NCBI GenBank assembly: GCA_016779705.1
Contig: JADHNB010000003.1
Span: forward strand, 1-46,182
DNA length: 46,182 nt
Direction of reading: 5' to 3'
From: Poseidonia sp.
GTDB lineage: Archaea; Thermoplasmatota; Poseidoniia; Poseidoniales; Poseidoniaceae
A program made the translations under genes and the position numbers. Of the stretch, positions 1 through 46,182 are shown in pieces; within the stretch, counting starts at the first letter, position 1, and every line of letters starts with the position of its first letter. The notes under the pieces are model-generated. The model did not search any database. It saw only the letters and a list, made by a program, of their open reading frames with translations, and was not told the DNA's origin.

Positions 1-134
1 GGCCTCCTCAACCTGCCCCACCTCGCTCATGGTCAGCGCTTGAGGTCGTCCCTTTGAGTCCTTTCGCTTGGAGGTTTTCTCGTTGAGGCGAAAGGGTGAT
101 GGTTAAACGAAGAACGGGACTCGCCCGAACAAGA

Positions 135-221
135 GCCGAGATCGCATAGCCTGGTAGTGCGCGCGACTGGAAATCGCGTGGGCCCGTTCCCTCGGGAGTT
201 CAAATCTCTCTCTCGGCGCCA
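135..221 (+). tRNA. tRNA-Ser (anticodon GGA), class II with long variable arm, CCA encoded
   Basis: Hand-folded cloverleaf. Acceptor GCCGAGA (135-141) pairs with TCTCGGC (211-217). D stem GCAT/GTGC. Anticodon stem CGCGA/TCGCG with loop CTGGAAA, so the anticodon is GGA at 169-171. Variable arm of 15 nt (179-193). T arm GGGAG-TTCAAAT-CTCTC. Discriminator G218, then CCA at 219-221. Confidence 0.9.
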
Positions 222-269
222 ACTTCCTTCTTGGTGGCCGTAGGACACCGCAACCTCCATGACTGAACG

Positions 270-1817
270 ATGGCAGGCGAATGCGTGAACGATGTTCTAC
301 GCCTTCCTTCGAAACGTTGGCTGGTGTTGTTTTTGGTCGCAATAGGTCTTCAGTTTTTGGGAATCCTCAACAGCGACTTGGGGCTGGACACCCACGTCCG
401 TTTGAATGCGATGAGCGACGTGAGCAAGGAGGGGCATGACTTGGCTTGGGGTCCCCTTCGCCTCTCCGATTCCTCCACTCAGGGAAGCGGAAACACGGCG
501 GTTTACGATGGATACATACCTCCCTGGAACACCTCGCCGTTAGCGTTCCAACTTACGGCGGCCGTCTCGTTGGGTGTTGTGGCGCTCCTGGCCGCCGTTG
601 GTCCAAAGGACGATTCGGGTCGAGTGACATTGGTTCCTGCCTACGCGCTCGTGGTCTTGCTCAGTCCAGTCTTTCTCTTTGCAACGAGTCGAGGATACGA
701 TGAGGCCATCTTGGCCCTTTTTGGTGGCGTTGCATTGGTCGGTTTTGCCTTCGATGATTCGCCTTCTGTGCATCGATTGAGGCTCCACGTGGTCTGGATG
801 GCGACGAGCCTTCTTCCCATCATGGCTTGGAAGGGGTTCCCTCTGCTCATGGCGTTTGGTGTTTGGCTGGGAGCGTTGGTCCTTGGCATGGGCTGGGTGG
901 CATGGCACCAACACGCATCGGCTCGTTCCGAAACGCCATTAACGTCCCATCCATGGGTGATGGCGGCCTTGGCAAGCACGGGTTGCCTCCTCGTGATGGT
1001 CCTTCTCTCGCTCGGAGCCCAGAGCGGGACCTTCGCCATCGTTTTCGATGAACCCCTGAAATTTTTGTTGGCCCTTTTCTTCGCGGTGTTTGATGCGGTC
1101 GGTCTTTACCTCCTCGTTGGTTTGGCGCTTTGGCCCCTGATCCATGAAAAGCGGTCCTCTCTCCTGAACGTACGATCGCCCGAATTGAGCTTGTTAACGA
1201 TGTACATCTCAGGATTATTGACGGCCATCATCTTCTACATCGCTGCCCTTTGGAGCCTGGAATCAACCATATGGCAGCGCCCAATGACCGAAACCATGGT
1301 GGTTTTAGGGAACAACGGACGCTATGCGACCTGTTTGGTGCTGCCGATTCTCATGGTTTTGAAATGGCCCCGTTCCGAGGGTGAGCCATCCAATCGTTGG
1401 CCCCAACACTTGACCGCAGCCCTCGCTATCTTGGTGCCGTTCATCTTGTTGACCTCTCTGATGGGTCATCAATTGTGGTCCGAAGATGCAGGGGCCGCTG
1501 CCGCTGACGTTTGGCAGGATGATGAAGACCAATTTTTGTTGATCGCTCCTGAGACCTTGGCAATGCACCATTTGTACGTCATGAAAACCCACCTAGATTT
1601 GGACGGAACGTTGGGCATCCAAGGCCATTGGCGGACTGAGGACACGGCCTCGACCTTCCTGATTGATGCGACTCCCGACCTCATCGTGCTTGCACCTCAT
1701 GTTACGTATACGCTGGACCCGTTGGCGTATGAACTGGTGGATGAATCGAGCGTCCCCGTAACGGTTCCGGGGGGCATCCAGAGCGGTGGTTGGCAACTTT
1801 ATCGTTCCTTGACCTAA
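270..1817 (+). CDS. Polytopic integral membrane protein (about 12 predicted TM helices plus a C-terminal soluble domain of about 100 aa); function unknown
   Basis: 515-aa ORF with repeated hydrophobic 20-aa segments (e.g. WLVLFLVAIGLQFLGIL, LAFQLTAAVSLGVVALLAAV, LTAALAILVPFILLTSL) and an acidic, non-hydrophobic tail. No WWDYG or other diagnostic motif was seen. A GT-C-like glycosyltransferase is only a guess. Confidence 0.65.
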   Translation: MAGECVNDVLRLPSKRWLVLFLVAIGLQFLGILNSDLGLDTHVRLNAMSDVSKEGHDLAWGPLRLSDSSTQGSGNTAVYDGYIPPWNTSPLAFQLTAAVSLGVVALLAAVGPKDDSGRVTLVPAYALVVLLSPVFLFATSRGYDEAILALFGGVALVGFAFDDSPSVHRLRLHVVWMATSLLPIMAWKGFPLLMAFGVWLGALVLGMGWVAWHQHASARSETPLTSHPWVMAALASTGCLLVMVLLSLGAQSGTFAIVFDEPLKFLLALFFAVFDAVGLYLLVGLALWPLIHEKRSSLLNVRSPELSLLTMYISGLLTAIIFYIAALWSLESTIWQRPMTETMVVLGNNGRYATCLVLPILMVLKWPRSEGEPSNRWPQHLTAALAILVPFILLTSLMGHQLWSEDAGAAAADVWQDDEDQFLLIAPETLAMHHLYVMKTHLDLDGTLGIQGHWRTEDTASTFLIDATPDLIVLAPHVTYTLDPLAYELVDESSVPVTVPGGIQSGGWQLYRSLT

Positions 1818-1837
1818 TCACCTCGTTCGCGAAGTGA

Positions 1838-1845
1838 TTATATTC
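1838..1845 (+). promoter_or_regulatory. Putative archaeal TATA box for tRNA-Thr
   Basis: TTATATTC is centred about 27 nt upstream of the first tRNA-Thr nucleotide (1869), which is the spacing expected for an archaeal TBP/TFB promoter. It is the only AT-rich element in the 51-nt spacer. Confidence 0.4.
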
Positions 1846-1868
1846 ATTTGGTGGGTGGGCGAACCACT

Positions 1869-1943
1869 GCCACCGTGGCTTAGGGGTATAGCACCTCATT
1901 GGTAATGAGGAGGTCGCGAGTTCAAATCTCGCCGGTGGCTCCA
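1869..1943 (+). tRNA. tRNA-Thr (anticodon GGT), CCA encoded
   Basis: Acceptor GCCACCG pairs with CGGTGGC. Anticodon stem CCTCA/TGAGG with loop TTGGTAA, so the anticodon is GGT. Variable loop of 5 nt (AGGTC). T arm GCGAG-TTCAAAT-CTCGC. Discriminator T1940, then CCA at 1941-1943. Confidence 0.92.
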
Positions 1944-1950
1944 CTTCGCC

Positions 1951-1955
1951 TTTTT
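1951..1955 (+). terminator. Oligo-T tract (T5) directly downstream of tRNA-Thr; possible archaeal terminator
   Basis: TTTTT lies 8 nt after the encoded CCA. Archaeal RNA polymerase terminates at T-runs. Confidence 0.35.
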
Positions 1956-2054
1956 CCTTGGGTTTACAAATCAGGTGAATCCCCTTCATCCGACCTCAAT
2001 GTATAAGAAGCGACTTTTCAGTTTAGAATTCGAGAAGGAAACTTCTCAGATGGG

Positions 2055-2246
2055 ATGCACATGGAGCGCAAGCAAGAACAAGACGATGAAATGAGACAAC
2101 GAGTCAAGGAATTACAACATCAAGTTGACGAATTGAAGGAATTGGTGAACACCCTGCTCAGCGTGATCGTTGAGGAACCTGACGGCGTTCACAGCGGGGC
2201 TGCACCAACCTTGCCCGGGCAAGGAATGATGCAAGTCTGCATGTGA
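2055..2246 (+). CDS. Small hypothetical protein (63 aa) with a charged coiled-coil-like N-terminus
   Basis: The ORF fills the gap between tRNA-Thr and the 3' end of rtcB. It contains a heptad-like stretch, QRVKELQHQVDELKELVNTLL. A TATA-like GTATAAGA lies about 50 nt upstream. No family was recognised, and it may not be expressed. Confidence 0.35.
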   Translation: MHMERKQEQDDEMRQRVKELQHQVDELKELVNTLLSVIVEEPDGVHSGAAPTLPGQGMMQVCM

Positions 2247-3722
2247 TCATCCCTTGATCACGGCAAGTGGATTCATTCTCGCAACCGGTCGAGCAAGGCC
2301 TGCTCGTTGGGTTAGTTTGATCACATCGTCTACGTTTTTGTACGCATCAGGCGCCTCCTCCGATAGCACGTTGGGGGTGGATGCATGTACACGAATTCCA
2401 CGGTTCTCCAGGTCACGCTTCAATGATTTTCCGTCGAGCAATTTTTTGGCTTGCGCTCGTGACAGCGCACGGCCGGCACCGTGGCATGATGAGCCAAAGG
2501 CTTGATTGCTTCCGTTGATGGGCCCAGCCATGACCCATGAACCGGTCCCCATGTCTCCAGGGACGACCACCGGTTGTCCCGTGTTCGAAAAAACGGAAGC
2601 CACCTCTGGATGGTCTCCTCCAAATGCACGGGTGGCACCCTTTCGATGCACACAACAGGTGCATCCTTTCCCGTTCACATGGTGATGTTCCACTTTGGCG
2701 ATGTTGTGAGCCACGTCGTACAGTGTTCTTGCCTCTCCATCAACCCCCAATTCCAAGCGAAGGACCGTTCGCAGACGTTCCGCCAATACGGCTCGGTTCG
2801 CGAAGGCAAAATTAGCTGCGGCATTCATGGCGTCAAGGTAGGCTTGGCCCTCCCTGGAGTGGATGGGTGCAGCTGCCAATTGGCGGTCCGGTAAGGTGTA
2901 CCCCCAGGCATCGTTGGTCCAACCTTGGTCAGTCTGGCGATAGGTGCTTTCCAGACTTCGGACATGATCGGTGCAAACTTGGTGACCCAATCCTCGACTT
3001 CCGGAGTGAATCATGGCCACCAGTTGATGTTCGTGCAGTCCCCACGCCGTCGCCGTTCGCTCGTCCACGACCTGTCCAACGGTTTGGAGTTCAAGGAAAT
3101 GGTTGCCGCTTCCGAGGGTTCCCAAAGACTTGAGGCCTCGCTCAACGGCTCGTTGCGAAACGTTCGCTTCTTGGGTGGGGAGGCAACCGTTCGATTCCAA
3201 CATGGGCAGGTCGCTGTCAAGGCCGAAACCAAGGTCGAGGGCAGCCGAGGCGCCGCCCATCAACAATTCATTGAGGTCTTGCTTTGAAAGGTCAACCCCG
3301 CCTTTTCCCGACCCTCCTGCTGGTATCCTGCCAGCCAAGCGGCCTGCGAGTTTGCTCAAGTTGGGAATGTCGTCTTTGGTCGCGTCCAGCGCAAGGAAGC
3401 GAACGCCGCAATTGATGTCAAAGCCCACGCCACCGGGTGAAACCGCCCCACCCAATTCCCCTTCGTTGACATCGGTGGCCACCACGCCCCCAATGGGGAA
3501 TCCGTAGCCATAATGCCAATCCGCCATCGCCCACGCCTCTCCGACAATGCCGGGTAGGCTGGCTGTGTTGACGAGTTGCTCGGGACCACGATCGTCTCCG
3601 TGACGCTCCATGTGCCCCGTATCGGTCACCAGGCGTGCGTCAACCCGCATCGCTCCGTGGGCTTTGATTCGCATCGTGCCGTCCCCCTCATCCACGAGGT
3701 GGTCCCGCCATGATGCATCCAT
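2247..3722 (-). CDS. rtcB: RNA 3'-phosphate/tRNA-splicing ligase RtcB
   Basis: 491 aa with RtcB signatures: GGVGFDINCGVR, GTLGSGNHFLE, MIHSGSRGLGHQV, VHRKGATRAF, PGDMGT and SSCHGAGR. Normal length, no intein. Confidence 0.95.
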   Translation of the reverse strand: MDASWRDHLVDEGDGTMRIKAHGAMRVDARLVTDTGHMERHGDDRGPEQLVNTASLPGIVGEAWAMADWHYGYGFPIGGVVATDVNEGELGGAVSPGGVGFDINCGVRFLALDATKDDIPNLSKLAGRLAGRIPAGGSGKGGVDLSKQDLNELLMGGASAALDLGFGLDSDLPMLESNGCLPTQEANVSQRAVERGLKSLGTLGSGNHFLELQTVGQVVDERTATAWGLHEHQLVAMIHSGSRGLGHQVCTDHVRSLESTYRQTDQGWTNDAWGYTLPDRQLAAAPIHSREGQAYLDAMNAAANFAFANRAVLAERLRTVLRLELGVDGEARTLYDVAHNIAKVEHHHVNGKGCTCCVHRKGATRAFGGDHPEVASVFSNTGQPVVVPGDMGTGSWVMAGPINGSNQAFGSSCHGAGRALSRAQAKKLLDGKSLKRDLENRGIRVHASTPNVLSEEAPDAYKNVDDVIKLTQRAGLARPVARMNPLAVIKG

Positions 3723-3848
3723 GTCAAACCGTCCCGCTCGTTGGTTTTGAGCCTTTTTGCAAAGGCCAAAATCGCTTTCTCGTCATCATAGCCTTGAAAG
3801 GGGGACTCGCTTTGGAACGAGCATCCTCCTCGGAAGGACGTTGACGGT

Positions 3849-6686
3849 ATGGCACTTCCACCCATTGACCTCGCCGTTTTCCACAAGAACGGTTTCGTCC
3901 GAAAACAGTGCGCGGTGACGGATTTATGGTTTTGGACGTCCGATGAACAACGAACGACCTGCGGGGACACCCCCGAGGACGAATACACGTTCATTGGTGC
4001 ACCGTTGATTTCTGGATTTGACCAACGGGGGAAAGCCTTGAAAGACGCCATGCGGGAGGCCTTCCTTTCGTTTTTTGAAAACGTCGGCCACACCCGAATT
4101 GAACCCTATCCGGTGTTGGCCCGATGGCGTGATGACATCCATCTGACCATCGCCTCGATTGCTGACTTTCAACCCCATGTCACCTCGGGCTTGGTCCAAC
4201 CGCCGGCCAATCCCTTGACCGTTTCCCAGCCGTGCATTCGACTGACCGATGTGGATGCTGTTGGGCGTTCAGGCCGCCATTTGACGACCTTTGAGATGAT
4301 GGCCCATCACGTGTTTAATCGCCCCGCTGAAGGGGAAGAAATCTATTGGATGGAAACCTGCGTCGAGCATTGCCATACCTTGTTGACCGACACGTTCGGT
4401 ATTGATTCGTCCGAGATCACGTATGTCGAAAATCCCTGGTGTGGCGGAGGCAATGCCGGAGCAGCCGTGGAAGTGATCGTCGGCGGGCTCGAGTTGGCCA
4501 CCTTGGTGTTCATGGACATGGAAGAGCATCCCGAGGGCGATGTTGAGTTGAAAGGTGATCGATACCGTAAGATGCCCCTGCAAATCATCGACACCGGGTA
4601 TGGACTCGAACGATTCTGTTGGGCGGCGGCCGGCACACCAACCATTTACGAAGCCATTTACCCTGAATCCGTTGATTGGTTGAAATCACGCTCAAAGTTT
4701 GATGATGTGGCGAAGCAGTGGCCTTCGATTGACCTTGATCGTCTCCTCAGTGAAATGAGTCGCTTGAACGGTATCATGAACATCGAAGCCGGGGTTGACG
4801 GCGACAAACTGGTCAGTCTCTTCTTGGCCCGACTACAGGACCGAGGAATCGAACTTACCGCCGAACAATTCACGGGCATCACGGAGCCCCTGTCCAACAT
4901 CTATGCCATTCCTGACCATTTGCACGCTCTCTGCAACATGCTTGGAGACGGTTTGGTCCCGTCAAACGCCAAAGCCGGTTACCTTGCCAGGATGCTCGCC
5001 CGTCGGGTGCTGAGAATGCGGGATGAATTGGGACTTGAAATTCCTTTGAGCGACCTTGCTGAACACCATCTTGATGTGAACTTGGGAGGACATCTCAACA
5101 AGCAACACCGAGAAGGATTATTGGAAATTCTGACCTTGGAAGAAGAACGCTACGTTGAGATGCTTCGGAAGGGCGTCCAAGTGTTGCAAACGCAACTCAA
5201 AGGTCTGGACAAAACGGCAGAAACCATTCCCGACGACGATTTGTTCACGCTCAACGATTCACATGGTTTGGCACCCGACATGGCCGTTGCCTTGGCACGA
5301 AAGGCCGGTTGGACTCAGGTCGCCTTGCGCACCGGCTTTTCGGCAGAGATGGCTGAACGCCACGCACGTTTGGCCAAGGAAGCTGCTCGAGAGCCCTCCT
5401 CGAGCGGAAGCGGTTACATGACCGACGGCCTTTCAGCGACGGTGACGGACTATTACGACGATGTCTATGCTCAGACGGCCATGGCGAAGGTCGTGGCATG
5501 TTTTGAGCGTCAAGGCACTGAGGGTGAATTTGCGGTGGTGTTGGACCGCACCCTGTTCTATCCCGAAGGCGGGGGCCAAGAGGGTGATCGGGGGACCCTT
5601 GTTCAGGGTGATTCAGTTGTGCACGTGCGTGATACTCAGAAACAGGGTGACATCATTCTTCACTTTACCAACGGTCGGTTGACCGTTGGAGAACAGGTGG
5701 AGGCGCGGCTGGATTGGCAGCGGCGAAAGCAGTTGATGGATCATCACACCGCCGTCCACATCGTTGGAGGAGCGGCAAGACATTTGTTGGGCCCCCACAT
5801 TTTCCAAGCGGGTTCTCACCTCTCCGTTGAAAGCGGTCGTTTGGACATCACGCACTTCCATCGACTGACGCGCGATGACCTCGACGCCATGGAAGCCATG
5901 GCCAATCAAGTGTTGGCCTCGGTCGGCTCAACTGAAAAGTCCGAACTCAATCGCAAAGATGCGGACCTCGTCCACGGATTCGACCTGTACCAGGGAGGTG
6001 CCCCGAAGGGCGATTCGATTCGAATTCTGAAAATCGCTGAACACGACACCCAGGCCTGTGGGGGAACTCACCACGATGAACCGGGTCAAATCGGGTCCAT
6101 TCGCGTCGTTCGCTCAACCGCCGTTCAGGACGGTGTTGAGCGGTTGCACATTGTCGCAGGGGATGCGGCGTTGGCCTATGCCCGTTCCCAAGACGAATTG
6201 CTACGCTCAACAGCTGAGGTGTTCGGGGTTCATCAGGACGATTTGCCAAAAGCCGCCGCTCGATTCTTTAAGGAATGGAAGGAGCAGCGGAAGACGATTG
6301 AACATCTTGAATCTGAAATCGTCCGCCTTCGGACCAGCGGTGGAGGCGACGCTTCCTCCGAACTTGAGGGTGTTCGCATCGTCGTGATGGAAATTGACGG
6401 TGATTTGAAATCGATGACCACGATGCTCAAGGAACTCACGTTGGACCAAGACCAACCCACCTTGGCCGTGCTTGGCTCCCGCGATGGCGGCGGGAAGTTG
6501 ATGATCGCCGTCACGGAAGGGACGATTGCCTCCGAGCGCTACAACGCTGTTGACCTGCTCCGCTCGATTTCGTCCCACATCAACGGTGGGGGTGGAGGTC
6601 GACCAACCTTCGCTCAGGGCGGTGGTTCAAACGCTGACGGCTTGCCAAATGCGCTTCAGGCCGCACGCGAGATGCTCGGTCTTTGA
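3849..6686 (+). CDS. alaS: Alanyl-tRNA synthetase (archaeal-type N-terminus)
   Basis: 945 aa. N-terminus FWTSDEQRTTCGDTP..YTFIG is typical of archaeal AlaRS. Class II core present. Editing domain has HxxxH (HHTAVHIV) and CGGTH. C-terminal DHHA1-like tail with GGGGGRP..AQGGG. Confidence 0.95.
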   Translation: MALPPIDLAVFHKNGFVRKQCAVTDLWFWTSDEQRTTCGDTPEDEYTFIGAPLISGFDQRGKALKDAMREAFLSFFENVGHTRIEPYPVLARWRDDIHLTIASIADFQPHVTSGLVQPPANPLTVSQPCIRLTDVDAVGRSGRHLTTFEMMAHHVFNRPAEGEEIYWMETCVEHCHTLLTDTFGIDSSEITYVENPWCGGGNAGAAVEVIVGGLELATLVFMDMEEHPEGDVELKGDRYRKMPLQIIDTGYGLERFCWAAAGTPTIYEAIYPESVDWLKSRSKFDDVAKQWPSIDLDRLLSEMSRLNGIMNIEAGVDGDKLVSLFLARLQDRGIELTAEQFTGITEPLSNIYAIPDHLHALCNMLGDGLVPSNAKAGYLARMLARRVLRMRDELGLEIPLSDLAEHHLDVNLGGHLNKQHREGLLEILTLEEERYVEMLRKGVQVLQTQLKGLDKTAETIPDDDLFTLNDSHGLAPDMAVALARKAGWTQVALRTGFSAEMAERHARLAKEAAREPSSSGSGYMTDGLSATVTDYYDDVYAQTAMAKVVACFERQGTEGEFAVVLDRTLFYPEGGGQEGDRGTLVQGDSVVHVRDTQKQGDIILHFTNGRLTVGEQVEARLDWQRRKQLMDHHTAVHIVGGAARHLLGPHIFQAGSHLSVESGRLDITHFHRLTRDDLDAMEAMANQVLASVGSTEKSELNRKDADLVHGFDLYQGGAPKGDSIRILKIAEHDTQACGGTHHDEPGQIGSIRVVRSTAVQDGVERLHIVAGDAALAYARSQDELLRSTAEVFGVHQDDLPKAAARFFKEWKEQRKTIEHLESEIVRLRTSGGGDASSELEGVRIVVMEIDGDLKSMTTMLKELTLDQDQPTLAVLGSRDGGGKLMIAVTEGTIASERYNAVDLLRSISSHINGGGGGRPTFAQGGGSNADGLPNALQAAREMLGL

Positions 6687-6689
6687 GGC

Positions 6690-7460
6690 TCATCGCAAAC
6701 TGCGCAGCGCTTCTTTGTCAAATTGTGAGACCGCTTGCTGGTAGGCGTCGTTGACGCTGAACCATCGGGCTTCGGAGATTTCTTCTGTCTGCAGCGCCAA
6801 TTCAGACACGTCTCCGTTCCAAGTAGACCGGTAGGTCAAGGAAACGAAGGAGATGCCTTCGTCGTTGAACACACGTTGTGTAATGACCGGTTCCTTGTCG
6901 TCCAGCACGATCTGAAGGCCCAACTCCTCCAGAGTTTCTCTCACGCACCCGATTGAAGGGTGTTCGTTGTGGTCCAAGTAGCCTCCCGGCAAGGTCCAAT
7001 ATCCGTTAAAGTGCCCTCGCTCTACCTTTCCCATCAGCACTTCGCCTGCATCGTTTTGGATCATGACTTTCGCAACCAAACGATGCAGGGAGCGATAGAT
7101 GGCTTCCCTTGCGACGGGGTGAACGTGGTTGTCAGCAATGCAGGCATCCTTCCAAGCCCAGTGCTTGGGCCACTCCATTTTTGGGTAGCCTTTCAGGACG
7201 GTGAATTGAGTTGACCCGAAGGTGATGCGGAGCGTGTCCTTTTCAACGAACTCAAGGTCCATGACCTCGACTTCGTCAACCGTGGGGAATCGTAGGGTGT
7301 TGCTGTTCCCCATCCGGCCGGGTTGAGGGAGTTGGGGTCCAATTCCTTGTTCATCCACCAACAACACCTTTCCGTCGTGTTCCAAATACACGGAGACGGA
7401 AGGGTGCATGCTTCTGCCAAGGCCCCGATTCACATCAATGCTCGTATCAGGATTGGTCAC
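6690..7460 (-). CDS. NUDIX hydrolase with an N-terminal extension of about 110 aa of unknown type
   Basis: Nudix box GGYLDHNEHPSIGCVRETLEELGL matches GX5EX7REUXEEXGU. Its start overlaps the 3' end of rmuC by 14 nt on the same strand. Confidence 0.85.
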   Translation of the reverse strand: MTNPDTSIDVNRGLGRSMHPSVSVYLEHDGKVLLVDEQGIGPQLPQPGRMGNSNTLRFPTVDEVEVMDLEFVEKDTLRITFGSTQFTVLKGYPKMEWPKHWAWKDACIADNHVHPVAREAIYRSLHRLVAKVMIQNDAGEVLMGKVERGHFNGYWTLPGGYLDHNEHPSIGCVRETLEELGLQIVLDDKEPVITQRVFNDEGISFVSLTYRSTWNGDVSELALQTEEISEARWFSVNDAYQQAVSQFDKEALRSLR

Positions 7461-8709
7461 TCGGGAGCAGCGTCACCTCGGACGGCTCGGGGAGTTCTTG
7501 CGTGAGGGTTTCCGAGACTTTCAGTTCGTCCAATCGGCGGCCTTGGGGAAGGACTCGTGATTGGTAGGACCGCATGGTATCGTTGTACGCAAGGGTTGCC
7601 TTGGCGAGGTGCCCGCCCACCTTGTTGTAGTGGTCCACCATCGTGGTGACCCGTTTGTACAATTCTCTCGAGACATCGTAGATCTCTCGTGCACCCTCCG
7701 CAAGGGCGTGTTGTTGCCAGTACAAAGCGACGGTCCGCAACAAGCCGAGCATCGTGACTGGGGTGGTGACCAAGACCGATTTGCTCATGGCATACTCCAT
7801 CAAATCCGGGTCCACGTTGAAAGCAGCGGCGGCCATGGCTTCACTCGGTACGAACATGACCACATGGTCAAAATGACCCTCGATGGCTTCCTGATATGCC
7901 TTGGAACTGAGGTCGGTGATGCGACTTCGCATGCTGCGGGCGTGACGAATGAGCAATTCGTCTTGCTGAGGTCCGGGTTCAAGGGAGACCGCTTCAAGGT
8001 AGGTTCCCCCAACCGCCTTGGAATCGATGGGGATGACGCCTCCCTCCGGGAGAATGACGACAAAGTCGGGGCGGGTGCCGTTGTCCAAGGTCGGCTGTTC
8101 TTTGAAATTCATGTGTTCGGAAAGGCCCGCCATTTCAAACAACCGTCGTAGTTTGACTTCCCCCCAATTGCCTCGGGTCTGACTCGAGGTGGTCAGTGCC
8201 GTGGAAAGCGCCACGGTGCGTGTGGACAACGATTCAGTCTTCTCACCGAGTTCCTTGATGTTTCGTCGCAACCCTTCGTACGCCCCCACTCGTTCTTTCT
8301 CCATCTCGTTGTTTTGGTGTTGGAGTTTGATCAATTCGTCTTGGAGCGGCTTAAGCAGATGCTCAACCTCGGTTTTTCGCTGTTCAAGAGCATGCTCAGC
8401 CTCAAGTTGATTTTTCGACCAACGCTCTTCGGCCAATTTGAGGAAATTGGCCGAATTTTCCTCACTCAGGCGCTTGGAGAGGTTCTCAACCTCAGCTCGG
8501 ATGCGTTGTTCGTTGATGGTTGAGGCCTCTTCGCTGGAGCGGAGGCGCTCCTCGGCCCGTATCAGTTCACCAGCGGTGGACTGTCGAGCCATCACCCATC
8601 CGACCAATCCGCCCAAGACCAATCCAATCAACAACAGGCCGTACTCTGTTAGCCCCACCATGAAATCGTAACGATGGCGACCGTATATGATGAAATCGGG
8701 TTCCGTCAA
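7447..8709 (-). CDS. rmuC: RmuC-family DNA recombination/nuclease protein (N-terminal TM helix, long coiled coil, C-terminal PD-(D/E)xK-like domain)
   Basis: 420 aa with TM helix LLLIGLVLGGLVGWVM, a charged coiled-coil segment of about 150 aa, and a C-terminal region RPDFVVILPEGGVIPIDSKA...MFVPSE characteristic of RmuC. Confidence 0.85.
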   Translation of the reverse strand: MTEPDFIIYGRHRYDFMVGLTEYGLLLIGLVLGGLVGWVMARQSTAGELIRAEERLRSSEEASTINEQRIRAEVENLSKRLSEENSANFLKLAEERWSKNQLEAEHALEQRKTEVEHLLKPLQDELIKLQHQNNEMEKERVGAYEGLRRNIKELGEKTESLSTRTVALSTALTTSSQTRGNWGEVKLRRLFEMAGLSEHMNFKEQPTLDNGTRPDFVVILPEGGVIPIDSKAVGGTYLEAVSLEPGPQQDELLIRHARSMRSRITDLSSKAYQEAIEGHFDHVVMFVPSEAMAAAAFNVDPDLMEYAMSKSVLVTTPVTMLGLLRTVALYWQQHALAEGAREIYDVSRELYKRVTTMVDHYNKVGGHLAKATLAYNDTMRSYQSRVLPQGRRLDELKVSETLTQELPEPSEVTLLPSDQS

Positions 8710-8740
8710 AGTTCATAGCAGAACACCTCATGGGAAGGTC

Positions 8741-9451
8741 ATGCGTTTTGAGCAACTGAACGAGGGCGTCTGGGCCATGACCTATTTGGTGGTTGATGAG
8801 GTTTCAAATCAAGCCGCTCTGATTGACCCTGTGTACGATTACCTCGATTCCTACCTCTCCTTGCTCGAAAACGATGGGCTGACGCTGACCTACGCCATCG
8901 CCACGCACACCCACGCCGACCACATCACGGCCTGTTTTTCACTCCGAGAAGCGCTGGGCTGTGAATACATCATGTTTCACAACACGGCCAGTTTGGGTGT
9001 TTCGACCTATGTCGAAGACGGTCAAACCCTTCCATTGGGTGACGTTTCGTTCACCTTTCACGCCGCCCCAGGCCATACCAACGATTCCATGATCGTTGAA
9101 GTCCCTGGTCACATCATGACCGGGGATTTTTTGTTCAACGGCGAAGGTGGGGTTGGCCGGGACGATTTACCAAGTGGCCGAAGCCGCATCCATTGGGAGG
9201 CGTTGGCGGTCCTGGACCGATTCGATGACGGGGTCACCGTCTGTTCCGGTCATGAACCGCCCGGAACGGAGATGCGTCCTCTCGCATGGAACCGCCTCCA
9301 TAATCCAATCCTCAAGATGACGAGTTTCGAAGAGTTTGATGCTTGGCAAAACGCTACTGCGGCCGCCTTGGGCGGTGTATCTAAAATCAAAACAGCGATT
9401 CCTGCTAACTTGTTCGCCGAAATTCCAGACCGAATTCCATGGTTGGATTAG
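8741..9451 (+). CDS. Metallo-beta-lactamase-fold hydrolase
   Basis: Contains the HxHxDH motif (ATHTHADHIT), later AAPGHTNDS, and a C-terminal His (CSGHEP). I prefer the ATG at 8741 (MRFEQL...) because it avoids overlap with the divergent rmuC start. The ORF-track start is 8687. Confidence 0.8.
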   Translation: MRFEQLNEGVWAMTYLVVDEVSNQAALIDPVYDYLDSYLSLLENDGLTLTYAIATHTHADHITACFSLREALGCEYIMFHNTASLGVSTYVEDGQTLPLGDVSFTFHAAPGHTNDSMIVEVPGHIMTGDFLFNGEGGVGRDDLPSGRSRIHWEALAVLDRFDDGVTVCSGHEPPGTEMRPLAWNRLHNPILKMTSFEEFDAWQNATAAALGGVSKIKTAIPANLFAEIPDRIPWLD

Positions 9452-10605
9452 GTCCTTTTCAAGGGATTCACCGGTGCCTTTGTCCCTGCGGGAACCGTCG
9501 GCAGGTTTTGCAATTCTTCAAACGATAATTGCTGGGGGTTGACCGCCTCAAACGTGGTGAGTCGTTCGTTCATGCCCATTCGAACGTTGAAGTCAATTCG
9601 CCCCTTCGTCCTGGTTAAATCGTAGGAAAGCGGTTCGAGTTGTTCGATGACTTGCGCTTCGAAATGTTGGCGGACTTTCCCCCCGCGCCACGATGCGTAG
9701 CCCCACCGGTAGGAGATTCCGACCACGGCCGCACCATACAACAGCGTGAGTACCACCGTCGCAAAGAGGATGGGATTGCCACCGACGTCCCGTGCCTCTT
9801 CGAGCAAGTTTCGGCCAAGCAAGAAGACCAGTCCGATGCCAACAACAGGGTTCAACACCCCCTCAAGCCACTGGTTGACCGGGACTAGCCGTCCTTTCGC
9901 CGGGTCAACGAAAACCAAATCAGCCTCAAACGCCGTGTTGAGGACTGACAGAATGGAGAGCAGAATCATGTAGAGGACGGCCGAGACAATGAATTCAATC
10001 GTCCACGAATCGAGGTTTAACACCCAGTGGACGATGAGCCAAGCGAACAAGCCCAAGAACGCCGCTTGGGGTACGTAATTGAAGTGTTCAATGTGTTGTG
10101 AAAATTCCGTGAGGGAACGTTGGGTCGCACGAGAGCCTCGATGAGGTTTCGGTATGTGAATGACCTGCCAATGCATCACGCGTTCGGTTCCCTTGAGCAT
10201 CCAGATCAAGAAATTCCGGCGAATGAGGAGAAATTCCATGAACAACATGAACGGAAATCCAACCAAGATCAACGGCAGCGCCATGATGGCCGAAAGGGGC
10301 AAGATGAGCAACGCTGGAAGCAACAAGAAATGAGAGAGCGTTAGCGGATGCAACAACTCCGCTTCAATCAGCCGTTGTTTGGCCGGTGGGATCCTTAGGT
10401 TGCGCGCAATATCGTCGAGGTTTTGTGAAAACGAGGCGACTTGGTGTCCTGAATCAACAATTTGACGTACGATGGTTCGGTACTCGGAGACTTCGTGGCC
10501 AATGCCGACCCAAAACTGCCAGGCCAGTCGCATGGGCAGGGCCAGGAGAATGGGCAACGCAAGAATGCCAGCGCCCCACAGCAACCCTTGGACATCCGTG
10601 GCCAT
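9448..10605 (-). CDS. Hypothetical multi-pass membrane protein
   Basis: 385-aa ORF with at least 7 hydrophobic helices (e.g. LLWGAGILALPILLALPM, FLLLPALLILPLSAIMALPLILVGFPFMLFMEFLL). No known motif. Its 3' end overlaps the MBL gene by 4 nt in convergent orientation. Confidence 0.6.
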   Translation of the reverse strand: MATDVQGLLWGAGILALPILLALPMRLAWQFWVGIGHEVSEYRTIVRQIVDSGHQVASFSQNLDDIARNLRIPPAKQRLIEAELLHPLTLSHFLLLPALLILPLSAIMALPLILVGFPFMLFMEFLLIRRNFLIWMLKGTERVMHWQVIHIPKPHRGSRATQRSLTEFSQHIEHFNYVPQAAFLGLFAWLIVHWVLNLDSWTIEFIVSAVLYMILLSILSVLNTAFEADLVFVDPAKGRLVPVNQWLEGVLNPVVGIGLVFLLGRNLLEEARDVGGNPILFATVVLTLLYGAAVVGISYRWGYASWRGGKVRQHFEAQVIEQLEPLSYDLTRTKGRIDFNVRMGMNERLTTFEAVNPQQLSFEELQNLPTVPAGTKAPVNPLKRT

Positions 10606-10707
10606 GGTCGTTCCTCAATCCGGGCCACGCCCTAGGGGTTGTTCAAAACAACGGTGAGGAACCGCCCCCATCCCAAGGTTCTAACACCCTCGTGCCGGCC
10701 GCGAAGT

Positions 10708-11691
10708 ATGGCTCGTATCGCCGTAACGGACGGGATGGATAAAAAGGCGGTCATGTTGTTGGAAAAGGCCGGCCATGAAGTCGTTCTTGAGCACTTTTCG
10801 CCAGAGGCACTGGCTTCCGGGGCCCTCTCCGAGTTCGATGCCATCATCATTCGGAGCGCCACCAAACTCACCTCTTCGGTGATTGCCGCTTCCGGGGACC
10901 GGTTGAAAGTCATCGGACGGGCGGGCGTGGGTGTGGACAACATCGATTTGGAAGCGGCTGGCCAACACGGTGTTCACGTGGTGAATGCTCCCCGGGCGAG
11001 CACCCAATCCGTCGTTGAGTTGACCCTTGGACATCTCCTTGCCTGCATCCGACACCTTCCACGGGCTGATCGTTCCATTCGAGCCGGAAAATGGGAAAAA
11101 TCAGCCATGAAAGGCACGGAACTTTCGGGGAAAGCCTTGGGCTTGATCGGCTACGGGCGCATCGCTCAATCGGTGGCTCGTGTCGCCCAAGCCTTTGGAA
11201 TGGAGGTTCATGCCTACGACCCCTACCTTCCCTCCAAAATCGCCAAAGCCCAGGGGACCACCCTCCACAAATCGGTGGACAACCTGTTTGCTTCGTGCAC
11301 CCATATCTCGATTCACTGCAACCTCACCGAAGAAACGTATCATCTGGTCAACGCCGAACGCTTGGCGTCCATGCCTCAAATTGGTGCTGACGGGACCCCT
11401 TGCGGCAATCACGTCATCAACTGCGCCCGCGGTGGTATCGTTGACGAAAGAGCGGTTGTTGAAGCCCTTGAAAACGGGCAACTCACCTCAGCGGCGCTCG
11501 ATGTTTTTGAGCACGAACCCGTTGACCCACTGCACCCTCTGCTCCAAATGGAGCATTTTCACGGAACTCCCCACATCGGGGCCTCCACGTTGGAAGCCCA
11601 GGCTCGCGTTGGGGCTGATATCGTCACCAACGTGATGCAGGTGCTCGAAGGCCAGCCGTGCGACTTTGTTGTCAACCGTTCCTTCTTGTAG
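10708..11691 (+). CDS. serA: D-3-phosphoglycerate dehydrogenase / D-isomer-specific 2-hydroxyacid dehydrogenase (short form, no ACT domain)
   Basis: NAD-binding motif GLIGYGRIAQSVA. Catalytic-domain strings NCARGGIVDE, LDVFEHEP and TPHIGAST. Start chosen at ATG 10708 (MARIAVTDGMD). The ORF-track start 10639 adds a non-homologous leader. Confidence 0.85.
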   Translation: MARIAVTDGMDKKAVMLLEKAGHEVVLEHFSPEALASGALSEFDAIIIRSATKLTSSVIAASGDRLKVIGRAGVGVDNIDLEAAGQHGVHVVNAPRASTQSVVELTLGHLLACIRHLPRADRSIRAGKWEKSAMKGTELSGKALGLIGYGRIAQSVARVAQAFGMEVHAYDPYLPSKIAKAQGTTLHKSVDNLFASCTHISIHCNLTEETYHLVNAERLASMPQIGADGTPCGNHVINCARGGIVDERAVVEALENGQLTSAALDVFEHEPVDPLHPLLQMEHFHGTPHIGASTLEAQARVGADIVTNVMQVLEGQPCDFVVNRSFL

Positions 11692-11755
11692 CACTTTCAC
11701 TTTCCTGCACGGGGTCTTCCCAAAGCACCTCGTCGTCCTTCGCTCTTCGCTGCTT

Positions 11756-12025
11756 ATGGGTCGAAGCGTTCCTCCATGGCGCACACGCGTTGAAGTTGAA
11801 TTGAACCGTTGGCAGGCTTTCCGTCGTGCCCTCTCCACCTCCGACCAAGCCTCGTTTGAACATCTCCTTGACGACATTCGTCAGCGACGTGCAGCCGGCG
11901 GTATGCTCCCGTCGCTTGATGTTTGGCACCCCGCCGTGCTCAGCATGCTGGTGGGATTGATGTCGCGTCTCGGGGAACTGGAGCGGCGGCTTTGTGCACT
12001 TGAGGAAGGGCATTCGGATGATTGA
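11756..12025 (+). CDS. Small helical hypothetical protein (89 aa), translationally coupled to the downstream family-B polymerase
   Basis: The stop TGA (12023-12025) overlaps the polymerase ATG (12018) in the string ATGATTGA. The sequence looks protein-like (WQAFRRALSTSDQASFEHLLDDIRQRR...LGELERRL). No family was recognised. The start at ATG 11756 is an inference. Confidence 0.45.
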   Translation: MGRSVPPWRTRVEVELNRWQAFRRALSTSDQASFEHLLDDIRQRRAAGGMLPSLDVWHPAVLSMLVGLMSRLGELERRLCALEEGHSDD

Positions 12026-14516
12026 GGGTTGGCTTCTCGATGTTCATGCCAACGACGCGCACACCGGGATGGTGGTTTGGGTCGTTGATGATGCAGGTCG
12101 GGCCGCTCGCTGCGATGTCCCGTGGGCCCCTTCGCTTCATGTCCACGGTTCGTCCGTCGACCTTGAACGGTTGGAAGAATGGCTCCTGTTGCCTGAAATA
12201 GCGGCACGCTTCACCGTGGTTGCCTTGGAACGGCGACGTCTGCATCTTGACTTGGACGGTGCCGATGTGGCTTCGGTTCTCGAAGTACGTCTCGAACCCT
12301 TTCATCATCTCAAAGCGCTGGCCGAGCACATTGAAGCGCGAGGTGATTTCCACCGCTACACCTTGTATTCGGTCGACGCCCACCTCGTTCAGCGTTTTCT
12401 TAACGACCACGGCTGCTCGCCTTTCTCCAGGGTGAGATGGGACCCGAAGACCACGCCCATGATTCGTCCCTTGCGTACGATGGACGAAAACGTCCTGCCT
12501 CCGTTGTGCCTTGTTCGCCTCGCGGTTGAGTTTGCCCCCTCCGCCTTTCCCTCCGTGGCCGATGCGGTGGTGGCCATGCATCTTGAAACGGTTCAGGAAC
12601 CCGGAATCCCAGCCACCCCCCGTAGCGTTCAAAGCACAACCCTGCACCGAGACGATTATCCAACGCTTTCGGCGATGTTGGTCGCCTTTGAAGCGACGCT
12701 CAAGCGCTTGGACCCCGATCTCCTTCTCACCTACGGTGGCGACAAACGCCTGTTTCCATGGTTGGTTCATCAATCAGAAGCGTTGGGGCGTTCACTCGTG
12801 CTCGGACGTTCAGCCACGCCGCTCTCTCTGTCCACCAAGGCTCAAACGGTTCGCTCCTACGGTCATACGAGGCACAGGGACGGGGCGTTTTTCCTTGAGG
12901 GGCGGCTTCATTTGGACCTGCGCAACAGTTTCATCGTCAAGGAAGGGGGAGTTGCGGGGTTGTTTGAGTTGGCACAACAATCGTGCCAATCGGCCCAAGT
13001 CATTTCGCGTCTTTCGCCGGGTTCGGTCATCAGCGCCATTCAGATGCGGGTGGCGATGGACGATGACGTGTTGGTTCCGTGGAAGAAGAACCGTCCAGAA
13101 GACACGAAATCAGCTTTGGAACTTCTGCACGCCGACCGTGGTGGTCTGTACCTTGACAGCCGGCCCGGCGTTTATGCTTCCGTCATTGAATTGGATTTTG
13201 CCAGCCTCTTCCCCAGCATCATCGCCACGCGAAACATATCTCCCGAGACCTTGAATTGCGCTTGCTGTCAGCCGTCGGAGGGTCCGAACACGGCCGGGGT
13301 TGTACCGCTCCATCCGGATGAAGCCACCGCTGAGTTTCGCCAGCGATATCATCGTTCACGATTTGGCCACACGTTGTTCCCTCTCTCGCACGAGAAAGCG
13401 CTCAAAGTTCCCGGCCTCCAAAGCCACACTTGCGGTCGAAGGCACGGCTTTCTCGGCCGTGTGGTTGCGCCCCTCATCGAACGCCGTCGACAACTCAAAG
13501 CGCAGCGATGCGAAAAGGGTGATGCGTTTGACTTGCGGCAAAACGCCCTCAAATGGCACCTCGTGACTTGTTTTGGTTACACGGGTTACCGCAACGCCCG
13601 CTTTGGCCGTATTGAGGCCCACGAAGCGATTTGTGCGTGGTCCAGGGACCTCTTGTTGACCACCATCGAAGAGGCTCAACGCGACGGGTGGGAGGTGCTC
13701 CATGCAATCGTCGATTGTGTTTGGCTCGCCGATCGTTCCAATCGGACGGAAGAACAGCAGCGTGTGGATGCCGAACGTTTCGCACGTCGCATCACGGAGC
13801 AGGTTGGCATTCCTTTGGAATTTGAACAGCATTACGAGTTCATTGCGTTTCTTCCAAGTCGGGTTCACGGGGCAGGTTCGCTCACGAAGTATTGGGCGTA
13901 CGGTGGAGGTGACTACAAAGTCCGGGGCATTGAACTCCGGCAACATTCCACGCCCCCGTGGATTTGTTCCCTCCAAGAGCGCGCCCTCCAGTTGTTGGCG
14001 GCGGGCGAACGGACCAACGGCGTGCCGGATCGCCAGGCTCAGCGAGCGGTGTTTATCTTGTATCAAACCGAACTGCAACGATTGAACGACGGCCAACTTC
14101 CCCCCAAGGACTTGGTCATCTCCCGTCGAATCACCTCTTCTCTCGAGGATTATCGAGTCAAGAACCTCTCGTATGCGGCCTTGCTCCGTGCCCATCATCA
14201 AGGTCATCACGTGCCATCTGGGGGAAAAATTCGCTATGTGGTGGTGGACGCTTCGGCAACGGAACCGCTTGACAGGGTGGTTCTCGCTGAGGAAACAGCG
14301 TTCAAGGAAGCGACGGTGACAGGTTGTCCTCTCCACTACACGCGCCTCGCCGAACGGGCCATTTGGGCGATCCTTGCCCCCTTTGGGTGGACGGACAAGG
14401 ACCTTCGTTCAACGAGTCGACAACCCACGCTTCTCGATTTCGTCATCCCTCGTTCTGAAGGGCATGAGAGCGTGCTGAAGCAGGTACCGAACGCCCCTCG
14501 AATTCACGAGGCGTGA
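12018..14516 (+). CDS. polB: Family-B DNA polymerase with degenerate 3'-5' exonuclease motifs and variant polymerase motifs B and C (PolB2/Dpo2-like?)
   Basis: The N-terminus MIEGWLLDV resembles archaeal PolB MILDxDY. Motif A is intact (LDFASLFPSII). Motif B is KWHLVTCFGYTGY (canonical KxxxNSxYG). Motif C is AIVDCVW (canonical YxDTDS). A KxY-like LTKYWAYG is present. The Exo I position reads LAVEF (canonical FDIET) and the Exo II position reads TYGGDKRLFPWL (canonical YNGDNFDxPYL). Confidence 0.9.
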   Translation: MIEGWLLDVHANDAHTGMVVWVVDDAGRAARCDVPWAPSLHVHGSSVDLERLEEWLLLPEIAARFTVVALERRRLHLDLDGADVASVLEVRLEPFHHLKALAEHIEARGDFHRYTLYSVDAHLVQRFLNDHGCSPFSRVRWDPKTTPMIRPLRTMDENVLPPLCLVRLAVEFAPSAFPSVADAVVAMHLETVQEPGIPATPRSVQSTTLHRDDYPTLSAMLVAFEATLKRLDPDLLLTYGGDKRLFPWLVHQSEALGRSLVLGRSATPLSLSTKAQTVRSYGHTRHRDGAFFLEGRLHLDLRNSFIVKEGGVAGLFELAQQSCQSAQVISRLSPGSVISAIQMRVAMDDDVLVPWKKNRPEDTKSALELLHADRGGLYLDSRPGVYASVIELDFASLFPSIIATRNISPETLNCACCQPSEGPNTAGVVPLHPDEATAEFRQRYHRSRFGHTLFPLSHEKALKVPGLQSHTCGRRHGFLGRVVAPLIERRRQLKAQRCEKGDAFDLRQNALKWHLVTCFGYTGYRNARFGRIEAHEAICAWSRDLLLTTIEEAQRDGWEVLHAIVDCVWLADRSNRTEEQQRVDAERFARRITEQVGIPLEFEQHYEFIAFLPSRVHGAGSLTKYWAYGGGDYKVRGIELRQHSTPPWICSLQERALQLLAAGERTNGVPDRQAQRAVFILYQTELQRLNDGQLPPKDLVISRRITSSLEDYRVKNLSYAALLRAHHQGHHVPSGGKIRYVVVDASATEPLDRVVLAEETAFKEATVTGCPLHYTRLAERAIWAILAPFGWTDKDLRSTSRQPTLLDFVIPRSEGHESVLKQVPNAPRIHEA

Positions 14517-15225
14517 GGGTGAACCGCGTCTGCCTTGGGTCGTGGTTGGCGTTCCAGAGCCCGCGCAACCCGGAACGTGGATGATTGAGGTAGAGGGTTC
14601 GTTTTCGTTGCGTTCCTCGCCAGTGCCCCACAAGGTGGTGATGGGCCTGTCGGTGAACCTGTTGGAGGAGGCGGCGCTGATGAACGGACCGTCCGTGGGC
14701 TTCCGTGATCACGACGACAGCGGCTCGATGATCTTGGGCGATCCGGGACAGCAAGGCGACGTGGCGCCGGAGCAAGGTCCTCGATTCAAGACGCTTGATG
14801 GCCTCGTCTTCATGCATGGCCAGCAAACCGTCAACCACGAGCAACGGGGAACGGGTAATCTCCAATTCGTTGGGTAAACGTTCCAGTTGCCGGTCCAGTT
14901 GGTGCAAGGTGAATCCGCGACTCAAGTACAAACGAGAAAGACAGGCCTCCGTATCGGCTCCCAACGATGCGAGGGTTGGGAGGAGCCGAGCGGGGTCAAT
15001 TCTGCAGGCTCCGTCCACCCAATGCACGGTTTCACCGTGGACCAACGCTTCGGCCACCCAGTGTTCGGCGACGGGTCGCATGCTCTTCCCAGCACGACCC
15101 GGCCCGGTGAGGTGGTAAACAAGGCCCGGCTCAGGTCGCAGCAAATCCATGTCAAACCCCTCGTGCTGCTGACGAAGAAGCGGGGCCAAAGGTCGTGGTT
15201 GATTTTGAGAGTCCATGTCAATCAT
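14443..15225 (-). CDS. RecA-superfamily ATPase, RadB-like (RadA paralog) / ImuA-like
   Basis: 260 aa. Walker A is LTGPGRAGKS and Walker B-like is PLLVVDGL. The blocks VHWVDGACRIDPARL, LSRLYLSRGF and LLSRIAQDHRAAVVVITE are collinear with euryarchaeal RadB blocks as I recall them (V.YVDTEG.FSPERL, LSRF.., VVVDS, L..IA....IPV.V.NQ). The 3' end overlaps polB by 74 nt in convergent orientation. Confidence 0.7.
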   Translation of the reverse strand: MIDMDSQNQPRPLAPLLRQQHEGFDMDLLRPEPGLVYHLTGPGRAGKSMRPVAEHWVAEALVHGETVHWVDGACRIDPARLLPTLASLGADTEACLSRLYLSRGFTLHQLDRQLERLPNELEITRSPLLVVDGLLAMHEDEAIKRLESRTLLRRHVALLSRIAQDHRAAVVVITEAHGRSVHQRRLLQQVHRQAHHHLVGHWRGTQRKRTLYLNHPRSGLRGLWNANHDPRQTRFTLTPREFEGRSVPASARSHALQNEG

Positions 15226-15345
15226 TGGAGGTCCCCCACGTCAGCCATCAATCCTTTTGAACACCCCTTGCTTGAAGTGAAAGCCATCAAGTTCAAACAC
15301 CGTTGCCCCCGAAAATTGGGTGTGGATGCTTCCGTCGCCGATGAT

Positions 15346-16455
15346 GTGGATGTGTCTCAACGCATCCTGATCCACTGCGATTTGGATGCGTTTTTCGCTG
15401 CCGTGGAAACCTTGCACCACGGGCTGGACGAAAGCGTACCGCTGATCATCGGCTCCGACCCAAAGCAGGGTCGCGGGCGAGGCATCGTTTCCACGTGCAA
15501 TTACGCCGCCCGTCAATACGGCGTCCGTTCGGCGATGCCGATTTCCGAAGCGTGGCGTCGTTGTCCGGGAGCCCCGTTTGGTCATGCCCGTTACATCCGA
15601 GGGACGCGTGGCTTGTACACTCGGGCCAGTCGGCGAGTGATGGCGATCTTGAAAGCCCATGCAACGGCCTTTGAACAGGCCAGCATCGATGAGGCTTACC
15701 TCGACGTGACCGAGGCGGTCAACGGTGATTGGGATCTGGCGTTGGCGTTGACGAAAAGCTTGCAGCATGACATCGTTGAGGCGTTGGGCCTAACCGCCTC
15801 GTTTGGATTGGGGCCCACTCGAATCATTGCCAAAATGAGCAGCGAGGTGAACAAACCAAACGGCGTTCATCGCGTGCTTCCCGATGAGGTTGAGGCCTTC
15901 TTTGAAGGTCGTTCTCTTCGAGAAATTCCAGGCATCGGTCCCAAGCGGGCGACCCAACTCGCCGAATGGGGGTACACGACCGCTGATGAGTTGCGGGCCC
16001 TGGGGGAACTGTCCCTCGCACGCTTGGCCGGTGAGCGGTTTGCCAGCTGGTTCATGGAGGTGGTCGAAGGCGAAAGCAGTCGGGTCGTCAGTCCATTGAG
16101 GAGTCGAAAGTCCATTGGCAAAGAGCACACCTTTGAGCGGGATTTGGACGACCATGAATACGTGCTCGACCGGTTGGAGGAGCTGGTTGAGTTGGTCATG
16201 AACCGAGCGTCTGAGTTGGGCGTTTCAGGTCGACTGGCGGAGGTGAAGGTTCGGTACACAGGATTTGAGACCCATGCCTCAGGTCGTAGTATACCGGTCG
16301 CCATGGACGACCCAGCTGTGTTCAAGCGACTGGCGAGAACGCTGTTTGCCAACACCATTGACACGGAAAAATCCGTCCGTTTGATCGGGTTTCGTTTGGG
16401 GCATCTCGAAGAACCGTCTTCCCGACAAACCACCCTCTTCAAGGAAGAGGAATGA
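15346..16455 (+). CDS. dinB: Y-family DNA polymerase IV (DinB/Dpo4)
   Basis: Contains ILIHCDLDAFFAAVE, the intact catalytic motif SIDEAYLDVT, and the HhH string REIPGIGPKRATQL. No ATG lies near the conserved N-terminus, so I propose a GTG start at 15346 (alternative GTG 15352). The ORF-track start 14887 (TTG) runs antisense through the RadB-like gene and is rejected. Confidence 0.88.
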   Translation: MDVSQRILIHCDLDAFFAAVETLHHGLDESVPLIIGSDPKQGRGRGIVSTCNYAARQYGVRSAMPISEAWRRCPGAPFGHARYIRGTRGLYTRASRRVMAILKAHATAFEQASIDEAYLDVTEAVNGDWDLALALTKSLQHDIVEALGLTASFGLGPTRIIAKMSSEVNKPNGVHRVLPDEVEAFFEGRSLREIPGIGPKRATQLAEWGYTTADELRALGELSLARLAGERFASWFMEVVEGESSRVVSPLRSRKSIGKEHTFERDLDDHEYVLDRLEELVELVMNRASELGVSGRLAEVKVRYTGFETHASGRSIPVAMDDPAVFKRLARTLFANTIDTEKSVRLIGFRLGHLEEPSSRQTTLFKEEE

Positions 16456-18948
16456 TCACTCAAGCTGGTGCATGCGTGTCAAAGTTTCTGCAAAATCTGC
16501 GAGGGAATCAGGGATAGGAATGCCTGAGATGGGTTGGTTGAGGGAGACTCCGGCTTCCTTTTTCGCCCCCCAGACGTTCCCGTTGAAATCTTGCAACGCA
16601 TTGGACAATCCACACAACGCACGACCTTCGGCCGTTTGCGCTCCCACGCTCGGGAGGGGAGGGGCGGGGAAGGCGTCCACGTCCACGGAAGATTGGCCGT
16701 AGACCGTGCTCGAGATATGATGGGTGAAAAATGGACAGACCGGACTGAAAGCGGCCATGAAGTCGCGTACAATACGGTGAATGGTCCAGGTTGCTCCTGG
16801 GTCGTCGTCATACAAGCGTGATTTCACCATCTCGAGGTAATGGCTTGGCAGCAGACCTGTGCCGAAGGTCTTGAGCGCTTGCGTAGCGGTGTAGATGTCA
16901 AGGTGGGTCCAAGCGTGGTGAACGGTGTGCATCGTGGCTTGGAACTCCGCCAAAATCCATTCATCTTCGACGGCCAGCCCTTCCGGGACTTCATCCAAAT
17001 TATTTGGAGTTTCAAATTGAGAGGCGAATCGTGCGACATTGAACAGCTTCGTAAGAACACCAAAGTACTTCTTTTCAATTTCTTCAGGATTGATTTGGAA
17101 GTCGTCACCCACTTGAGCGTCGCAGGCCTTCCAAAGGCGAAAACATTCACTGCCAATTTTGTTGGCACGGAGACTGACTGAACCGTCAGGGCCCTTGATT
17201 TTCCAAGACCCTGTTCGTCCTGACGCACCGCATTCCAACACCGAATCGGCATCAATGCCGTTGCCGATGGATTTGCTCATCTTCCGACCCCATGGGTCCA
17301 TGCCCAAGCCGTCAATCCAGACGTGTTGGAACCCGGGCTGGTCGAGAACGAGCGTGGATTTGAGGAGGGTGTAATACAACCAAGTACGGACGATTTCTTT
17401 CCCTTGCGGCCGAAGGGCCGTTGGGAAGGCACGCTCAAACACCTCGGGGTGGTTCAGATAGCCCGAGACGAAGAGGTTGGAATTCGAGGAATCCATCCAG
17501 GTATCGAAGACTTTCTCTTCCCCGGTCAACTCTCCCAGCTCCGCTTTGAGGTCTTCGTATGCACCGAGGTCTTCTCGAGTGGTTCGGTCCAACACCCTGC
17601 TGCCAGTGGGCGGGTGGTCCTTCCAGGGTTGAACGTAGGTTCCGGAGGGTGGGACGACCACGAGTTGTTCATTTTGGCTGTACCAAATCGGTATTTCCGT
17701 GTGGTACCAGCGGCGACGGCTGATGGGCCAATCGATGCTGATGTTGTCCATCCAGTCCAGCAGGAATTGACGGTTTCGAGGTGGATGGAATTCGATGGCC
17801 TCAATGTGGGTTTTCATGCGATCTTGGATGTGGGTTTGACGGACGTACCATTCCTTGAGGAGAATGATTTCGACAGGGTTTTTGCCTCGTTCCGAAACGG
17901 GAATCTCTTGCTCCCGTTCAACGACGTTCAACAGGTCACCCTGACGTTCGAGCAGGTCAATGGCCGCTTGGCGGGCTTCGAGAACGGACAAGCCGGCGAG
18001 GGGGCCTGAAACCTTGGTCATGTTCCCGTCCAAATCAATGGCTTGGAACGGTGTTAAACCGAGCTCACGGAAAACAGCGACATCGTTCTGGTCTCCAAAG
18101 GAACAGACCATCAACACGCCCGACCCGAAATCGGATTTAACCGAAGGATGGGCTTGAATTTCCACTGAGGTTTCCCGGCCATGGGTTGGAAGCGGAAGGG
18201 ACACGGTTTTGCCAATCAAGTGGGCGTAACGTTCGTCGTCGGGATGAACCACCACCACGCCGCAAGCACAGATCATTTCGGGGCGTGTGGTCGAAATCGT
18301 GAGGGTCACGCCGTCATCGCATGTCCATTTCACATCAACGAGTTTGGTTTTTCGAGGCAATCGTTCAACTTCAGCATCGGCGATGGTCGTCCCTTCAACC
18401 GGGTCGTAGATGTTGGGTCGCAAATCTTCGACGATGTCGCCTTTCTTGAACAACTCCACGAAAATGGATTGAGTGACGCTGCGGTAATCCGGTGCATCGG
18501 TGAGGTATTCACGGTCGAAATCACAGGAGAGCCCGACTCGACGTGCGGTGTCTCGCATCGCTTGGGTGAACGATTCAATGGTGGTTTTGCAAAGCGCAAG
18601 GAATTCTTCCCGGTCGTAAGTTTTCATTTTCCTCTTGGTGTTCTTTTCAACCGTGAATTCGATGTTAATGCCGTTGCGGTCAACCCCCCAAGGGAAGTAG
18701 ACCTCTTTGCCCAAGAGGCGTTGGCTCCGAGCGATCACGTCGATCATGGAGTATTGGGCAACAGCGCCAATGTGCCACGTACCCGAGGGATAGGGAGGCG
18801 GTGTATCAATGACGAAGACCTCTTTTTCGCTGTCGGGCTTGAACGCGTACCGCTGATTGTATGAATCTCGGTCAGCGTAATGGGCCTCTTGAATGGTCTT
18901 TTCCAAATCGATGGACCAACGTTTTTCGGGAAGTTTTGGGTCTGGCAT
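16456..18948 (-). CDS. valS: Class Ia aminoacyl-tRNA synthetase, most likely valyl-tRNA synthetase
   Basis: 830 aa from ATG 18948. Contains IDTPPPYPSGTWHIGAVAQY...DVIARSQRLLGKEVYFPWGVDRNGI, which is archaeal ValRS-like with the HIGH box reading HIGA, plus the KMSKS motif (GRKMSKSIGNG). The length fits ValRS better than IleRS or LeuRS. The 149 codons upstream in the ORF track are non-homologous. Confidence 0.8.
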   Translation of the reverse strand: MPDPKLPEKRWSIDLEKTIQEAHYADRDSYNQRYAFKPDSEKEVFVIDTPPPYPSGTWHIGAVAQYSMIDVIARSQRLLGKEVYFPWGVDRNGINIEFTVEKNTKRKMKTYDREEFLALCKTTIESFTQAMRDTARRVGLSCDFDREYLTDAPDYRSVTQSIFVELFKKGDIVEDLRPNIYDPVEGTTIADAEVERLPRKTKLVDVKWTCDDGVTLTISTTRPEMICACGVVVVHPDDERYAHLIGKTVSLPLPTHGRETSVEIQAHPSVKSDFGSGVLMVCSFGDQNDVAVFRELGLTPFQAIDLDGNMTKVSGPLAGLSVLEARQAAIDLLERQGDLLNVVEREQEIPVSERGKNPVEIILLKEWYVRQTHIQDRMKTHIEAIEFHPPRNRQFLLDWMDNISIDWPISRRRWYHTEIPIWYSQNEQLVVVPPSGTYVQPWKDHPPTGSRVLDRTTREDLGAYEDLKAELGELTGEEKVFDTWMDSSNSNLFVSGYLNHPEVFERAFPTALRPQGKEIVRTWLYYTLLKSTLVLDQPGFQHVWIDGLGMDPWGRKMSKSIGNGIDADSVLECGASGRTGSWKIKGPDGSVSLRANKIGSECFRLWKACDAQVGDDFQINPEEIEKKYFGVLTKLFNVARFASQFETPNNLDEVPEGLAVEDEWILAEFQATMHTVHHAWTHLDIYTATQALKTFGTGLLPSHYLEMVKSRLYDDDPGATWTIHRIVRDFMAAFSPVCPFFTHHISSTVYGQSSVDVDAFPAPPLPSVGAQTAEGRALCGLSNALQDFNGNVWGAKKEAGVSLNQPISGIPIPDSLADFAETLTRMHQLE

Positions 18949-19113
18949 GTGCCTCACCTGGCCCCGCCTCGGTGAATGAGGTGGGTCCAGCCTGTCGGTA
19001 GAGGGAGGGCATTTGAATCCGTCGGAAGAGGCGCAACAAATCGTCGTGAGTCGGCTGCACGCAAAAGGTAAGGCTTTGAAGGACCCACACTTCCCACGGA
19101 CAACGGTGATACG

Positions 19114-22100
19114 ATGGATGCTGATGAGGGTGGGAAAAATCAACCCCCTTCGGATGGCCACGCGGCAACCAACGGTCGAATTGACGCGTTGGGTGAAAAG
19201 TCGAAAGCCGTTCGTGCCCAACTCTCCGGTCAACTCAAATCCATGGATTCCAAGAAGGCCTTGGACGCCGTTCTCGAAGCACCCAAACGGTTCAAGCGCG
19301 AGTGGCAAAAAAGCGGGGCTACCGGGGCCATCACCCGATTCCCCATCCCCACCATCATGGTGTTTCTGTTGCTCACGGTGTACTTTGTGACCCAATCAGG
19401 TTTCTTGGACGATACACGCTTTGACGACGACCCCAACAATCCCGCCCTGAACGTGAACGGCGATTTGGAAGTGTACTTGCCAGACGGGAGCAAAGTGGCT
19501 GAGTTGATTGGCAAGGTGGAGGAAGATTGGTCAACCAACGTGATGGTGGTCTACATTGAGTCCTCCAAATACAACATTACGGATCAGCGGATTCTTCAGG
19601 AAATCAGTTTTGTCGAAAACATCCTGAATCCATACCTCTCGGACGAGTCCGATGACGTGATTTACATTCTTTCGCTCTCAACCGTTTTGAAGGAAGTCAA
19701 TTCGAGTGCGCCCAGGATTCGAGACGCCATCATCACCGAAGTGGGTGAGTTGGGCTGCTCGAGCAATCCCGAAGATGATTGCATATCGAGGGAGTTCGCA
19801 GAAAACATCAACGAAGCTGCCCAATCAACGGACGAACAGTTTGGGGGCTCCTACGAAATTCCCAGTCAAACCACCATTGATTTGGTGATTGGAGAGATGT
19901 ACGAACAAGACGGTTCCCCCACCGCTGGCCTGAACAAACTCGCAAGGGACATTGAAGGCGGCGAAAACGGTGAGCCCGATGGTTTGTTGGACCGCGCCAT
20001 CATGGCGGTGGCCGTCACCGAGAATCGGCCCGCCAAAGACATCATTTCGGATACTCAGGAGGTGCTGGACACCCTGTCAGCGTTGGACCGCCCCTGCCGG
20101 TTTGAGGCCAACGGCGACCCCATCGAATCCGAGGGTCTGTGTGATTGGGATGATTTGGGTTTGAGCATGGTCCTCACCGGGCCGGTTCCCATCACCAACG
20201 CTGTGACCGAGTTCTCCTTCCGTTTGTTTTGGGAAATTTTCCCCATGGCGGTGGTTCTCGTGGCCATGGGTTTGTTCGTGTTTCACTCGGACCTCTTGCA
20301 GACGGGCCTCACGGGCATGCGTCCTCTTCAGGGTTTCAAGGTCGTGGTCATTGCGGGATTGCCGACCTTGTGTGCGGTTTTCTGGACTTTGGGCCTGATT
20401 GGTGCAACGAATTATGAAGTGACGATGACGGTGATTATCGTCGGTCCAATTTTGCTGGCCTTGGGTGTATCGTACGGCTTACACATTACCAATCGGTACG
20501 CTGAGGAAGAGGGGACGCGCAGCGAGAAAATGAAGGCCTCGCTGACATCAACCGGTCGCGCCGTTTTCCTTTCGGCGGTGACGACCGTCATCGGTTTCAT
20601 TTCCTTGGTGTTTACGCCCATGGCCCCCATTCAAACGGTGGGCATTGCGCTTTCGGGTGGCATCGTCATCGTTTACATCTTGACCATGTTTATGGTGCCC
20701 AACCTCACGTTGATCCTTGATTTGAAGAAACCCAAACATCCGCCCCTCAAGGCCTTTGATGTGCTGGTGGATGTGCCGGTGAAACACAACAAAGCCGTCA
20801 TCGGTGTCTTCATCATGCTCATCCTGTTGTCCGCCACCGTTGGTCAAGCCAACGTTGAGGAGAACATCGACTTGCTGGGAATGGCCCCGGAGGGCGAATC
20901 GCCCGTCGTGAAGATGAAGCAGTACAGCCAGGAATTTGAGGCGGGCCAGGTGGGCATGATTTTGGTCAACGCCAATGTAAGCGGGGATTTCAACGATAAC
21001 GACAATTCAAACGACGACCCGGTTGAAATCCTCGAGAAGATCAACAACTTGGAAGCCTCCCTCAACGAAGTGGAAAACACGACCGCCGTTTCAGTGGTGT
21101 TTTTGATGAAAGCCTCAGGTGTTCAGGTGACCGTGTCGGGTGAACAAGTGAACGAGTTGTTCCAACTCGTGCCTTGCGCCGGTGTTGATGGTTGCGAAGA
21201 CATCAAAGCTACCGCAGAGGTCTTGTTCAATCAAAGCCTTTCAGTGGACACTTCGTTCTGGGATTTGTTGACCAATCCAGATGATTTTAATCTCCCTGGT
21301 TCCCAACAAAGCCAGATTTTCCTCCTTGACGTGTTTTACGCTTCGCTCACCAAAGAGACCCGTGAAATTTTCGTGAGCGAGGATTTCAGTCGTTCCCTGA
21401 TTTACGTCGATATGCCCTTCATTCCAGTGGCTGATACGTCGAAAAGCGTTGATTCGGTGAACGAAAAGGCGGCCACCTTCCAAGGTCGCTACGGAGAAAC
21501 GGCGGAAGATTTGACCGGTGTTGCAGCGACGGCCATCGAAGTGAACGAACTCATCGTTGGTTCGCAATGGACCTCGCTTGGCTTCGCCATCATCCTCACC
21601 CTCATCACGCTGGCCGTTGTTTTCAGAGACATCCGCTACTCCATTTGGACCACGTCGCCGGTGATCGCCACGGTGGCGCTCCAATGGTTGGTAATGTGGA
21701 GGATGGACGTTCCCTTGTCCTTGGTCACCGTCATGATCGGGTCCATTTTGGTTGGCGTCGGTGTAGACTTTTCCATCCATATTGCCAATCGTATCCGTGA
21801 ACTGGGCGGTGGGATTCAAGCCATTCGCAATGCAGCGGTGGGTACGGGGATGTCCCTGTTCGAAGCGGCGGTGGTGACCTCCCTCGGTATGTTCACCGCC
21901 TACAACATTCCCATTCCTGAAATCCAGCCTTTCATCACCGTCATTTTGATTTTGCTCTGGGTCGCAGCGGCCAGTGCCCTCATTTTGCTCCCGGCCATTT
22001 TCGTTACCCTTGAGAAGATGGGCATCGGAGCGGTGAGCGGCTCGAACAACATGGCGAAAAAGTTGGGCCTTCTGCGGCTCCATGAATCAGGGATGGACGT

Positions 22101-22143
22101 GATGGAAGCCGCTCTGTTGGACGATGTGGTCGATGCTTGGTAG
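19114..22143 (+). CDS. RND-superfamily / MMPL-type predicted exporter (COG1033-like)
   Basis: 1009 aa with two six-helix bundles, each preceded by a large soluble loop. The bundles carry the typical GVSYGLHITNRY and GVGVDFSIHIANRI strings. Confidence 0.8.
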   Translation: MDADEGGKNQPPSDGHAATNGRIDALGEKSKAVRAQLSGQLKSMDSKKALDAVLEAPKRFKREWQKSGATGAITRFPIPTIMVFLLLTVYFVTQSGFLDDTRFDDDPNNPALNVNGDLEVYLPDGSKVAELIGKVEEDWSTNVMVVYIESSKYNITDQRILQEISFVENILNPYLSDESDDVIYILSLSTVLKEVNSSAPRIRDAIITEVGELGCSSNPEDDCISREFAENINEAAQSTDEQFGGSYEIPSQTTIDLVIGEMYEQDGSPTAGLNKLARDIEGGENGEPDGLLDRAIMAVAVTENRPAKDIISDTQEVLDTLSALDRPCRFEANGDPIESEGLCDWDDLGLSMVLTGPVPITNAVTEFSFRLFWEIFPMAVVLVAMGLFVFHSDLLQTGLTGMRPLQGFKVVVIAGLPTLCAVFWTLGLIGATNYEVTMTVIIVGPILLALGVSYGLHITNRYAEEEGTRSEKMKASLTSTGRAVFLSAVTTVIGFISLVFTPMAPIQTVGIALSGGIVIVYILTMFMVPNLTLILDLKKPKHPPLKAFDVLVDVPVKHNKAVIGVFIMLILLSATVGQANVEENIDLLGMAPEGESPVVKMKQYSQEFEAGQVGMILVNANVSGDFNDNDNSNDDPVEILEKINNLEASLNEVENTTAVSVVFLMKASGVQVTVSGEQVNELFQLVPCAGVDGCEDIKATAEVLFNQSLSVDTSFWDLLTNPDDFNLPGSQQSQIFLLDVFYASLTKETREIFVSEDFSRSLIYVDMPFIPVADTSKSVDSVNEKAATFQGRYGETAEDLTGVAATAIEVNELIVGSQWTSLGFAIILTLITLAVVFRDIRYSIWTTSPVIATVALQWLVMWRMDVPLSLVTVMIGSILVGVGVDFSIHIANRIRELGGGIQAIRNAAVGTGMSLFEAAVVTSLGMFTAYNIPIPEIQPFITVILILLWVAAASALILLPAIFVTLEKMGIGAVSGSNNMAKKLGLLRLHESGMDVMEAALLDDVVDAW

Positions 22144-22181
22144 GCGAGCAATCCATAGACCTCATGCGCTTGGGACCGTTC

Positions 22182-22655
22182 ATGAAGCATTGGTTGATGA
22201 AATCCGAGTTGGATGTCTATCCCTTTTCGCAGTTGGTCGCTGACGGCCAAACGCATTGGGACGGTGTAAGAAATTACCAAGCGCGAAACATGATGCGAGA
22301 TGACATGAAACTCGGCGACTTGGTCTTGTTTTACCATTCAAACACCAAGCCGCCGCATGTGGCGGGCGTTGCCAAAATTGTGACTGAAGGATATCCTGAC
22401 CACACCTCTTGGGACCGTCATGGGAATTACTATGACGAAAAATCGACCCCTGAATCGCCTCGTTGGTTCATGGTTGACATCGCACCCGTACGCGAATTGG
22501 CCATGGTATCCCTCGATGCCATGCGAGAAAATCCCGCTCTTGAGGGCATGTTGCTTCTTCGGCGTGGTCAGCGACTTTCCGTCCAACCGGTGGAAGAAGA
22601 GCACTTTGCAGAGGTGGTTTCCATGGCGGGATGCACCTTGGACGACGTGAGTTGA
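22182..22655 (+). CDS. EVE (PUA-like, DUF55) domain protein
   Basis: MKHWLMKSE...THWDGVRNYQARNMMRDDMKLGDLVLFYHSN..PPHVAGVAKIV is the canonical EVE-domain N-terminal signature. ATG 22182 is preferred over 22137, which overlaps the RND gene. Confidence 0.8.
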   Translation: MKHWLMKSELDVYPFSQLVADGQTHWDGVRNYQARNMMRDDMKLGDLVLFYHSNTKPPHVAGVAKIVTEGYPDHTSWDRHGNYYDEKSTPESPRWFMVDIAPVRELAMVSLDAMRENPALEGMLLLRRGQRLSVQPVEEEHFAEVVSMAGCTLDDVS

Positions 22656-22656
22656 G

Positions 22657-23874
22657 GTGGCGTTCATGGTAGGACCAATCCCTGTCTCCTCCCGTGCGGC
22701 TTCCATTGAGTACGCCATTCGTGACGTTGTGGTGCCGGCCACCGAACTCGAGGCGCAAGGCCATCGCATCCTCAAACTGAACATCGGGGACCCCATCGCC
22801 TACCCTGGCCTCCCCACGCCACCTCACATGGTTGAGGCCTACGCTGATGCTCTCCGGTCGGGTCGAAACGGGTATTCGCCCTCCTACGGACTGCCCGAAC
22901 TCCGAGCAGCGTTGGCGGACGATGAGCAACGGAAAGGGTGGCCAGCTCGACCCGAGGACATTTATGTATGCCACGGGGTTACGGAAGCCTTGCAGCTCAT
23001 CTTCGCCGCCGTTTTGGAGGAAGGGAGCAAGGTGCTTGCGCCAGGTCCGCATTATCCCCCCTACATGGCATATCCCCAGCTCTACGGTGGTGAAACGGTC
23101 GAGTACAACCTCCACGGTGACGATGATTGGAGACCAGATTTTGATGACATTGAGAAGAAAATGGACCAAAATGTTCGTCTTTTGGTGTTGATCAATCCCA
23201 ACAACCCTTGCGGCACCGTTTGCGGAAGGGATGACATCGATCGATTGTTGGGGATTGCTCGTGCCTATCCGAATTGCATCGTTGTTGCGGACGAGATTTA
23301 CGATGGCTTGGATTTCACTGGAAACCACGTATCGGTGGCCAGTCGGAGCAACGACGTCCCCGTGATTGCGCTCAACGGGGTCTCAAAAGTCTACTATGCT
23401 CCAGGCTGGAGAATCGGTTACATGGCTCTTCACGACCCGTTGGGTCGACTGACCCTCGTCCGAGACGGTCTTGAACGCCTGCTTCGTTCGCGGCTTTGTG
23501 CCTCGACGCCCGCCCAGTTGGGCTATTTGGCCGGTCTCACCGGTGACCGCACGTGGATGCAAACCTACAGTGAGCGGGTGAAGGCCCAGCGTGATTATTG
23601 CCTTCAACGAATTTCTGAAATCGATGGCCTTGAAGTGCAAACTCCCGGCGGAGCGTTTTACATGTTTGTGAAGTTGACCGACCCCAAATGGCAGGCCAAC
23701 GACAAAGAGTTCGTGTTGAGCCTCCTGCATGAAGAGAAGGTGCTGCTTGTTCACGGCAGTGGGTTTTCCCCTCAGCGAGGAAAGGGGCATGTTCGATTGG
23801 TGTACCTCGCTGAATTGGATGTGCTTGAGGATGCCTTTTCTCGAATTGAACGATTCCTAGCGAGACACCGATAA
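22657..23874 (+). CDS. Class I PLP-dependent aminotransferase, alanine aminotransferase-like
   Basis: Contains SIEYAIRDVV, LNIGDP, INPNNPCG, the PLP-lysine block NGVSKVYYAPGWRIGY, and RLCASTPAQ. It is collinear with Pyrococcus-type AlaAT as I recall it. GTG start at 22657 lies 1 nt after the EVE stop; alternative ATG at 22666. Confidence 0.88.
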   Translation: MAFMVGPIPVSSRAASIEYAIRDVVVPATELEAQGHRILKLNIGDPIAYPGLPTPPHMVEAYADALRSGRNGYSPSYGLPELRAALADDEQRKGWPARPEDIYVCHGVTEALQLIFAAVLEEGSKVLAPGPHYPPYMAYPQLYGGETVEYNLHGDDDWRPDFDDIEKKMDQNVRLLVLINPNNPCGTVCGRDDIDRLLGIARAYPNCIVVADEIYDGLDFTGNHVSVASRSNDVPVIALNGVSKVYYAPGWRIGYMALHDPLGRLTLVRDGLERLLRSRLCASTPAQLGYLAGLTGDRTWMQTYSERVKAQRDYCLQRISEIDGLEVQTPGGAFYMFVKLTDPKWQANDKEFVLSLLHEEKVLLVHGSGFSPQRGKGHVRLVYLAELDVLEDAFSRIERFLARHR

Positions 23875-23900
23875 AGGCGCCTCATGCAGACGGAGATTTC

Positions 23901-26900
23901 ATGAAGCATCATCCTCGCACTCCATCCATGCGCTGGTCAATTCGGGCATGGATGGTTGTTCTTGCAACCTTCCTTGCCTCAACTCCTGTCCGTGCATCCA
24001 CCGTTTCGGCCAGCACGGGGGTCACCGTTGATCTGGTCGCTCCATTGGGCATCGCTTTGGTCGTCGCCATCGTGATTCGTCGTTGGTTCATTCCTCAACA
24101 ACTCAAAAATTTGCAAGTTGCGTTTGAAATCGATGACGATTTGTACGAAGTGCATCGAATCACGCGTTCCCTTAGAGATTCACGACGTTTGCTCAAAGAA
24201 GGTCGAACCGGATTCGGTGTTTTGCTGTACATGATGGGGCTGACCGGTGTCCTCATCATCATTGCAGAGTTGTTGTTTAACGCCGATGTCTTTTCCAGCA
24301 TCAACCTTTACATCGTTGGGGTGCTGATTGGTATCCCTGTCTTTGTTTCACCATGGGAATCGTTGAGCAGCCTTCTCTCGAGCAAAAAGCGAGAAACGAA
24401 GACGTCCATCGGGGCAAATCTTCTCCGCCGCTTGACCACTTTGGCTTTGTTGTTGATTGCCACCGGACTCGTTTTGGCGTACGGGTTGCGAGTTGAGGGG
24501 AGTTTGACACCTACGTGGTTGGCGTTTGGCCTCTTGGCTTTCATGGCTCCCACCATTTTTGCTTACGGTCGAATCATGGGCGCCTCTTGGAACATGCTCC
24601 TCATTAGCAAGTGGCGCACCACTCGCGGCCGAAAAAACCCAATTGACCCTGAGAAGAACGGCTTCCTTGGTCGTTTGTTTTCATTGGTTTTGGTCCTGTT
24701 CCTCCTGACAATGCCCATCACGGCCCTCAACGGAATTTTGACCGTGTTCTATGTGATGCTCAATTCGCCTCCAAATTCCGAAGAGATTCTCAATTATGGA
24801 GGCATCATTGGTTATACCATTTATTTGAACATTGATTTGATCGCTGACATTCTCTTCCAACTTGAATTCATCAAATCGTTGCCGGAAATCTTGTCGCTTT
24901 ACCTCACGATGAACATCGCCATCGTTGGTCTTGCGTTCATCTTTGAATTGACTCGGAACTTAATTCTCGGCGGTCAAACGTTCGGTGGCATGTTTGGCGT
25001 GACCCTTGATACGCCGCGTGAAATCCGAGCGGAGAAGGCTGCGCAAGCTCGTCAATTGACCTTTGCCTTCGCCGGATTTTCAGGATACACGGTTCTCCTT
25101 TTGATTCTGGTTTGTTACAAAGAATTCGGAGATTTGATGCCGTTGACCAATTGGCTTGAATCACGTGGTTTTGACGAAGAGATGCGCCTCCTCACGACCT
25201 GGCTGTTCATCGCGGTTGGCCAAGCGGTCTTTTTGTTCGCTTGGCTTCTCTCCATAAGCCGATTTGGTACCCTTCGCAAGTTACGCTTTGACCTCAATCC
25301 CGACGAGCGACGGGAGGGTGCCGTGAAACTCGCAGGTGGCGACCGCCTTCAGCACCTGGTTGAAACCGCAGCCTTCAATGAGGACATTGACCTTCTGATT
25401 CGGATTCAAACGCATGATTTCCCTGGAGATCAAGCGCTGATTCGTCAGGAGCAATCTCGTGCCTCAATGTGGGAGAAAGCCCTGAGGGGATTGTGGCCAG
25501 AAGCCATTGAAGAGAGCCGAAAATTGTTGGCGCAGACCGGTGGCGACAACGATGAGGCACGAATGATCATTGCAACAGGTTACATCGCCCTACGTCGCCT
25601 TGACGCAGCGCGTGAAGCCTTGCACGGCCTCCAGCAACCTGAAGGATACGACGAGCCTGAGATTTTGTCATTCATTTGTGAGTGGATGGATCCGTGGCAC
25701 GGTTCCGTGACCGAAGACGACCTTTGGGATTGGGAAAACAATTCGGTCATTGACCATCTCCAAATGCTGCAAAACATGATGCGGTATTGGAGTCCACAGC
25801 CAAAGGACATGATGGTTCACAACGATCGCATTTCTCAGATTGGCCAGTTGACGATGGTGGCGCTTCTTCGAGCCCAACGATTGTACGACGAGGCCCTTGA
25901 ATTGTCGCTGTCACTCGTTCGAGGCGATCCGACGGGTGTTCGGCCCCGAATTGCGACGGCCCTCTGTTTGCTTGATACCGGACAATGGTTTGATGCCAAA
26001 ACCGTGGTCGATGAGCTCATCAAGAGCGATAGCAAAGACCCGAGGGTGATGGCCCTGGGTGTAATCTTTGGATACGGGAAGAAAGGAAACGAGCACATGG
26101 AAGTGTCCTTGCTCGTTGACGACGCCAAAACAACCCGTCACTGGATGGACGCCGCTCCGGTCAACGCCTATGCTGCGCTGCTCCAGAAAGGGGGTCTTGA
26201 CGAGGCTCTCAACGCCAACGTGATGGTGGCCGCCCATGAGGCGACCCGGCGGGCGATGCCACCGCGTTTTTCTCCAAGTGTGCTCGCCAATGTGTTCCAA
26301 TATCTGGTGTTGATTCCACTCTGGGTGGTCACGGGCATCCTGACGTACCAAGAAATTGGACCCGCTGAAGGCCTTTCTGCCTTGGCCGGATTGTTGTTCA
26401 TGCATTTCTCCTACGTGCGATTCTCTAGGCAGCAGGAGCATCAAATCAAGCACCGGGACCAACGGGGCTTGATCAAGTATGCAAAACGGATGCGTCGCTT
26501 CAAAGCCACACCGCAAGTGGACAACATCCCTATCGGAAATCACCTTCTGATGAGCGGGATTTTGGTCTCTGTGAACGGGGTTGTGCTGGATGTCGGCTTC
26601 CCCGCTTGGTTGTTTGAACGCTTGCCGAAGGAATCGGAAAAGAAGGTCCGAGGCCGGTTGAAGAGGCGGGCGGTCAACCTCGAGAAAGGCCGCACTCCAA
26701 GGGTCAGCCCTCTTGGCAAAGCCTGGTGGCTCAAGCGTCCGAAGGAGCACAATGAAGACGGCCCCATGCTGGAGCGTGAGATTGGTCCGGTAGCGTATCG
26801 TGGAAGGACGAATTATGTTCGCAAGAAGGAACCTCAATCTCTGAACGCTGCGGCTGAAGGGAAGGATGAACTTGTTCAGAACCGGTTTATCCCACGAAAC

Positions 26901-26927
26901 ACCATCCGCAGCGAGCGCCTTGGTTGA
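23901..26927 (+). CDS. Large hypothetical polytopic membrane protein (about 13 TM helices) with an internal helical-repeat (TPR-like) soluble domain of about 330 aa and a basic C-terminal tail
   Basis: 1008-aa ORF. N-terminal signal-like WMVVLATFLASTPVRAS. About ten TM helices in aa 40-460. The soluble region has TPR-like pairs (ARMIIATGYIALRRLDAAREAL; LYDEALELSLSLVRGDP...ALCLLDTGQWFDAKTVVDELI). Three further TM helices follow, then a Lys/Arg-rich tail. No family was recognised. Confidence 0.65.
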   Translation: MKHHPRTPSMRWSIRAWMVVLATFLASTPVRASTVSASTGVTVDLVAPLGIALVVAIVIRRWFIPQQLKNLQVAFEIDDDLYEVHRITRSLRDSRRLLKEGRTGFGVLLYMMGLTGVLIIIAELLFNADVFSSINLYIVGVLIGIPVFVSPWESLSSLLSSKKRETKTSIGANLLRRLTTLALLLIATGLVLAYGLRVEGSLTPTWLAFGLLAFMAPTIFAYGRIMGASWNMLLISKWRTTRGRKNPIDPEKNGFLGRLFSLVLVLFLLTMPITALNGILTVFYVMLNSPPNSEEILNYGGIIGYTIYLNIDLIADILFQLEFIKSLPEILSLYLTMNIAIVGLAFIFELTRNLILGGQTFGGMFGVTLDTPREIRAEKAAQARQLTFAFAGFSGYTVLLLILVCYKEFGDLMPLTNWLESRGFDEEMRLLTTWLFIAVGQAVFLFAWLLSISRFGTLRKLRFDLNPDERREGAVKLAGGDRLQHLVETAAFNEDIDLLIRIQTHDFPGDQALIRQEQSRASMWEKALRGLWPEAIEESRKLLAQTGGDNDEARMIIATGYIALRRLDAAREALHGLQQPEGYDEPEILSFICEWMDPWHGSVTEDDLWDWENNSVIDHLQMLQNMMRYWSPQPKDMMVHNDRISQIGQLTMVALLRAQRLYDEALELSLSLVRGDPTGVRPRIATALCLLDTGQWFDAKTVVDELIKSDSKDPRVMALGVIFGYGKKGNEHMEVSLLVDDAKTTRHWMDAAPVNAYAALLQKGGLDEALNANVMVAAHEATRRAMPPRFSPSVLANVFQYLVLIPLWVVTGILTYQEIGPAEGLSALAGLLFMHFSYVRFSRQQEHQIKHRDQRGLIKYAKRMRRFKATPQVDNIPIGNHLLMSGILVSVNGVVLDVGFPAWLFERLPKESEKKVRGRLKRRAVNLEKGRTPRVSPLGKAWWLKRPKEHNEDGPMLEREIGPVAYRGRTNYVRKKEPQSLNAAAEGKDELVQNRFIPRNTIRSERLG

Positions 26928-26960
26928 GCACCAACCCATGAGGTAGGGTTCAAAGACCGA

Positions 26961-28295
26961 TTGATGCAGTTAAGGTTCATGGACCAACGAACCGGGGCTT
27001 GGACGCCATCGGAAGAAAACAGGCAACTTGGATTGACGGTCCTTGAAGCGGTCAAATCAAGCGGACGCCTCTATCGAGACGGTCTGGGTATGATCGCTTC
27101 AGAGAACATCGTTTCGCCGTTCGTTCAGGACATCGTGGCCAGCGACCTGCACGGCCGATACGCCGAAGGTCTGCCTGGGAAACGATATTACCAAGGGTGC
27201 GATGATTTTGACACCATTGAATCGCTGGGGATCACGCTAGCAAAAGAGGTGTTTAACGCCCCATTTGCCAACATTCAATCAACTTCAGGTACGGTCTCCA
27301 ACATCGGGGCGCTTAAGGCGCTGGCCAAACCAGGAGATCGAATTACGGCCGTCTCAACCGCCGATGGCGGTCACATCTCGCACGCACGCATGGGCGCCGT
27401 TGGCTTACGAGACTTGGCCTTGACCACCTATCCGTGGGACGAAGCACGTATGGAGCCCGACATTGATGCTGCTTGCGCCATGATTCGTGAAGTGAAGCCC
27501 AAGGTGGCGTTGTTTGGACAATCGGTGTTTTTGTTTCCCACGCCGCTCAAGGAGATGGCTGACGCTGCGAAGGAAGTAGGAGCCGCCGTCATGTATGACG
27601 GTGCCCACGTTTTGGGGCTGATCGCTGGTGGACAATTTCAAGACCCTCTTCGTGAGGGGGCTGATGTGATGACGGGGTCGAGTCACAAGACGTTTCCTGG
27701 CCCACAGGGGGGTTTTTTGCTGTCCTCGTCGGAGGATGAGGCCTACCAGAAGCGCCTCAACACCGCCATGTTTCCTGGGGTGTGTTCTTCCTATCATTTG
27801 CACCATGTGGCCGGCAAGGTCATGGCGCTCGCTGAATTCAAGGAATATGGGGAAGCCTATGCACGAGATACGGTGGCCAACGCTCAAGCCTTTGCCCAAG
27901 CCTTGGCCGCCGAAGGCTTCGACGTGCTCGCTGAGGGGCGAGGCTACACGGCCTCTCATCAAGTGTTGACGCGGCATGGGGCGTTGGACTCAGGTGCGGG
28001 TGCCAAAGCTGCGCATCGATTGGAACAGGCAGGCATCATCACCAACATGAACATGCTTCCCGGGGATACCAAAGCGATGCAACCGTCGGGTCTCAGGTTG
28101 GGTGTCCAAGAACTCACCCGAGTGGGTTTTGACACCGACCTGATGAAGGACGTGGCGAAGTTGTATGCACGAGTGTTGCTTCACGACGAGGACCCCGCTT
28201 CGGTAAAGGCAGATGTTCGAGCGCTTAAAAACGAGCATCATGTCATTCGGTACTGTTTCAACGAAGAAGGTCGCTCGGGCTATCCGGTTGCATGA
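26961..28295 (+). CDS. glyA: Serine hydroxymethyltransferase
   Basis: Contains the PLP-lysine motif TGSSHKTFPGPQGG, together with ASENIVSP, RYYQGC and TSGTVSN. TTG at 26961 or ATG at 26964 could be the start. Confidence 0.93.
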   Translation: MMQLRFMDQRTGAWTPSEENRQLGLTVLEAVKSSGRLYRDGLGMIASENIVSPFVQDIVASDLHGRYAEGLPGKRYYQGCDDFDTIESLGITLAKEVFNAPFANIQSTSGTVSNIGALKALAKPGDRITAVSTADGGHISHARMGAVGLRDLALTTYPWDEARMEPDIDAACAMIREVKPKVALFGQSVFLFPTPLKEMADAAKEVGAAVMYDGAHVLGLIAGGQFQDPLREGADVMTGSSHKTFPGPQGGFLLSSSEDEAYQKRLNTAMFPGVCSSYHLHHVAGKVMALAEFKEYGEAYARDTVANAQAFAQALAAEGFDVLAEGRGYTASHQVLTRHGALDSGAGAKAAHRLEQAGIITNMNMLPGDTKAMQPSGLRLGVQELTRVGFDTDLMKDVAKLYARVLLHDEDPASVKADVRALKNEHHVIRYCFNEEGRSGYPVA

Positions 28296-29327
28296 GTGTT
28301 GGTCTTCATGGAGGAGTTTGAGGACCGCTTTTCGGGGTTCTCGTTTGACGGAGAGGGCGTCATTCTTGATCCCAACGGGCATCGATTGTGCTTGTTTGGA
28401 ATGATGGACTTTGAACGGTTTTGGTCCGCCTTTGATGCCTTCTCGCCAGCCCCCCTCGGGCGAAAATTGCTCTATGCCGCTACGGATGCCGAAGAATCAA
28501 TTCTCTTGAACGGCGGATTTGACACGGGGTCGTGGTTGAAACGGCGGAAATTCGTTCGAAGGCTGGCTGAGCGTAACCTTGTGATGGGTTGGGGTCTGAT
28601 GGGCGGAGGCGCCGTTCGGTTCCCTGCGCACGATGCCGTTTCGGTTGGTGTGGCCTTAGCTCAACACGAGCACATGACCAAGCAACGATGGAAAGTCAAT
28701 TGGGTTCAACAAAACAGCGATTTCATCGCCCTTGAGTTCGTCCTCCAAGAGCGTACCATCACTCCGGCCAGAGCCGTTCAACCGCCCAACTGGGGGGTGG
28801 TGAACGTCGATTCCACCGGTGCAAGTTCCCTGCCCTTTGATGCCGATGTTCGAGACCACGGGTTCTTTTTTGGACAACAGCGGAGTTTTTTTCTTCCCGT
28901 CGCCGTGTTCTACCGACTTTATGCTGAGTTGAACGGGCGACCGCTGAATGTTGGAACAAGTGACGAGGTGTCATTGGAAGTGAATCTCGATGAAGACGCC
29001 CTTCTGTTTCGATGCGTGGTTCTTGCAGCAAAACGGATGTTTGAACAAGGTGATTTTCCGGTTTTCGTCCTTCATAAGGGCGATTGGATGGGTGTGCTTG
29101 AGCAACGAATTTCTAGATTCGGACTGGGTTCCGTGGAGGTTCTTTCTTCGGAAACGGATGGTGATTTTTCAACCTCGTTTCGAATCCATTCTCCGTTACC
29201 GGGCATCACCACCGGACTGGTGTTGGCCATGTGGGAACGTTGCTTTGGTCACCGCGGACACGCAACGGTGGAGATCGGCGAACATTCGGTGGAGATCACG
29301 GTGACAAAACCTGCGCTACATTATTGA
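28296..29327 (+). CDS. Hypothetical soluble protein (about 340 aa), abuts the glyA stop
   Basis: The ORF begins at GTG 28296 immediately after the glyA TGA; the in-frame ATG at 28308 is the likelier start. The composition is protein-like and no diagnostic motif was seen. A faint resemblance of the N-terminal roughly 110 aa to V4R/ligand-binding modules is speculative. Confidence 0.55.
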   Translation: MLVFMEEFEDRFSGFSFDGEGVILDPNGHRLCLFGMMDFERFWSAFDAFSPAPLGRKLLYAATDAEESILLNGGFDTGSWLKRRKFVRRLAERNLVMGWGLMGGGAVRFPAHDAVSVGVALAQHEHMTKQRWKVNWVQQNSDFIALEFVLQERTITPARAVQPPNWGVVNVDSTGASSLPFDADVRDHGFFFGQQRSFFLPVAVFYRLYAELNGRPLNVGTSDEVSLEVNLDEDALLFRCVVLAAKRMFEQGDFPVFVLHKGDWMGVLEQRISRFGLGSVEVLSSETDGDFSTSFRIHSPLPGITTGLVLAMWERCFGHRGHATVEIGEHSVEITVTKPALHY

Positions 29328-29423
29328 CAAAAATCCTACCACTCCTCGCTTGTGTGTCATGAAAACCCGCCCATAAAAGGTCAAGGTTCATAACCGAATC
29401 AACGCCTCGTCAAGAATGCACAG

Positions 29424-32400
29424 ATGTGCGGGGAATCGAACATGAGCCTAAATCACAATCAAATGGCGTATGTAGCAATTGTTTCGACCTTGATTTTTGG
29501 GTCTCTTTTCGTGGGTGTTTCCGGCTTCTTCCAAACCAGCGAAAACATCGGTGGTTTTGACAGCGCCGTTGAGGAAGACATTCGTGGGCAATCCGAGTTG
29601 ATGGAATCGGCCACGGATTCCGATGGCGATGGCCTGTCGGACAAACTCGAGGAAACCCAGTACGGTACGGATCCCGACGACCCCGACACCGATAACGACG
29701 GGTTAAGCGATGGCTGGGAGGTTCAACACGGGCTGAATCCACTGGATAACGGAGAATCCGAGGATCTCGAAGTCGATCCAACCCAAAGCGAAGACACCGA
29801 GGCCGAGGGTCTTGAAAATGAAACCGAATCTTGGCCCGACCCCAGCCAAGGTCCCAACGGAGATCCTGACCGAGATGGACTGACCAATCAGGCAGAAGCC
29901 GAACTCGGCACGGACCCACAACGAGCTGACACCGATAACGACGGCCTCAACGACCGCTGGGAATCCCTCTACACCATGGGCGTTCAAACCCCTGGCGGTG
30001 AGGTGATTCTGTTCAACCCGCTTGACGGCAACTGGGATTGCCTGCTCCTTGACCAAGCCATGGTCGACGCCCTCGAGGCTCGTTTTAACGGCGAGAACGG
30101 GATGGCTGATTGGGATGACCTCGCCTCAAACGGACGTCATTCCTGCGACATGGTGCTTGACACCGATGACGATGGTCTTGCAAACTTCGAGGAGGAAGCG
30201 TTCGGGACCAACCCCACGGCCCGTGACTCTGACAACGACTTGATTGACGATATCGTTGAGGTCGCCAACGAGACCATCGCCCTCTACATGGGCATGGGCG
30301 AACAATGCAACGAAAAATTGCTTGACCCTGTTCCTCGTGTCGGACCTTTCTTTGGCGTTGAACGGAGTTGGTTCATGATGGACATGGACAACGATGGATT
30401 GCTCAATGGACCATCGGACTGGGACACCGACGGCGACGGGATGCCTGATGGCTTTGAGTACTGTTATTCGATACCCGGCATGGCGCCGAACGCCGCCTAT
30501 GTGCTGAACCCTTCAAACGCCTCTGACGGCTACGGCGACTGGGACGAGGACGGCATGAACAACCTTGAGGAGTACCAAGTTGCCCAAATTTTTGGTGAGG
30601 GGAACTTCACTTCACCCTGGCTCGAAGACACCGATCGGGACGACATGCCCGACCAGTGGGAAGCCGCCAACGGACTTCACCCCCGTTCCGCCTTGAATCG
30701 AGACGACGACCCCGACTTTGATGGATGGGACCTTGACGGAGACGGCGATGTCATGTACGACACGTTGGAGAACACAGCCGTCGTGCACACCGTCGATGTC
30801 ACGCTCGGGCAACGGGTCGAAACCAATCAACAAGTGGCTTCGGCTCGAATCACGCTCGCCGGGGGAAACCAACAGGTCATTCCTATGCGGGCCCCCGTTG
30901 ATGGCTATGTGTACGAACTCAACGTCGTGGTTGGTCAATCCGTTGATTCACGATTGTTCAGTTGGATGAACATCGTTGAGGAAGAAGAGCGATTCACCAA
31001 CGTGATGGAGTACAAAGCCAACGACCGAGATCAAGACGGTATCTTGGATGGACGTAGCACGGACCCCCTCAATCCGGATACCGACAACGATGGATTGATC
31101 GACGGCATCGAAGTGATGGGTTGGGAAATCTTGGTCGTCAACCGAGGTGTTCAACCCACTTGGGTGACCTCCGACCCCGGACTTTACGATACGGACGCTG
31201 ACGGCCTATCAGATTTTGAAGAGTTTTCCTCAACCTGTAATCTCGGCGGGTCCAACGCGTCCAATCCCGACACGGACTCAGATGGCTTGACCGACCTCGA
31301 GGAAGCCGGTGATAATTTCATGTGGGAAGGTGAGGCTTACTCCACTTCTCCGTGTATGTTTGATACCGATAACGATGGCCTTGAAGACGGCGAAGAAGTC
31401 ATTGCGGGAGAAGACAATTTCCTCACCCATGCCAACAACTCCGATACGGACGACGACGGCTTGGTCGACGGCCAAGAGGTGCTTTTTGTACCACGTCCGT
31501 TCCAAAATCCCACCAACCCCTTGTTGAACGATACGGATGCTGACGGCATGCTCGACGGATGGGAAATGCAGGTAAAATCCGCTGAGGATAATACAAATTC
31601 ACACAGTCTTTGGGTGGCCACCTCCACGTGGCTTCGCCCCGGGTGTGAGGAGACCCAATCCAGTTCTTGTACCATGCAACCCGGCGGTTATGTCTGGCAG
31701 AACTGGCTCGGTGGCTTTGCATTGGAGCCCAAGTTCGCCGTGAGCGAGATGAACCTCACCGGTTTCCAGATGCCGACCAATCCTCTTTGCAACGGTTGCA
31801 ATGGACGCTGGGCTTTGGACCCCTCCCTTGGCTCATTGAAGGACGACACCTTCGATGTAGACAACGACACGCTCGCAAACGGCATGGAGGCGCCTGACCG
31901 CTGGAACACCAACCCCGTTGACGACGACACGGACGGCGATTTGCTCCCGGACGGCTGGGAGGTTTCGTACTCTCAGCTGGCTTTCGAAAATGGCTTGGCA
32001 ACCAACGAAACCGTTGGCGTATACGGCGCACGTGGTGTGATGGACCCTTCCATGCCTGACAGTGATTTGGACGGTATTGATGATGGTTTTGAGGACCCCG
32101 ATGCCGACGGTTTGAACCGGACCGGGCTCATCAAGCGCTACTGTCCGGGTTACAACGACACCACGAACTCCGAGTGCAACATCGATCCCGATTCCCCCGA
32201 TGGGAAACGCTTCTACGACAATCTTGAGAACTACACCAACTACGAAGAGATGCAAAACGGTACCAATCCAATCTCGAACGACACGGACGGCGATGATTGG
32301 AACGACGGTCCAGAAGTGTACTATCAAGACCATGATGGCGACGGTATGGCCACCGGTTGGGAATATCACTTCCAGTTTGATCCCTATGACGGTGCTGACC

Positions 32401-32522
32401 GTATGGTTGACACCGACGGTGATGGCCACGTCAACTTCTGTGAGTACAAGTGGGACACCAACCCAAGAAACCCCGTCTCTTACCCAGGTCAAGGTGAATT
32501 GTGCGATCCATTTAGTGACTGA
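29424..32522 (+). CDS. Giant acidic surface/secreted protein made largely of thrombospondin type-3-like Ca-binding repeats, with an N-terminal TM/signal anchor
   Basis: 1032 aa. N-terminal helix YVAIVSTLIFGSLFVGVSGFF. More than 20 copies of Dx[DN]xDG[LM]xDGxE (DSDGDGLSDKLE, DTDNDGLSDGWE, DTDNDGLNDRWE, DTDNDGLIDGIE, DTDSDGLTDLEE, DTDGDLLPDGWE and others). An identical 17-mer gacaccgataacgacgg occurs at 29685 and 29928. Confidence 0.85.
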   Translation: MCGESNMSLNHNQMAYVAIVSTLIFGSLFVGVSGFFQTSENIGGFDSAVEEDIRGQSELMESATDSDGDGLSDKLEETQYGTDPDDPDTDNDGLSDGWEVQHGLNPLDNGESEDLEVDPTQSEDTEAEGLENETESWPDPSQGPNGDPDRDGLTNQAEAELGTDPQRADTDNDGLNDRWESLYTMGVQTPGGEVILFNPLDGNWDCLLLDQAMVDALEARFNGENGMADWDDLASNGRHSCDMVLDTDDDGLANFEEEAFGTNPTARDSDNDLIDDIVEVANETIALYMGMGEQCNEKLLDPVPRVGPFFGVERSWFMMDMDNDGLLNGPSDWDTDGDGMPDGFEYCYSIPGMAPNAAYVLNPSNASDGYGDWDEDGMNNLEEYQVAQIFGEGNFTSPWLEDTDRDDMPDQWEAANGLHPRSALNRDDDPDFDGWDLDGDGDVMYDTLENTAVVHTVDVTLGQRVETNQQVASARITLAGGNQQVIPMRAPVDGYVYELNVVVGQSVDSRLFSWMNIVEEEERFTNVMEYKANDRDQDGILDGRSTDPLNPDTDNDGLIDGIEVMGWEILVVNRGVQPTWVTSDPGLYDTDADGLSDFEEFSSTCNLGGSNASNPDTDSDGLTDLEEAGDNFMWEGEAYSTSPCMFDTDNDGLEDGEEVIAGEDNFLTHANNSDTDDDGLVDGQEVLFVPRPFQNPTNPLLNDTDADGMLDGWEMQVKSAEDNTNSHSLWVATSTWLRPGCEETQSSSCTMQPGGYVWQNWLGGFALEPKFAVSEMNLTGFQMPTNPLCNGCNGRWALDPSLGSLKDDTFDVDNDTLANGMEAPDRWNTNPVDDDTDGDLLPDGWEVSYSQLAFENGLATNETVGVYGARGVMDPSMPDSDLDGIDDGFEDPDADGLNRTGLIKRYCPGYNDTTNSECNIDPDSPDGKRFYDNLENYTNYEEMQNGTNPISNDTDGDDWNDGPEVYYQDHDGDGMATGWEYHFQFDPYDGADRMVDTDGDGHVNFCEYKWDTNPRNPVSYPGQGELCDPFSD

Positions 32523-32537
32523 GGTCCCTGAGTTTCC

Positions 32538-34097
32538 ATGATGTCACCTTCTCGTTGTGGTCGGATGGTCATCGCCCTGGCGATGATGTGTATTCTAACA
32601 GGAGCAAGCGCCCCTGGAGCATCGGCCTCCCACGTGACTGTTGAATCGTCCTCAATGGTGGTATCGGTGGACCAACCCTCAGGAGTGATGTTCACGGACG
32701 CCGTCAACCTGAGCGGTACCTCAACCCAACCCTTGCGAAACACCAGTTGGACCATCGTGAACATCAGTGGGTCAACTCCCATCACGGTTCTCAGTGGACC
32801 TTACCTGACTTCGGTGGTTCCGTTAGCCGACGGTGTGTATCGTTGGACACTTCTTGTTGACTTACAAGGCGTTGATTGTACCTGCTATGTTGAATTGTCG
32901 ACGATTGATGAGCAACATCGTCCCTTCTCGGTCCACCATGTGGTGTACGTCGGGGATGACCATCAGCGACCGGTGCTCGGGGTTGACAACCCACAATCGT
33001 ACAACACCCCTCATCTCAGCGGTGAACCCTTCATGTTACAACCCTCCACGACCGTGGAATTGAAGTTGATACAGCCCTCTTTGGATTCCACCAACATCTC
33101 CGTCTTTGGTCAGTTGTGTGAAGCACCGTTTGAGGTATGTTTAGGCCCTCCATTCTCGGTGAGTATCCCCCATCGACTAAACAATCAATCCTTGTATCTT
33201 GATCTCGACGCCAACCAATTGGCCCTTAATGAGGGAATTTGGCGCCTTACGGTCCATGTCACTGATGAATTGCTTCGGTCATCTCACCGAATTTCGCTTC
33301 CGTTGGTTCATGACACCACGCCGCCAGAAACCAGTCTCAACGTCCCGGTTTTGGTTCAAGAGGGGGAGGTTTTCCTCGTCTTTGCAGAGGTTGACGATGG
33401 CTACGAGGGCTCGATTTCAACCTTGACATGGTTTGTGGTTGATAACGAAGGTGTCACAAGGTCCCCCACTGTGGCCGAGCGGTTGAGTGAACATCAACTC
33501 AGCCTGAACCTCACTCGGGCGGGCACGTACACCCTCGAACTCACCGTTCGTGACCATGCTGGAAATACGGCGAGGGTTTCCCAACAAGTGATGGTTGAGA
33601 ATCTCAAACCCATCGCTCGTATCTCAGTGGACGGACTCACGGTGGCCCCTTCCAACACCGTTAAACTCGGACCTGGTGATAACTGGTCATTAAGTGGAAC
33701 CATGAGTCAAGACAACGAACCCATCGAATATCTTTGGGTGATTAACGAGGCCACCTCCATCCGAGGGGTACCGTCGTTAACCCAAACGGATTTTTCCGGC
33801 ACAGGCCTTCATACGGTTGAGTTGATTGTGTTCGATGACGATGGTGCTACCGATGCGCAAGTCATCGAAGTCATGATTCTCAAGCCTCCCCAGGAAGAGG
33901 TGGCTGGCACTTCACCCCTCGCGATGACGGTGCTTGGCTTGCTTATTCTCGTGGCCCTCGCAGCCCTTCCATTCATCAAGCGCCAACGCCCCACTGAAAG
34001 TGATTTACCGAGGTGGCAACCCAGTGCCAAAGCTGACGCTATGTTTGCCGCCTCTCGGGCAGGCTTTGATGCAACGGTTGAAGAAGATGAACCATGA
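32538..34097 (+). CDS. Surface protein with signal peptide, Ig-like/PKD domains and a C-terminal TM anchor
   Basis: Signal peptide MVIALAMMCILTGASAPGASA. PKD-like strings GTYTLELTVRDHAGNTA and GLHTVELIVFDDDGATD. C-terminal helix LAMTVLGLLILVALAALPFI followed by the basic KRQR. Confidence 0.8.
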   Translation: MMSPSRCGRMVIALAMMCILTGASAPGASASHVTVESSSMVVSVDQPSGVMFTDAVNLSGTSTQPLRNTSWTIVNISGSTPITVLSGPYLTSVVPLADGVYRWTLLVDLQGVDCTCYVELSTIDEQHRPFSVHHVVYVGDDHQRPVLGVDNPQSYNTPHLSGEPFMLQPSTTVELKLIQPSLDSTNISVFGQLCEAPFEVCLGPPFSVSIPHRLNNQSLYLDLDANQLALNEGIWRLTVHVTDELLRSSHRISLPLVHDTTPPETSLNVPVLVQEGEVFLVFAEVDDGYEGSISTLTWFVVDNEGVTRSPTVAERLSEHQLSLNLTRAGTYTLELTVRDHAGNTARVSQQVMVENLKPIARISVDGLTVAPSNTVKLGPGDNWSLSGTMSQDNEPIEYLWVINEATSIRGVPSLTQTDFSGTGLHTVELIVFDDDGATDAQVIEVMILKPPQEEVAGTSPLAMTVLGLLILVALAALPFIKRQRPTESDLPRWQPSAKADAMFAASRAGFDATVEEDEP

Positions 34098-34106
34098 GGA
34101 TAAGGC

Positions 34107-35480
34107 ATGTTCGCCGAAGCCGTCGCTAAGTTGCCTCCACAACCAGCGCCGACCTCCATCAGCGAATTTAGAGAGCGTCAGGAACGTTTAACATCGCAGT
34201 TTCGTAACGACGATGTCTTCATTTTGGCCTCTCCCCCCTTTGCTGTTCATTCCAACGATGTCGAATATCGGTACCGTACCTCAAGCGATCTCCTTTACCT
34301 CACGGGCTGGAGTGAACCGGAGTCCGTTTTTGTCCTCCGTTATGACCAGGGTTCGTGGGTTTCAACGCTGTTTGTCCAACCACAAGACACGTTGAAAGAA
34401 ATTTGGGAAGGTCGCCGACCAGGGACGGACGGAGCCCTTGCCGACCATGCCGTCGACGAGGCATACAACAACGACGAATTGTCGGTTCGCTTGTCAGAAT
34501 GGTTGAACGACACCAAGCGCGTTTTCTTGCGAGGCGGCGCCAATGCAGAAGTTGACGATATGGTGGAACGTGCCATTCGGAAACGGGACCGGGCTCGCCA
34601 ACACTTTGGCAGCGGACCGGTGTCCCTTGAGGACCCGTCCGGATTACTGGCCGAGTTGCGACTGCGCAAATCCGCTTCCGAAATTGAGCAAATGGTCTAC
34701 GCAAGCAAGGTAGCCAGTTTGGCGCATGAATTGGCCATGCGTCACAGTCGAGAAGGCGTCACCGAGTATCAACTGCAATCGATCATTGAGGCGTTCTTTT
34801 CCTATGCAGGGACGTCAGGTTGGTCCTACCCCTCCATTGTTGGTTGCGGTGAAAACGCTACCATTCTCCACTACACCACCAACCAAGACACGTGCAATTT
34901 CGATGAGGTTGTGCTCATTGATGCTGGAGCAGAATATCGGGGCTACGCCAGCGACATCACACGCTCATGGCCGATTTCAGGGACCTTTTCGGAGGCGCAA
35001 CGAGAAATTTACGAAATTGTGCTTCGCGCTCAACTGGCGGCCATCGATGCTTGCCAAGTCGGTGCGCCATACACTGCGCCACACGAGGTGGCTCGGCGGG
35101 TGCTTGCGGAAGGTCTGATCGAACTCGGTGTGATTCAACAGACGGTGGATGAAGCCCTGGACATGGAAACTGGAGAATTGCGTCGGTGGTACATGCACAA
35201 CACGAGTCATTGGATTGGTCTGGATGTCCACGACGCGGGCGTCTACAAACCCGGCGGTACCCCCCGGCTCCTCGAGCCAGGGATGTGCCTCACCATTGAG
35301 CCTGGTCTGTATTTCGGTGCTTGGAGGCCGGATGTGGAATGCCCTGAACGTTATGCAAACATCGGCATTCGAATCGAAGACGATGTGCTGATCAGCACGC
35401 AGGGGCCAGTCGTTCTCACCGAAGATTGCCCGAAATCCATTGAAGACATCGAAAGCATTGTCGGCGTATCCTTCGGCTGA
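34107..35480 (+). CDS. pepP: Xaa-Pro aminopeptidase (M24B family)
   Basis: AMP_N-type N-terminus (NDVEYRYRTSSDLLYLTGWSEPESV). Metal ligand blocks VLIDAGAEYRGYASDITRSWP, HWIGLDVHD, LTIEPGLY and IRIEDDVLI. Confidence 0.9.
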   Translation: MFAEAVAKLPPQPAPTSISEFRERQERLTSQFRNDDVFILASPPFAVHSNDVEYRYRTSSDLLYLTGWSEPESVFVLRYDQGSWVSTLFVQPQDTLKEIWEGRRPGTDGALADHAVDEAYNNDELSVRLSEWLNDTKRVFLRGGANAEVDDMVERAIRKRDRARQHFGSGPVSLEDPSGLLAELRLRKSASEIEQMVYASKVASLAHELAMRHSREGVTEYQLQSIIEAFFSYAGTSGWSYPSIVGCGENATILHYTTNQDTCNFDEVVLIDAGAEYRGYASDITRSWPISGTFSEAQREIYEIVLRAQLAAIDACQVGAPYTAPHEVARRVLAEGLIELGVIQQTVDEALDMETGELRRWYMHNTSHWIGLDVHDAGVYKPGGTPRLLEPGMCLTIEPGLYFGAWRPDVECPERYANIGIRIEDDVLISTQGPVVLTEDCPKSIEDIESIVGVSFG

Positions 35481-35489
35481 GTTGAGCCC

Positions 35490-36674
35490 ATGTCCTGGCA
35501 GTCCATCCTTGAACGTCAAGCGTCTTGGTCACAGGCCACGGCCGCTTCCCTGCGCTTGACGGTGGATGAGGCGGTGGTGCTCTACGATGAGGCACCCCTT
35601 CATGCGTTGATGCAGGCGGCCCATCAGCGGCGAATGCAGATGGTTCCAGGTGGATACGTGACCTATTTGGTGGATCGAAACATCAATTACACCAATGTTT
35701 GTACCATCAACTGCCAGTTCTGTTCGTTTTACCGCCCCCCTGGTCATGACGAGACCTACACTCAAACCTACGAAGAGATTTCCAATCGAGTGCGAGAATT
35801 GGAGGCCATCGGTGGTTCTCGAATTCTTATGCAAGGAGGGGTGAATCCCGCCTTGCCCATCACATGGTACCTTGACCTGCTTCGGTACCTTCGTCAACAT
35901 CATCCCTCCATTGCGCTGGACTGTTTCAGTCCCATTGAAATTGAAGGGGTCGCCGAGGTGTGTGGATTAACGACGCTTGAAGTGCTCTCGAGTTTCAAGG
36001 AATCTGGCATGCACGGGTTGCCCGGCGGAGGCGCTGAGATGCTGGTTGAGTCGGTGAGAAAGGATGTTTCTCCCAAAAAAGGGTCGCCCACCAATTGGCT
36101 CAAGGTGATGGAAGAAGCACAATCCTTGGGGTTAACCACGAGTGCCACGAACGTCATCGGCTTTGGTGAAAGCAACGGGGATCGCATTGAACACATGAAC
36201 CAACTTCGCATGTTGCAGGAACGCTCCCTTAACAACCACGGAAACGGTTTCACCTCGTTTATCGCTTGGCCCGTTCAATTGGAAGTCAACTCCTTTGGCC
36301 GCCGAAATCGAGGACAGAACAAGCATGAACTGGGTGCTGGTTCCTCCGAATACCTCCGTCATGTGGCTGTGGCTCGTTTGTTTTTTGACAACATTGACCA
36401 CATCCAAGCCTCTTGGCCCACGATGGGACTTCCCATCGCTCAAATGGCGCTCTTGGGAGGGGCTGACGATGCCGGTTCCACCATGATGGAAGAAAACGTT
36501 GTTTCCGCGTCCGGTACCACAAAAGTTGAAGCCCAGGAAGCCGAACTTCAGTTGGCCATTTCCAGAGCAGGGTTTGTGCCCAAGCGGCGAAACAGTGACT
36601 ACGAACTTCTTGAGACTGAACTCAACACGGCATCCGTTTCTCAACCGGTTGCGCCAACCCCTATGCAGTCGTAG
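35490..36674 (+). CDS. Radical SAM enzyme of the MqnC/MqnE/CofH family (futalosine-pathway type)
   Basis: Contains NINYTNVCTINCQFCSFYR (CxxxCxxC cluster), LMQGGVNP, GLPGGGAEML, and the C-terminal GADDAGSTMMEENVVSASG typical of this family. I cannot distinguish MqnC from MqnE or CofH by eye. Confidence 0.82.
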   Translation: MSWQSILERQASWSQATAASLRLTVDEAVVLYDEAPLHALMQAAHQRRMQMVPGGYVTYLVDRNINYTNVCTINCQFCSFYRPPGHDETYTQTYEEISNRVRELEAIGGSRILMQGGVNPALPITWYLDLLRYLRQHHPSIALDCFSPIEIEGVAEVCGLTTLEVLSSFKESGMHGLPGGGAEMLVESVRKDVSPKKGSPTNWLKVMEEAQSLGLTTSATNVIGFGESNGDRIEHMNQLRMLQERSLNNHGNGFTSFIAWPVQLEVNSFGRRNRGQNKHELGAGSSEYLRHVAVARLFFDNIDHIQASWPTMGLPIAQMALLGGADDAGSTMMEENVVSASGTTKVEAQEAELQLAISRAGFVPKRRNSDYELLETELNTASVSQPVAPTPMQS

Positions 36675-39600
36675 GACCGTAGAAAACCACCCAAACCACG
36701 GCTCGAATGTTACGTCCGCCGTTGCCGATTCCGTCGGAGGGCACATACTCTGCTCCGTTGTAATATCCTCTGTACACCAGGTGGTTGTTGGTCGTGTTAT
36801 CAACCCAATCGGTGATGTCGTATGTCCACTGTTTGACGTCTTGACCAGCGCACCAACCGGCACGACCAAACGGCCACGACCCGAACTGGTTGGCCACGAC
36901 CCCGTTGTTCACTTCGTTTTCACAACCCTCGCTGCTGTAGACGATGGGATGCCATTCGTAGGTTTGGTGACTGCCCATGGTGTAGTAGTGTTGGTGGTCA
37001 CAAAATTCTGCGCAATTCGCCGTGTCTTGATTGAATCCGTGACCGGTGATGGTGGCAACAATCTCAACACGAGTTGTGCCGGAGGGAACGGTGAAGTTGT
37101 GTTGACGATTGTACTTTGACTCGTTGTTGTATGTGCCATCAAATTGACCGCCGCTAAAGGCGTAGGTAGCGTTCGTGGACCGCTCCCCGCTTCCCCAATT
37201 GCTGAAGAGGAAGGTGACGGTGAGGTCTCCTTTGTTGGCACCTGAATACTTGAATCGGCGCTCTTCGCCATCGTTGAGCATGAACAGATACGGTGTGATG
37301 TCCGTGAGCCACATGCCCTCCCGCCCATAGGTGGTGATCCACCGGACCATTTCGGTGTTGCAGACCGAGCTGTTCGAAACATCGCACACGTAGAGGTAAG
37401 CGAGGTAGTCCCATTCGTGACACCCACCGTACGTTCCATCTGATTTTTGATAGCGGTTGGTACGCTCGTAGCACGCGTGTTCGTGGTAAACTTCGAGGGT
37501 ATCGTAGGAACTCAAAATTTCAGGGAGTTCGAAGGTGGCGTTCGTGAACGATGAATGACCTCCTCCCCACCCTCCTGTATGGCGTTGGAAATCCATGATT
37601 GAGACGGCGTGAACGCCAGGGTCCGAACTCCGAATTTTCGCTGGGAATTCGGCTACCCATTGATTGGTTTCATACGACAGGTGGTACGGGTCATTAGATT
37701 GGCTTGTCCAAGCGTAGAGGGAACCGGTTTCTCGAGCCAATTGGAAACGATCGATGCCGATGTACAACGGATTGTTGAACGAGGTGATCATGGAACCCAG
37801 TCCTCCACCGATGTTGCTTGCATCCATGTCGATGTAGTGAATTCGGTCGTCCCAATACGCTTCTTCGCTTGTGGTTAAACCGGCTAAGACGGCGTTTCGT
37901 TGTTGAACCACATCGTTGTGATAGGTGGTGTCAAACGACCCGTAGAAGAGATGCGTGTTTTCAGGAAGGTTGCGTATGAATTTACCTGGATTTTGTCCCC
38001 AGGTCGCTCCATTGCTGCTTCCACCCGAGTTGGTGTATTTGAACATGAAAAAGTAGACATCATGGCCCGTCCAACGGTCTTTGAAATTGAACGAGCCGTT
38101 CAACGTGGGGACGGAGAATTGTGGGACGATTTGCATCGGGGCGTTCAACGATGAAGCGTCGGTCCAGTTGACGGGCAATTGAATGACGGCACAGCCAACC
38201 TGGTCCACCGTCCACCGTTCGGGTGAATTTGCACAAGCGTCAACGTTGGCAAACACGCCGTCTCCATCAATGTCTGCACACCCCGCTGCGTTGACCACCA
38301 AGCCCGAAGGTGTGCCTTCGCATTGGTCTGTGAAGTCGTTGACACCGTCTTGGTCAGTGTCTCGTTCGACGGCTGCGCAACCGTGTTCATTCACGTCCAA
38401 ACTGCCCAACGGCGTTTGTGGGCACAGGTCCAAGGTTGAACCGGTGGCATTGACATCGTTGACACCGTCGTTATCGTCATCTTCGTCTTCCGTTGCGTCT
38501 TGACATCCATCGTTGTCCCAATCGTTGGCGGTCGTGGAAGACCATCCCGCAACCCCTTTCGGACACCGGTCAACGGTGTCGTTGTGATCGTCGTTATCAT
38601 CGTTGTCATCTTCATCCAAGTCGGAGCAACCGTCGTTGTCCCAATCGCTGTACCGGTTGGAATACCAACCTTTGCGGCCAACGGGGCACGAATCCTCGAC
38701 ATCCTCTACACCATCGTTGTCGTCGTCGGTGTCTTCATCCGCATCGTGGCAACCATCGTAGTCGTAATCGGCGCTTGGTGTGCTCACCCATCCGTAAGAG
38801 GTCGGGCACCCATCGTGAAGGTCAATGATGCCGTCGTTGTCGTCATCGTCGTCTTCGTCGTTGTCTCGACAACCGTCTTGGTCGCCATCCGTTGCGGGTG
38901 TTGATTGCCACCCATCGTTTGCACCGATGCCGTTGGGGCATCGATCGTTAGCGTTCTGGACGCCATCACCGTCTTCGTCATCGCCAGCCCCTTCGATGAC
39001 CACGGTCGTGGTTGCAACGTCGTTGGCCACGGTGAAGCGACCGCAGGTCGCCGTCGTGGTGATCGTATGAGATGACGTTGCCTCCGTGAAGTCAACCATC
39101 ACTTTCCATTCACCGCGGTCGTCAAGGCTTAACCCGCCAACCGTGCCGTCGGTGATTTCGTATTGAACGGTGCATGATTCAAGGTTGGCGTGGTCCACGC
39201 GTCCCTCATACCAGACCACGTTTGGTTCTTCGAGGACCAAACGAGCGGCGGTGGTGAGCACCGGCGCTGGCTCGATGGGCGCTTGGACGCTAAGGCTGAG
39301 AACAAGCGGTTGGAACTCGGGTGCCATTGCGGTGCTTCCCGTGTTTGAAAATCGAACCGAGACGATGTGATCGCCGACGGTATCTGGTACAAAGGAAAGC
39401 TGGTAGCCGTTGGAGTGTTCAATCCATTCAACCTGTGTCATCGGAGCAAAGGAAGGATTCAGAACCGAAGGCTCTGCCAGGTACGTTCCCGCTCCTTGTT
39501 GATCGACGTTCAAGATGTAAATGGCTTCCTCTCCGAGAACCATCGTTTCTGGCGCGTTCACCCACCTCGCTTCAAGGCTGTAGGTCTCCACGACGGGTTC

Positions 39601-39693
39601 GACGATGTCGGGGGCGGGCTCACTCATCCCTAAGCAACCCGATACGAGCATCAATCCGACAAAACAGAGCGCCGTCAAGCGTTGTGGCTGCAT
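36661..39693 (-). CDS. Secreted lipobox protein: Ig-like N-terminal domains, Cys-containing thrombospondin type-3 repeats, an unknown middle domain, and a C-terminal PNGase F-like domain
   Basis: Start set at ATG 39693, giving MQPQRLTALCFVGLMLVSGC (signal plus lipobox-like LVSGC). This start also clears the upstream gene, which ends at 39731. TSP3 modules have the form DxDxDGxxDxxDxCP. The C-terminal approximately 310 aa carry CHEWDYLAYLYV, RWITTYG, TITGHGF..NCAEFC and GRAGWCAGQDV, matching PNGase F strings as I recall them. Confidence 0.85.
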   Translation of the reverse strand: MQPQRLTALCFVGLMLVSGCLGMSEPAPDIVEPVVETYSLEARWVNAPETMVLGEEAIYILNVDQQGAGTYLAEPSVLNPSFAPMTQVEWIEHSNGYQLSFVPDTVGDHIVSVRFSNTGSTAMAPEFQPLVLSLSVQAPIEPAPVLTTAARLVLEEPNVVWYEGRVDHANLESCTVQYEITDGTVGGLSLDDRGEWKVMVDFTEATSSHTITTTATCGRFTVANDVATTTVVIEGAGDDEDGDGVQNANDRCPNGIGANDGWQSTPATDGDQDGCRDNDEDDDDDNDGIIDLHDGCPTSYGWVSTPSADYDYDGCHDADEDTDDDNDGVEDVEDSCPVGRKGWYSNRYSDWDNDGCSDLDEDDNDDNDDHNDTVDRCPKGVAGWSSTTANDWDNDGCQDATEDEDDDNDGVNDVNATGSTLDLCPQTPLGSLDVNEHGCAAVERDTDQDGVNDFTDQCEGTPSGLVVNAAGCADIDGDGVFANVDACANSPERWTVDQVGCAVIQLPVNWTDASSLNAPMQIVPQFSVPTLNGSFNFKDRWTGHDVYFFMFKYTNSGGSSNGATWGQNPGKFIRNLPENTHLFYGSFDTTYHNDVVQQRNAVLAGLTTSEEAYWDDRIHYIDMDASNIGGGLGSMITSFNNPLYIGIDRFQLARETGSLYAWTSQSNDPYHLSYETNQWVAEFPAKIRSSDPGVHAVSIMDFQRHTGGWGGGHSSFTNATFELPEILSSYDTLEVYHEHACYERTNRYQKSDGTYGGCHEWDYLAYLYVCDVSNSSVCNTEMVRWITTYGREGMWLTDITPYLFMLNDGEERRFKYSGANKGDLTVTFLFSNWGSGERSTNATYAFSGGQFDGTYNNESKYNRQHNFTVPSGTTRVEIVATITGHGFNQDTANCAEFCDHQHYYTMGSHQTYEWHPIVYSSEGCENEVNNGVVANQFGSWPFGRAGWCAGQDVKQWTYDITDWVDNTTNNHLVYRGYYNGAEYVPSDGIGNGGRNIRAVVWVVFYGPTTA
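38194..38982 (-). repeat. Tandem array of TSP type-3 repeat modules (about 43-aa / 129-nt period) inside the lipoprotein gene
   Basis: Protein aa 238-500. Four near-regular units [CP-x3-4-GW-x-S-x4-5-D-W/Y-D-x-DGC-x-D-x-DED-x-DDDNDG-x-x-D-x-x-D-x], followed by two or three looser units (DTDQDGVNDFTDQCEG, DIDGDGVFANVDACAN). It is visible in the DNA as recurring gtcgttgtc/atcgtcatc runs. Confidence 0.8.
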
Positions 39694-39730
39694 GGATAAA
39701 CCTCCTGTTCGTTCGCCTTCAATGTGTTGT

Positions 39731-40876
39731 TCACGAAATGTCTGATTCGGAACGGCCGTCGAAAACTGGCAAGGATTCAACGACCACCTTGGTCGGCGGG
39801 TGAGAGACACGCAGTGGCTCAACCCAGAGCAAAGGACCTCCTTTGGTTCGGTCAATACGAAGAATGCATTCCCAATGAATGCGGACCAAGTCTGAGTGAA
39901 CGCTGCCCGGCCACTCTCCTGTGGGGCAGGCCAGCGTCATGGACTTGCCCTCCGTCCACCGTTTCTGCTCCCCCATGGCCATGATGCGCATCGGTCGAAG
40001 GTACAAACCTCCCTTGACCTCTTGGAGTTCCATCGGAGCGTCCTCACCTCCGGCCGTTCCGTCGTCCAAGCCAGAAATCCAATGATGCGGGAGTTCCGTG
40101 GAGAGCCCAGGGGGTGGTTGGCGATTGGCTCCCCGTTCAAGCACCTGCAACAACGTTTCCCGAGCAGGAGGCAGCACACCAACTCGCCAAAACACATCCA
40201 CGTGGTTCCAAGTGGATGGGCGTTGATCGAGGTGCAGCGTGATTTCCAAAGGCTTGTTGGCGACGGGATTCCCTTGTATCTCAAGTTTGGGCCGTGTTGG
40301 ATGCGTGGCCAAAAACCGGTTCTGTCGGCGTAACTCAACCAAATTTGCGAGCACGCGAATGAACAGAGGCGCAAAGATGAGCGGGACCACAAAGACGGCA
40401 AGCGCAGGGTAGTCAAGCAACCCCCAACGAACCGTCTCCAACCCGTAAACGGGGAGGCCAAAAAACAACACGAGGGGGGAGATGAAGAGATAGAACAAGG
40501 CGGCTAATAGCACGATGACCACGCCGTTGATGAATTGACGCAAGACGTTGTGGACGGGATTGGGGACCAAATACCAACCCCTTCGTTGGCGGTATACCGT
40601 GTCCACAAAATCTTCTTGTTCCAAAAAAACCTCATCCACCTCGGGCTCCAATCGTTGGCCGTCGAACCAATATTCACGTTGTATGAACCACGATTCCTGT
40701 GTGCCCAAACGGAACGATGGAGCAAGGCCCTTGAGGTGGCTCATGGCTTCGTCCTGAGTTTCAAATTGACCTTTTGATAGCGTACGCTTTGCGATGGGCA
40801 GGCGTTCTGGATTCCACCTTGACGACTCAAATGGGGGATACCGGACGCTTTGAATTTCATCAAGGGACGGCATCAC
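39731..40876 (-). CDS. Hypothetical membrane protein (soluble N-terminal domain, three or four central TM helices, soluble C-terminal domain)
   Basis: 381-aa ORF located 6 nt downstream of the reductase gene on the same strand. TM helices include VVIVLLAALFYLFISPLVLFFGLPVYGL and ALAVFVVPLIFAPLFIRVLANLV. No motif was recognised. Confidence 0.6.
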   Translation of the reverse strand: MMPSLDEIQSVRYPPFESSRWNPERLPIAKRTLSKGQFETQDEAMSHLKGLAPSFRLGTQESWFIQREYWFDGQRLEPEVDEVFLEQEDFVDTVYRQRRGWYLVPNPVHNVLRQFINGVVIVLLAALFYLFISPLVLFFGLPVYGLETVRWGLLDYPALAVFVVPLIFAPLFIRVLANLVELRRQNRFLATHPTRPKLEIQGNPVANKPLEITLHLDQRPSTWNHVDVFWRVGVLPPARETLLQVLERGANRQPPPGLSTELPHHWISGLDDGTAGGEDAPMELQEVKGGLYLRPMRIMAMGEQKRWTEGKSMTLACPTGEWPGSVHSDLVRIHWECILRIDRTKGGPLLWVEPLRVSHPPTKVVVESLPVFDGRSESDIS

Positions 40877-40882
40877 AACGCC

Positions 40883-42148
40883 TCACGTCAGAAGCAACCG
40901 AACACCTGCTTTCAGAGCAAGCGGTCGGAAGGCAGGAACTTGACGAAGCAAGGCCATTCCCAGCGGGACAGGCTTCTCAATGTCGCCAATTTCGTTGATG
41001 ATCTTCAAGGTGTTGGGGTGTGCAAACGCCTTGAAATGCTTGTCGAGGGTTTCGTCTGAGCAGTCGCTCACAAGGAGGTTTCTCAGGCTTCTGGCTCGGT
41101 CTTGGTCCCGCTTCATGGCTTCCCATGGTTTCTTCGTGATGCGTTTCAATCGTTCTTCATTCAACTCGTTGGATTGAATCGCCTCGGCCAAGGGTTCAAC
41201 AATGCACTGAATTTGATGAAATCCAGGTCCGATGCCGCCACCGGTGGTGGGTTTTGCCATGCCAGCGGCATCACCCAGTAGCATGACTCGAGATTTGACC
41301 GCCTTTTTGACCATACCCGAGGGGACGGGGCCGCAATACCGGGCGACCTCTTGCACGTTCGCAAAACGGTCTCGCCACAGAGGGTGGTCCACCAGTGCTT
41401 GATAGCAAGCTTCAATGCTTCGACCATTCAATCGCTCGGCGGTTGACCAGAGTCCAATACGATGTGAACCGAAGCCTGATGGAATCACCCAAGCAAAAAA
41501 ACCAGGCGCAATTTCGGATCCACTGTACATTTCCAACCATCGGTCTCGACCTTGATAACCAACCACCTCGGTTTGAAATCCAATCATCAGTTCCTTTGGG
41601 CGTCCCATGCGAAAGGTTCGGCGGGTCCAACTGTGAGCGCCATCGGCTCCAATCAGAAGTTTACAGCGGAGCTTTACGTTCTCTCCCGAACGGTTGAGGA
41701 GGAGTTCTACCCCCCCGTCATCGGTTTTGGCTTCCTTGGCGGTGGTGGCCAGCCAGAGGTCTGAACCGCGTTCCATGGCTTGTTGCACGACGAATTGGTC
41801 AAACCGCTTTCGGCAAACAACGTACGTTCGAAGAACGCCGTCCGTGCCAACGGGTACCAAGGTTCCACTTGGACCGTGAATCAGGGCTCCGTCCACTTCT
41901 TCGAGGACCGTGTGATGAGCAGCCACAGCGTCCATGGCCGAGGGCGTCACGAGGCCGGCGCATTGAAACGGACGGCCAATTTCGTCGTGTTCTTCAATCA
42001 TCAATACCCGTAGGCCACGTTCAGCGAGCAACCAAGCCGCTCGTCCGCCAACAGGGCCTGCCCCAACAACGACCACATCGTAGTCGTAAGGCTCCATGGC
42101 AAAGGGTCGGGAGGGTTGTGTTTCAACCTTCCTTCTGTCCAGGTGCAT
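40883..42148 (-). CDS. FAD-dependent geranylgeranyl reductase family protein (archaeal lipid/prenyl reductase type)
   Basis: FAD dinucleotide-binding motif YDVVVVGAGPVGGRAAWLLAERG, then LLIGADGAHS and VMLLGDAAGMAKPTTGGGI. ATG 42148 shares one base with the topoisomerase stop (TGATG). An internal ATG at 42097 (MEPYDYDVVVVG) is an equally good start. Confidence 0.87.
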   Translation of the reverse strand: MHLDRRKVETQPSRPFAMEPYDYDVVVVGAGPVGGRAAWLLAERGLRVLMIEEHDEIGRPFQCAGLVTPSAMDAVAAHHTVLEEVDGALIHGPSGTLVPVGTDGVLRTYVVCRKRFDQFVVQQAMERGSDLWLATTAKEAKTDDGGVELLLNRSGENVKLRCKLLIGADGAHSWTRRTFRMGRPKELMIGFQTEVVGYQGRDRWLEMYSGSEIAPGFFAWVIPSGFGSHRIGLWSTAERLNGRSIEACYQALVDHPLWRDRFANVQEVARYCGPVPSGMVKKAVKSRVMLLGDAAGMAKPTTGGGIGPGFHQIQCIVEPLAEAIQSNELNEERLKRITKKPWEAMKRDQDRARSLRNLLVSDCSDETLDKHFKAFAHPNTLKIINEIGDIEKPVPLGMALLRQVPAFRPLALKAGVRLLLT

Positions 42149-44898
42149 CAAGAGCGCTTTGCGAACTTGTAGGCAACGGACTCGTTTTTGCGAAGGTACA
42201 ACGAAGCGGCGAAAGGATTTCCAGTCTTTTTGGAGGTGAAATCATCGAACGGTCCCAAATTTTTGGTTTCAATCAGCGTTTTTGCCTCTTCACGGGTGAT
42301 GTCACGTTTCGAAATACACCGTTCAATGTGGATTTTGCAAGCTGAACCGCCTTCTTCGACGGTGAAATGCGTCTCCGTTTCGATGATGTTCGCCTTGTGG
42401 GTGGGACAAACCCCAACCACGCCCGGTTCAACCGGGAAGCGCTTTGCATCCGCACCGGCGTCTCGTGGAGGGAAATCAAAGGACACTCGGTTCTTATCGA
42501 GAACCAAAAAAGCACTGAAGGGGCGATTGCGTTTTGAAGTAAAATCCTCGAGGAGCGCCGACTTCCCTTGGGTAAAGATGGGCTTCGCTTCTTCGGGAGT
42601 TACCGGGCGTTTGCACATGACGTTCTGCATGCCTCTGAAGGAGCAATCGTCGAAATCGCACACATAGGCTGTTGAAGTAATTCGGATGGTACCGTGTTCA
42701 CAGACAGGGCAAGCGCACAGTTCAGCGTCGCTTTCACTGGCTGCAGCCGTGGTGCTCCCCTTGGCAACGACCTTCCCGTCGTGTTCAAGGACAACGGATG
42801 TTTCGTAACCCTCGCCGGCTTGAGAGAAAAAGCCGTGAAGGTCGTCCAATTGCTTCGAATCGATCAGCCGGGTGGCTGTTGTGCGGTCAAACCAGCGTCC
42901 CGATGTGTCTTTCCAGAACACGAACGGACACCCCTTATCGCGCCCCTCATTCAATTCACACTGGTAGGAAAGGGTTGTTTCGATGACGTTTGCGGAGCAC
43001 GTTGGGCATGCTCCAAGCGGTGGATCGTTGGCGTAGAGTTGACTCCGGTCATGGTCGCGAATCATGGTGACCAACGTGGTGGTTTGGTCAATGATTTTGT
43101 CCATGTAGGAATCCATGGATTCCTCGCCTCTTTGGACCGCCAGCAGGGATGCTTCCATGTCTCCGGTGAGTTCAGGTGAAGTGATCCATTCGACGGGGAT
43201 TCTTCGTAAGATGTCAATCATCCGAATGCCGTGGGGGGCTGCGCTGATGGTACCGTTGCGTGAACGGCGAATGTAATTCCTGTCAATCAACTTCTCGATG
43301 GTGTCAGCACGTGTGGCTGGGGTGCCAAGTCCCTTGTCTTTCATGGCTTCAGCCAATTCATCGTCTTCGATGTGCTTTCCTGCGTGTTCCATCAACTGCA
43401 GCAAGCTCGCCTCTTTGAGTCGGTTCTTGGGTTTGGAGAATTCCTCGGAGAACTCGTGTTCTTCGAGGGTTGATGGTGCTGGATTTGAGGGCAACTGACC
43501 CCATCCATCGGGGACATTGTCCTTCTTTGGAACAACCGCTCGCCATCCGGGTTGGTCAAGGGCCTCAACTTCTTTGATGAATTGATGGCCACCCTTGCTG
43601 GTGGTCCGCTTGGTGACCGTCCAAGCCGATGGAGGGTGCCAGGAGGCGAGGAAATTGCGGACGATGAGGTCATACAACTTGGCATGATCTCCGCTGAGAT
43701 TGGCCGGTGGTTGTTGACCCGTTGGTACAATGGCGTAGTGGTCGGAGACTTTGCTGTTGTCAAAATTTCTGCTCGCATTGGCCAAGCCATCGCTTTGCAA
43801 GCGTGCGACATGTTCGCTGTAGTCTCCTTGTGACTTGATTTGCTCAAGGGTCTTTGCAACCGTTTCATGCATGTCCTCGGGAAGATGCTTTGAATCCGTA
43901 CGGGGATAGGTGGTCAGTTTGAATTTGTCGTACAGGTCTTGGGCCACACTCAAGGTTCGCTTTGCCGACCAAGACCATAGGCTGTTGGCACGTTTCTGGA
44001 GCGTGGTGAGGTCAAAATTCAAGGGCGGCTGTTCGTGTTTGGTCCGATGCGTTTCTGCGGTCGAAAACGGTGAGGCACTGCTCAAGACGGCCTCAATGGC
44101 TTCTTTTTCAACCAATTCAACGATCCGATGGGATTTCAGTTCCGGGCGCTCATCGTCGTCTTTGTGGTCCACTCGTTCCCATCGGGCAGTCCATCGGGCC
44201 TTCCCTGACTGGAACGTGGCGTTGAGTTGCCAATAGGGAAGGGGGACGTGTGAAAGCACCTCCAATTCGTGGTCCACGACCATGGCCAAGGTGGCGGTTT
44301 GAACGCGGCCCAGGGAATTGGACGACCGATCGCGGCGATTTTGAGGCAGGAAGGTGTTGGCCACTCGAGAACCGTTCATCCCGATGATCCAGTCTGCATG
44401 AGAACGAGCGTAGGCTGCATCGCTCAACGCCTTGTATTCATCGCCGCTTTTGCGATTTTCAAAGGCCGAAAGCATGGCATCGAAGGTCATGGACTGCATC
44501 CACATTCGAGATAGCGGCGTGTTCACCTTGGCGTGGGCAACGATGGTTCTGAAGATCAATTCGCCTTCCCTGGCAGCATCACAGGCGTTGACAATTTCCG
44601 TAACGGCTTTATCCTTCAGCAATTTTTTGATGGCGTTGAGTTGGGTTTTGTTCCGTCCACCTTTGGGTTTGTACTCAAAGGTGGGTGGAATGTAGGGCAA
44701 GCGGTCAATGGTTTTTCGCCAGTTTTTGAAGGCTTCATCGTACTCGTCCATGAATTTGAGTTCGAGCAAATGACCCACGGCCCACGTGATGATGATGTCG
44801 TCGCTTTGCCAGTGGGTGTCCAATTTTTTGCCTACCCCGAGGACGTTTGCGAGGTCCTCGGCAACACTGGGTTTCTCAGCAATGATAACGATGGACAT
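42148..44898 (-). CDS. topA: Type IA DNA topoisomerase (TopB/Topo III-like) with three C-terminal Zn-ribbon plus 'topoisomerase C-terminal repeat' units
   Basis: Toprim N-terminus MSIVIIAEKPSVAEDLANVLG and an acidic motif (ACDAAREGE). The active-site region contains TYPRTDS. The C-terminus has three copies of Cys4-type ribbons followed by ..F.SK+..PF.A.L.L......F.F (LEDFTSKRNRPFSAFLVLDKNRVSFDF; FDDFTSKKTGNPFAASLYLRKNESVAYKF). ATG 44898 is preferred over TTG 44913. Confidence 0.92.
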   Translation of the reverse strand: MSIVIIAEKPSVAEDLANVLGVGKKLDTHWQSDDIIITWAVGHLLELKFMDEYDEAFKNWRKTIDRLPYIPPTFEYKPKGGRNKTQLNAIKKLLKDKAVTEIVNACDAAREGELIFRTIVAHAKVNTPLSRMWMQSMTFDAMLSAFENRKSGDEYKALSDAAYARSHADWIIGMNGSRVANTFLPQNRRDRSSNSLGRVQTATLAMVVDHELEVLSHVPLPYWQLNATFQSGKARWTARWERVDHKDDDERPELKSHRIVELVEKEAIEAVLSSASPFSTAETHRTKHEQPPLNFDLTTLQKRANSLWSWSAKRTLSVAQDLYDKFKLTTYPRTDSKHLPEDMHETVAKTLEQIKSQGDYSEHVARLQSDGLANASRNFDNSKVSDHYAIVPTGQQPPANLSGDHAKLYDLIVRNFLASWHPPSAWTVTKRTTSKGGHQFIKEVEALDQPGWRAVVPKKDNVPDGWGQLPSNPAPSTLEEHEFSEEFSKPKNRLKEASLLQLMEHAGKHIEDDELAEAMKDKGLGTPATRADTIEKLIDRNYIRRSRNGTISAAPHGIRMIDILRRIPVEWITSPELTGDMEASLLAVQRGEESMDSYMDKIIDQTTTLVTMIRDHDRSQLYANDPPLGACPTCSANVIETTLSYQCELNEGRDKGCPFVFWKDTSGRWFDRTTATRLIDSKQLDDLHGFFSQAGEGYETSVVLEHDGKVVAKGSTTAAASESDAELCACPVCEHGTIRITSTAYVCDFDDCSFRGMQNVMCKRPVTPEEAKPIFTQGKSALLEDFTSKRNRPFSAFLVLDKNRVSFDFPPRDAGADAKRFPVEPGVVGVCPTHKANIIETETHFTVEEGGSACKIHIERCISKRDITREEAKTLIETKNLGPFDDFTSKKTGNPFAASLYLRKNESVAYKFAKRS

Positions 44899-44964
44899 GT
44901 TGTGGAACCGCAACGACGACCATACTTGAACCCTCCTTCAACTTCGGTTCGCCTTGTGTGCGTG

Positions 44965-44985
44965 CATGAAATGTTTCATTTCATG
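44965..44985. repeat. Perfect 9-bp inverted repeat with a 3-nt loop (CATGAAATG-TTT-CATTTCATG)
   Basis: Read directly from the sequence. It spans the stop codon (44981-44983) of the upstream minus-strand ORF and sits 67-87 nt upstream of the topoisomerase ATG. Confidence 0.6.
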
Positions 44986-45418
44986 GACCCAAAACATCCG
45001 ATTTAACAAGCCGTTTCCGGTTGGCCTCCTCGTCCCAAGGCTGTTCTGCTTCTTTCCCAGCGCAACCCACGCATCCCGGGTAACCGGCCTCCAGCAAATC
45101 AACCGCTGTCGCTTTGATGGCCTCCCATGCCGCCCTTGCCTCAAGTGGAATCCAAACCACGCCGAGTGGAGGTTCGCTCTCGTTGCATTGGACCAGCAAT
45201 TCCAAAGTGGATGTACGAAGGATGGCAAGGGGTTCATCGAAATCGGGTAAACAGGACGGAAAGTGCAATCTCGACGGGAGCCGGTCCCCCATCAACACAC
45301 CGAGAGCGTGGAGTTCAGGTTCAATCCAGTCTGGTCCTTGTACCACGATGTTTTCTTCCCGTAACAACAGCCGAGCAGCCTCACGTACGGCCGGCCACCG
45401 CGGGTCCGTGATTCGCAT
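44981..45418 (-). CDS. Hypothetical protein (about 145 aa)
   Basis: This minus-strand frame has a balanced, acidic, protein-like composition, whereas the overlapping plus-strand ORF (45114..45593) is Ser/Arg-rich and looks like noise. Start set at ATG 45418 (MRITDPRW...) so that it does not overlap the divergent pyrD start. The ORF-track start is 45538. Confidence 0.45.
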   Translation of the reverse strand: MRITDPRWPAVREAARLLLREENIVVQGPDWIEPELHALGVLMGDRLPSRLHFPSCLPDFDEPLAILRTSTLELLVQCNESEPPLGVVWIPLEARAAWEAIKATAVDLLEAGYPGCVGCAGKEAEQPWDEEANRKRLVKSDVLGP

Positions 45419-45472
45419 GTTGCAAGGGAGAAGGGGGCAAGTCTTGAAGGATGGCTTTGCCGACCCGCTCGC

Positions 45473-46182
45473 ATGGGCGTTGGCTACAAGTTGTTTGCAC
45501 GCCCGGCGCTCGCGTTGCAAGATTCCGAACGGGCCCACAAACGAAGTCTGCGGATGCTACGGTGGATGGCGGCGACAGCTCCCGGACGTCTGATGCTACG
45601 CTCGCTCTACGCGCCCCGGCGCACGGTGCCGGTCAACCTGTTCGGGCATGAATACAAACACCCGCTTGGACTTGCTGCTGGGATGGACAAAAACGCAGAA
45701 GCGCTGCGAGGATGGGATGCCATCGGCCTCGCCTTCATTGAAATTGGTGGGGTGACCATGCTCGGCCAAGAAGGGAACCCAAAACCTCGGATGTTTCGAG
45801 CCGACGCCTCGAAAGCTCTGGTCAACCGCATGGGGTTCAACAACCAAGGCAGTGAAGCGATTCAACGCCACCTTGAGGCCCATGTTCGTCGCTACGGTCG
45901 GCCAAAGGCCCCGCTCTGGGTGAACCTTGGAAAATCGAAGGTGACCTCCTTGGAGGATGCGCACACCGATTACGCCACCACCATGGAACGTCTTTGGAAG
46001 CACACGGACGTTTTTGTCATCAACGTCTCCTCTCCAAACACCCCTAAATTGCGGACCCTCCAAAGCGATGAGGGTCTCAAACGGATTCTCGTCGCTTGTC
46101 ACGAAGTCAACCAACGCCTCACAGCGTCAACCACCAACGATGAAATCCCGTTGTTGGTCAAAATCGCCCCCGATGTCGATGA
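45473..46182 (+). CDS. pyrD: Dihydroorotate dehydrogenase, class 2 (quinone-dependent) type; 3' end truncated by the window edge
   Basis: Not in the ORF track because no stop falls in the window. My own translation gives MGVGYKLFARPALALQDSERAHKRSLRML...VNLFGHEYKHPLGLAAGMDKNAEA...IEIGGVT...GNPKPRMFR...NRMGFNNQG...VINVSSPNTPKLR...LVKIAPD. The N-terminal extension ahead of the first barrel strand (here F.RP.L..L..E.AH) is a class 2 feature. Confidence 0.88.
   Translation, partial: MGVGYKLFARPALALQDSERAHKRSLRMLRWMAATAPGRLMLRSLYAPRRTVPVNLFGHEYKHPLGLAAGMDKNAEALRGWDAIGLAFIEIGGVTMLGQEGNPKPRMFRADASKALVNRMGFNNQGSEAIQRHLEAHVRRYGRPKAPLWVNLGKSKVTSLEDAHTDYATTMERLWKHTDVFVINVSSPNTPKLRTLQSDEGLKRILVACHEVNQRLTASTTNDEIPLLVKIAPDVD

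Follow-up and report, generated by a model that had tools for sequence, protein, structure and literature searches.

A probable PolB2 mutasome in a Poseidonia archaeon and the DinB gene beside it

THE LOCUS AND ITS IDENTITY

A locus at positions 11756-16455 of a 46,182-nt stretch of Poseidonia sp. DNA, called the window below (contig JADHNB010000003.1 of GCA_016779705.1, positions 1-46,182), very probably encodes the PolB2 mutasome of a Marine Group IIa archaeon, in which PPB2 and PolB2 lie in tandem and converge with iRadA, adjoining the ordinary DinB gene of the lineage. The four open reading frames of the initial annotation were all confirmed, and three of them are the components of the already described archaeal PolB2 "mutasome" (PPB2, PolB2, and iRadA). 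In a neighborhood comparison of homologous loci, this trio is retained in four different genomic contexts with iRadA convergent in every one; since iRadA is encoded on the opposite strand, the trio does not, strictly speaking, form an operon.

The description of PPB2, PolB2, and iRadA as one unit dates from 2013-2014 (Makarova et al., 2014; PMC4104785). In a later account, a heteropentameric "PolB2 mutasome" was modeled, explicitly likened to Pol V, and Poseidonia sp. operons of group 3b belong to its dataset (Timinskas, Timinskas and Venclovas, 2025; PMC11791011). The arrangement, once thought to be undescribed as a unit, is therefore a known system, and its reading as a four-gene cassette for damage tolerance or mutagenesis is only partly supported. 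In Sulfolobus, the homologue Dpo2 is induced by damage, has no proofreading activity, and extends primers from mispaired ends (PMC8764526, PMC7390963, PMC6061795), so that the PPB2-PolB2-iRadA core is, by analogy, a putative damage-tolerance/mutagenesis module, but the membership of DinB was not borne out.

DinB AND ITS NEIGHBORHOOD

The DinB gene (15322..16455, + strand) encodes a Pol IV-type Y-family polymerase, a lineage-specific neighbor of the trio, which matches PF00817 and PF11799 and scores 270.8 against the NCBIfam Pol IV model PRK02406 (cutoff 256). Its probable start is the GTG at 15322, among in-frame candidates at 15316-15352, and the reading frame ends at 16455. As had been proposed, the catalytic motifs DLD and SIDEAYLD are present, and the gene is divergent from that of the ATPase across a spacer of 96 nt to the first GTG, or about 90-126 nt across all start candidates.

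It is unlikely, however, that DinB is an integral and co-regulated member of a four-gene cassette, in which DinB would serve as an inserter and the PolB2 complex as an extender, both expressed from a bidirectional damage-responsive spacer. It is true that all 40 Poseidoniaceae-type loci long enough to include this position have DinB next to iRadA in divergent orientation, and that, of the 95 group 3b operons in the published neighborhood table, 46 have DinB as a neighbor (PMC11791011); moreover, Sulfolobus Dpo4 and Dpo2 work one after the other in vitro. Nevertheless, DinB adjoins the trio only where the whole eight-gene housekeeping block is also syntenic, with flanks including 2-hydroxyacid dehydrogenase, class-I aaRS, and MMPL, whereas the other three contexts retain the trio in its convergent arrangement but have no DinB within 8 kb. 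The neighborhood survey thus found the trio together in four contexts but DinB adjacent in only one of them. The published table shows the same pattern; IMS is a neighbor in 56 of 1823 operons, 46 of these in group 3b, and is accompanied by 2-Hacid_dh_C (45) and tRNA-synt_1 (42) (PMC11791011). In addition, DinB evolves at the rate of the housekeeping flanks (mean identity across loci of 77 and 76-84%, respectively), unlike the trio (55-64%), and the Y-family polymerase of S. islandicus is not damage-induced. DinB is a syntenic neighbor in this lineage only and not a conserved part of the unit.

UPSTREAM MODULES

A predicted promoter module for PPB2-PolB2 (11693..11728, + strand) appears as a footprint in 34 distinct Poseidoniaceae sequences, with the consensus TAGcACTTTCAcTTTcaa.....GGGTCTtg.atAAgCAt. 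In the window it consists of ACTTTC-ACTTTC (11693-11704), GGGGTCT (11711-11717), and a TATA-like AAAGCAC (11722-11728), ends 28 nt upstream of the PPB2 ATG, and contains an exact 12-mer that occurs only once in the 46 kb. The predicted module of iRadA (15250..15283, - strand), composed of CTTTCACTTCAA, GGGGTGT, and a TATA-like AAAAGGAT, has an identical architecture and a similar spacing to the start codon, and the consensus of 38 distinct sequences is g.TTCAgTTCAa..gAGGGGTcTtc..AAggAt.GAtGaC. Between the PPB2 module and the upstream region of iRadA, 21 of 26 positions aligned, a score reached by 0 of 1904 control windows, and a composite regular expression matched the window at these two sites only. 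It is from this conservation that we infer both modules to be promoters. Because the same module lies upstream of both units, PPB2-PolB2 and iRadA are probably co-regulated by one factor, which may respond to DNA damage. Outside Poseidoniaceae, the module is clear at loci L041 and L048, weak or absent at L038 and L049, and partly seen in a non-syntenic lineage.

On the DinB side of the spacer, a block (ATCAAGTTCAAACACC; 15286..15301, + strand) located 21 nt before the DinB GTG is conserved in nearly all spacer sequences as GGTGTTTGAACTTGAT in the minus sense, and is probably the core promoter of DinB, giving a leaderless or near-leaderless mRNA. Joint regulation with DinB would be favored by the short distance of about 40-70 nt between the DinB start and the iRadA box, which lies on the opposite strand, and by the block itself, which holds one AGTTCA unit and is in part an inverted repeat of that box. 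Against this, the spacer read toward DinB gave only a background score with the mutasome module (11 versus 25), and hence the module is not on the DinB-facing side. The module shared by both mutasome units, tandem CTTTCA/GTTCA hexamers followed by GGGT and then by a TATA-like box, looks undescribed; it resembles the Sulfolobus ANTTTC damage element.

PolB2 AND PPB2

PolB2 (12018..14516, + strand; 832 aa) is a Dpo2-type family-B polymerase without proofreading and matches PF00136, NF004418, and NF004416. It shares 56% identity with a published Poseidonia sp. PolB2 (MBL6742771) and 31% with S. islandicus Dpo2 (E 2e-30), in which DK253-254 aligned to its D-R motif (D373-R374) and IID401-403 to its motif C (I564-V565-D566; 13707-13715, + strand). 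Alignment to KOD polymerase agreed with the earlier claim that the Asp of motif A and one Asp of motif C are kept, namely D393 in ELDFASLFPS and D566 in IVD (DTD in KOD). The further claim that all the exonuclease carboxylates are lost holds directly for Exo II, where NGDNFD of KOD is replaced by GGDKRL; for the Exo I and Exo III regions, no alignment to KOD was obtained even with a profile, the stretch that might be Exo I lacks conservation across the orthologues, and the sequences are consistent with decay. Near the C-terminus, a conserved PIP-like Q802PTLLDF808 (14421-14441, + strand) aligned with the C-terminal part of KOD PolB, which contains the PIP of that enzyme.

The loss of the first motif C Asp and of exonuclease residues would fit a PolB2 that is a catalytically inactive relic and serves a structural or regulatory purpose, such as one in initiating replication or controlling that step; such a role was first proposed for the complex of PolB2, inactive RadA, and arCOG07300 in the original comparative-genomics reading, which also predicted the inactivation of PolB2. 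This is very unlikely, since Dpo2 of S. islandicus and of S. solfataricus has the same IID-type motif C and yet is a robust polymerase required for targeted mutagenesis. Among 117 PolB2 homologues, motif C is IVD in 113, and no variation is seen in motif A, in the Lys of motif B, or in the palm and finger residues around them, a sign that the active site is under selection.

The 89-aa open reading frame upstream (11756..12025, + strand), initially regarded as an orphan, is PPB2 (arCOG07300/Pfam DUF8156), a small helical partner of PolB2; PF26485 DUF8156 was detected on all 46 homologues found. Its overlap with the polymerase start was borne out, in that the stop overlaps the PolB2 ATG (12018) in ATGATTGA; this 8-nt geometry is repeated at orthologous loci, and the two genes are translationally coupled. 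PPB2 has 49% identity to a published PPB2, and in 24 aligned sequences the N-terminal MGRSVP(P)W(R), including R3 and R9, is invariant or nearly so, matching the published 'MGRT' arm. The AF2 model (pLDDT 76) is helical with a free N-terminal arm; Foldseek with this monomer gave no significant match, and the reported sigma-factor-like fold was not reproduced.

iRadA

The RecA-fold ATPase is iRadA, an inactivated RadA paralogue (14443..15225, - strand; 260 aa) with weak Rad51/RadB matches and 42% identity to a published Poseidoniales iRadA. The core of its AF2 model (pLDDT 81) matches the ATPase domains of RadA/Rad51 (E 1e-11), while residues 1-21 are disordered and there is no N-terminal domain. 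Of the earlier description, the Walker A motif GPGRAGKS collinear with RadB (GPYASGKT in T. kodakarensis) and the convergence on the polymerase stood, but the protein is neither RadB nor ImuA. The position of the RadB/RadA catalytic Glu is Ala, within a stretch that reads HW[VI]DGAC in 60 of 64 sequences; many orthologues have R/S/A/G/D instead of the P-loop Lys. The window protein matches the Walker A consensus and keeps the Asp of Walker B, and nucleotide binding may thus be possible.

That the ATPase is the housekeeping RadB of the lineage (or an ImuA analogue) adjoining the polymerase by chance, a reading raised in the initial annotation, is highly improbable: RadB is among its best named matches (TIGR02237, E 2e-5; PDB 2cvf, E 8e-5) and resembles it in having no N-terminal domain, and the protein carries a Walker A consensus, but the score of 24.6 is far under the RadB cutoff of 172.4, the vast majority of orthologues have Ala in place of the Glu, and the protein, orthologous to those published as iRadA, always adjoins PolB2 across four unrelated contexts.

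The reading frames of iRadA and PolB2 overlap tail-to-tail by 74 nt in the window. Such an overlap is found in 45 of 49 loci and looks undescribed.

PROPOSED MODE OF ACTION AND RELATED SYSTEMS

Membership and anatomy were observed directly, and the functional steps are drawn by homology. PolB2 would be proofreading-deficient and, like S. islandicus Dpo2, would act in translesion synthesis, chiefly through the extension of primer ends that are mispaired or lie opposite a lesion, while bound to one iRadA and to a trimer of PPB2. The beta-alpha segment before D373-R374 is expected to bind iRadA by mimicking RadA oligomerization, the MGRS arm of PPB2 would be inserted between PolB2 and iRadA near DNA, and the clamp contact in this clade would most likely be the C-terminal QPTLLDF peptide of PolB2. 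iRadA would be transcribed separately from the opposite strand, alongside the translationally coupled PPB2 and PolB2. DinB, with its own promoter block, may still cooperate biochemically as an inserter polymerase.

The closest system is the published group 3b mutasome, which has the same three components, defining motifs, and order PPB2-PolB2-iRadA, and nothing essential differs (PMC4104785, PMC11791011); the dataset of the latter includes orthologues from Poseidonia sp. and other Poseidoniales, which were modeled as a heteropentamer with an AF ranking score of 0.83. Four details of the window are not described in the available parts of that account (PMC11791011): the convergent iRadA with a conserved tail-to-tail overlap, the consensus P-loop of iRadA, the tandem-hexamer promoter module upstream of both units, and the absence of an orc1/cdc6 gene near the trio. 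S. islandicus Dpo2 (SiRe_0614/0615 neighbors) has in common the 31% identity over the catalytic core, DK/DR, the IID/IVD motif C, the lack of a proofreading site, the PPB2 and iRadA partners, and an ANTTTC-type hexamer in promoters. Dpo2 is, however, a much shorter protein in which the N-terminal/exonuclease region has decayed further, and the insertion of roughly 46 aa found between motifs A and B in the window PolB2 is missing from it; the Dpo2 operon belongs to group 3a, and damage induction via Orc1-2 was experimentally shown only there.

Eukaryotic Pol zeta (Rev3-Rev7-Pol31-Pol32) is also a multisubunit family-B enzyme whose exonuclease is inactive and which takes the extension step when two polymerases bypass a lesion, although its accessory subunits are unrelated and none is RadA-like. 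E. coli Pol V (UmuD'2C-RecA) and bacterial ImuA-ImuB-DnaE2 share the logic of an error-tolerant polymerase combined with a RecA-family subunit, a small accessory subunit, and clamp binding, but their polymerases belong to families Y and C instead of B, and the catalytic subunits are not homologous. Unlike bacterial ImuB, a dead member of the Y family, the DinB found here keeps its catalytic residues, and it lies outside the conserved unit.

Composition and identity of the locus

The window, 46 kb in length with a GC content of about 55%, derives from a Poseidonia (Marine Group IIa) archaeon, and the same gene block is found in a GTDB MAG contig (JALRLR010000001.1), the proteins of which are 95-98% identical to those of the window. 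The four reading frames proposed in the initial annotation are all present in the sequence. The 89-aa ORF (11756-12025, + strand) ends with a stop codon that overlaps the ATG of a family-B polymerase gene in ATGATTGA, as had been pointed out. This polymerase gene (12018-14516, +), which has a PF00136 match, is overlapped at its end by the last 74 nt of a gene for a 260-aa RecA-fold protein with weak Rad51/RadB matches (14443-15225, -). DinB is encoded on the + strand, most likely from a GTG at 15322 and ending at 16455, with 96 nt separating its start from that of the RecA-fold gene.

The first three genes are the known PolB2 mutasome. PolB2, a protein of ~90 aa (arCOG07300) and an inactivated radA were linked by Makarova and Koonin (2013) and Makarova et al. 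(2014; PMC4104785), and the two partners were renamed PPB2 and iRadA in a survey of 1823 operons (Timinskas et al., 2025; PMC11791011). In this survey, a PolB2:iRadA:PPB2(3) complex was modelled under the name "mutasome" and likened to Pol V, operons from Poseidoniales including Poseidonia sp. are assigned in the supplementary data to group 3b (PPB2-PolB2-iRadA), and the complex of Poseidonia sp. orthologues has an AF-Multimer model with a ranking score of 0.83. The window proteins match these published sequences: by direct comparison, PolB2 shares 56% identity with Poseidonia sp. MBL6742771 over 399 residues, iRadA 42% with a published Poseidoniales iRadA, and PPB2 49% with a published PPB2. 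P0173, one of the iRadA matches, has the same first residues as MBL6742772. PolB2 is also 31% identical to the core of Dpo2, the PolB2 of S. islandicus (E 2e-30). For this uncultivated archaeon, which is abundant in the ocean, three annotations change as a result: what had been called an "orphan" ORF, a "RadB-like" ATPase and an "exonuclease-dead PolB" are the three subunits of a translesion complex already on record.

The initial annotation had thus placed the core in the right functional class; its view of the arrangement as new is superseded, because the core trio, with Poseidonia operons included, has already been described, and its unit of four genes is reduced to three. The order of the genes agrees with the label of group 3b in the survey, whereas iRadA lies here on the opposite strand. 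It does so in every context of the trio, departing from the usual same-strand arrangement.

PolB2 as a polymerase without proofreading

In PolB2, the Exo II motif NGDNFD of KOD polymerase is replaced by GGDKRL in the alignment. For the Exo I and Exo III regions, neither single-sequence nor profile searches against the PDB gave an alignment, and the candidate Exo I stretch varies among homologues. Judged from its sequence, the exonuclease domain of PolB2 is without an active site, with proof at the residue level for Exo II only; the earlier statement that every exonuclease carboxylate has been lost is accordingly established for Exo II and concerns unalignable regions for Exo I and Exo III. The statement that the motif A Asp and one motif C Asp are kept is borne out. 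Motif A is intact (ELDFASLFPS with D393; present in 113/117 homologues), and motif C reads IVD (I564-V565-D566), aligned to DTD of KOD and to IID401-403 of S. islandicus. These motif features relative to KOD hold in 113-117 of the 117 homologues.

The C-terminal peptide Q802-PTLLDF808, in which L805 is invariant and F808 is kept in >90%, is aligned to the C-terminal region of KOD PolB, the site of the PCNA-binding motif of that enzyme, and PolB2 may bind the clamp through this QPTLLDF sequence. Before motif A, D373-R374 is aligned to D253-K254 of S. islandicus Dpo2, which constitutes the D(K/R) motif, and within L352-G376 as many as 17 positions (L352, P354-R359, E361-K364, A366, L369 and D373-G376) are invariant in 18 diverse homologues. 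The segment preceding the D(K/R) motif is modelled as iRadA-binding in the survey (PMC11791011). A separate feature of PolB2 in this clade is an insertion of ~46 aa relative to both KOD PolB and Dpo2, located between motifs A and B (13266-13430, residues ~417-471) in a loop bounded by conserved Cys residues (C417...C472) and containing the conserved stretches (F/V)VPLHP.EA..EF, RFGH.LFP and KAL.VPGL.

PPB2 and iRadA

The 89-aa ORF is not an orphan, as all 46 of its homologues carry PF26485 (DUF8156), an assignment taken from precomputed matches on orthologues; it is PPB2. Across 24 sequences, its N-terminus, MGRSVPPWR, is invariant at M1-P6 and W8 and kept in at least 90% at P7 and R9, in agreement with the 'MGRT' arm, with Arg3 and Arg9, of the published description. 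The AF2 model of PPB2 is helical with a free N-terminal arm.

The RecA-fold protein was initially taken for a RadB/ImuA-like ATPase. Its Walker A sequence, GPGRAGKS, does align to the P-loop of RadB, but the protein falls far short of the RadB model (TIGR02237), at 24.6 bits against a cutoff of 172.4. The catalytic Glu found in the DTE of RadB/RadA is replaced by Ala, within a stretch HW[VI]DGAC present in 60/64 sequences; the protein is iRadA instead. The copy in the window retains GPGRAGKS and the Walker B Asp. In many close orthologues, R, S, A, G or D stands in place of the Walker A Lys, so that the P-loop escapes the selection that an active ATPase would impose. Both the loss of the catalytic Glu and the variability of the P-loop Lys, as seen in the alignments, argue against an active ATPase in iRadA. 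The AF2 model (pLDDT 81) matches the ATPase domains of RadA/Rad51/DMC1 at E about 1e-11; it has no N-terminal helical domain, with disorder over residues 1-21 and the P-loop strand beginning at ~residue 36.

Relationship of DinB to the trio

DinB is a Y-family polymerase with intact catalytic motifs, as originally described: it matches PF00817 (1e-35) and PF11799 (3e-20), passes the Pol IV cutoff of PRK02406 (270.8 versus 256; 2e-80) and keeps DLD and SIDEAYLD. PRK02406 is its best match; PRK01216, the Dpo4-type model, is far weaker (1e-42). At its C-terminus (16426-16455), there is a peptide RQ(T/S/A)TLF(E)EEE, conserved in L001-L046 of the related loci, which is closer to the bacterial QLxLF-type clamp-binding motif than to the archaeal QxxLxxFF type.

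That DinB is a fourth member of the unit was suggested by its adjacency to the trio, and this can be judged from 49 related loci. In the Poseidoniaceae-type loci, eight genes are all syntenic, namely those for a membrane protein, a 2-hydroxyacid dehydrogenase, PPB2, PolB2, iRadA, DinB, a class-I aminoacyl-tRNA synthetase and an MMPL transporter, and adjacency in this family therefore says nothing specific about DinB. Indeed, full synteny of a neighbourhood can make adjacency within one family of MAGs look like a functional cassette. The trio occurs in four genomic contexts, and seven loci represent the three that are not of the Poseidoniaceae type: beside an AsnC-type regulator and a cytochrome oxidase operon (L038-40), between M28 peptidases (L041, L042 and L048), and beside PRC and metallo-beta-lactamase genes (L049). 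Each of the seven loci has the complete trio with a convergent iRadA, and none has DinB within 8 kb. The neighbourhood table of the survey gives IMS domains adjoining 56 of 1823 operons, 46 of them in group 3b, which also has the neighbours 2-Hacid_dh_C (45), tRNA-synt_1 (42) and Lactamase_B (32) (PMC11791011); the table and the seven loci give the same pattern for DinB. The published survey and the four independent contexts settle the question: synteny across contexts is a property of the trio, DinB is a neighbour only with the syntenic block, and the unit consists of three genes, not four. Rates of change point in the same direction, as the mean identity to the window across syntenic loci is 77% for DinB and 76-84% for the flanking genes, unlike PPB2 (60%), PolB2 (64%) and iRadA (55%). 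In the comparison of L002-L047 with the window, the mutasome trio evolves markedly faster than every neighbouring gene.

The proposed parallel with the ImuA-ImuB-DnaE2 system, based on the combination of a RecA-like protein, a Y-family protein and a non-proofreading polymerase, is one of analogy and not of membership. The polymerase here belongs to family B and not to the C-family as DnaE2 does, and the Y-family protein keeps DLD and SIDEAYLD, whereas ImuB is catalytically dead. An origin from a casposon or another mobile element was dropped, as Cas1, an integrase and the repeats characteristic of these elements are all missing from the window.

Shared promoter modules and the 3′ overlap

Conserved footprints in cross-species intergenic alignments reveal a promoter module upstream of the PPB2-PolB2 unit (11693-11728, +) and another upstream of iRadA (15250-15283, -). 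Both consist of tandem CTTTCA/GTTCA hexamers, then GGGT(C/G)T and then a TATA-like AAG(G/C)AT. The PPB2 footprint is TAGcACTTTCAcTTTcaa-N5-GGGTCT-N-atAAgCAt, and that of iRadA, on its own strand, is TTCAgTTCAa-N-AGGGGTcT-N-AAggAt. The window, L001 and L043-45 have CTTTCACTT(T)CA before iRadA, identical to the PPB2 version. The module recurs at the corresponding positions of L001-L037 and L043-L047, and in part in L041 and L048, a low-GC lineage with similar tandem hexamers before both genes. With a relaxed regex, the non-syntenic loci give both promoters in L041, one in L048 and none in L038 or L049. The two regions of the window align at 21/26 positions, a score reached by none of the 1904 other 96-nt windows of the 46 kb and by 2 of 5000 shuffles, and the module is absent from the DinB-facing side of the spacer, which scores background in the DinB direction, and from the flanking genes. 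A composite regex matches the window only at the two module sites and, over 832 kb of the loci, almost only at the two equivalent positions. The box counted with mismatches inside the window is not enriched over shuffles; its support is cross-species conservation and the pairwise alignment test.

Before PPB2, ACTTTC occurs twice in tandem at -63 to -52, and CTTTCACTTC or GTTCAGTTCAA occurs before iRadA. The damage element of Sulfolobales, 5′-ANTTTC-3′, is located at -23 to -55 in Sulfolobus and bound by Orc1-2, on which the induction of dpo2 depends. ACTTTC fits this element, a six-base match that is weak alone, and the window contains no orc1/cdc6 gene; for these reasons the likeness is a lead to, and not a demonstration of, damage-responsive control. 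On the DinB side, a conserved block, ATCAAGTTCAAACACC (15286-15301, +), ends 21 nt before the GTG and is probably the BRE/TATA core promoter region for a leaderless or near-leaderless DinB mRNA. Relative to the iRadA box TTCAGTTCAA, the same block forms a partial inverted repeat.

At the other end, the PolB2 and iRadA frames overlap tail-to-tail in 45/49 loci (74 nt in the window, 14443-14516; median 62 nt, range -49 to 167); should transcription of both run beyond the stop codons, the 3′ ends of the two mRNAs, PPB2-PolB2 and iRadA, would be mutually antisense. Within the overlap lie the variable PolB2 tail that follows the PIP-like motif and the iRadA C-terminus with its one invariant Leu. 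Neither the shared module nor the tail-to-tail overlap is described in the literature on the system as far as its available text extends, and both are modest, apparently undescribed observations. The promoter module common to two oppositely oriented mutasome units is a handle for defining a DNA-damage regulon in Marine Group II, and the conserved 3′ overlap is a second one.

Possible function in translesion synthesis

Dpo2 is an active polymerase without exonuclease; it inserts poorly, extends mispaired termini efficiently (PMC8764526, PMC7390963, PMC6061795) and works in sequence with Dpo4. Given the homology of PolB2 to Dpo2, its complex is most plausibly a proofreading-free extender in translesion synthesis. 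The trio would form this complex in the present lineage as in the modelled systems, the mutasome could be induced by damage, and DinB might hand off to the PolB2 complex. We regard as improbable, and offer as speculation, a wider scheme in which the tandem CTTTCA/GTTCA box upstream of both units is a damage-responsive element akin to the Orc1-2 ANTTTC element, in a regulon extending to marine Thermoplasmatota; the spacer would be bidirectional in Poseidoniaceae, DinB as inserter and the PolB2 complex as extender would be co-induced after UV in surface waters, and the 3′ antisense overlap of PolB2 and iRadA could further balance subunit stoichiometry.

Flanking genes

Upstream of the mutasome, at a distance of 3-5 kb, are genes for a NUDIX hydrolase and an RmuC-family (DNA recombination) protein (6690-8709, -). 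L043 and L046 have a Peptidase_S8 gene placed between the Lactamase_B gene, downstream of which it lies, and the membrane-protein gene, and no RmuC match is listed in their 8-kb flanks, so that the RmuC neighbourhood is variable. An integrase gene is located ~6 kb upstream of the trio in L038-40 and is not conserved. Finally, a contig labelled as a Verrucomicrobiales bacterium MAG (L027; NZEQ01000045.1) holds the Poseidoniaceae PolB2-iRadA-DinB-aaRS-MMPL block, which is most likely a binning contaminant.

Follow-up and report, generated by a model that had tools for sequence, protein, structure and literature searches.

A probable surface-anchored peptide:N-glycanase of the Ngly2 type in Poseidoniales archaea

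What does a domain resembling the N-glycan-releasing enzyme PNGase F do at the end of a long protein from a marine archaeon? The question is raised by a minus-strand gene in the window, that is, the whole analyzed stretch of 46,182 nucleotides from a Poseidonia sp. assembly (contig JADHNB010000003.1); all features named below lie on that strand. The open reading frame extends over 36661-39855 when it is begun at the TTG chosen by the ORF lister. The true start is, however, the ATG at 39693 and not the upstream TTG at 39855, because the ATG follows a ribosome-binding-like GGAGG (39701..39705) at a distance of 8-12 nt, because a database protein 100% identical to the gene product likewise consists of 1010 amino acids and because the orthologues mostly have lengths of 1009-1013 residues. 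The complete gene (36661..39693) encodes these 1010 residues plus a TAG stop. The protein has a predicted pI of 4.1 and itself contains ten N-glycosylation sequons.

From the letters alone, positions 36664-37596 (residues 700-1010) had been taken for a PNGase F-like C-terminal domain, and this range almost exactly matches the PNGase two-sandwich domain, which starts at residue 694 in the model. All motifs quoted then are present in the minus-strand frame: GGCHEWDYLAYLYV (37387-37428), RWITTYG (37324-37344), LTDITPYL (37285-37308), TITGHGF (37033-37053), NCAEFC (37000-37017), GCENE (36913-36927) and GSWPFGRAGWCAGQDV (36835-36882); the PNGase F strings quoted for comparison agree with the sequences of 1PNF and 3PMS. 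An N-terminal β-sandwich (residues 694-840, 37174..37614) is delimited by alignment to PNGase F residues 9-137 and to zebrafish Ngly2 and by its fold, a C-terminal one (residues 841-1010, 36664..37173) by Pfam PF09113, the residue map and its fold. A search with both N-glycanase models, as had been proposed, gave a clear match for the C-terminal model (PF09113, E=1.8e-17, 63.9 bits against a cutoff of 25), while the N-terminal model alone was not significant (E=0.15), which counts against the assignment. On the other hand, phmmer alignments to PNGase F chains (E=3e-8 to 1e-7) cover both halves, and a family profile built from a diverse alignment (A2) finds PNGase F with E~1e-27. The AlphaFold2 model of the module (pLDDT 91.6, pTM 0.90) matches PNGase F structures in Foldseek with E~1e-16 (TMt 0.74-0.75 for 1pnf/1png) and superposes on PNGase F crystal structures with TM scores of 0.71-0.75, normalized to PNGase F, and an rmsd of 3.7-4.7 Å. 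The remaining strong Foldseek matches are all PNGases. These results, together with the preserved catalytic residues described below, support the core of the sequence-only reading and confirm that the last ~310 residues form a genuine PNGase F-superfamily domain with a similarity far beyond chance.

The closest characterized and structurally solved relative is not the Elizabethkingia enzyme but Ngly2 (si:dkey-256h2.1, PDB 9LWG), an acid PNGase from zebrafish ovary and lysosomes (Honda et al. 2025, PMC12753239), to which phmmer aligns the archaeal protein with E=7.7e-40, the A2 profile with E=4.3e-107 over the thioredoxin-like and PNGase stretches, and Foldseek the module with E=3.6e-37 (TMq 0.81). 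The homologous unit in fact comprises the C-terminal ~496 residues and begins ~185 residues upstream of the range first proposed, with a thioredoxin-like domain, a linker helix and the two-β-sandwich PNGase F fold following one another. The thioredoxin-like domain (peroxiredoxin/DsbE-type, residues ~520-668, 37690..38136) is modeled with a pLDDT above 90 and resembles Bcp1 (3drn), DsbE (3gl3) and thioredoxin-like proteins (TMt ~0.5-0.58). Homology to the corresponding domain of Ngly2 is seen in the alignment of profile positions 38-188 to 9lwg chain residues 53-198 (E=6e-8). No cysteine occurs between residues 502 and 740, and the domain is therefore not redox-active. The linker helix (37624..37689; a DSSP helix at model residues 155-176) belongs to a stretch that aligns with 9lwg from chain residue 341, and such a helix has been described for Ngly2 (Honda et al. 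2025, PMC12753239). The two proteins thus share a thioredoxin-like domain lacking the cysteine motif, a linker helix and a PNGase F fold in equal spatial arrangement; the archaeal protein lacks, however, the protease-associated domain which in Ngly2 sits inside the thioredoxin-like domain and forms a peptide cleft.

The active site is conserved in both sandwiches. Alignment maps Asp60, Glu206, Arg248, Trp59 and Trp251 of PNGase F onto Asp762, Glu896, Arg944, Trp761 and Trp947, and all six disulfide cysteines onto Cys741, 758, 894, 898, 924 and 948, in agreement with the earlier proposal that the catalytic Asp and Glu and the disulfide cysteines are retained. Cysteine pairs are Cys741-Cys758 and Cys770-Cys778 in the N-terminal sandwich, which also carries the Trp761-Asp762-Tyr763 motif (37405-37413), and Cys894-Cys898 and Cys924-Cys948 in the C-terminal one, which holds His885 (37039-37041), Glu896 (37006-37008), Arg944 (36862-36864) and Trp947. 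Trp761-Asp762-Tyr763, His885, Glu896, Arg944 and the four cysteine pairs are invariant among 40 and also among 120 orthologues. In diverse alignments at 27-37% identity the mapped active-site residues and cysteines are either invariant or conserved to at least 90%; in A2, His885, Arg944 and the cysteines are invariant and Glu896 is conserved to at least 90%. Two of the three features described for the superfamily, an aromatic-Asp-aromatic/positive motif and a His plus Glu, are matched by the archaeal residues (PMC12381499). No other part of the protein is conserved as well as the C-terminal module, and in 80 species its conservation equals that of the adjoining TopoI, GGR and AmpP genes.

Despite this agreement, identity to PNGase F of Elizabethkingia meningoseptica (1PNF, 1PNG, 1PGS, 3PMS) is only ~17-18%. 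Both proteins have the two-jelly-roll fold, the five catalytic-site residues and three disulfides, and PNGase F is likewise secreted, but it lacks the thioredoxin-like domain, the helix and the stalk, and its Trp191, Arg61, Trp207 and Glu118 are replaced by His885, Tyr763, Phe897 and Ala819 in the archaeal protein, in which the Trp120 loop is deleted and an extra disulfide pair is present. With Ngly2 the archaeal protein shares the Trp-Asp, GHG-His, (A/G)EFC-Glu and GR(A/G)GWC-Arg residues, the extra pair (Cys770/Cys778) and an alanine at the Glu118 position; it differs in having Tyr763 where Ngly2 has His422 and in lacking a counterpart of the functionally important Trp480 loop. In characterized enzymes the loop equivalent to Glu118/Trp120 touches the second GlcNAc and the β-mannose, and the W480A mutant of Ngly2 retains only feeble activity. 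Here the short stretch FKYSGANKGD (37225-37254) takes its place, and the tryptophan is absent in 21 of 22 archaeal sequences. Recognition of the glycan core may thus differ, and Tyr816 is a candidate substitute for the lost tryptophan.

The N-terminal half of the protein probably forms an exported stalk, and the lipobox and the TSP3-like repeats that the sequence-only reading had described there, in a putatively archaeal protein, are both present. A signal peptide with lipobox (MQPQRLTALCFVGLMLVSG/C20, 39634..39693) coincides with the only hydrophobic or transmembrane segment that Kyte-Doolittle analysis detects in the 1010 residues (residues 5-23; helix 4-17 in the model), and Gly19 and Cys20 are invariant among orthologues (consensus L-S-G-C). 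The single hydrophobic segment, this invariant pair, the eight conserved cysteines of the catalytic domain and the pI of 4.1 suggest that the protein is exported and probably lipid-anchored via Cys20 and displayed on the surface. Two tandem Ig-like β-sandwich domains follow (residues ~35-140 and ~143-235, 38989..39591). They are modeled as all-β (pLDDT ~88), resemble titin Z1Z2, filamin C, protocadherins and Sap S-layer domains (E~1e-7 to 1e-8), reach only a sub-threshold Pfam Filamin match (E=0.0033) and show the lowest conservation of the whole protein (31-44% column identity to the query). The acidic region behind them (residues 236-505, 38179..38988; 29% Asp/Glu) contains ~6-8 units of the DxDxDGxxDxxDxCP type with regularly spaced cysteines, and nearly all repeat Asp and Cys residues are invariant in 40 orthologues. 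Pfam TSP_3 matches in four stretches under its cutoff (E=2.4e-4, 21.1 against 25 bits) and NCBIfam throspo3_MtsC far under its own (E=4e-6); PF02412 is precomputed on several orthologues. Modeled with a pLDDT of 70-82 and devoid of regular secondary structure, the region is presumed to be a Ca2+-binding stalk.

Taken together, the domain belongs to a genuine and probably active PNGase that is presumably displayed on the surface, and we assign a probability of about 0.62 to the proposal that it acts as a surface-anchored peptide:N-glycanase, an Ngly2-type module on an Ig/TSP3 stalk that deglycosylates exogenous glycoproteins. Lipid-anchored at Cys20, two Ig-like domains followed by Ca2+-binding TSP3-like repeats would form the stalk that holds a module of the EC 3.5.1.52 type off the archaeal surface. 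By homology, the amide bond that joins the Asn side chain to the innermost GlcNAc would be hydrolyzed by Asp762, with Trp761 and Tyr763 on either side of it, and by His885, Glu896 and Arg944, where the two sandwiches meet, such that the whole N-glycan and ammonia are released and Asp stays in the peptide. The enzyme presumably works near seawater pH and outside the cell, in contrast to lysosomal Ngly2 with its range of pH 3.5-4.5. Since the domain is a genuine relative of PNGase F and Ngly2, Poseidoniales probably strip N-linked sugars off the glycoproteins of other organisms. Likely substrates would be N-glycans, probably of the high-mannose type, on exogenous glycoproteins or glycopeptides, for instance from phytoplankton; PNGase activity is established for the characterized superfamily members, among them zebrafish Ngly2 and six diverse others, mostly with high-mannose glycans. 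N-glycoproteins bearing high-mannose or hybrid glycans number in the hundreds in diatoms (PMC8678454), and the Poseidoniales, which are abundant in the ocean, are described as proteolytic heterotrophs that rely on amino acids from outside and are associated with phytoplankton (PMC6461757; PMC8821943). If the proposal is true, deglycosylation would open up the polypeptide, and possibly the glycan as well, to a proteolytic, peptide-importing archaeon. The exogenous target is our inference, on which the gene neighborhood says nothing: the adjoining genes have housekeeping functions, and linked genes for a glycoside hydrolase, a glycan transporter or a secreted peptidase are lacking. A surface PNGase could in principle also attack N-glycoproteins of its own cell, which counts against the proposal.

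An active PNGase directed at prokaryotic instead of eukaryotic N-glycoproteins, be it for turnover or remodeling of the cell's own S-layer and surface or against competing archaea, bacteria and viruses, is unlikely, even though the protein would sit on the cell's own surface, the gene keeps a strictly syntenic place in the core genome, surrounded by housekeeping genes and not by a nutrient-acquisition cluster, and the Glu118/Trp120-equivalent loop has been exchanged for a short one devoid of tryptophan. The same short loop, however, occurs in 62 of 89 bacterial family members and, to our knowledge, bacteria do not as a rule carry such Asn-linked glycans on their surface. Moreover, the chitobiose-contacting residues Trp761, Asp762, His885, Glu896 and Arg944 are canonical, and in other superfamily members the aromatic platform can be supplied by another loop (PMC12381499). 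The altered loop could also be taken to indicate an amidase of different specificity, acting on Asn glycans not linked via GlcNAc, on free glycosyl-asparagine or on another amide-linked sugar or glycoconjugate; the name PNGase would then fit the fold but not the reaction. The change of Glu118 to Ala819, the failure of the Pfam model for the N-terminal half and the narrow or hardly detectable activity of several superfamily members on standard substrates, such as oyster PNGaseCg, would fit. Ngly2 is nevertheless a bona fide PNGase with alanine at this very position, the archaeal protein has the canonical residues in contact with the first GlcNAc and with the scissile amide, and we know of no alternative chemistry for the PNGase fold, all of which renders this option rather improbable. 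We consider it just as improbable that the module is a non-catalytic or weakly catalytic, lectin-like adhesin head on a stalk for attachment to particles or algal cells. Ig-like domains combined with TSP3 repeats are a typical adhesin architecture, Rinke et al. read TSP3-containing Poseidoniales genes as adhesion factors (PMC6461757) and a lectin function had been allowed for at the outset. Mere binding would, however, not require catalytic Asp, Glu, Arg and His residues that do not vary among archaeal orthologues and, in relatives at 27-37% identity, are either invariant or conserved to at least 90%; furthermore, constraint is strongest on the catalytic module and weakest on the stalk, and the characterized relatives are all enzymes.

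Our search of the accessible literature found no paper on an archaeal member of the family. The family is already annotated in databases, with relatives including archaeal ones named "putative N-glycosidase F" or "peptide-N-glycosidase F-related protein" in GenBank. The description of PNGase F as a classic Bacteroidetes enzyme is dated, the superfamily being broad. It also includes PNGase F-II (4R4X/4R4Z), Bacteroides/Phocaeicola PNGases (3KS7, 4QHB, 7ZGN), PNGase Bb (9VLA) and the biochemically characterized PNGaseL (PMC12381499). These bacterial enzymes have an equal catalytic fold (Foldseek E~1e-10 to 1e-12) and are surface-bound or secreted for nutrient acquisition, with accessory modules turning the catalytic domain outward, but they lack the thioredoxin-like domain, are much less similar in sequence and carry other accessory modules, namely an N-terminal bowl-like domain or β-sheet modules. 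The nearest relatives overall form a large prokaryotic family of ~530-750 residues, with named members from Myxococcota (Vulgatibacter, Sandaracinus, Myxococcales MAGs), a JGI-named T9SS-substrate protein and a protein from an uncultured marine bacterium. The entire 496-residue unit aligns with these proteins in one stretch at 27-40% identity, and the loop motif GAN(K/G)(G/Y)D is common to the archaeal proteins and a Vulgatibacter-type subclade. Instead of the ~500-residue lipobox/Ig-like/TSP3 stalk, these bacterial relatives carry no more than a signal peptide or a short linker, or else a T9SS signal or inserted domains. Checked for its taxonomic spread, the gene proved to belong to the core set, with conserved synteny, of at least 80 Poseidoniales species, and orthologues and synteny support its archaeal, Poseidoniales (Marine Group II) origin. 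In a neighbor-joining tree calculated without support values, the archaeal clade is nested within the bacterial radiation, apart from the animal Ngly2 clade.

The C-terminal domain encoded at 36664-37596, which the sequence-only reading had likened to PNGase F, constitutes residues 700-1010 of the product of a single long minus-strand open reading frame. A motif scan of the translated frame recovered all motifs quoted in that reading at the implied coordinates, and the PNGase F strings given there match the 1PNF and 3PMS sequences in the HMMER output. The automatic call for the gene (36661-39855, 1064 aa) uses a TTG start codon. We take the ATG at 39693 as the true start because a GGAGG sequence lies 8-12 nt upstream, a database protein of 1010 aa is 100% identical, orthologues mostly comprise 1009-1013 aa and the product then opens with a typical signal peptide. 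The residue numbers used here count the methionine at 39693 as residue 1.

Both sequence comparison and predicted fold identify the C-terminal domain as PNGase F-like. Of the two N-glycanase models in Pfam, the C-terminal one recognizes the whole protein (PF09113, 63.9 bits, cutoff 25, E=1.8e-17) and is precomputed on essentially all orthologues, whereas the N-terminal one alone is not significant against the N-terminal half (PF09112, 12.2 bits, cutoff 22.4, E=0.15). Homology of that half was therefore rested on profile-to-PDB and structural evidence. When the last 479 aa were compared with the PDB by phmmer, three PNGase F sequences were retrieved over PNGase F residues 2-261 (E=3e-8 to 1e-7), together with 9LWG ('Si:dkey-256h2.1'), the zebrafish acid PNGase Ngly2 (E=7.7e-40). 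A profile of 52 diverse relatives, 27-35% identical with the exception of one close orthologue, matched 9LWG at E=4.3e-107, PNGase F at E~1e-27 and the putative PNGases 4QHB and 3KS7 from Bacteroides at E~1e-8 and E~1e-6, respectively. The phmmer and profile alignments span PNGase F residues 2-11 through ~259-286, and the N-terminal sandwich is homologous to PNGase F residues ~1-137.

AlphaFold2 prediction of the full-length protein with 40 close orthologues gave good Ig-like domains and a poor C-terminal module (pLDDT 30-80). The model used here covers the C-terminal 496 aa, was built on a 64-sequence alignment including bacterial relatives, Myxococcota among them, and reached a mean pLDDT of 91.6 and a pTM of 0.90. 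Its predicted fold consists of two eight-stranded jelly-roll sandwiches as in PNGase F crystals, and the superposition takes in both halves. Foldseek matched the model to 9LWG with E=3.6e-37 (TM 0.81, normalized to the query) and to the PNGase F structures 1PNF, 1PNG, 3PMS and 1PGS with E values of 5e-17 to 1e-16, TM scores of 0.71-0.75 (normalized to PNGase F) and rmsd of 3.7-4.7 Å (1pnf_A: E=1e-16, TM 0.74, 3.7 Å; 1png: TM 0.75). PNGase F-II, 7ZGN, 9VLA, 3KS7 and 4QHB followed at E~1e-10 to 1e-12 (TM 0.33-0.53, target-normalized), and thioredoxin folds of the peroxiredoxin/DsbE type at E=4e-4 and weaker, the best of these being Bcp1 (3DRN) and DsbE (3GL3) with TM ~0.5-0.58.

By sequence and model, the closest solved relative of the archaeal module is thus zebrafish Ngly2, the long-sought 'acid PNGase' of fish that was identified and solved in 2025 (PMC12753239). 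On 9LWG the profile aligns in two stretches, one over the thioredoxin-like domain (profile positions 38-188 on chain residues 53-198, E=6e-8) and one over linker and PNGase domain (chain 341-687). In the archaeal protein the thioredoxin-like domain (residues ~520-668) precedes the PNGase domain (694-1010) and is joined to it, according to the AlphaFold2 model, by a helix of 22 residues (669-690), an arrangement shared with Ngly2; the conserved unit accordingly comprises ~496 aa and starts ~185 aa upstream of the domain as originally delimited. The thioredoxin-like domain contains no cysteine whatever (residues 502-740 are Cys-free) and hence, like its counterpart in Ngly2, no CxxC motif. The protease-associated domain, which in Ngly2 is inserted in the thioredoxin-like domain and forms the peptide cleft, is absent from the archaeal protein: the alignment skips 9LWG chain residues ~199-340, and the archaeal thioredoxin-like domain is contiguous. 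The archaeal cleft should therefore be more open than that of Ngly2. Of the Ngly2 residues His422, His546 and Trp480, only His546 has an archaeal equivalent (His885). Since Tyr763 occupies the position of His422 and the Trp480 loop is lacking, the archaeal protein is not a strict orthologue of Ngly2, and both belong to one wider family of combined thioredoxin-like and PNGase domains. An acid pH optimum is unlikely given the presumed extracellular location in seawater.

Catalytic residues were mapped by family-profile alignment, the 9LWG chain index being the published Ngly2 numbering plus 25. Trp59, Asp60 and Arg61 of PNGase F correspond to Trp420, Asp421 and His422 in Ngly2 and to Trp761, Asp762 and Tyr763 in the archaeal protein, Trp191 to His546 and His885, Glu206 and Trp207 to Glu555 and a phenylalanine and to Glu896 and Phe897, and Arg248 and Trp251 to an arginine and a tryptophan and to Arg944 and Trp947. 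The three cysteine pairs of PNGase F (Cys51-56, Cys204-208 and Cys231-252), conserved in Ngly2, align with Cys741/758, Cys894/898 and Cys924/948, predicted to form disulfide bonds; an additional archaeal pair, Cys770/778, has a counterpart in Ngly2 and none in PNGase F. The aligned catalytic residues and cysteines are invariant in sets of 120 and of 40 archaeal orthologues and invariant or at least 90% conserved in the diverse alignments, with Arg944 invariant. The putative Asp/Glu pair thus survives alignment as Asp762/Glu896, significant HMM and structural matches were obtained, and the original interpretation stands with the corrections described in this work.

By homology, the archaeal module would hydrolyze the Asn-GlcNAc amide (EC 3.5.1.52) with Asp762 as the key catalytic residue, while Glu896, His885 and Arg944 would grip the first GlcNAc and the reaction intermediate. 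This scheme is that established for PNGase F (Kuhn et al. 1995, as cited in the Ngly2 paper, PMC12753239). A study of PNGaseL lists three features of the superfamily, namely an Asp between an aromatic and an aromatic or positively charged residue, a His plus a Glu, and a Trp/Tyr platform beneath the second GlcNAc and the β-mannose; PNGase F is the odd one out in having Trp at the His position (PMC12381499). Two of the three are present in the archaeal protein (Trp761-Asp762-Tyr763 and His885 plus Glu896). For the platform (PNGase F Trp120, Ngly2 Trp480), the family-profile alignment gave no archaeal equivalent: FKYSGANKGD, the loop found at this place in the archaeal protein, falls six residues short of the PNGase F loop and lacks Trp, and Glu118 of PNGase F is replaced by Ala in Ngly2 and by Ala819 here. 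Of the archaeal sequences compared, 21 of 22 have such a short loop devoid of Trp, as do 62 of the 89 bacterial sequences. In Ngly2, the W480A mutant retains only feeble activity (PMC12753239). Tyr816 or an aromatic residue from another loop may serve as a substitute, a replacement of this kind being reported for PNGaseL and PNGaseDr (PMC12381499). The loop is the main structural ground for caution regarding substrate specificity. Trp795 (GMWLTD) was considered as the counterpart of Ngly2 Trp480 and rejected; Trp480 is Trp505 in the 9LWG chain and aligns with Trp120 of PNGase F.

The remainder of the protein is consistent with the proposed surface display. Residues 1-20 (MQPQRLTALCFVGLMLVSG-C), the sole hydrophobic segment, comprise signal peptide and lipobox; the latter (LMLV-S-G-C20; orthologue consensus LSGC) matches the pattern [LVI][ASTVI][GAS]-Cys, Gly19 and Cys20 are invariant, and lipidation is predicted. 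Two Ig-like sandwiches (residues ~35-235, pLDDT ~88) gave Foldseek matches to titin Z1Z2, filamin, protocadherins and Sap S-layer domains. They are followed at residues 236-505 by ~6-8 TSP3-like repeats (DxDxDGxxDxxDxCP; 10 overlapping matches in a motif scan) that are rich in Asp, contain Cys and putatively bind Ca2+. Nearly all Asp and Cys residues of these repeats are invariant among orthologues; the Pfam TSP_3 model stays below threshold (21.1 versus 25 bits, E=2.4e-4, four stretches) and is recorded for several orthologues. The mature protein has a pI of ~4.1 and 10 N-x-S/T sequons. Column conservation amounts to 31-44% in the Ig region and climbs to 77-84% in the PNGase domain: constraint falls on the enzyme head, variation on the stalk. 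In Ca2+-rich seawater, lipobox, Ig-like domains and TSP3 repeats together would keep the enzyme at a distance of tens of nanometres from the membrane.

Among 1.84 billion cluster representatives, all of which were searched, 1078 clusters matched at E≤1e-3 and 230 of them at E≤1e-30. The whole 496-aa unit is matched without interruption by many proteins of ~530-600 aa, bacterial ones among them; in others it is broken by inserts, for the most part at the Cys770-Cys778 loop. Insertions of 40-230 aa lie exactly at this loop of the N-terminal half in numerous relatives of bacterial or metagenomic origin, P0128-P0136, P0141, P0151, P0155 and others; P0127 (1392 aa) contains two PNGase modules, and PF23106 or PF13385 domains accompany the module in some proteins. 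Named bacterial members are mostly Myxococcota (Vulgatibacter, Sandaracinus and Myxococcales MAGs), in addition to a T9SS-substrate protein (JGI name) and an uncultured marine bacterium. Full-length orthologues of 55-100% identity populate over 100 clusters; all of them seem to come from marine metagenomes and MAGs, and those with names are assigned to Candidatus Poseidoniaceae, Poseidoniales, Euryarchaeota or Thermoplasmatota.

With one genome scanned for each GTDB species, no fewer than 517 relatives were recovered, and the best 80 were examined. By final assignment all of these 80 belong to Poseidoniales (60-91% identity), the closest to Poseidonia sp. The neighbourhood is shared by 65-75 of the 80 loci, the remainder being truncated contigs: topoisomerase I, a geranylgeranyl-reductase-like gene, a hypothetical protein with two transmembrane segments and the PNGase occupy one strand and converge with genes for an MqnC-like protein, aminopeptidase P, a PKD protein and a TSP3_bac protein. 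In view of this constant gene order we reject the possibility that a 'bacterial' enzyme entered the archaeal window through contamination or mis-assembly. Across species, the PNGase module is conserved to the same degree as the flanking housekeeping genes, the window carries genes for archaeal housekeeping functions, and a paralogue of module or stalk is not present within the window. One of the 80 contigs bears a Verrucomicrobiales label (NZEQ01000045.1, bacterium ARS100); since its gene order is archaeal (TopoI, GGR, hyp, PNGase, MqnC, AmpP, PKD, TSP3, complete and 75-92% identical to the window), its presence in a bacterial MAG is almost certainly a binning error, the contig itself being from Poseidoniales. 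In a neighbour-joining tree without support values, which serves as a hint only, the archaeal proteins (~1000-1335 aa) group as a single clade surrounded by sequences from bacteria, and zebrafish Ngly2 is placed elsewhere, beside its shark orthologue. An old transfer from a bacterium to an archaeon followed by vertical inheritance is suggested by these data, and only suggested.

Among the possible roles, removal of N-glycans from exogenous glycoproteins, which would expose the peptide, is best supported because Poseidoniales are described as heterotrophs that live by proteolysis, rely on amino acids from outside and follow phytoplankton (PMC6461757, PMC8821943), the N-glycoproteins of diatoms number in the hundreds and bear high-mannose or hybrid glycans (PMC8678454), and high-mannose glycans are the commonest substrate among diverse superfamily members (PMC12381499). 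The gene neighbourhood contains nothing that would confirm deglycosylation of exogenous glycoproteins: a glycan-utilization or peptidase locus was looked for around the PNGase gene and none was found, the genes nearby encoding RtcB, alanyl-tRNA synthetase, a class I aminoacyl-tRNA synthetase, PolB, a Y-family polymerase, SHMT, an aminotransferase, aminopeptidase P, the MqnC-like radical-SAM protein, the geranylgeranyl-reductase-like protein and topoisomerase I. Action on the archaeon's own or on other prokaryotic N-glycans has lower support. The same holds for an amidase of divergent specificity, a reading for which the altered glycan-core loop has to be set beside the two retained superfamily features, and for a lectin-like adhesin head: 'thrombospondin' genes are used as evidence for adhesion in Poseidoniales, and at least one of them bears a predicted enzyme with its catalytic residues conserved.

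The basic identification is not new, since GenBank already lists AIF05981.1 as 'putative N-glycosidase F [uncultured marine group II/III euryarchaeote KM3_18_D06]' and other relatives as 'peptide-N-glycosidase F-related protein'. A search of the accessible literature combining Marine Group II (MGII)/Poseidoniales with PNGase/N-glycosidase found no paper on an archaeal or MGII PNGase, and archaea are not mentioned in the Ngly2 paper (PMC12753239). New in this work are the occurrence in an archaeal protein of the Ngly2-type combination of thioredoxin-like domain and PNGase module minus the protease-associated domain, the standing of the gene as a strictly syntenic core gene of Poseidoniales, the distinctive display architecture of lipobox, Ig-like domains and TSP3 repeats, a glycan-core loop that differs from those of both characterized enzymes, PNGase F and Ngly2, and the finding that at least one 'thrombospondin' gene read by others as an adhesin carries a predicted enzyme. 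As fold, chemistry and database name were already known, the finding refines rather than overturns existing knowledge.

We give a probability of roughly 0.4, and thus only tentative standing, to the full reading that this is the first archaeal peptide:N-glycanase, a strictly conserved, surface-tethered core enzyme of MGII for which de-N-glycosylation of algal glycoproteins is a defining feeding step. MGII, called the most abundant planktonic archaea, are uncultured and their diet is inferred from genomes alone. A universally conserved, outward-facing PNGase leads to the testable hypothesis that they deglycosylate phytoplankton glycoproteins before proteolysis, and the archaeon need not be in culture for its catalytic module to be expressed. 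If the reading is true, the Trp-less loop could confer a glycan-core specificity unlike that of PNGase F and Ngly2. A seawater-adapted PNGase with such an altered loop could have practical interest in glycan analysis. The newly defined Ngly2-type architecture now ranges over animals, bacteria and archaea; as a corollary, the module of animal Ngly2 would be an ancient prokaryotic invention common to archaea.

Several neighbouring genes deserve mention in their own right. Three genes away from the PNGase gene, 29424-32522 (+) encodes a secreted protein of 1032 aa whose sole Pfam match is to TSP3_bac repeats (E=4e-16), with no known domain outside them; its position is kept in 67 of the 80 Poseidoniales loci, and identity over its best tblastn segment amounts to 63-93%, more than for any other neighbour. 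The adjacent 519-aa PKD/Ig-like surface protein (32538-34097, +), which has an N-terminal signal and a C-terminal hydrophobic anchor, is syntenic yet, unlike its neighbours, fast-evolving (21-46% identity across species). On the PNGase strand, a conserved hypothetical protein of 381 aa (39731-40876, -; syntenic in 71 of 80 loci), predicted to have two transmembrane segments and unmatched in Pfam, is encoded by a gene that ends 38 nt upstream of the PNGase start and may be co-transcribed with it. The flanking CofH/MqnC-type radical-SAM enzyme, resembling those of the futalosine pathway (35490-36674, +), and geranylgeranyl-reductase-like flavoprotein (40883-42151, -) are both syntenic and consistent with archaeal quinone and lipid metabolism. 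The convergent radical-SAM and PNGase genes overlap by 14 nt at their 3' ends (36661-36674), which therefore leaves no intergenic space for a terminator. Farther away, the frames for the class I aminoacyl-tRNA synthetase (16456-19395, -) and a divergent MMPL/RND-type transporter (19114-22143, +) overlap by ~280 nt at their 5' ends, so that the start called for at least one of the two must be too far upstream.
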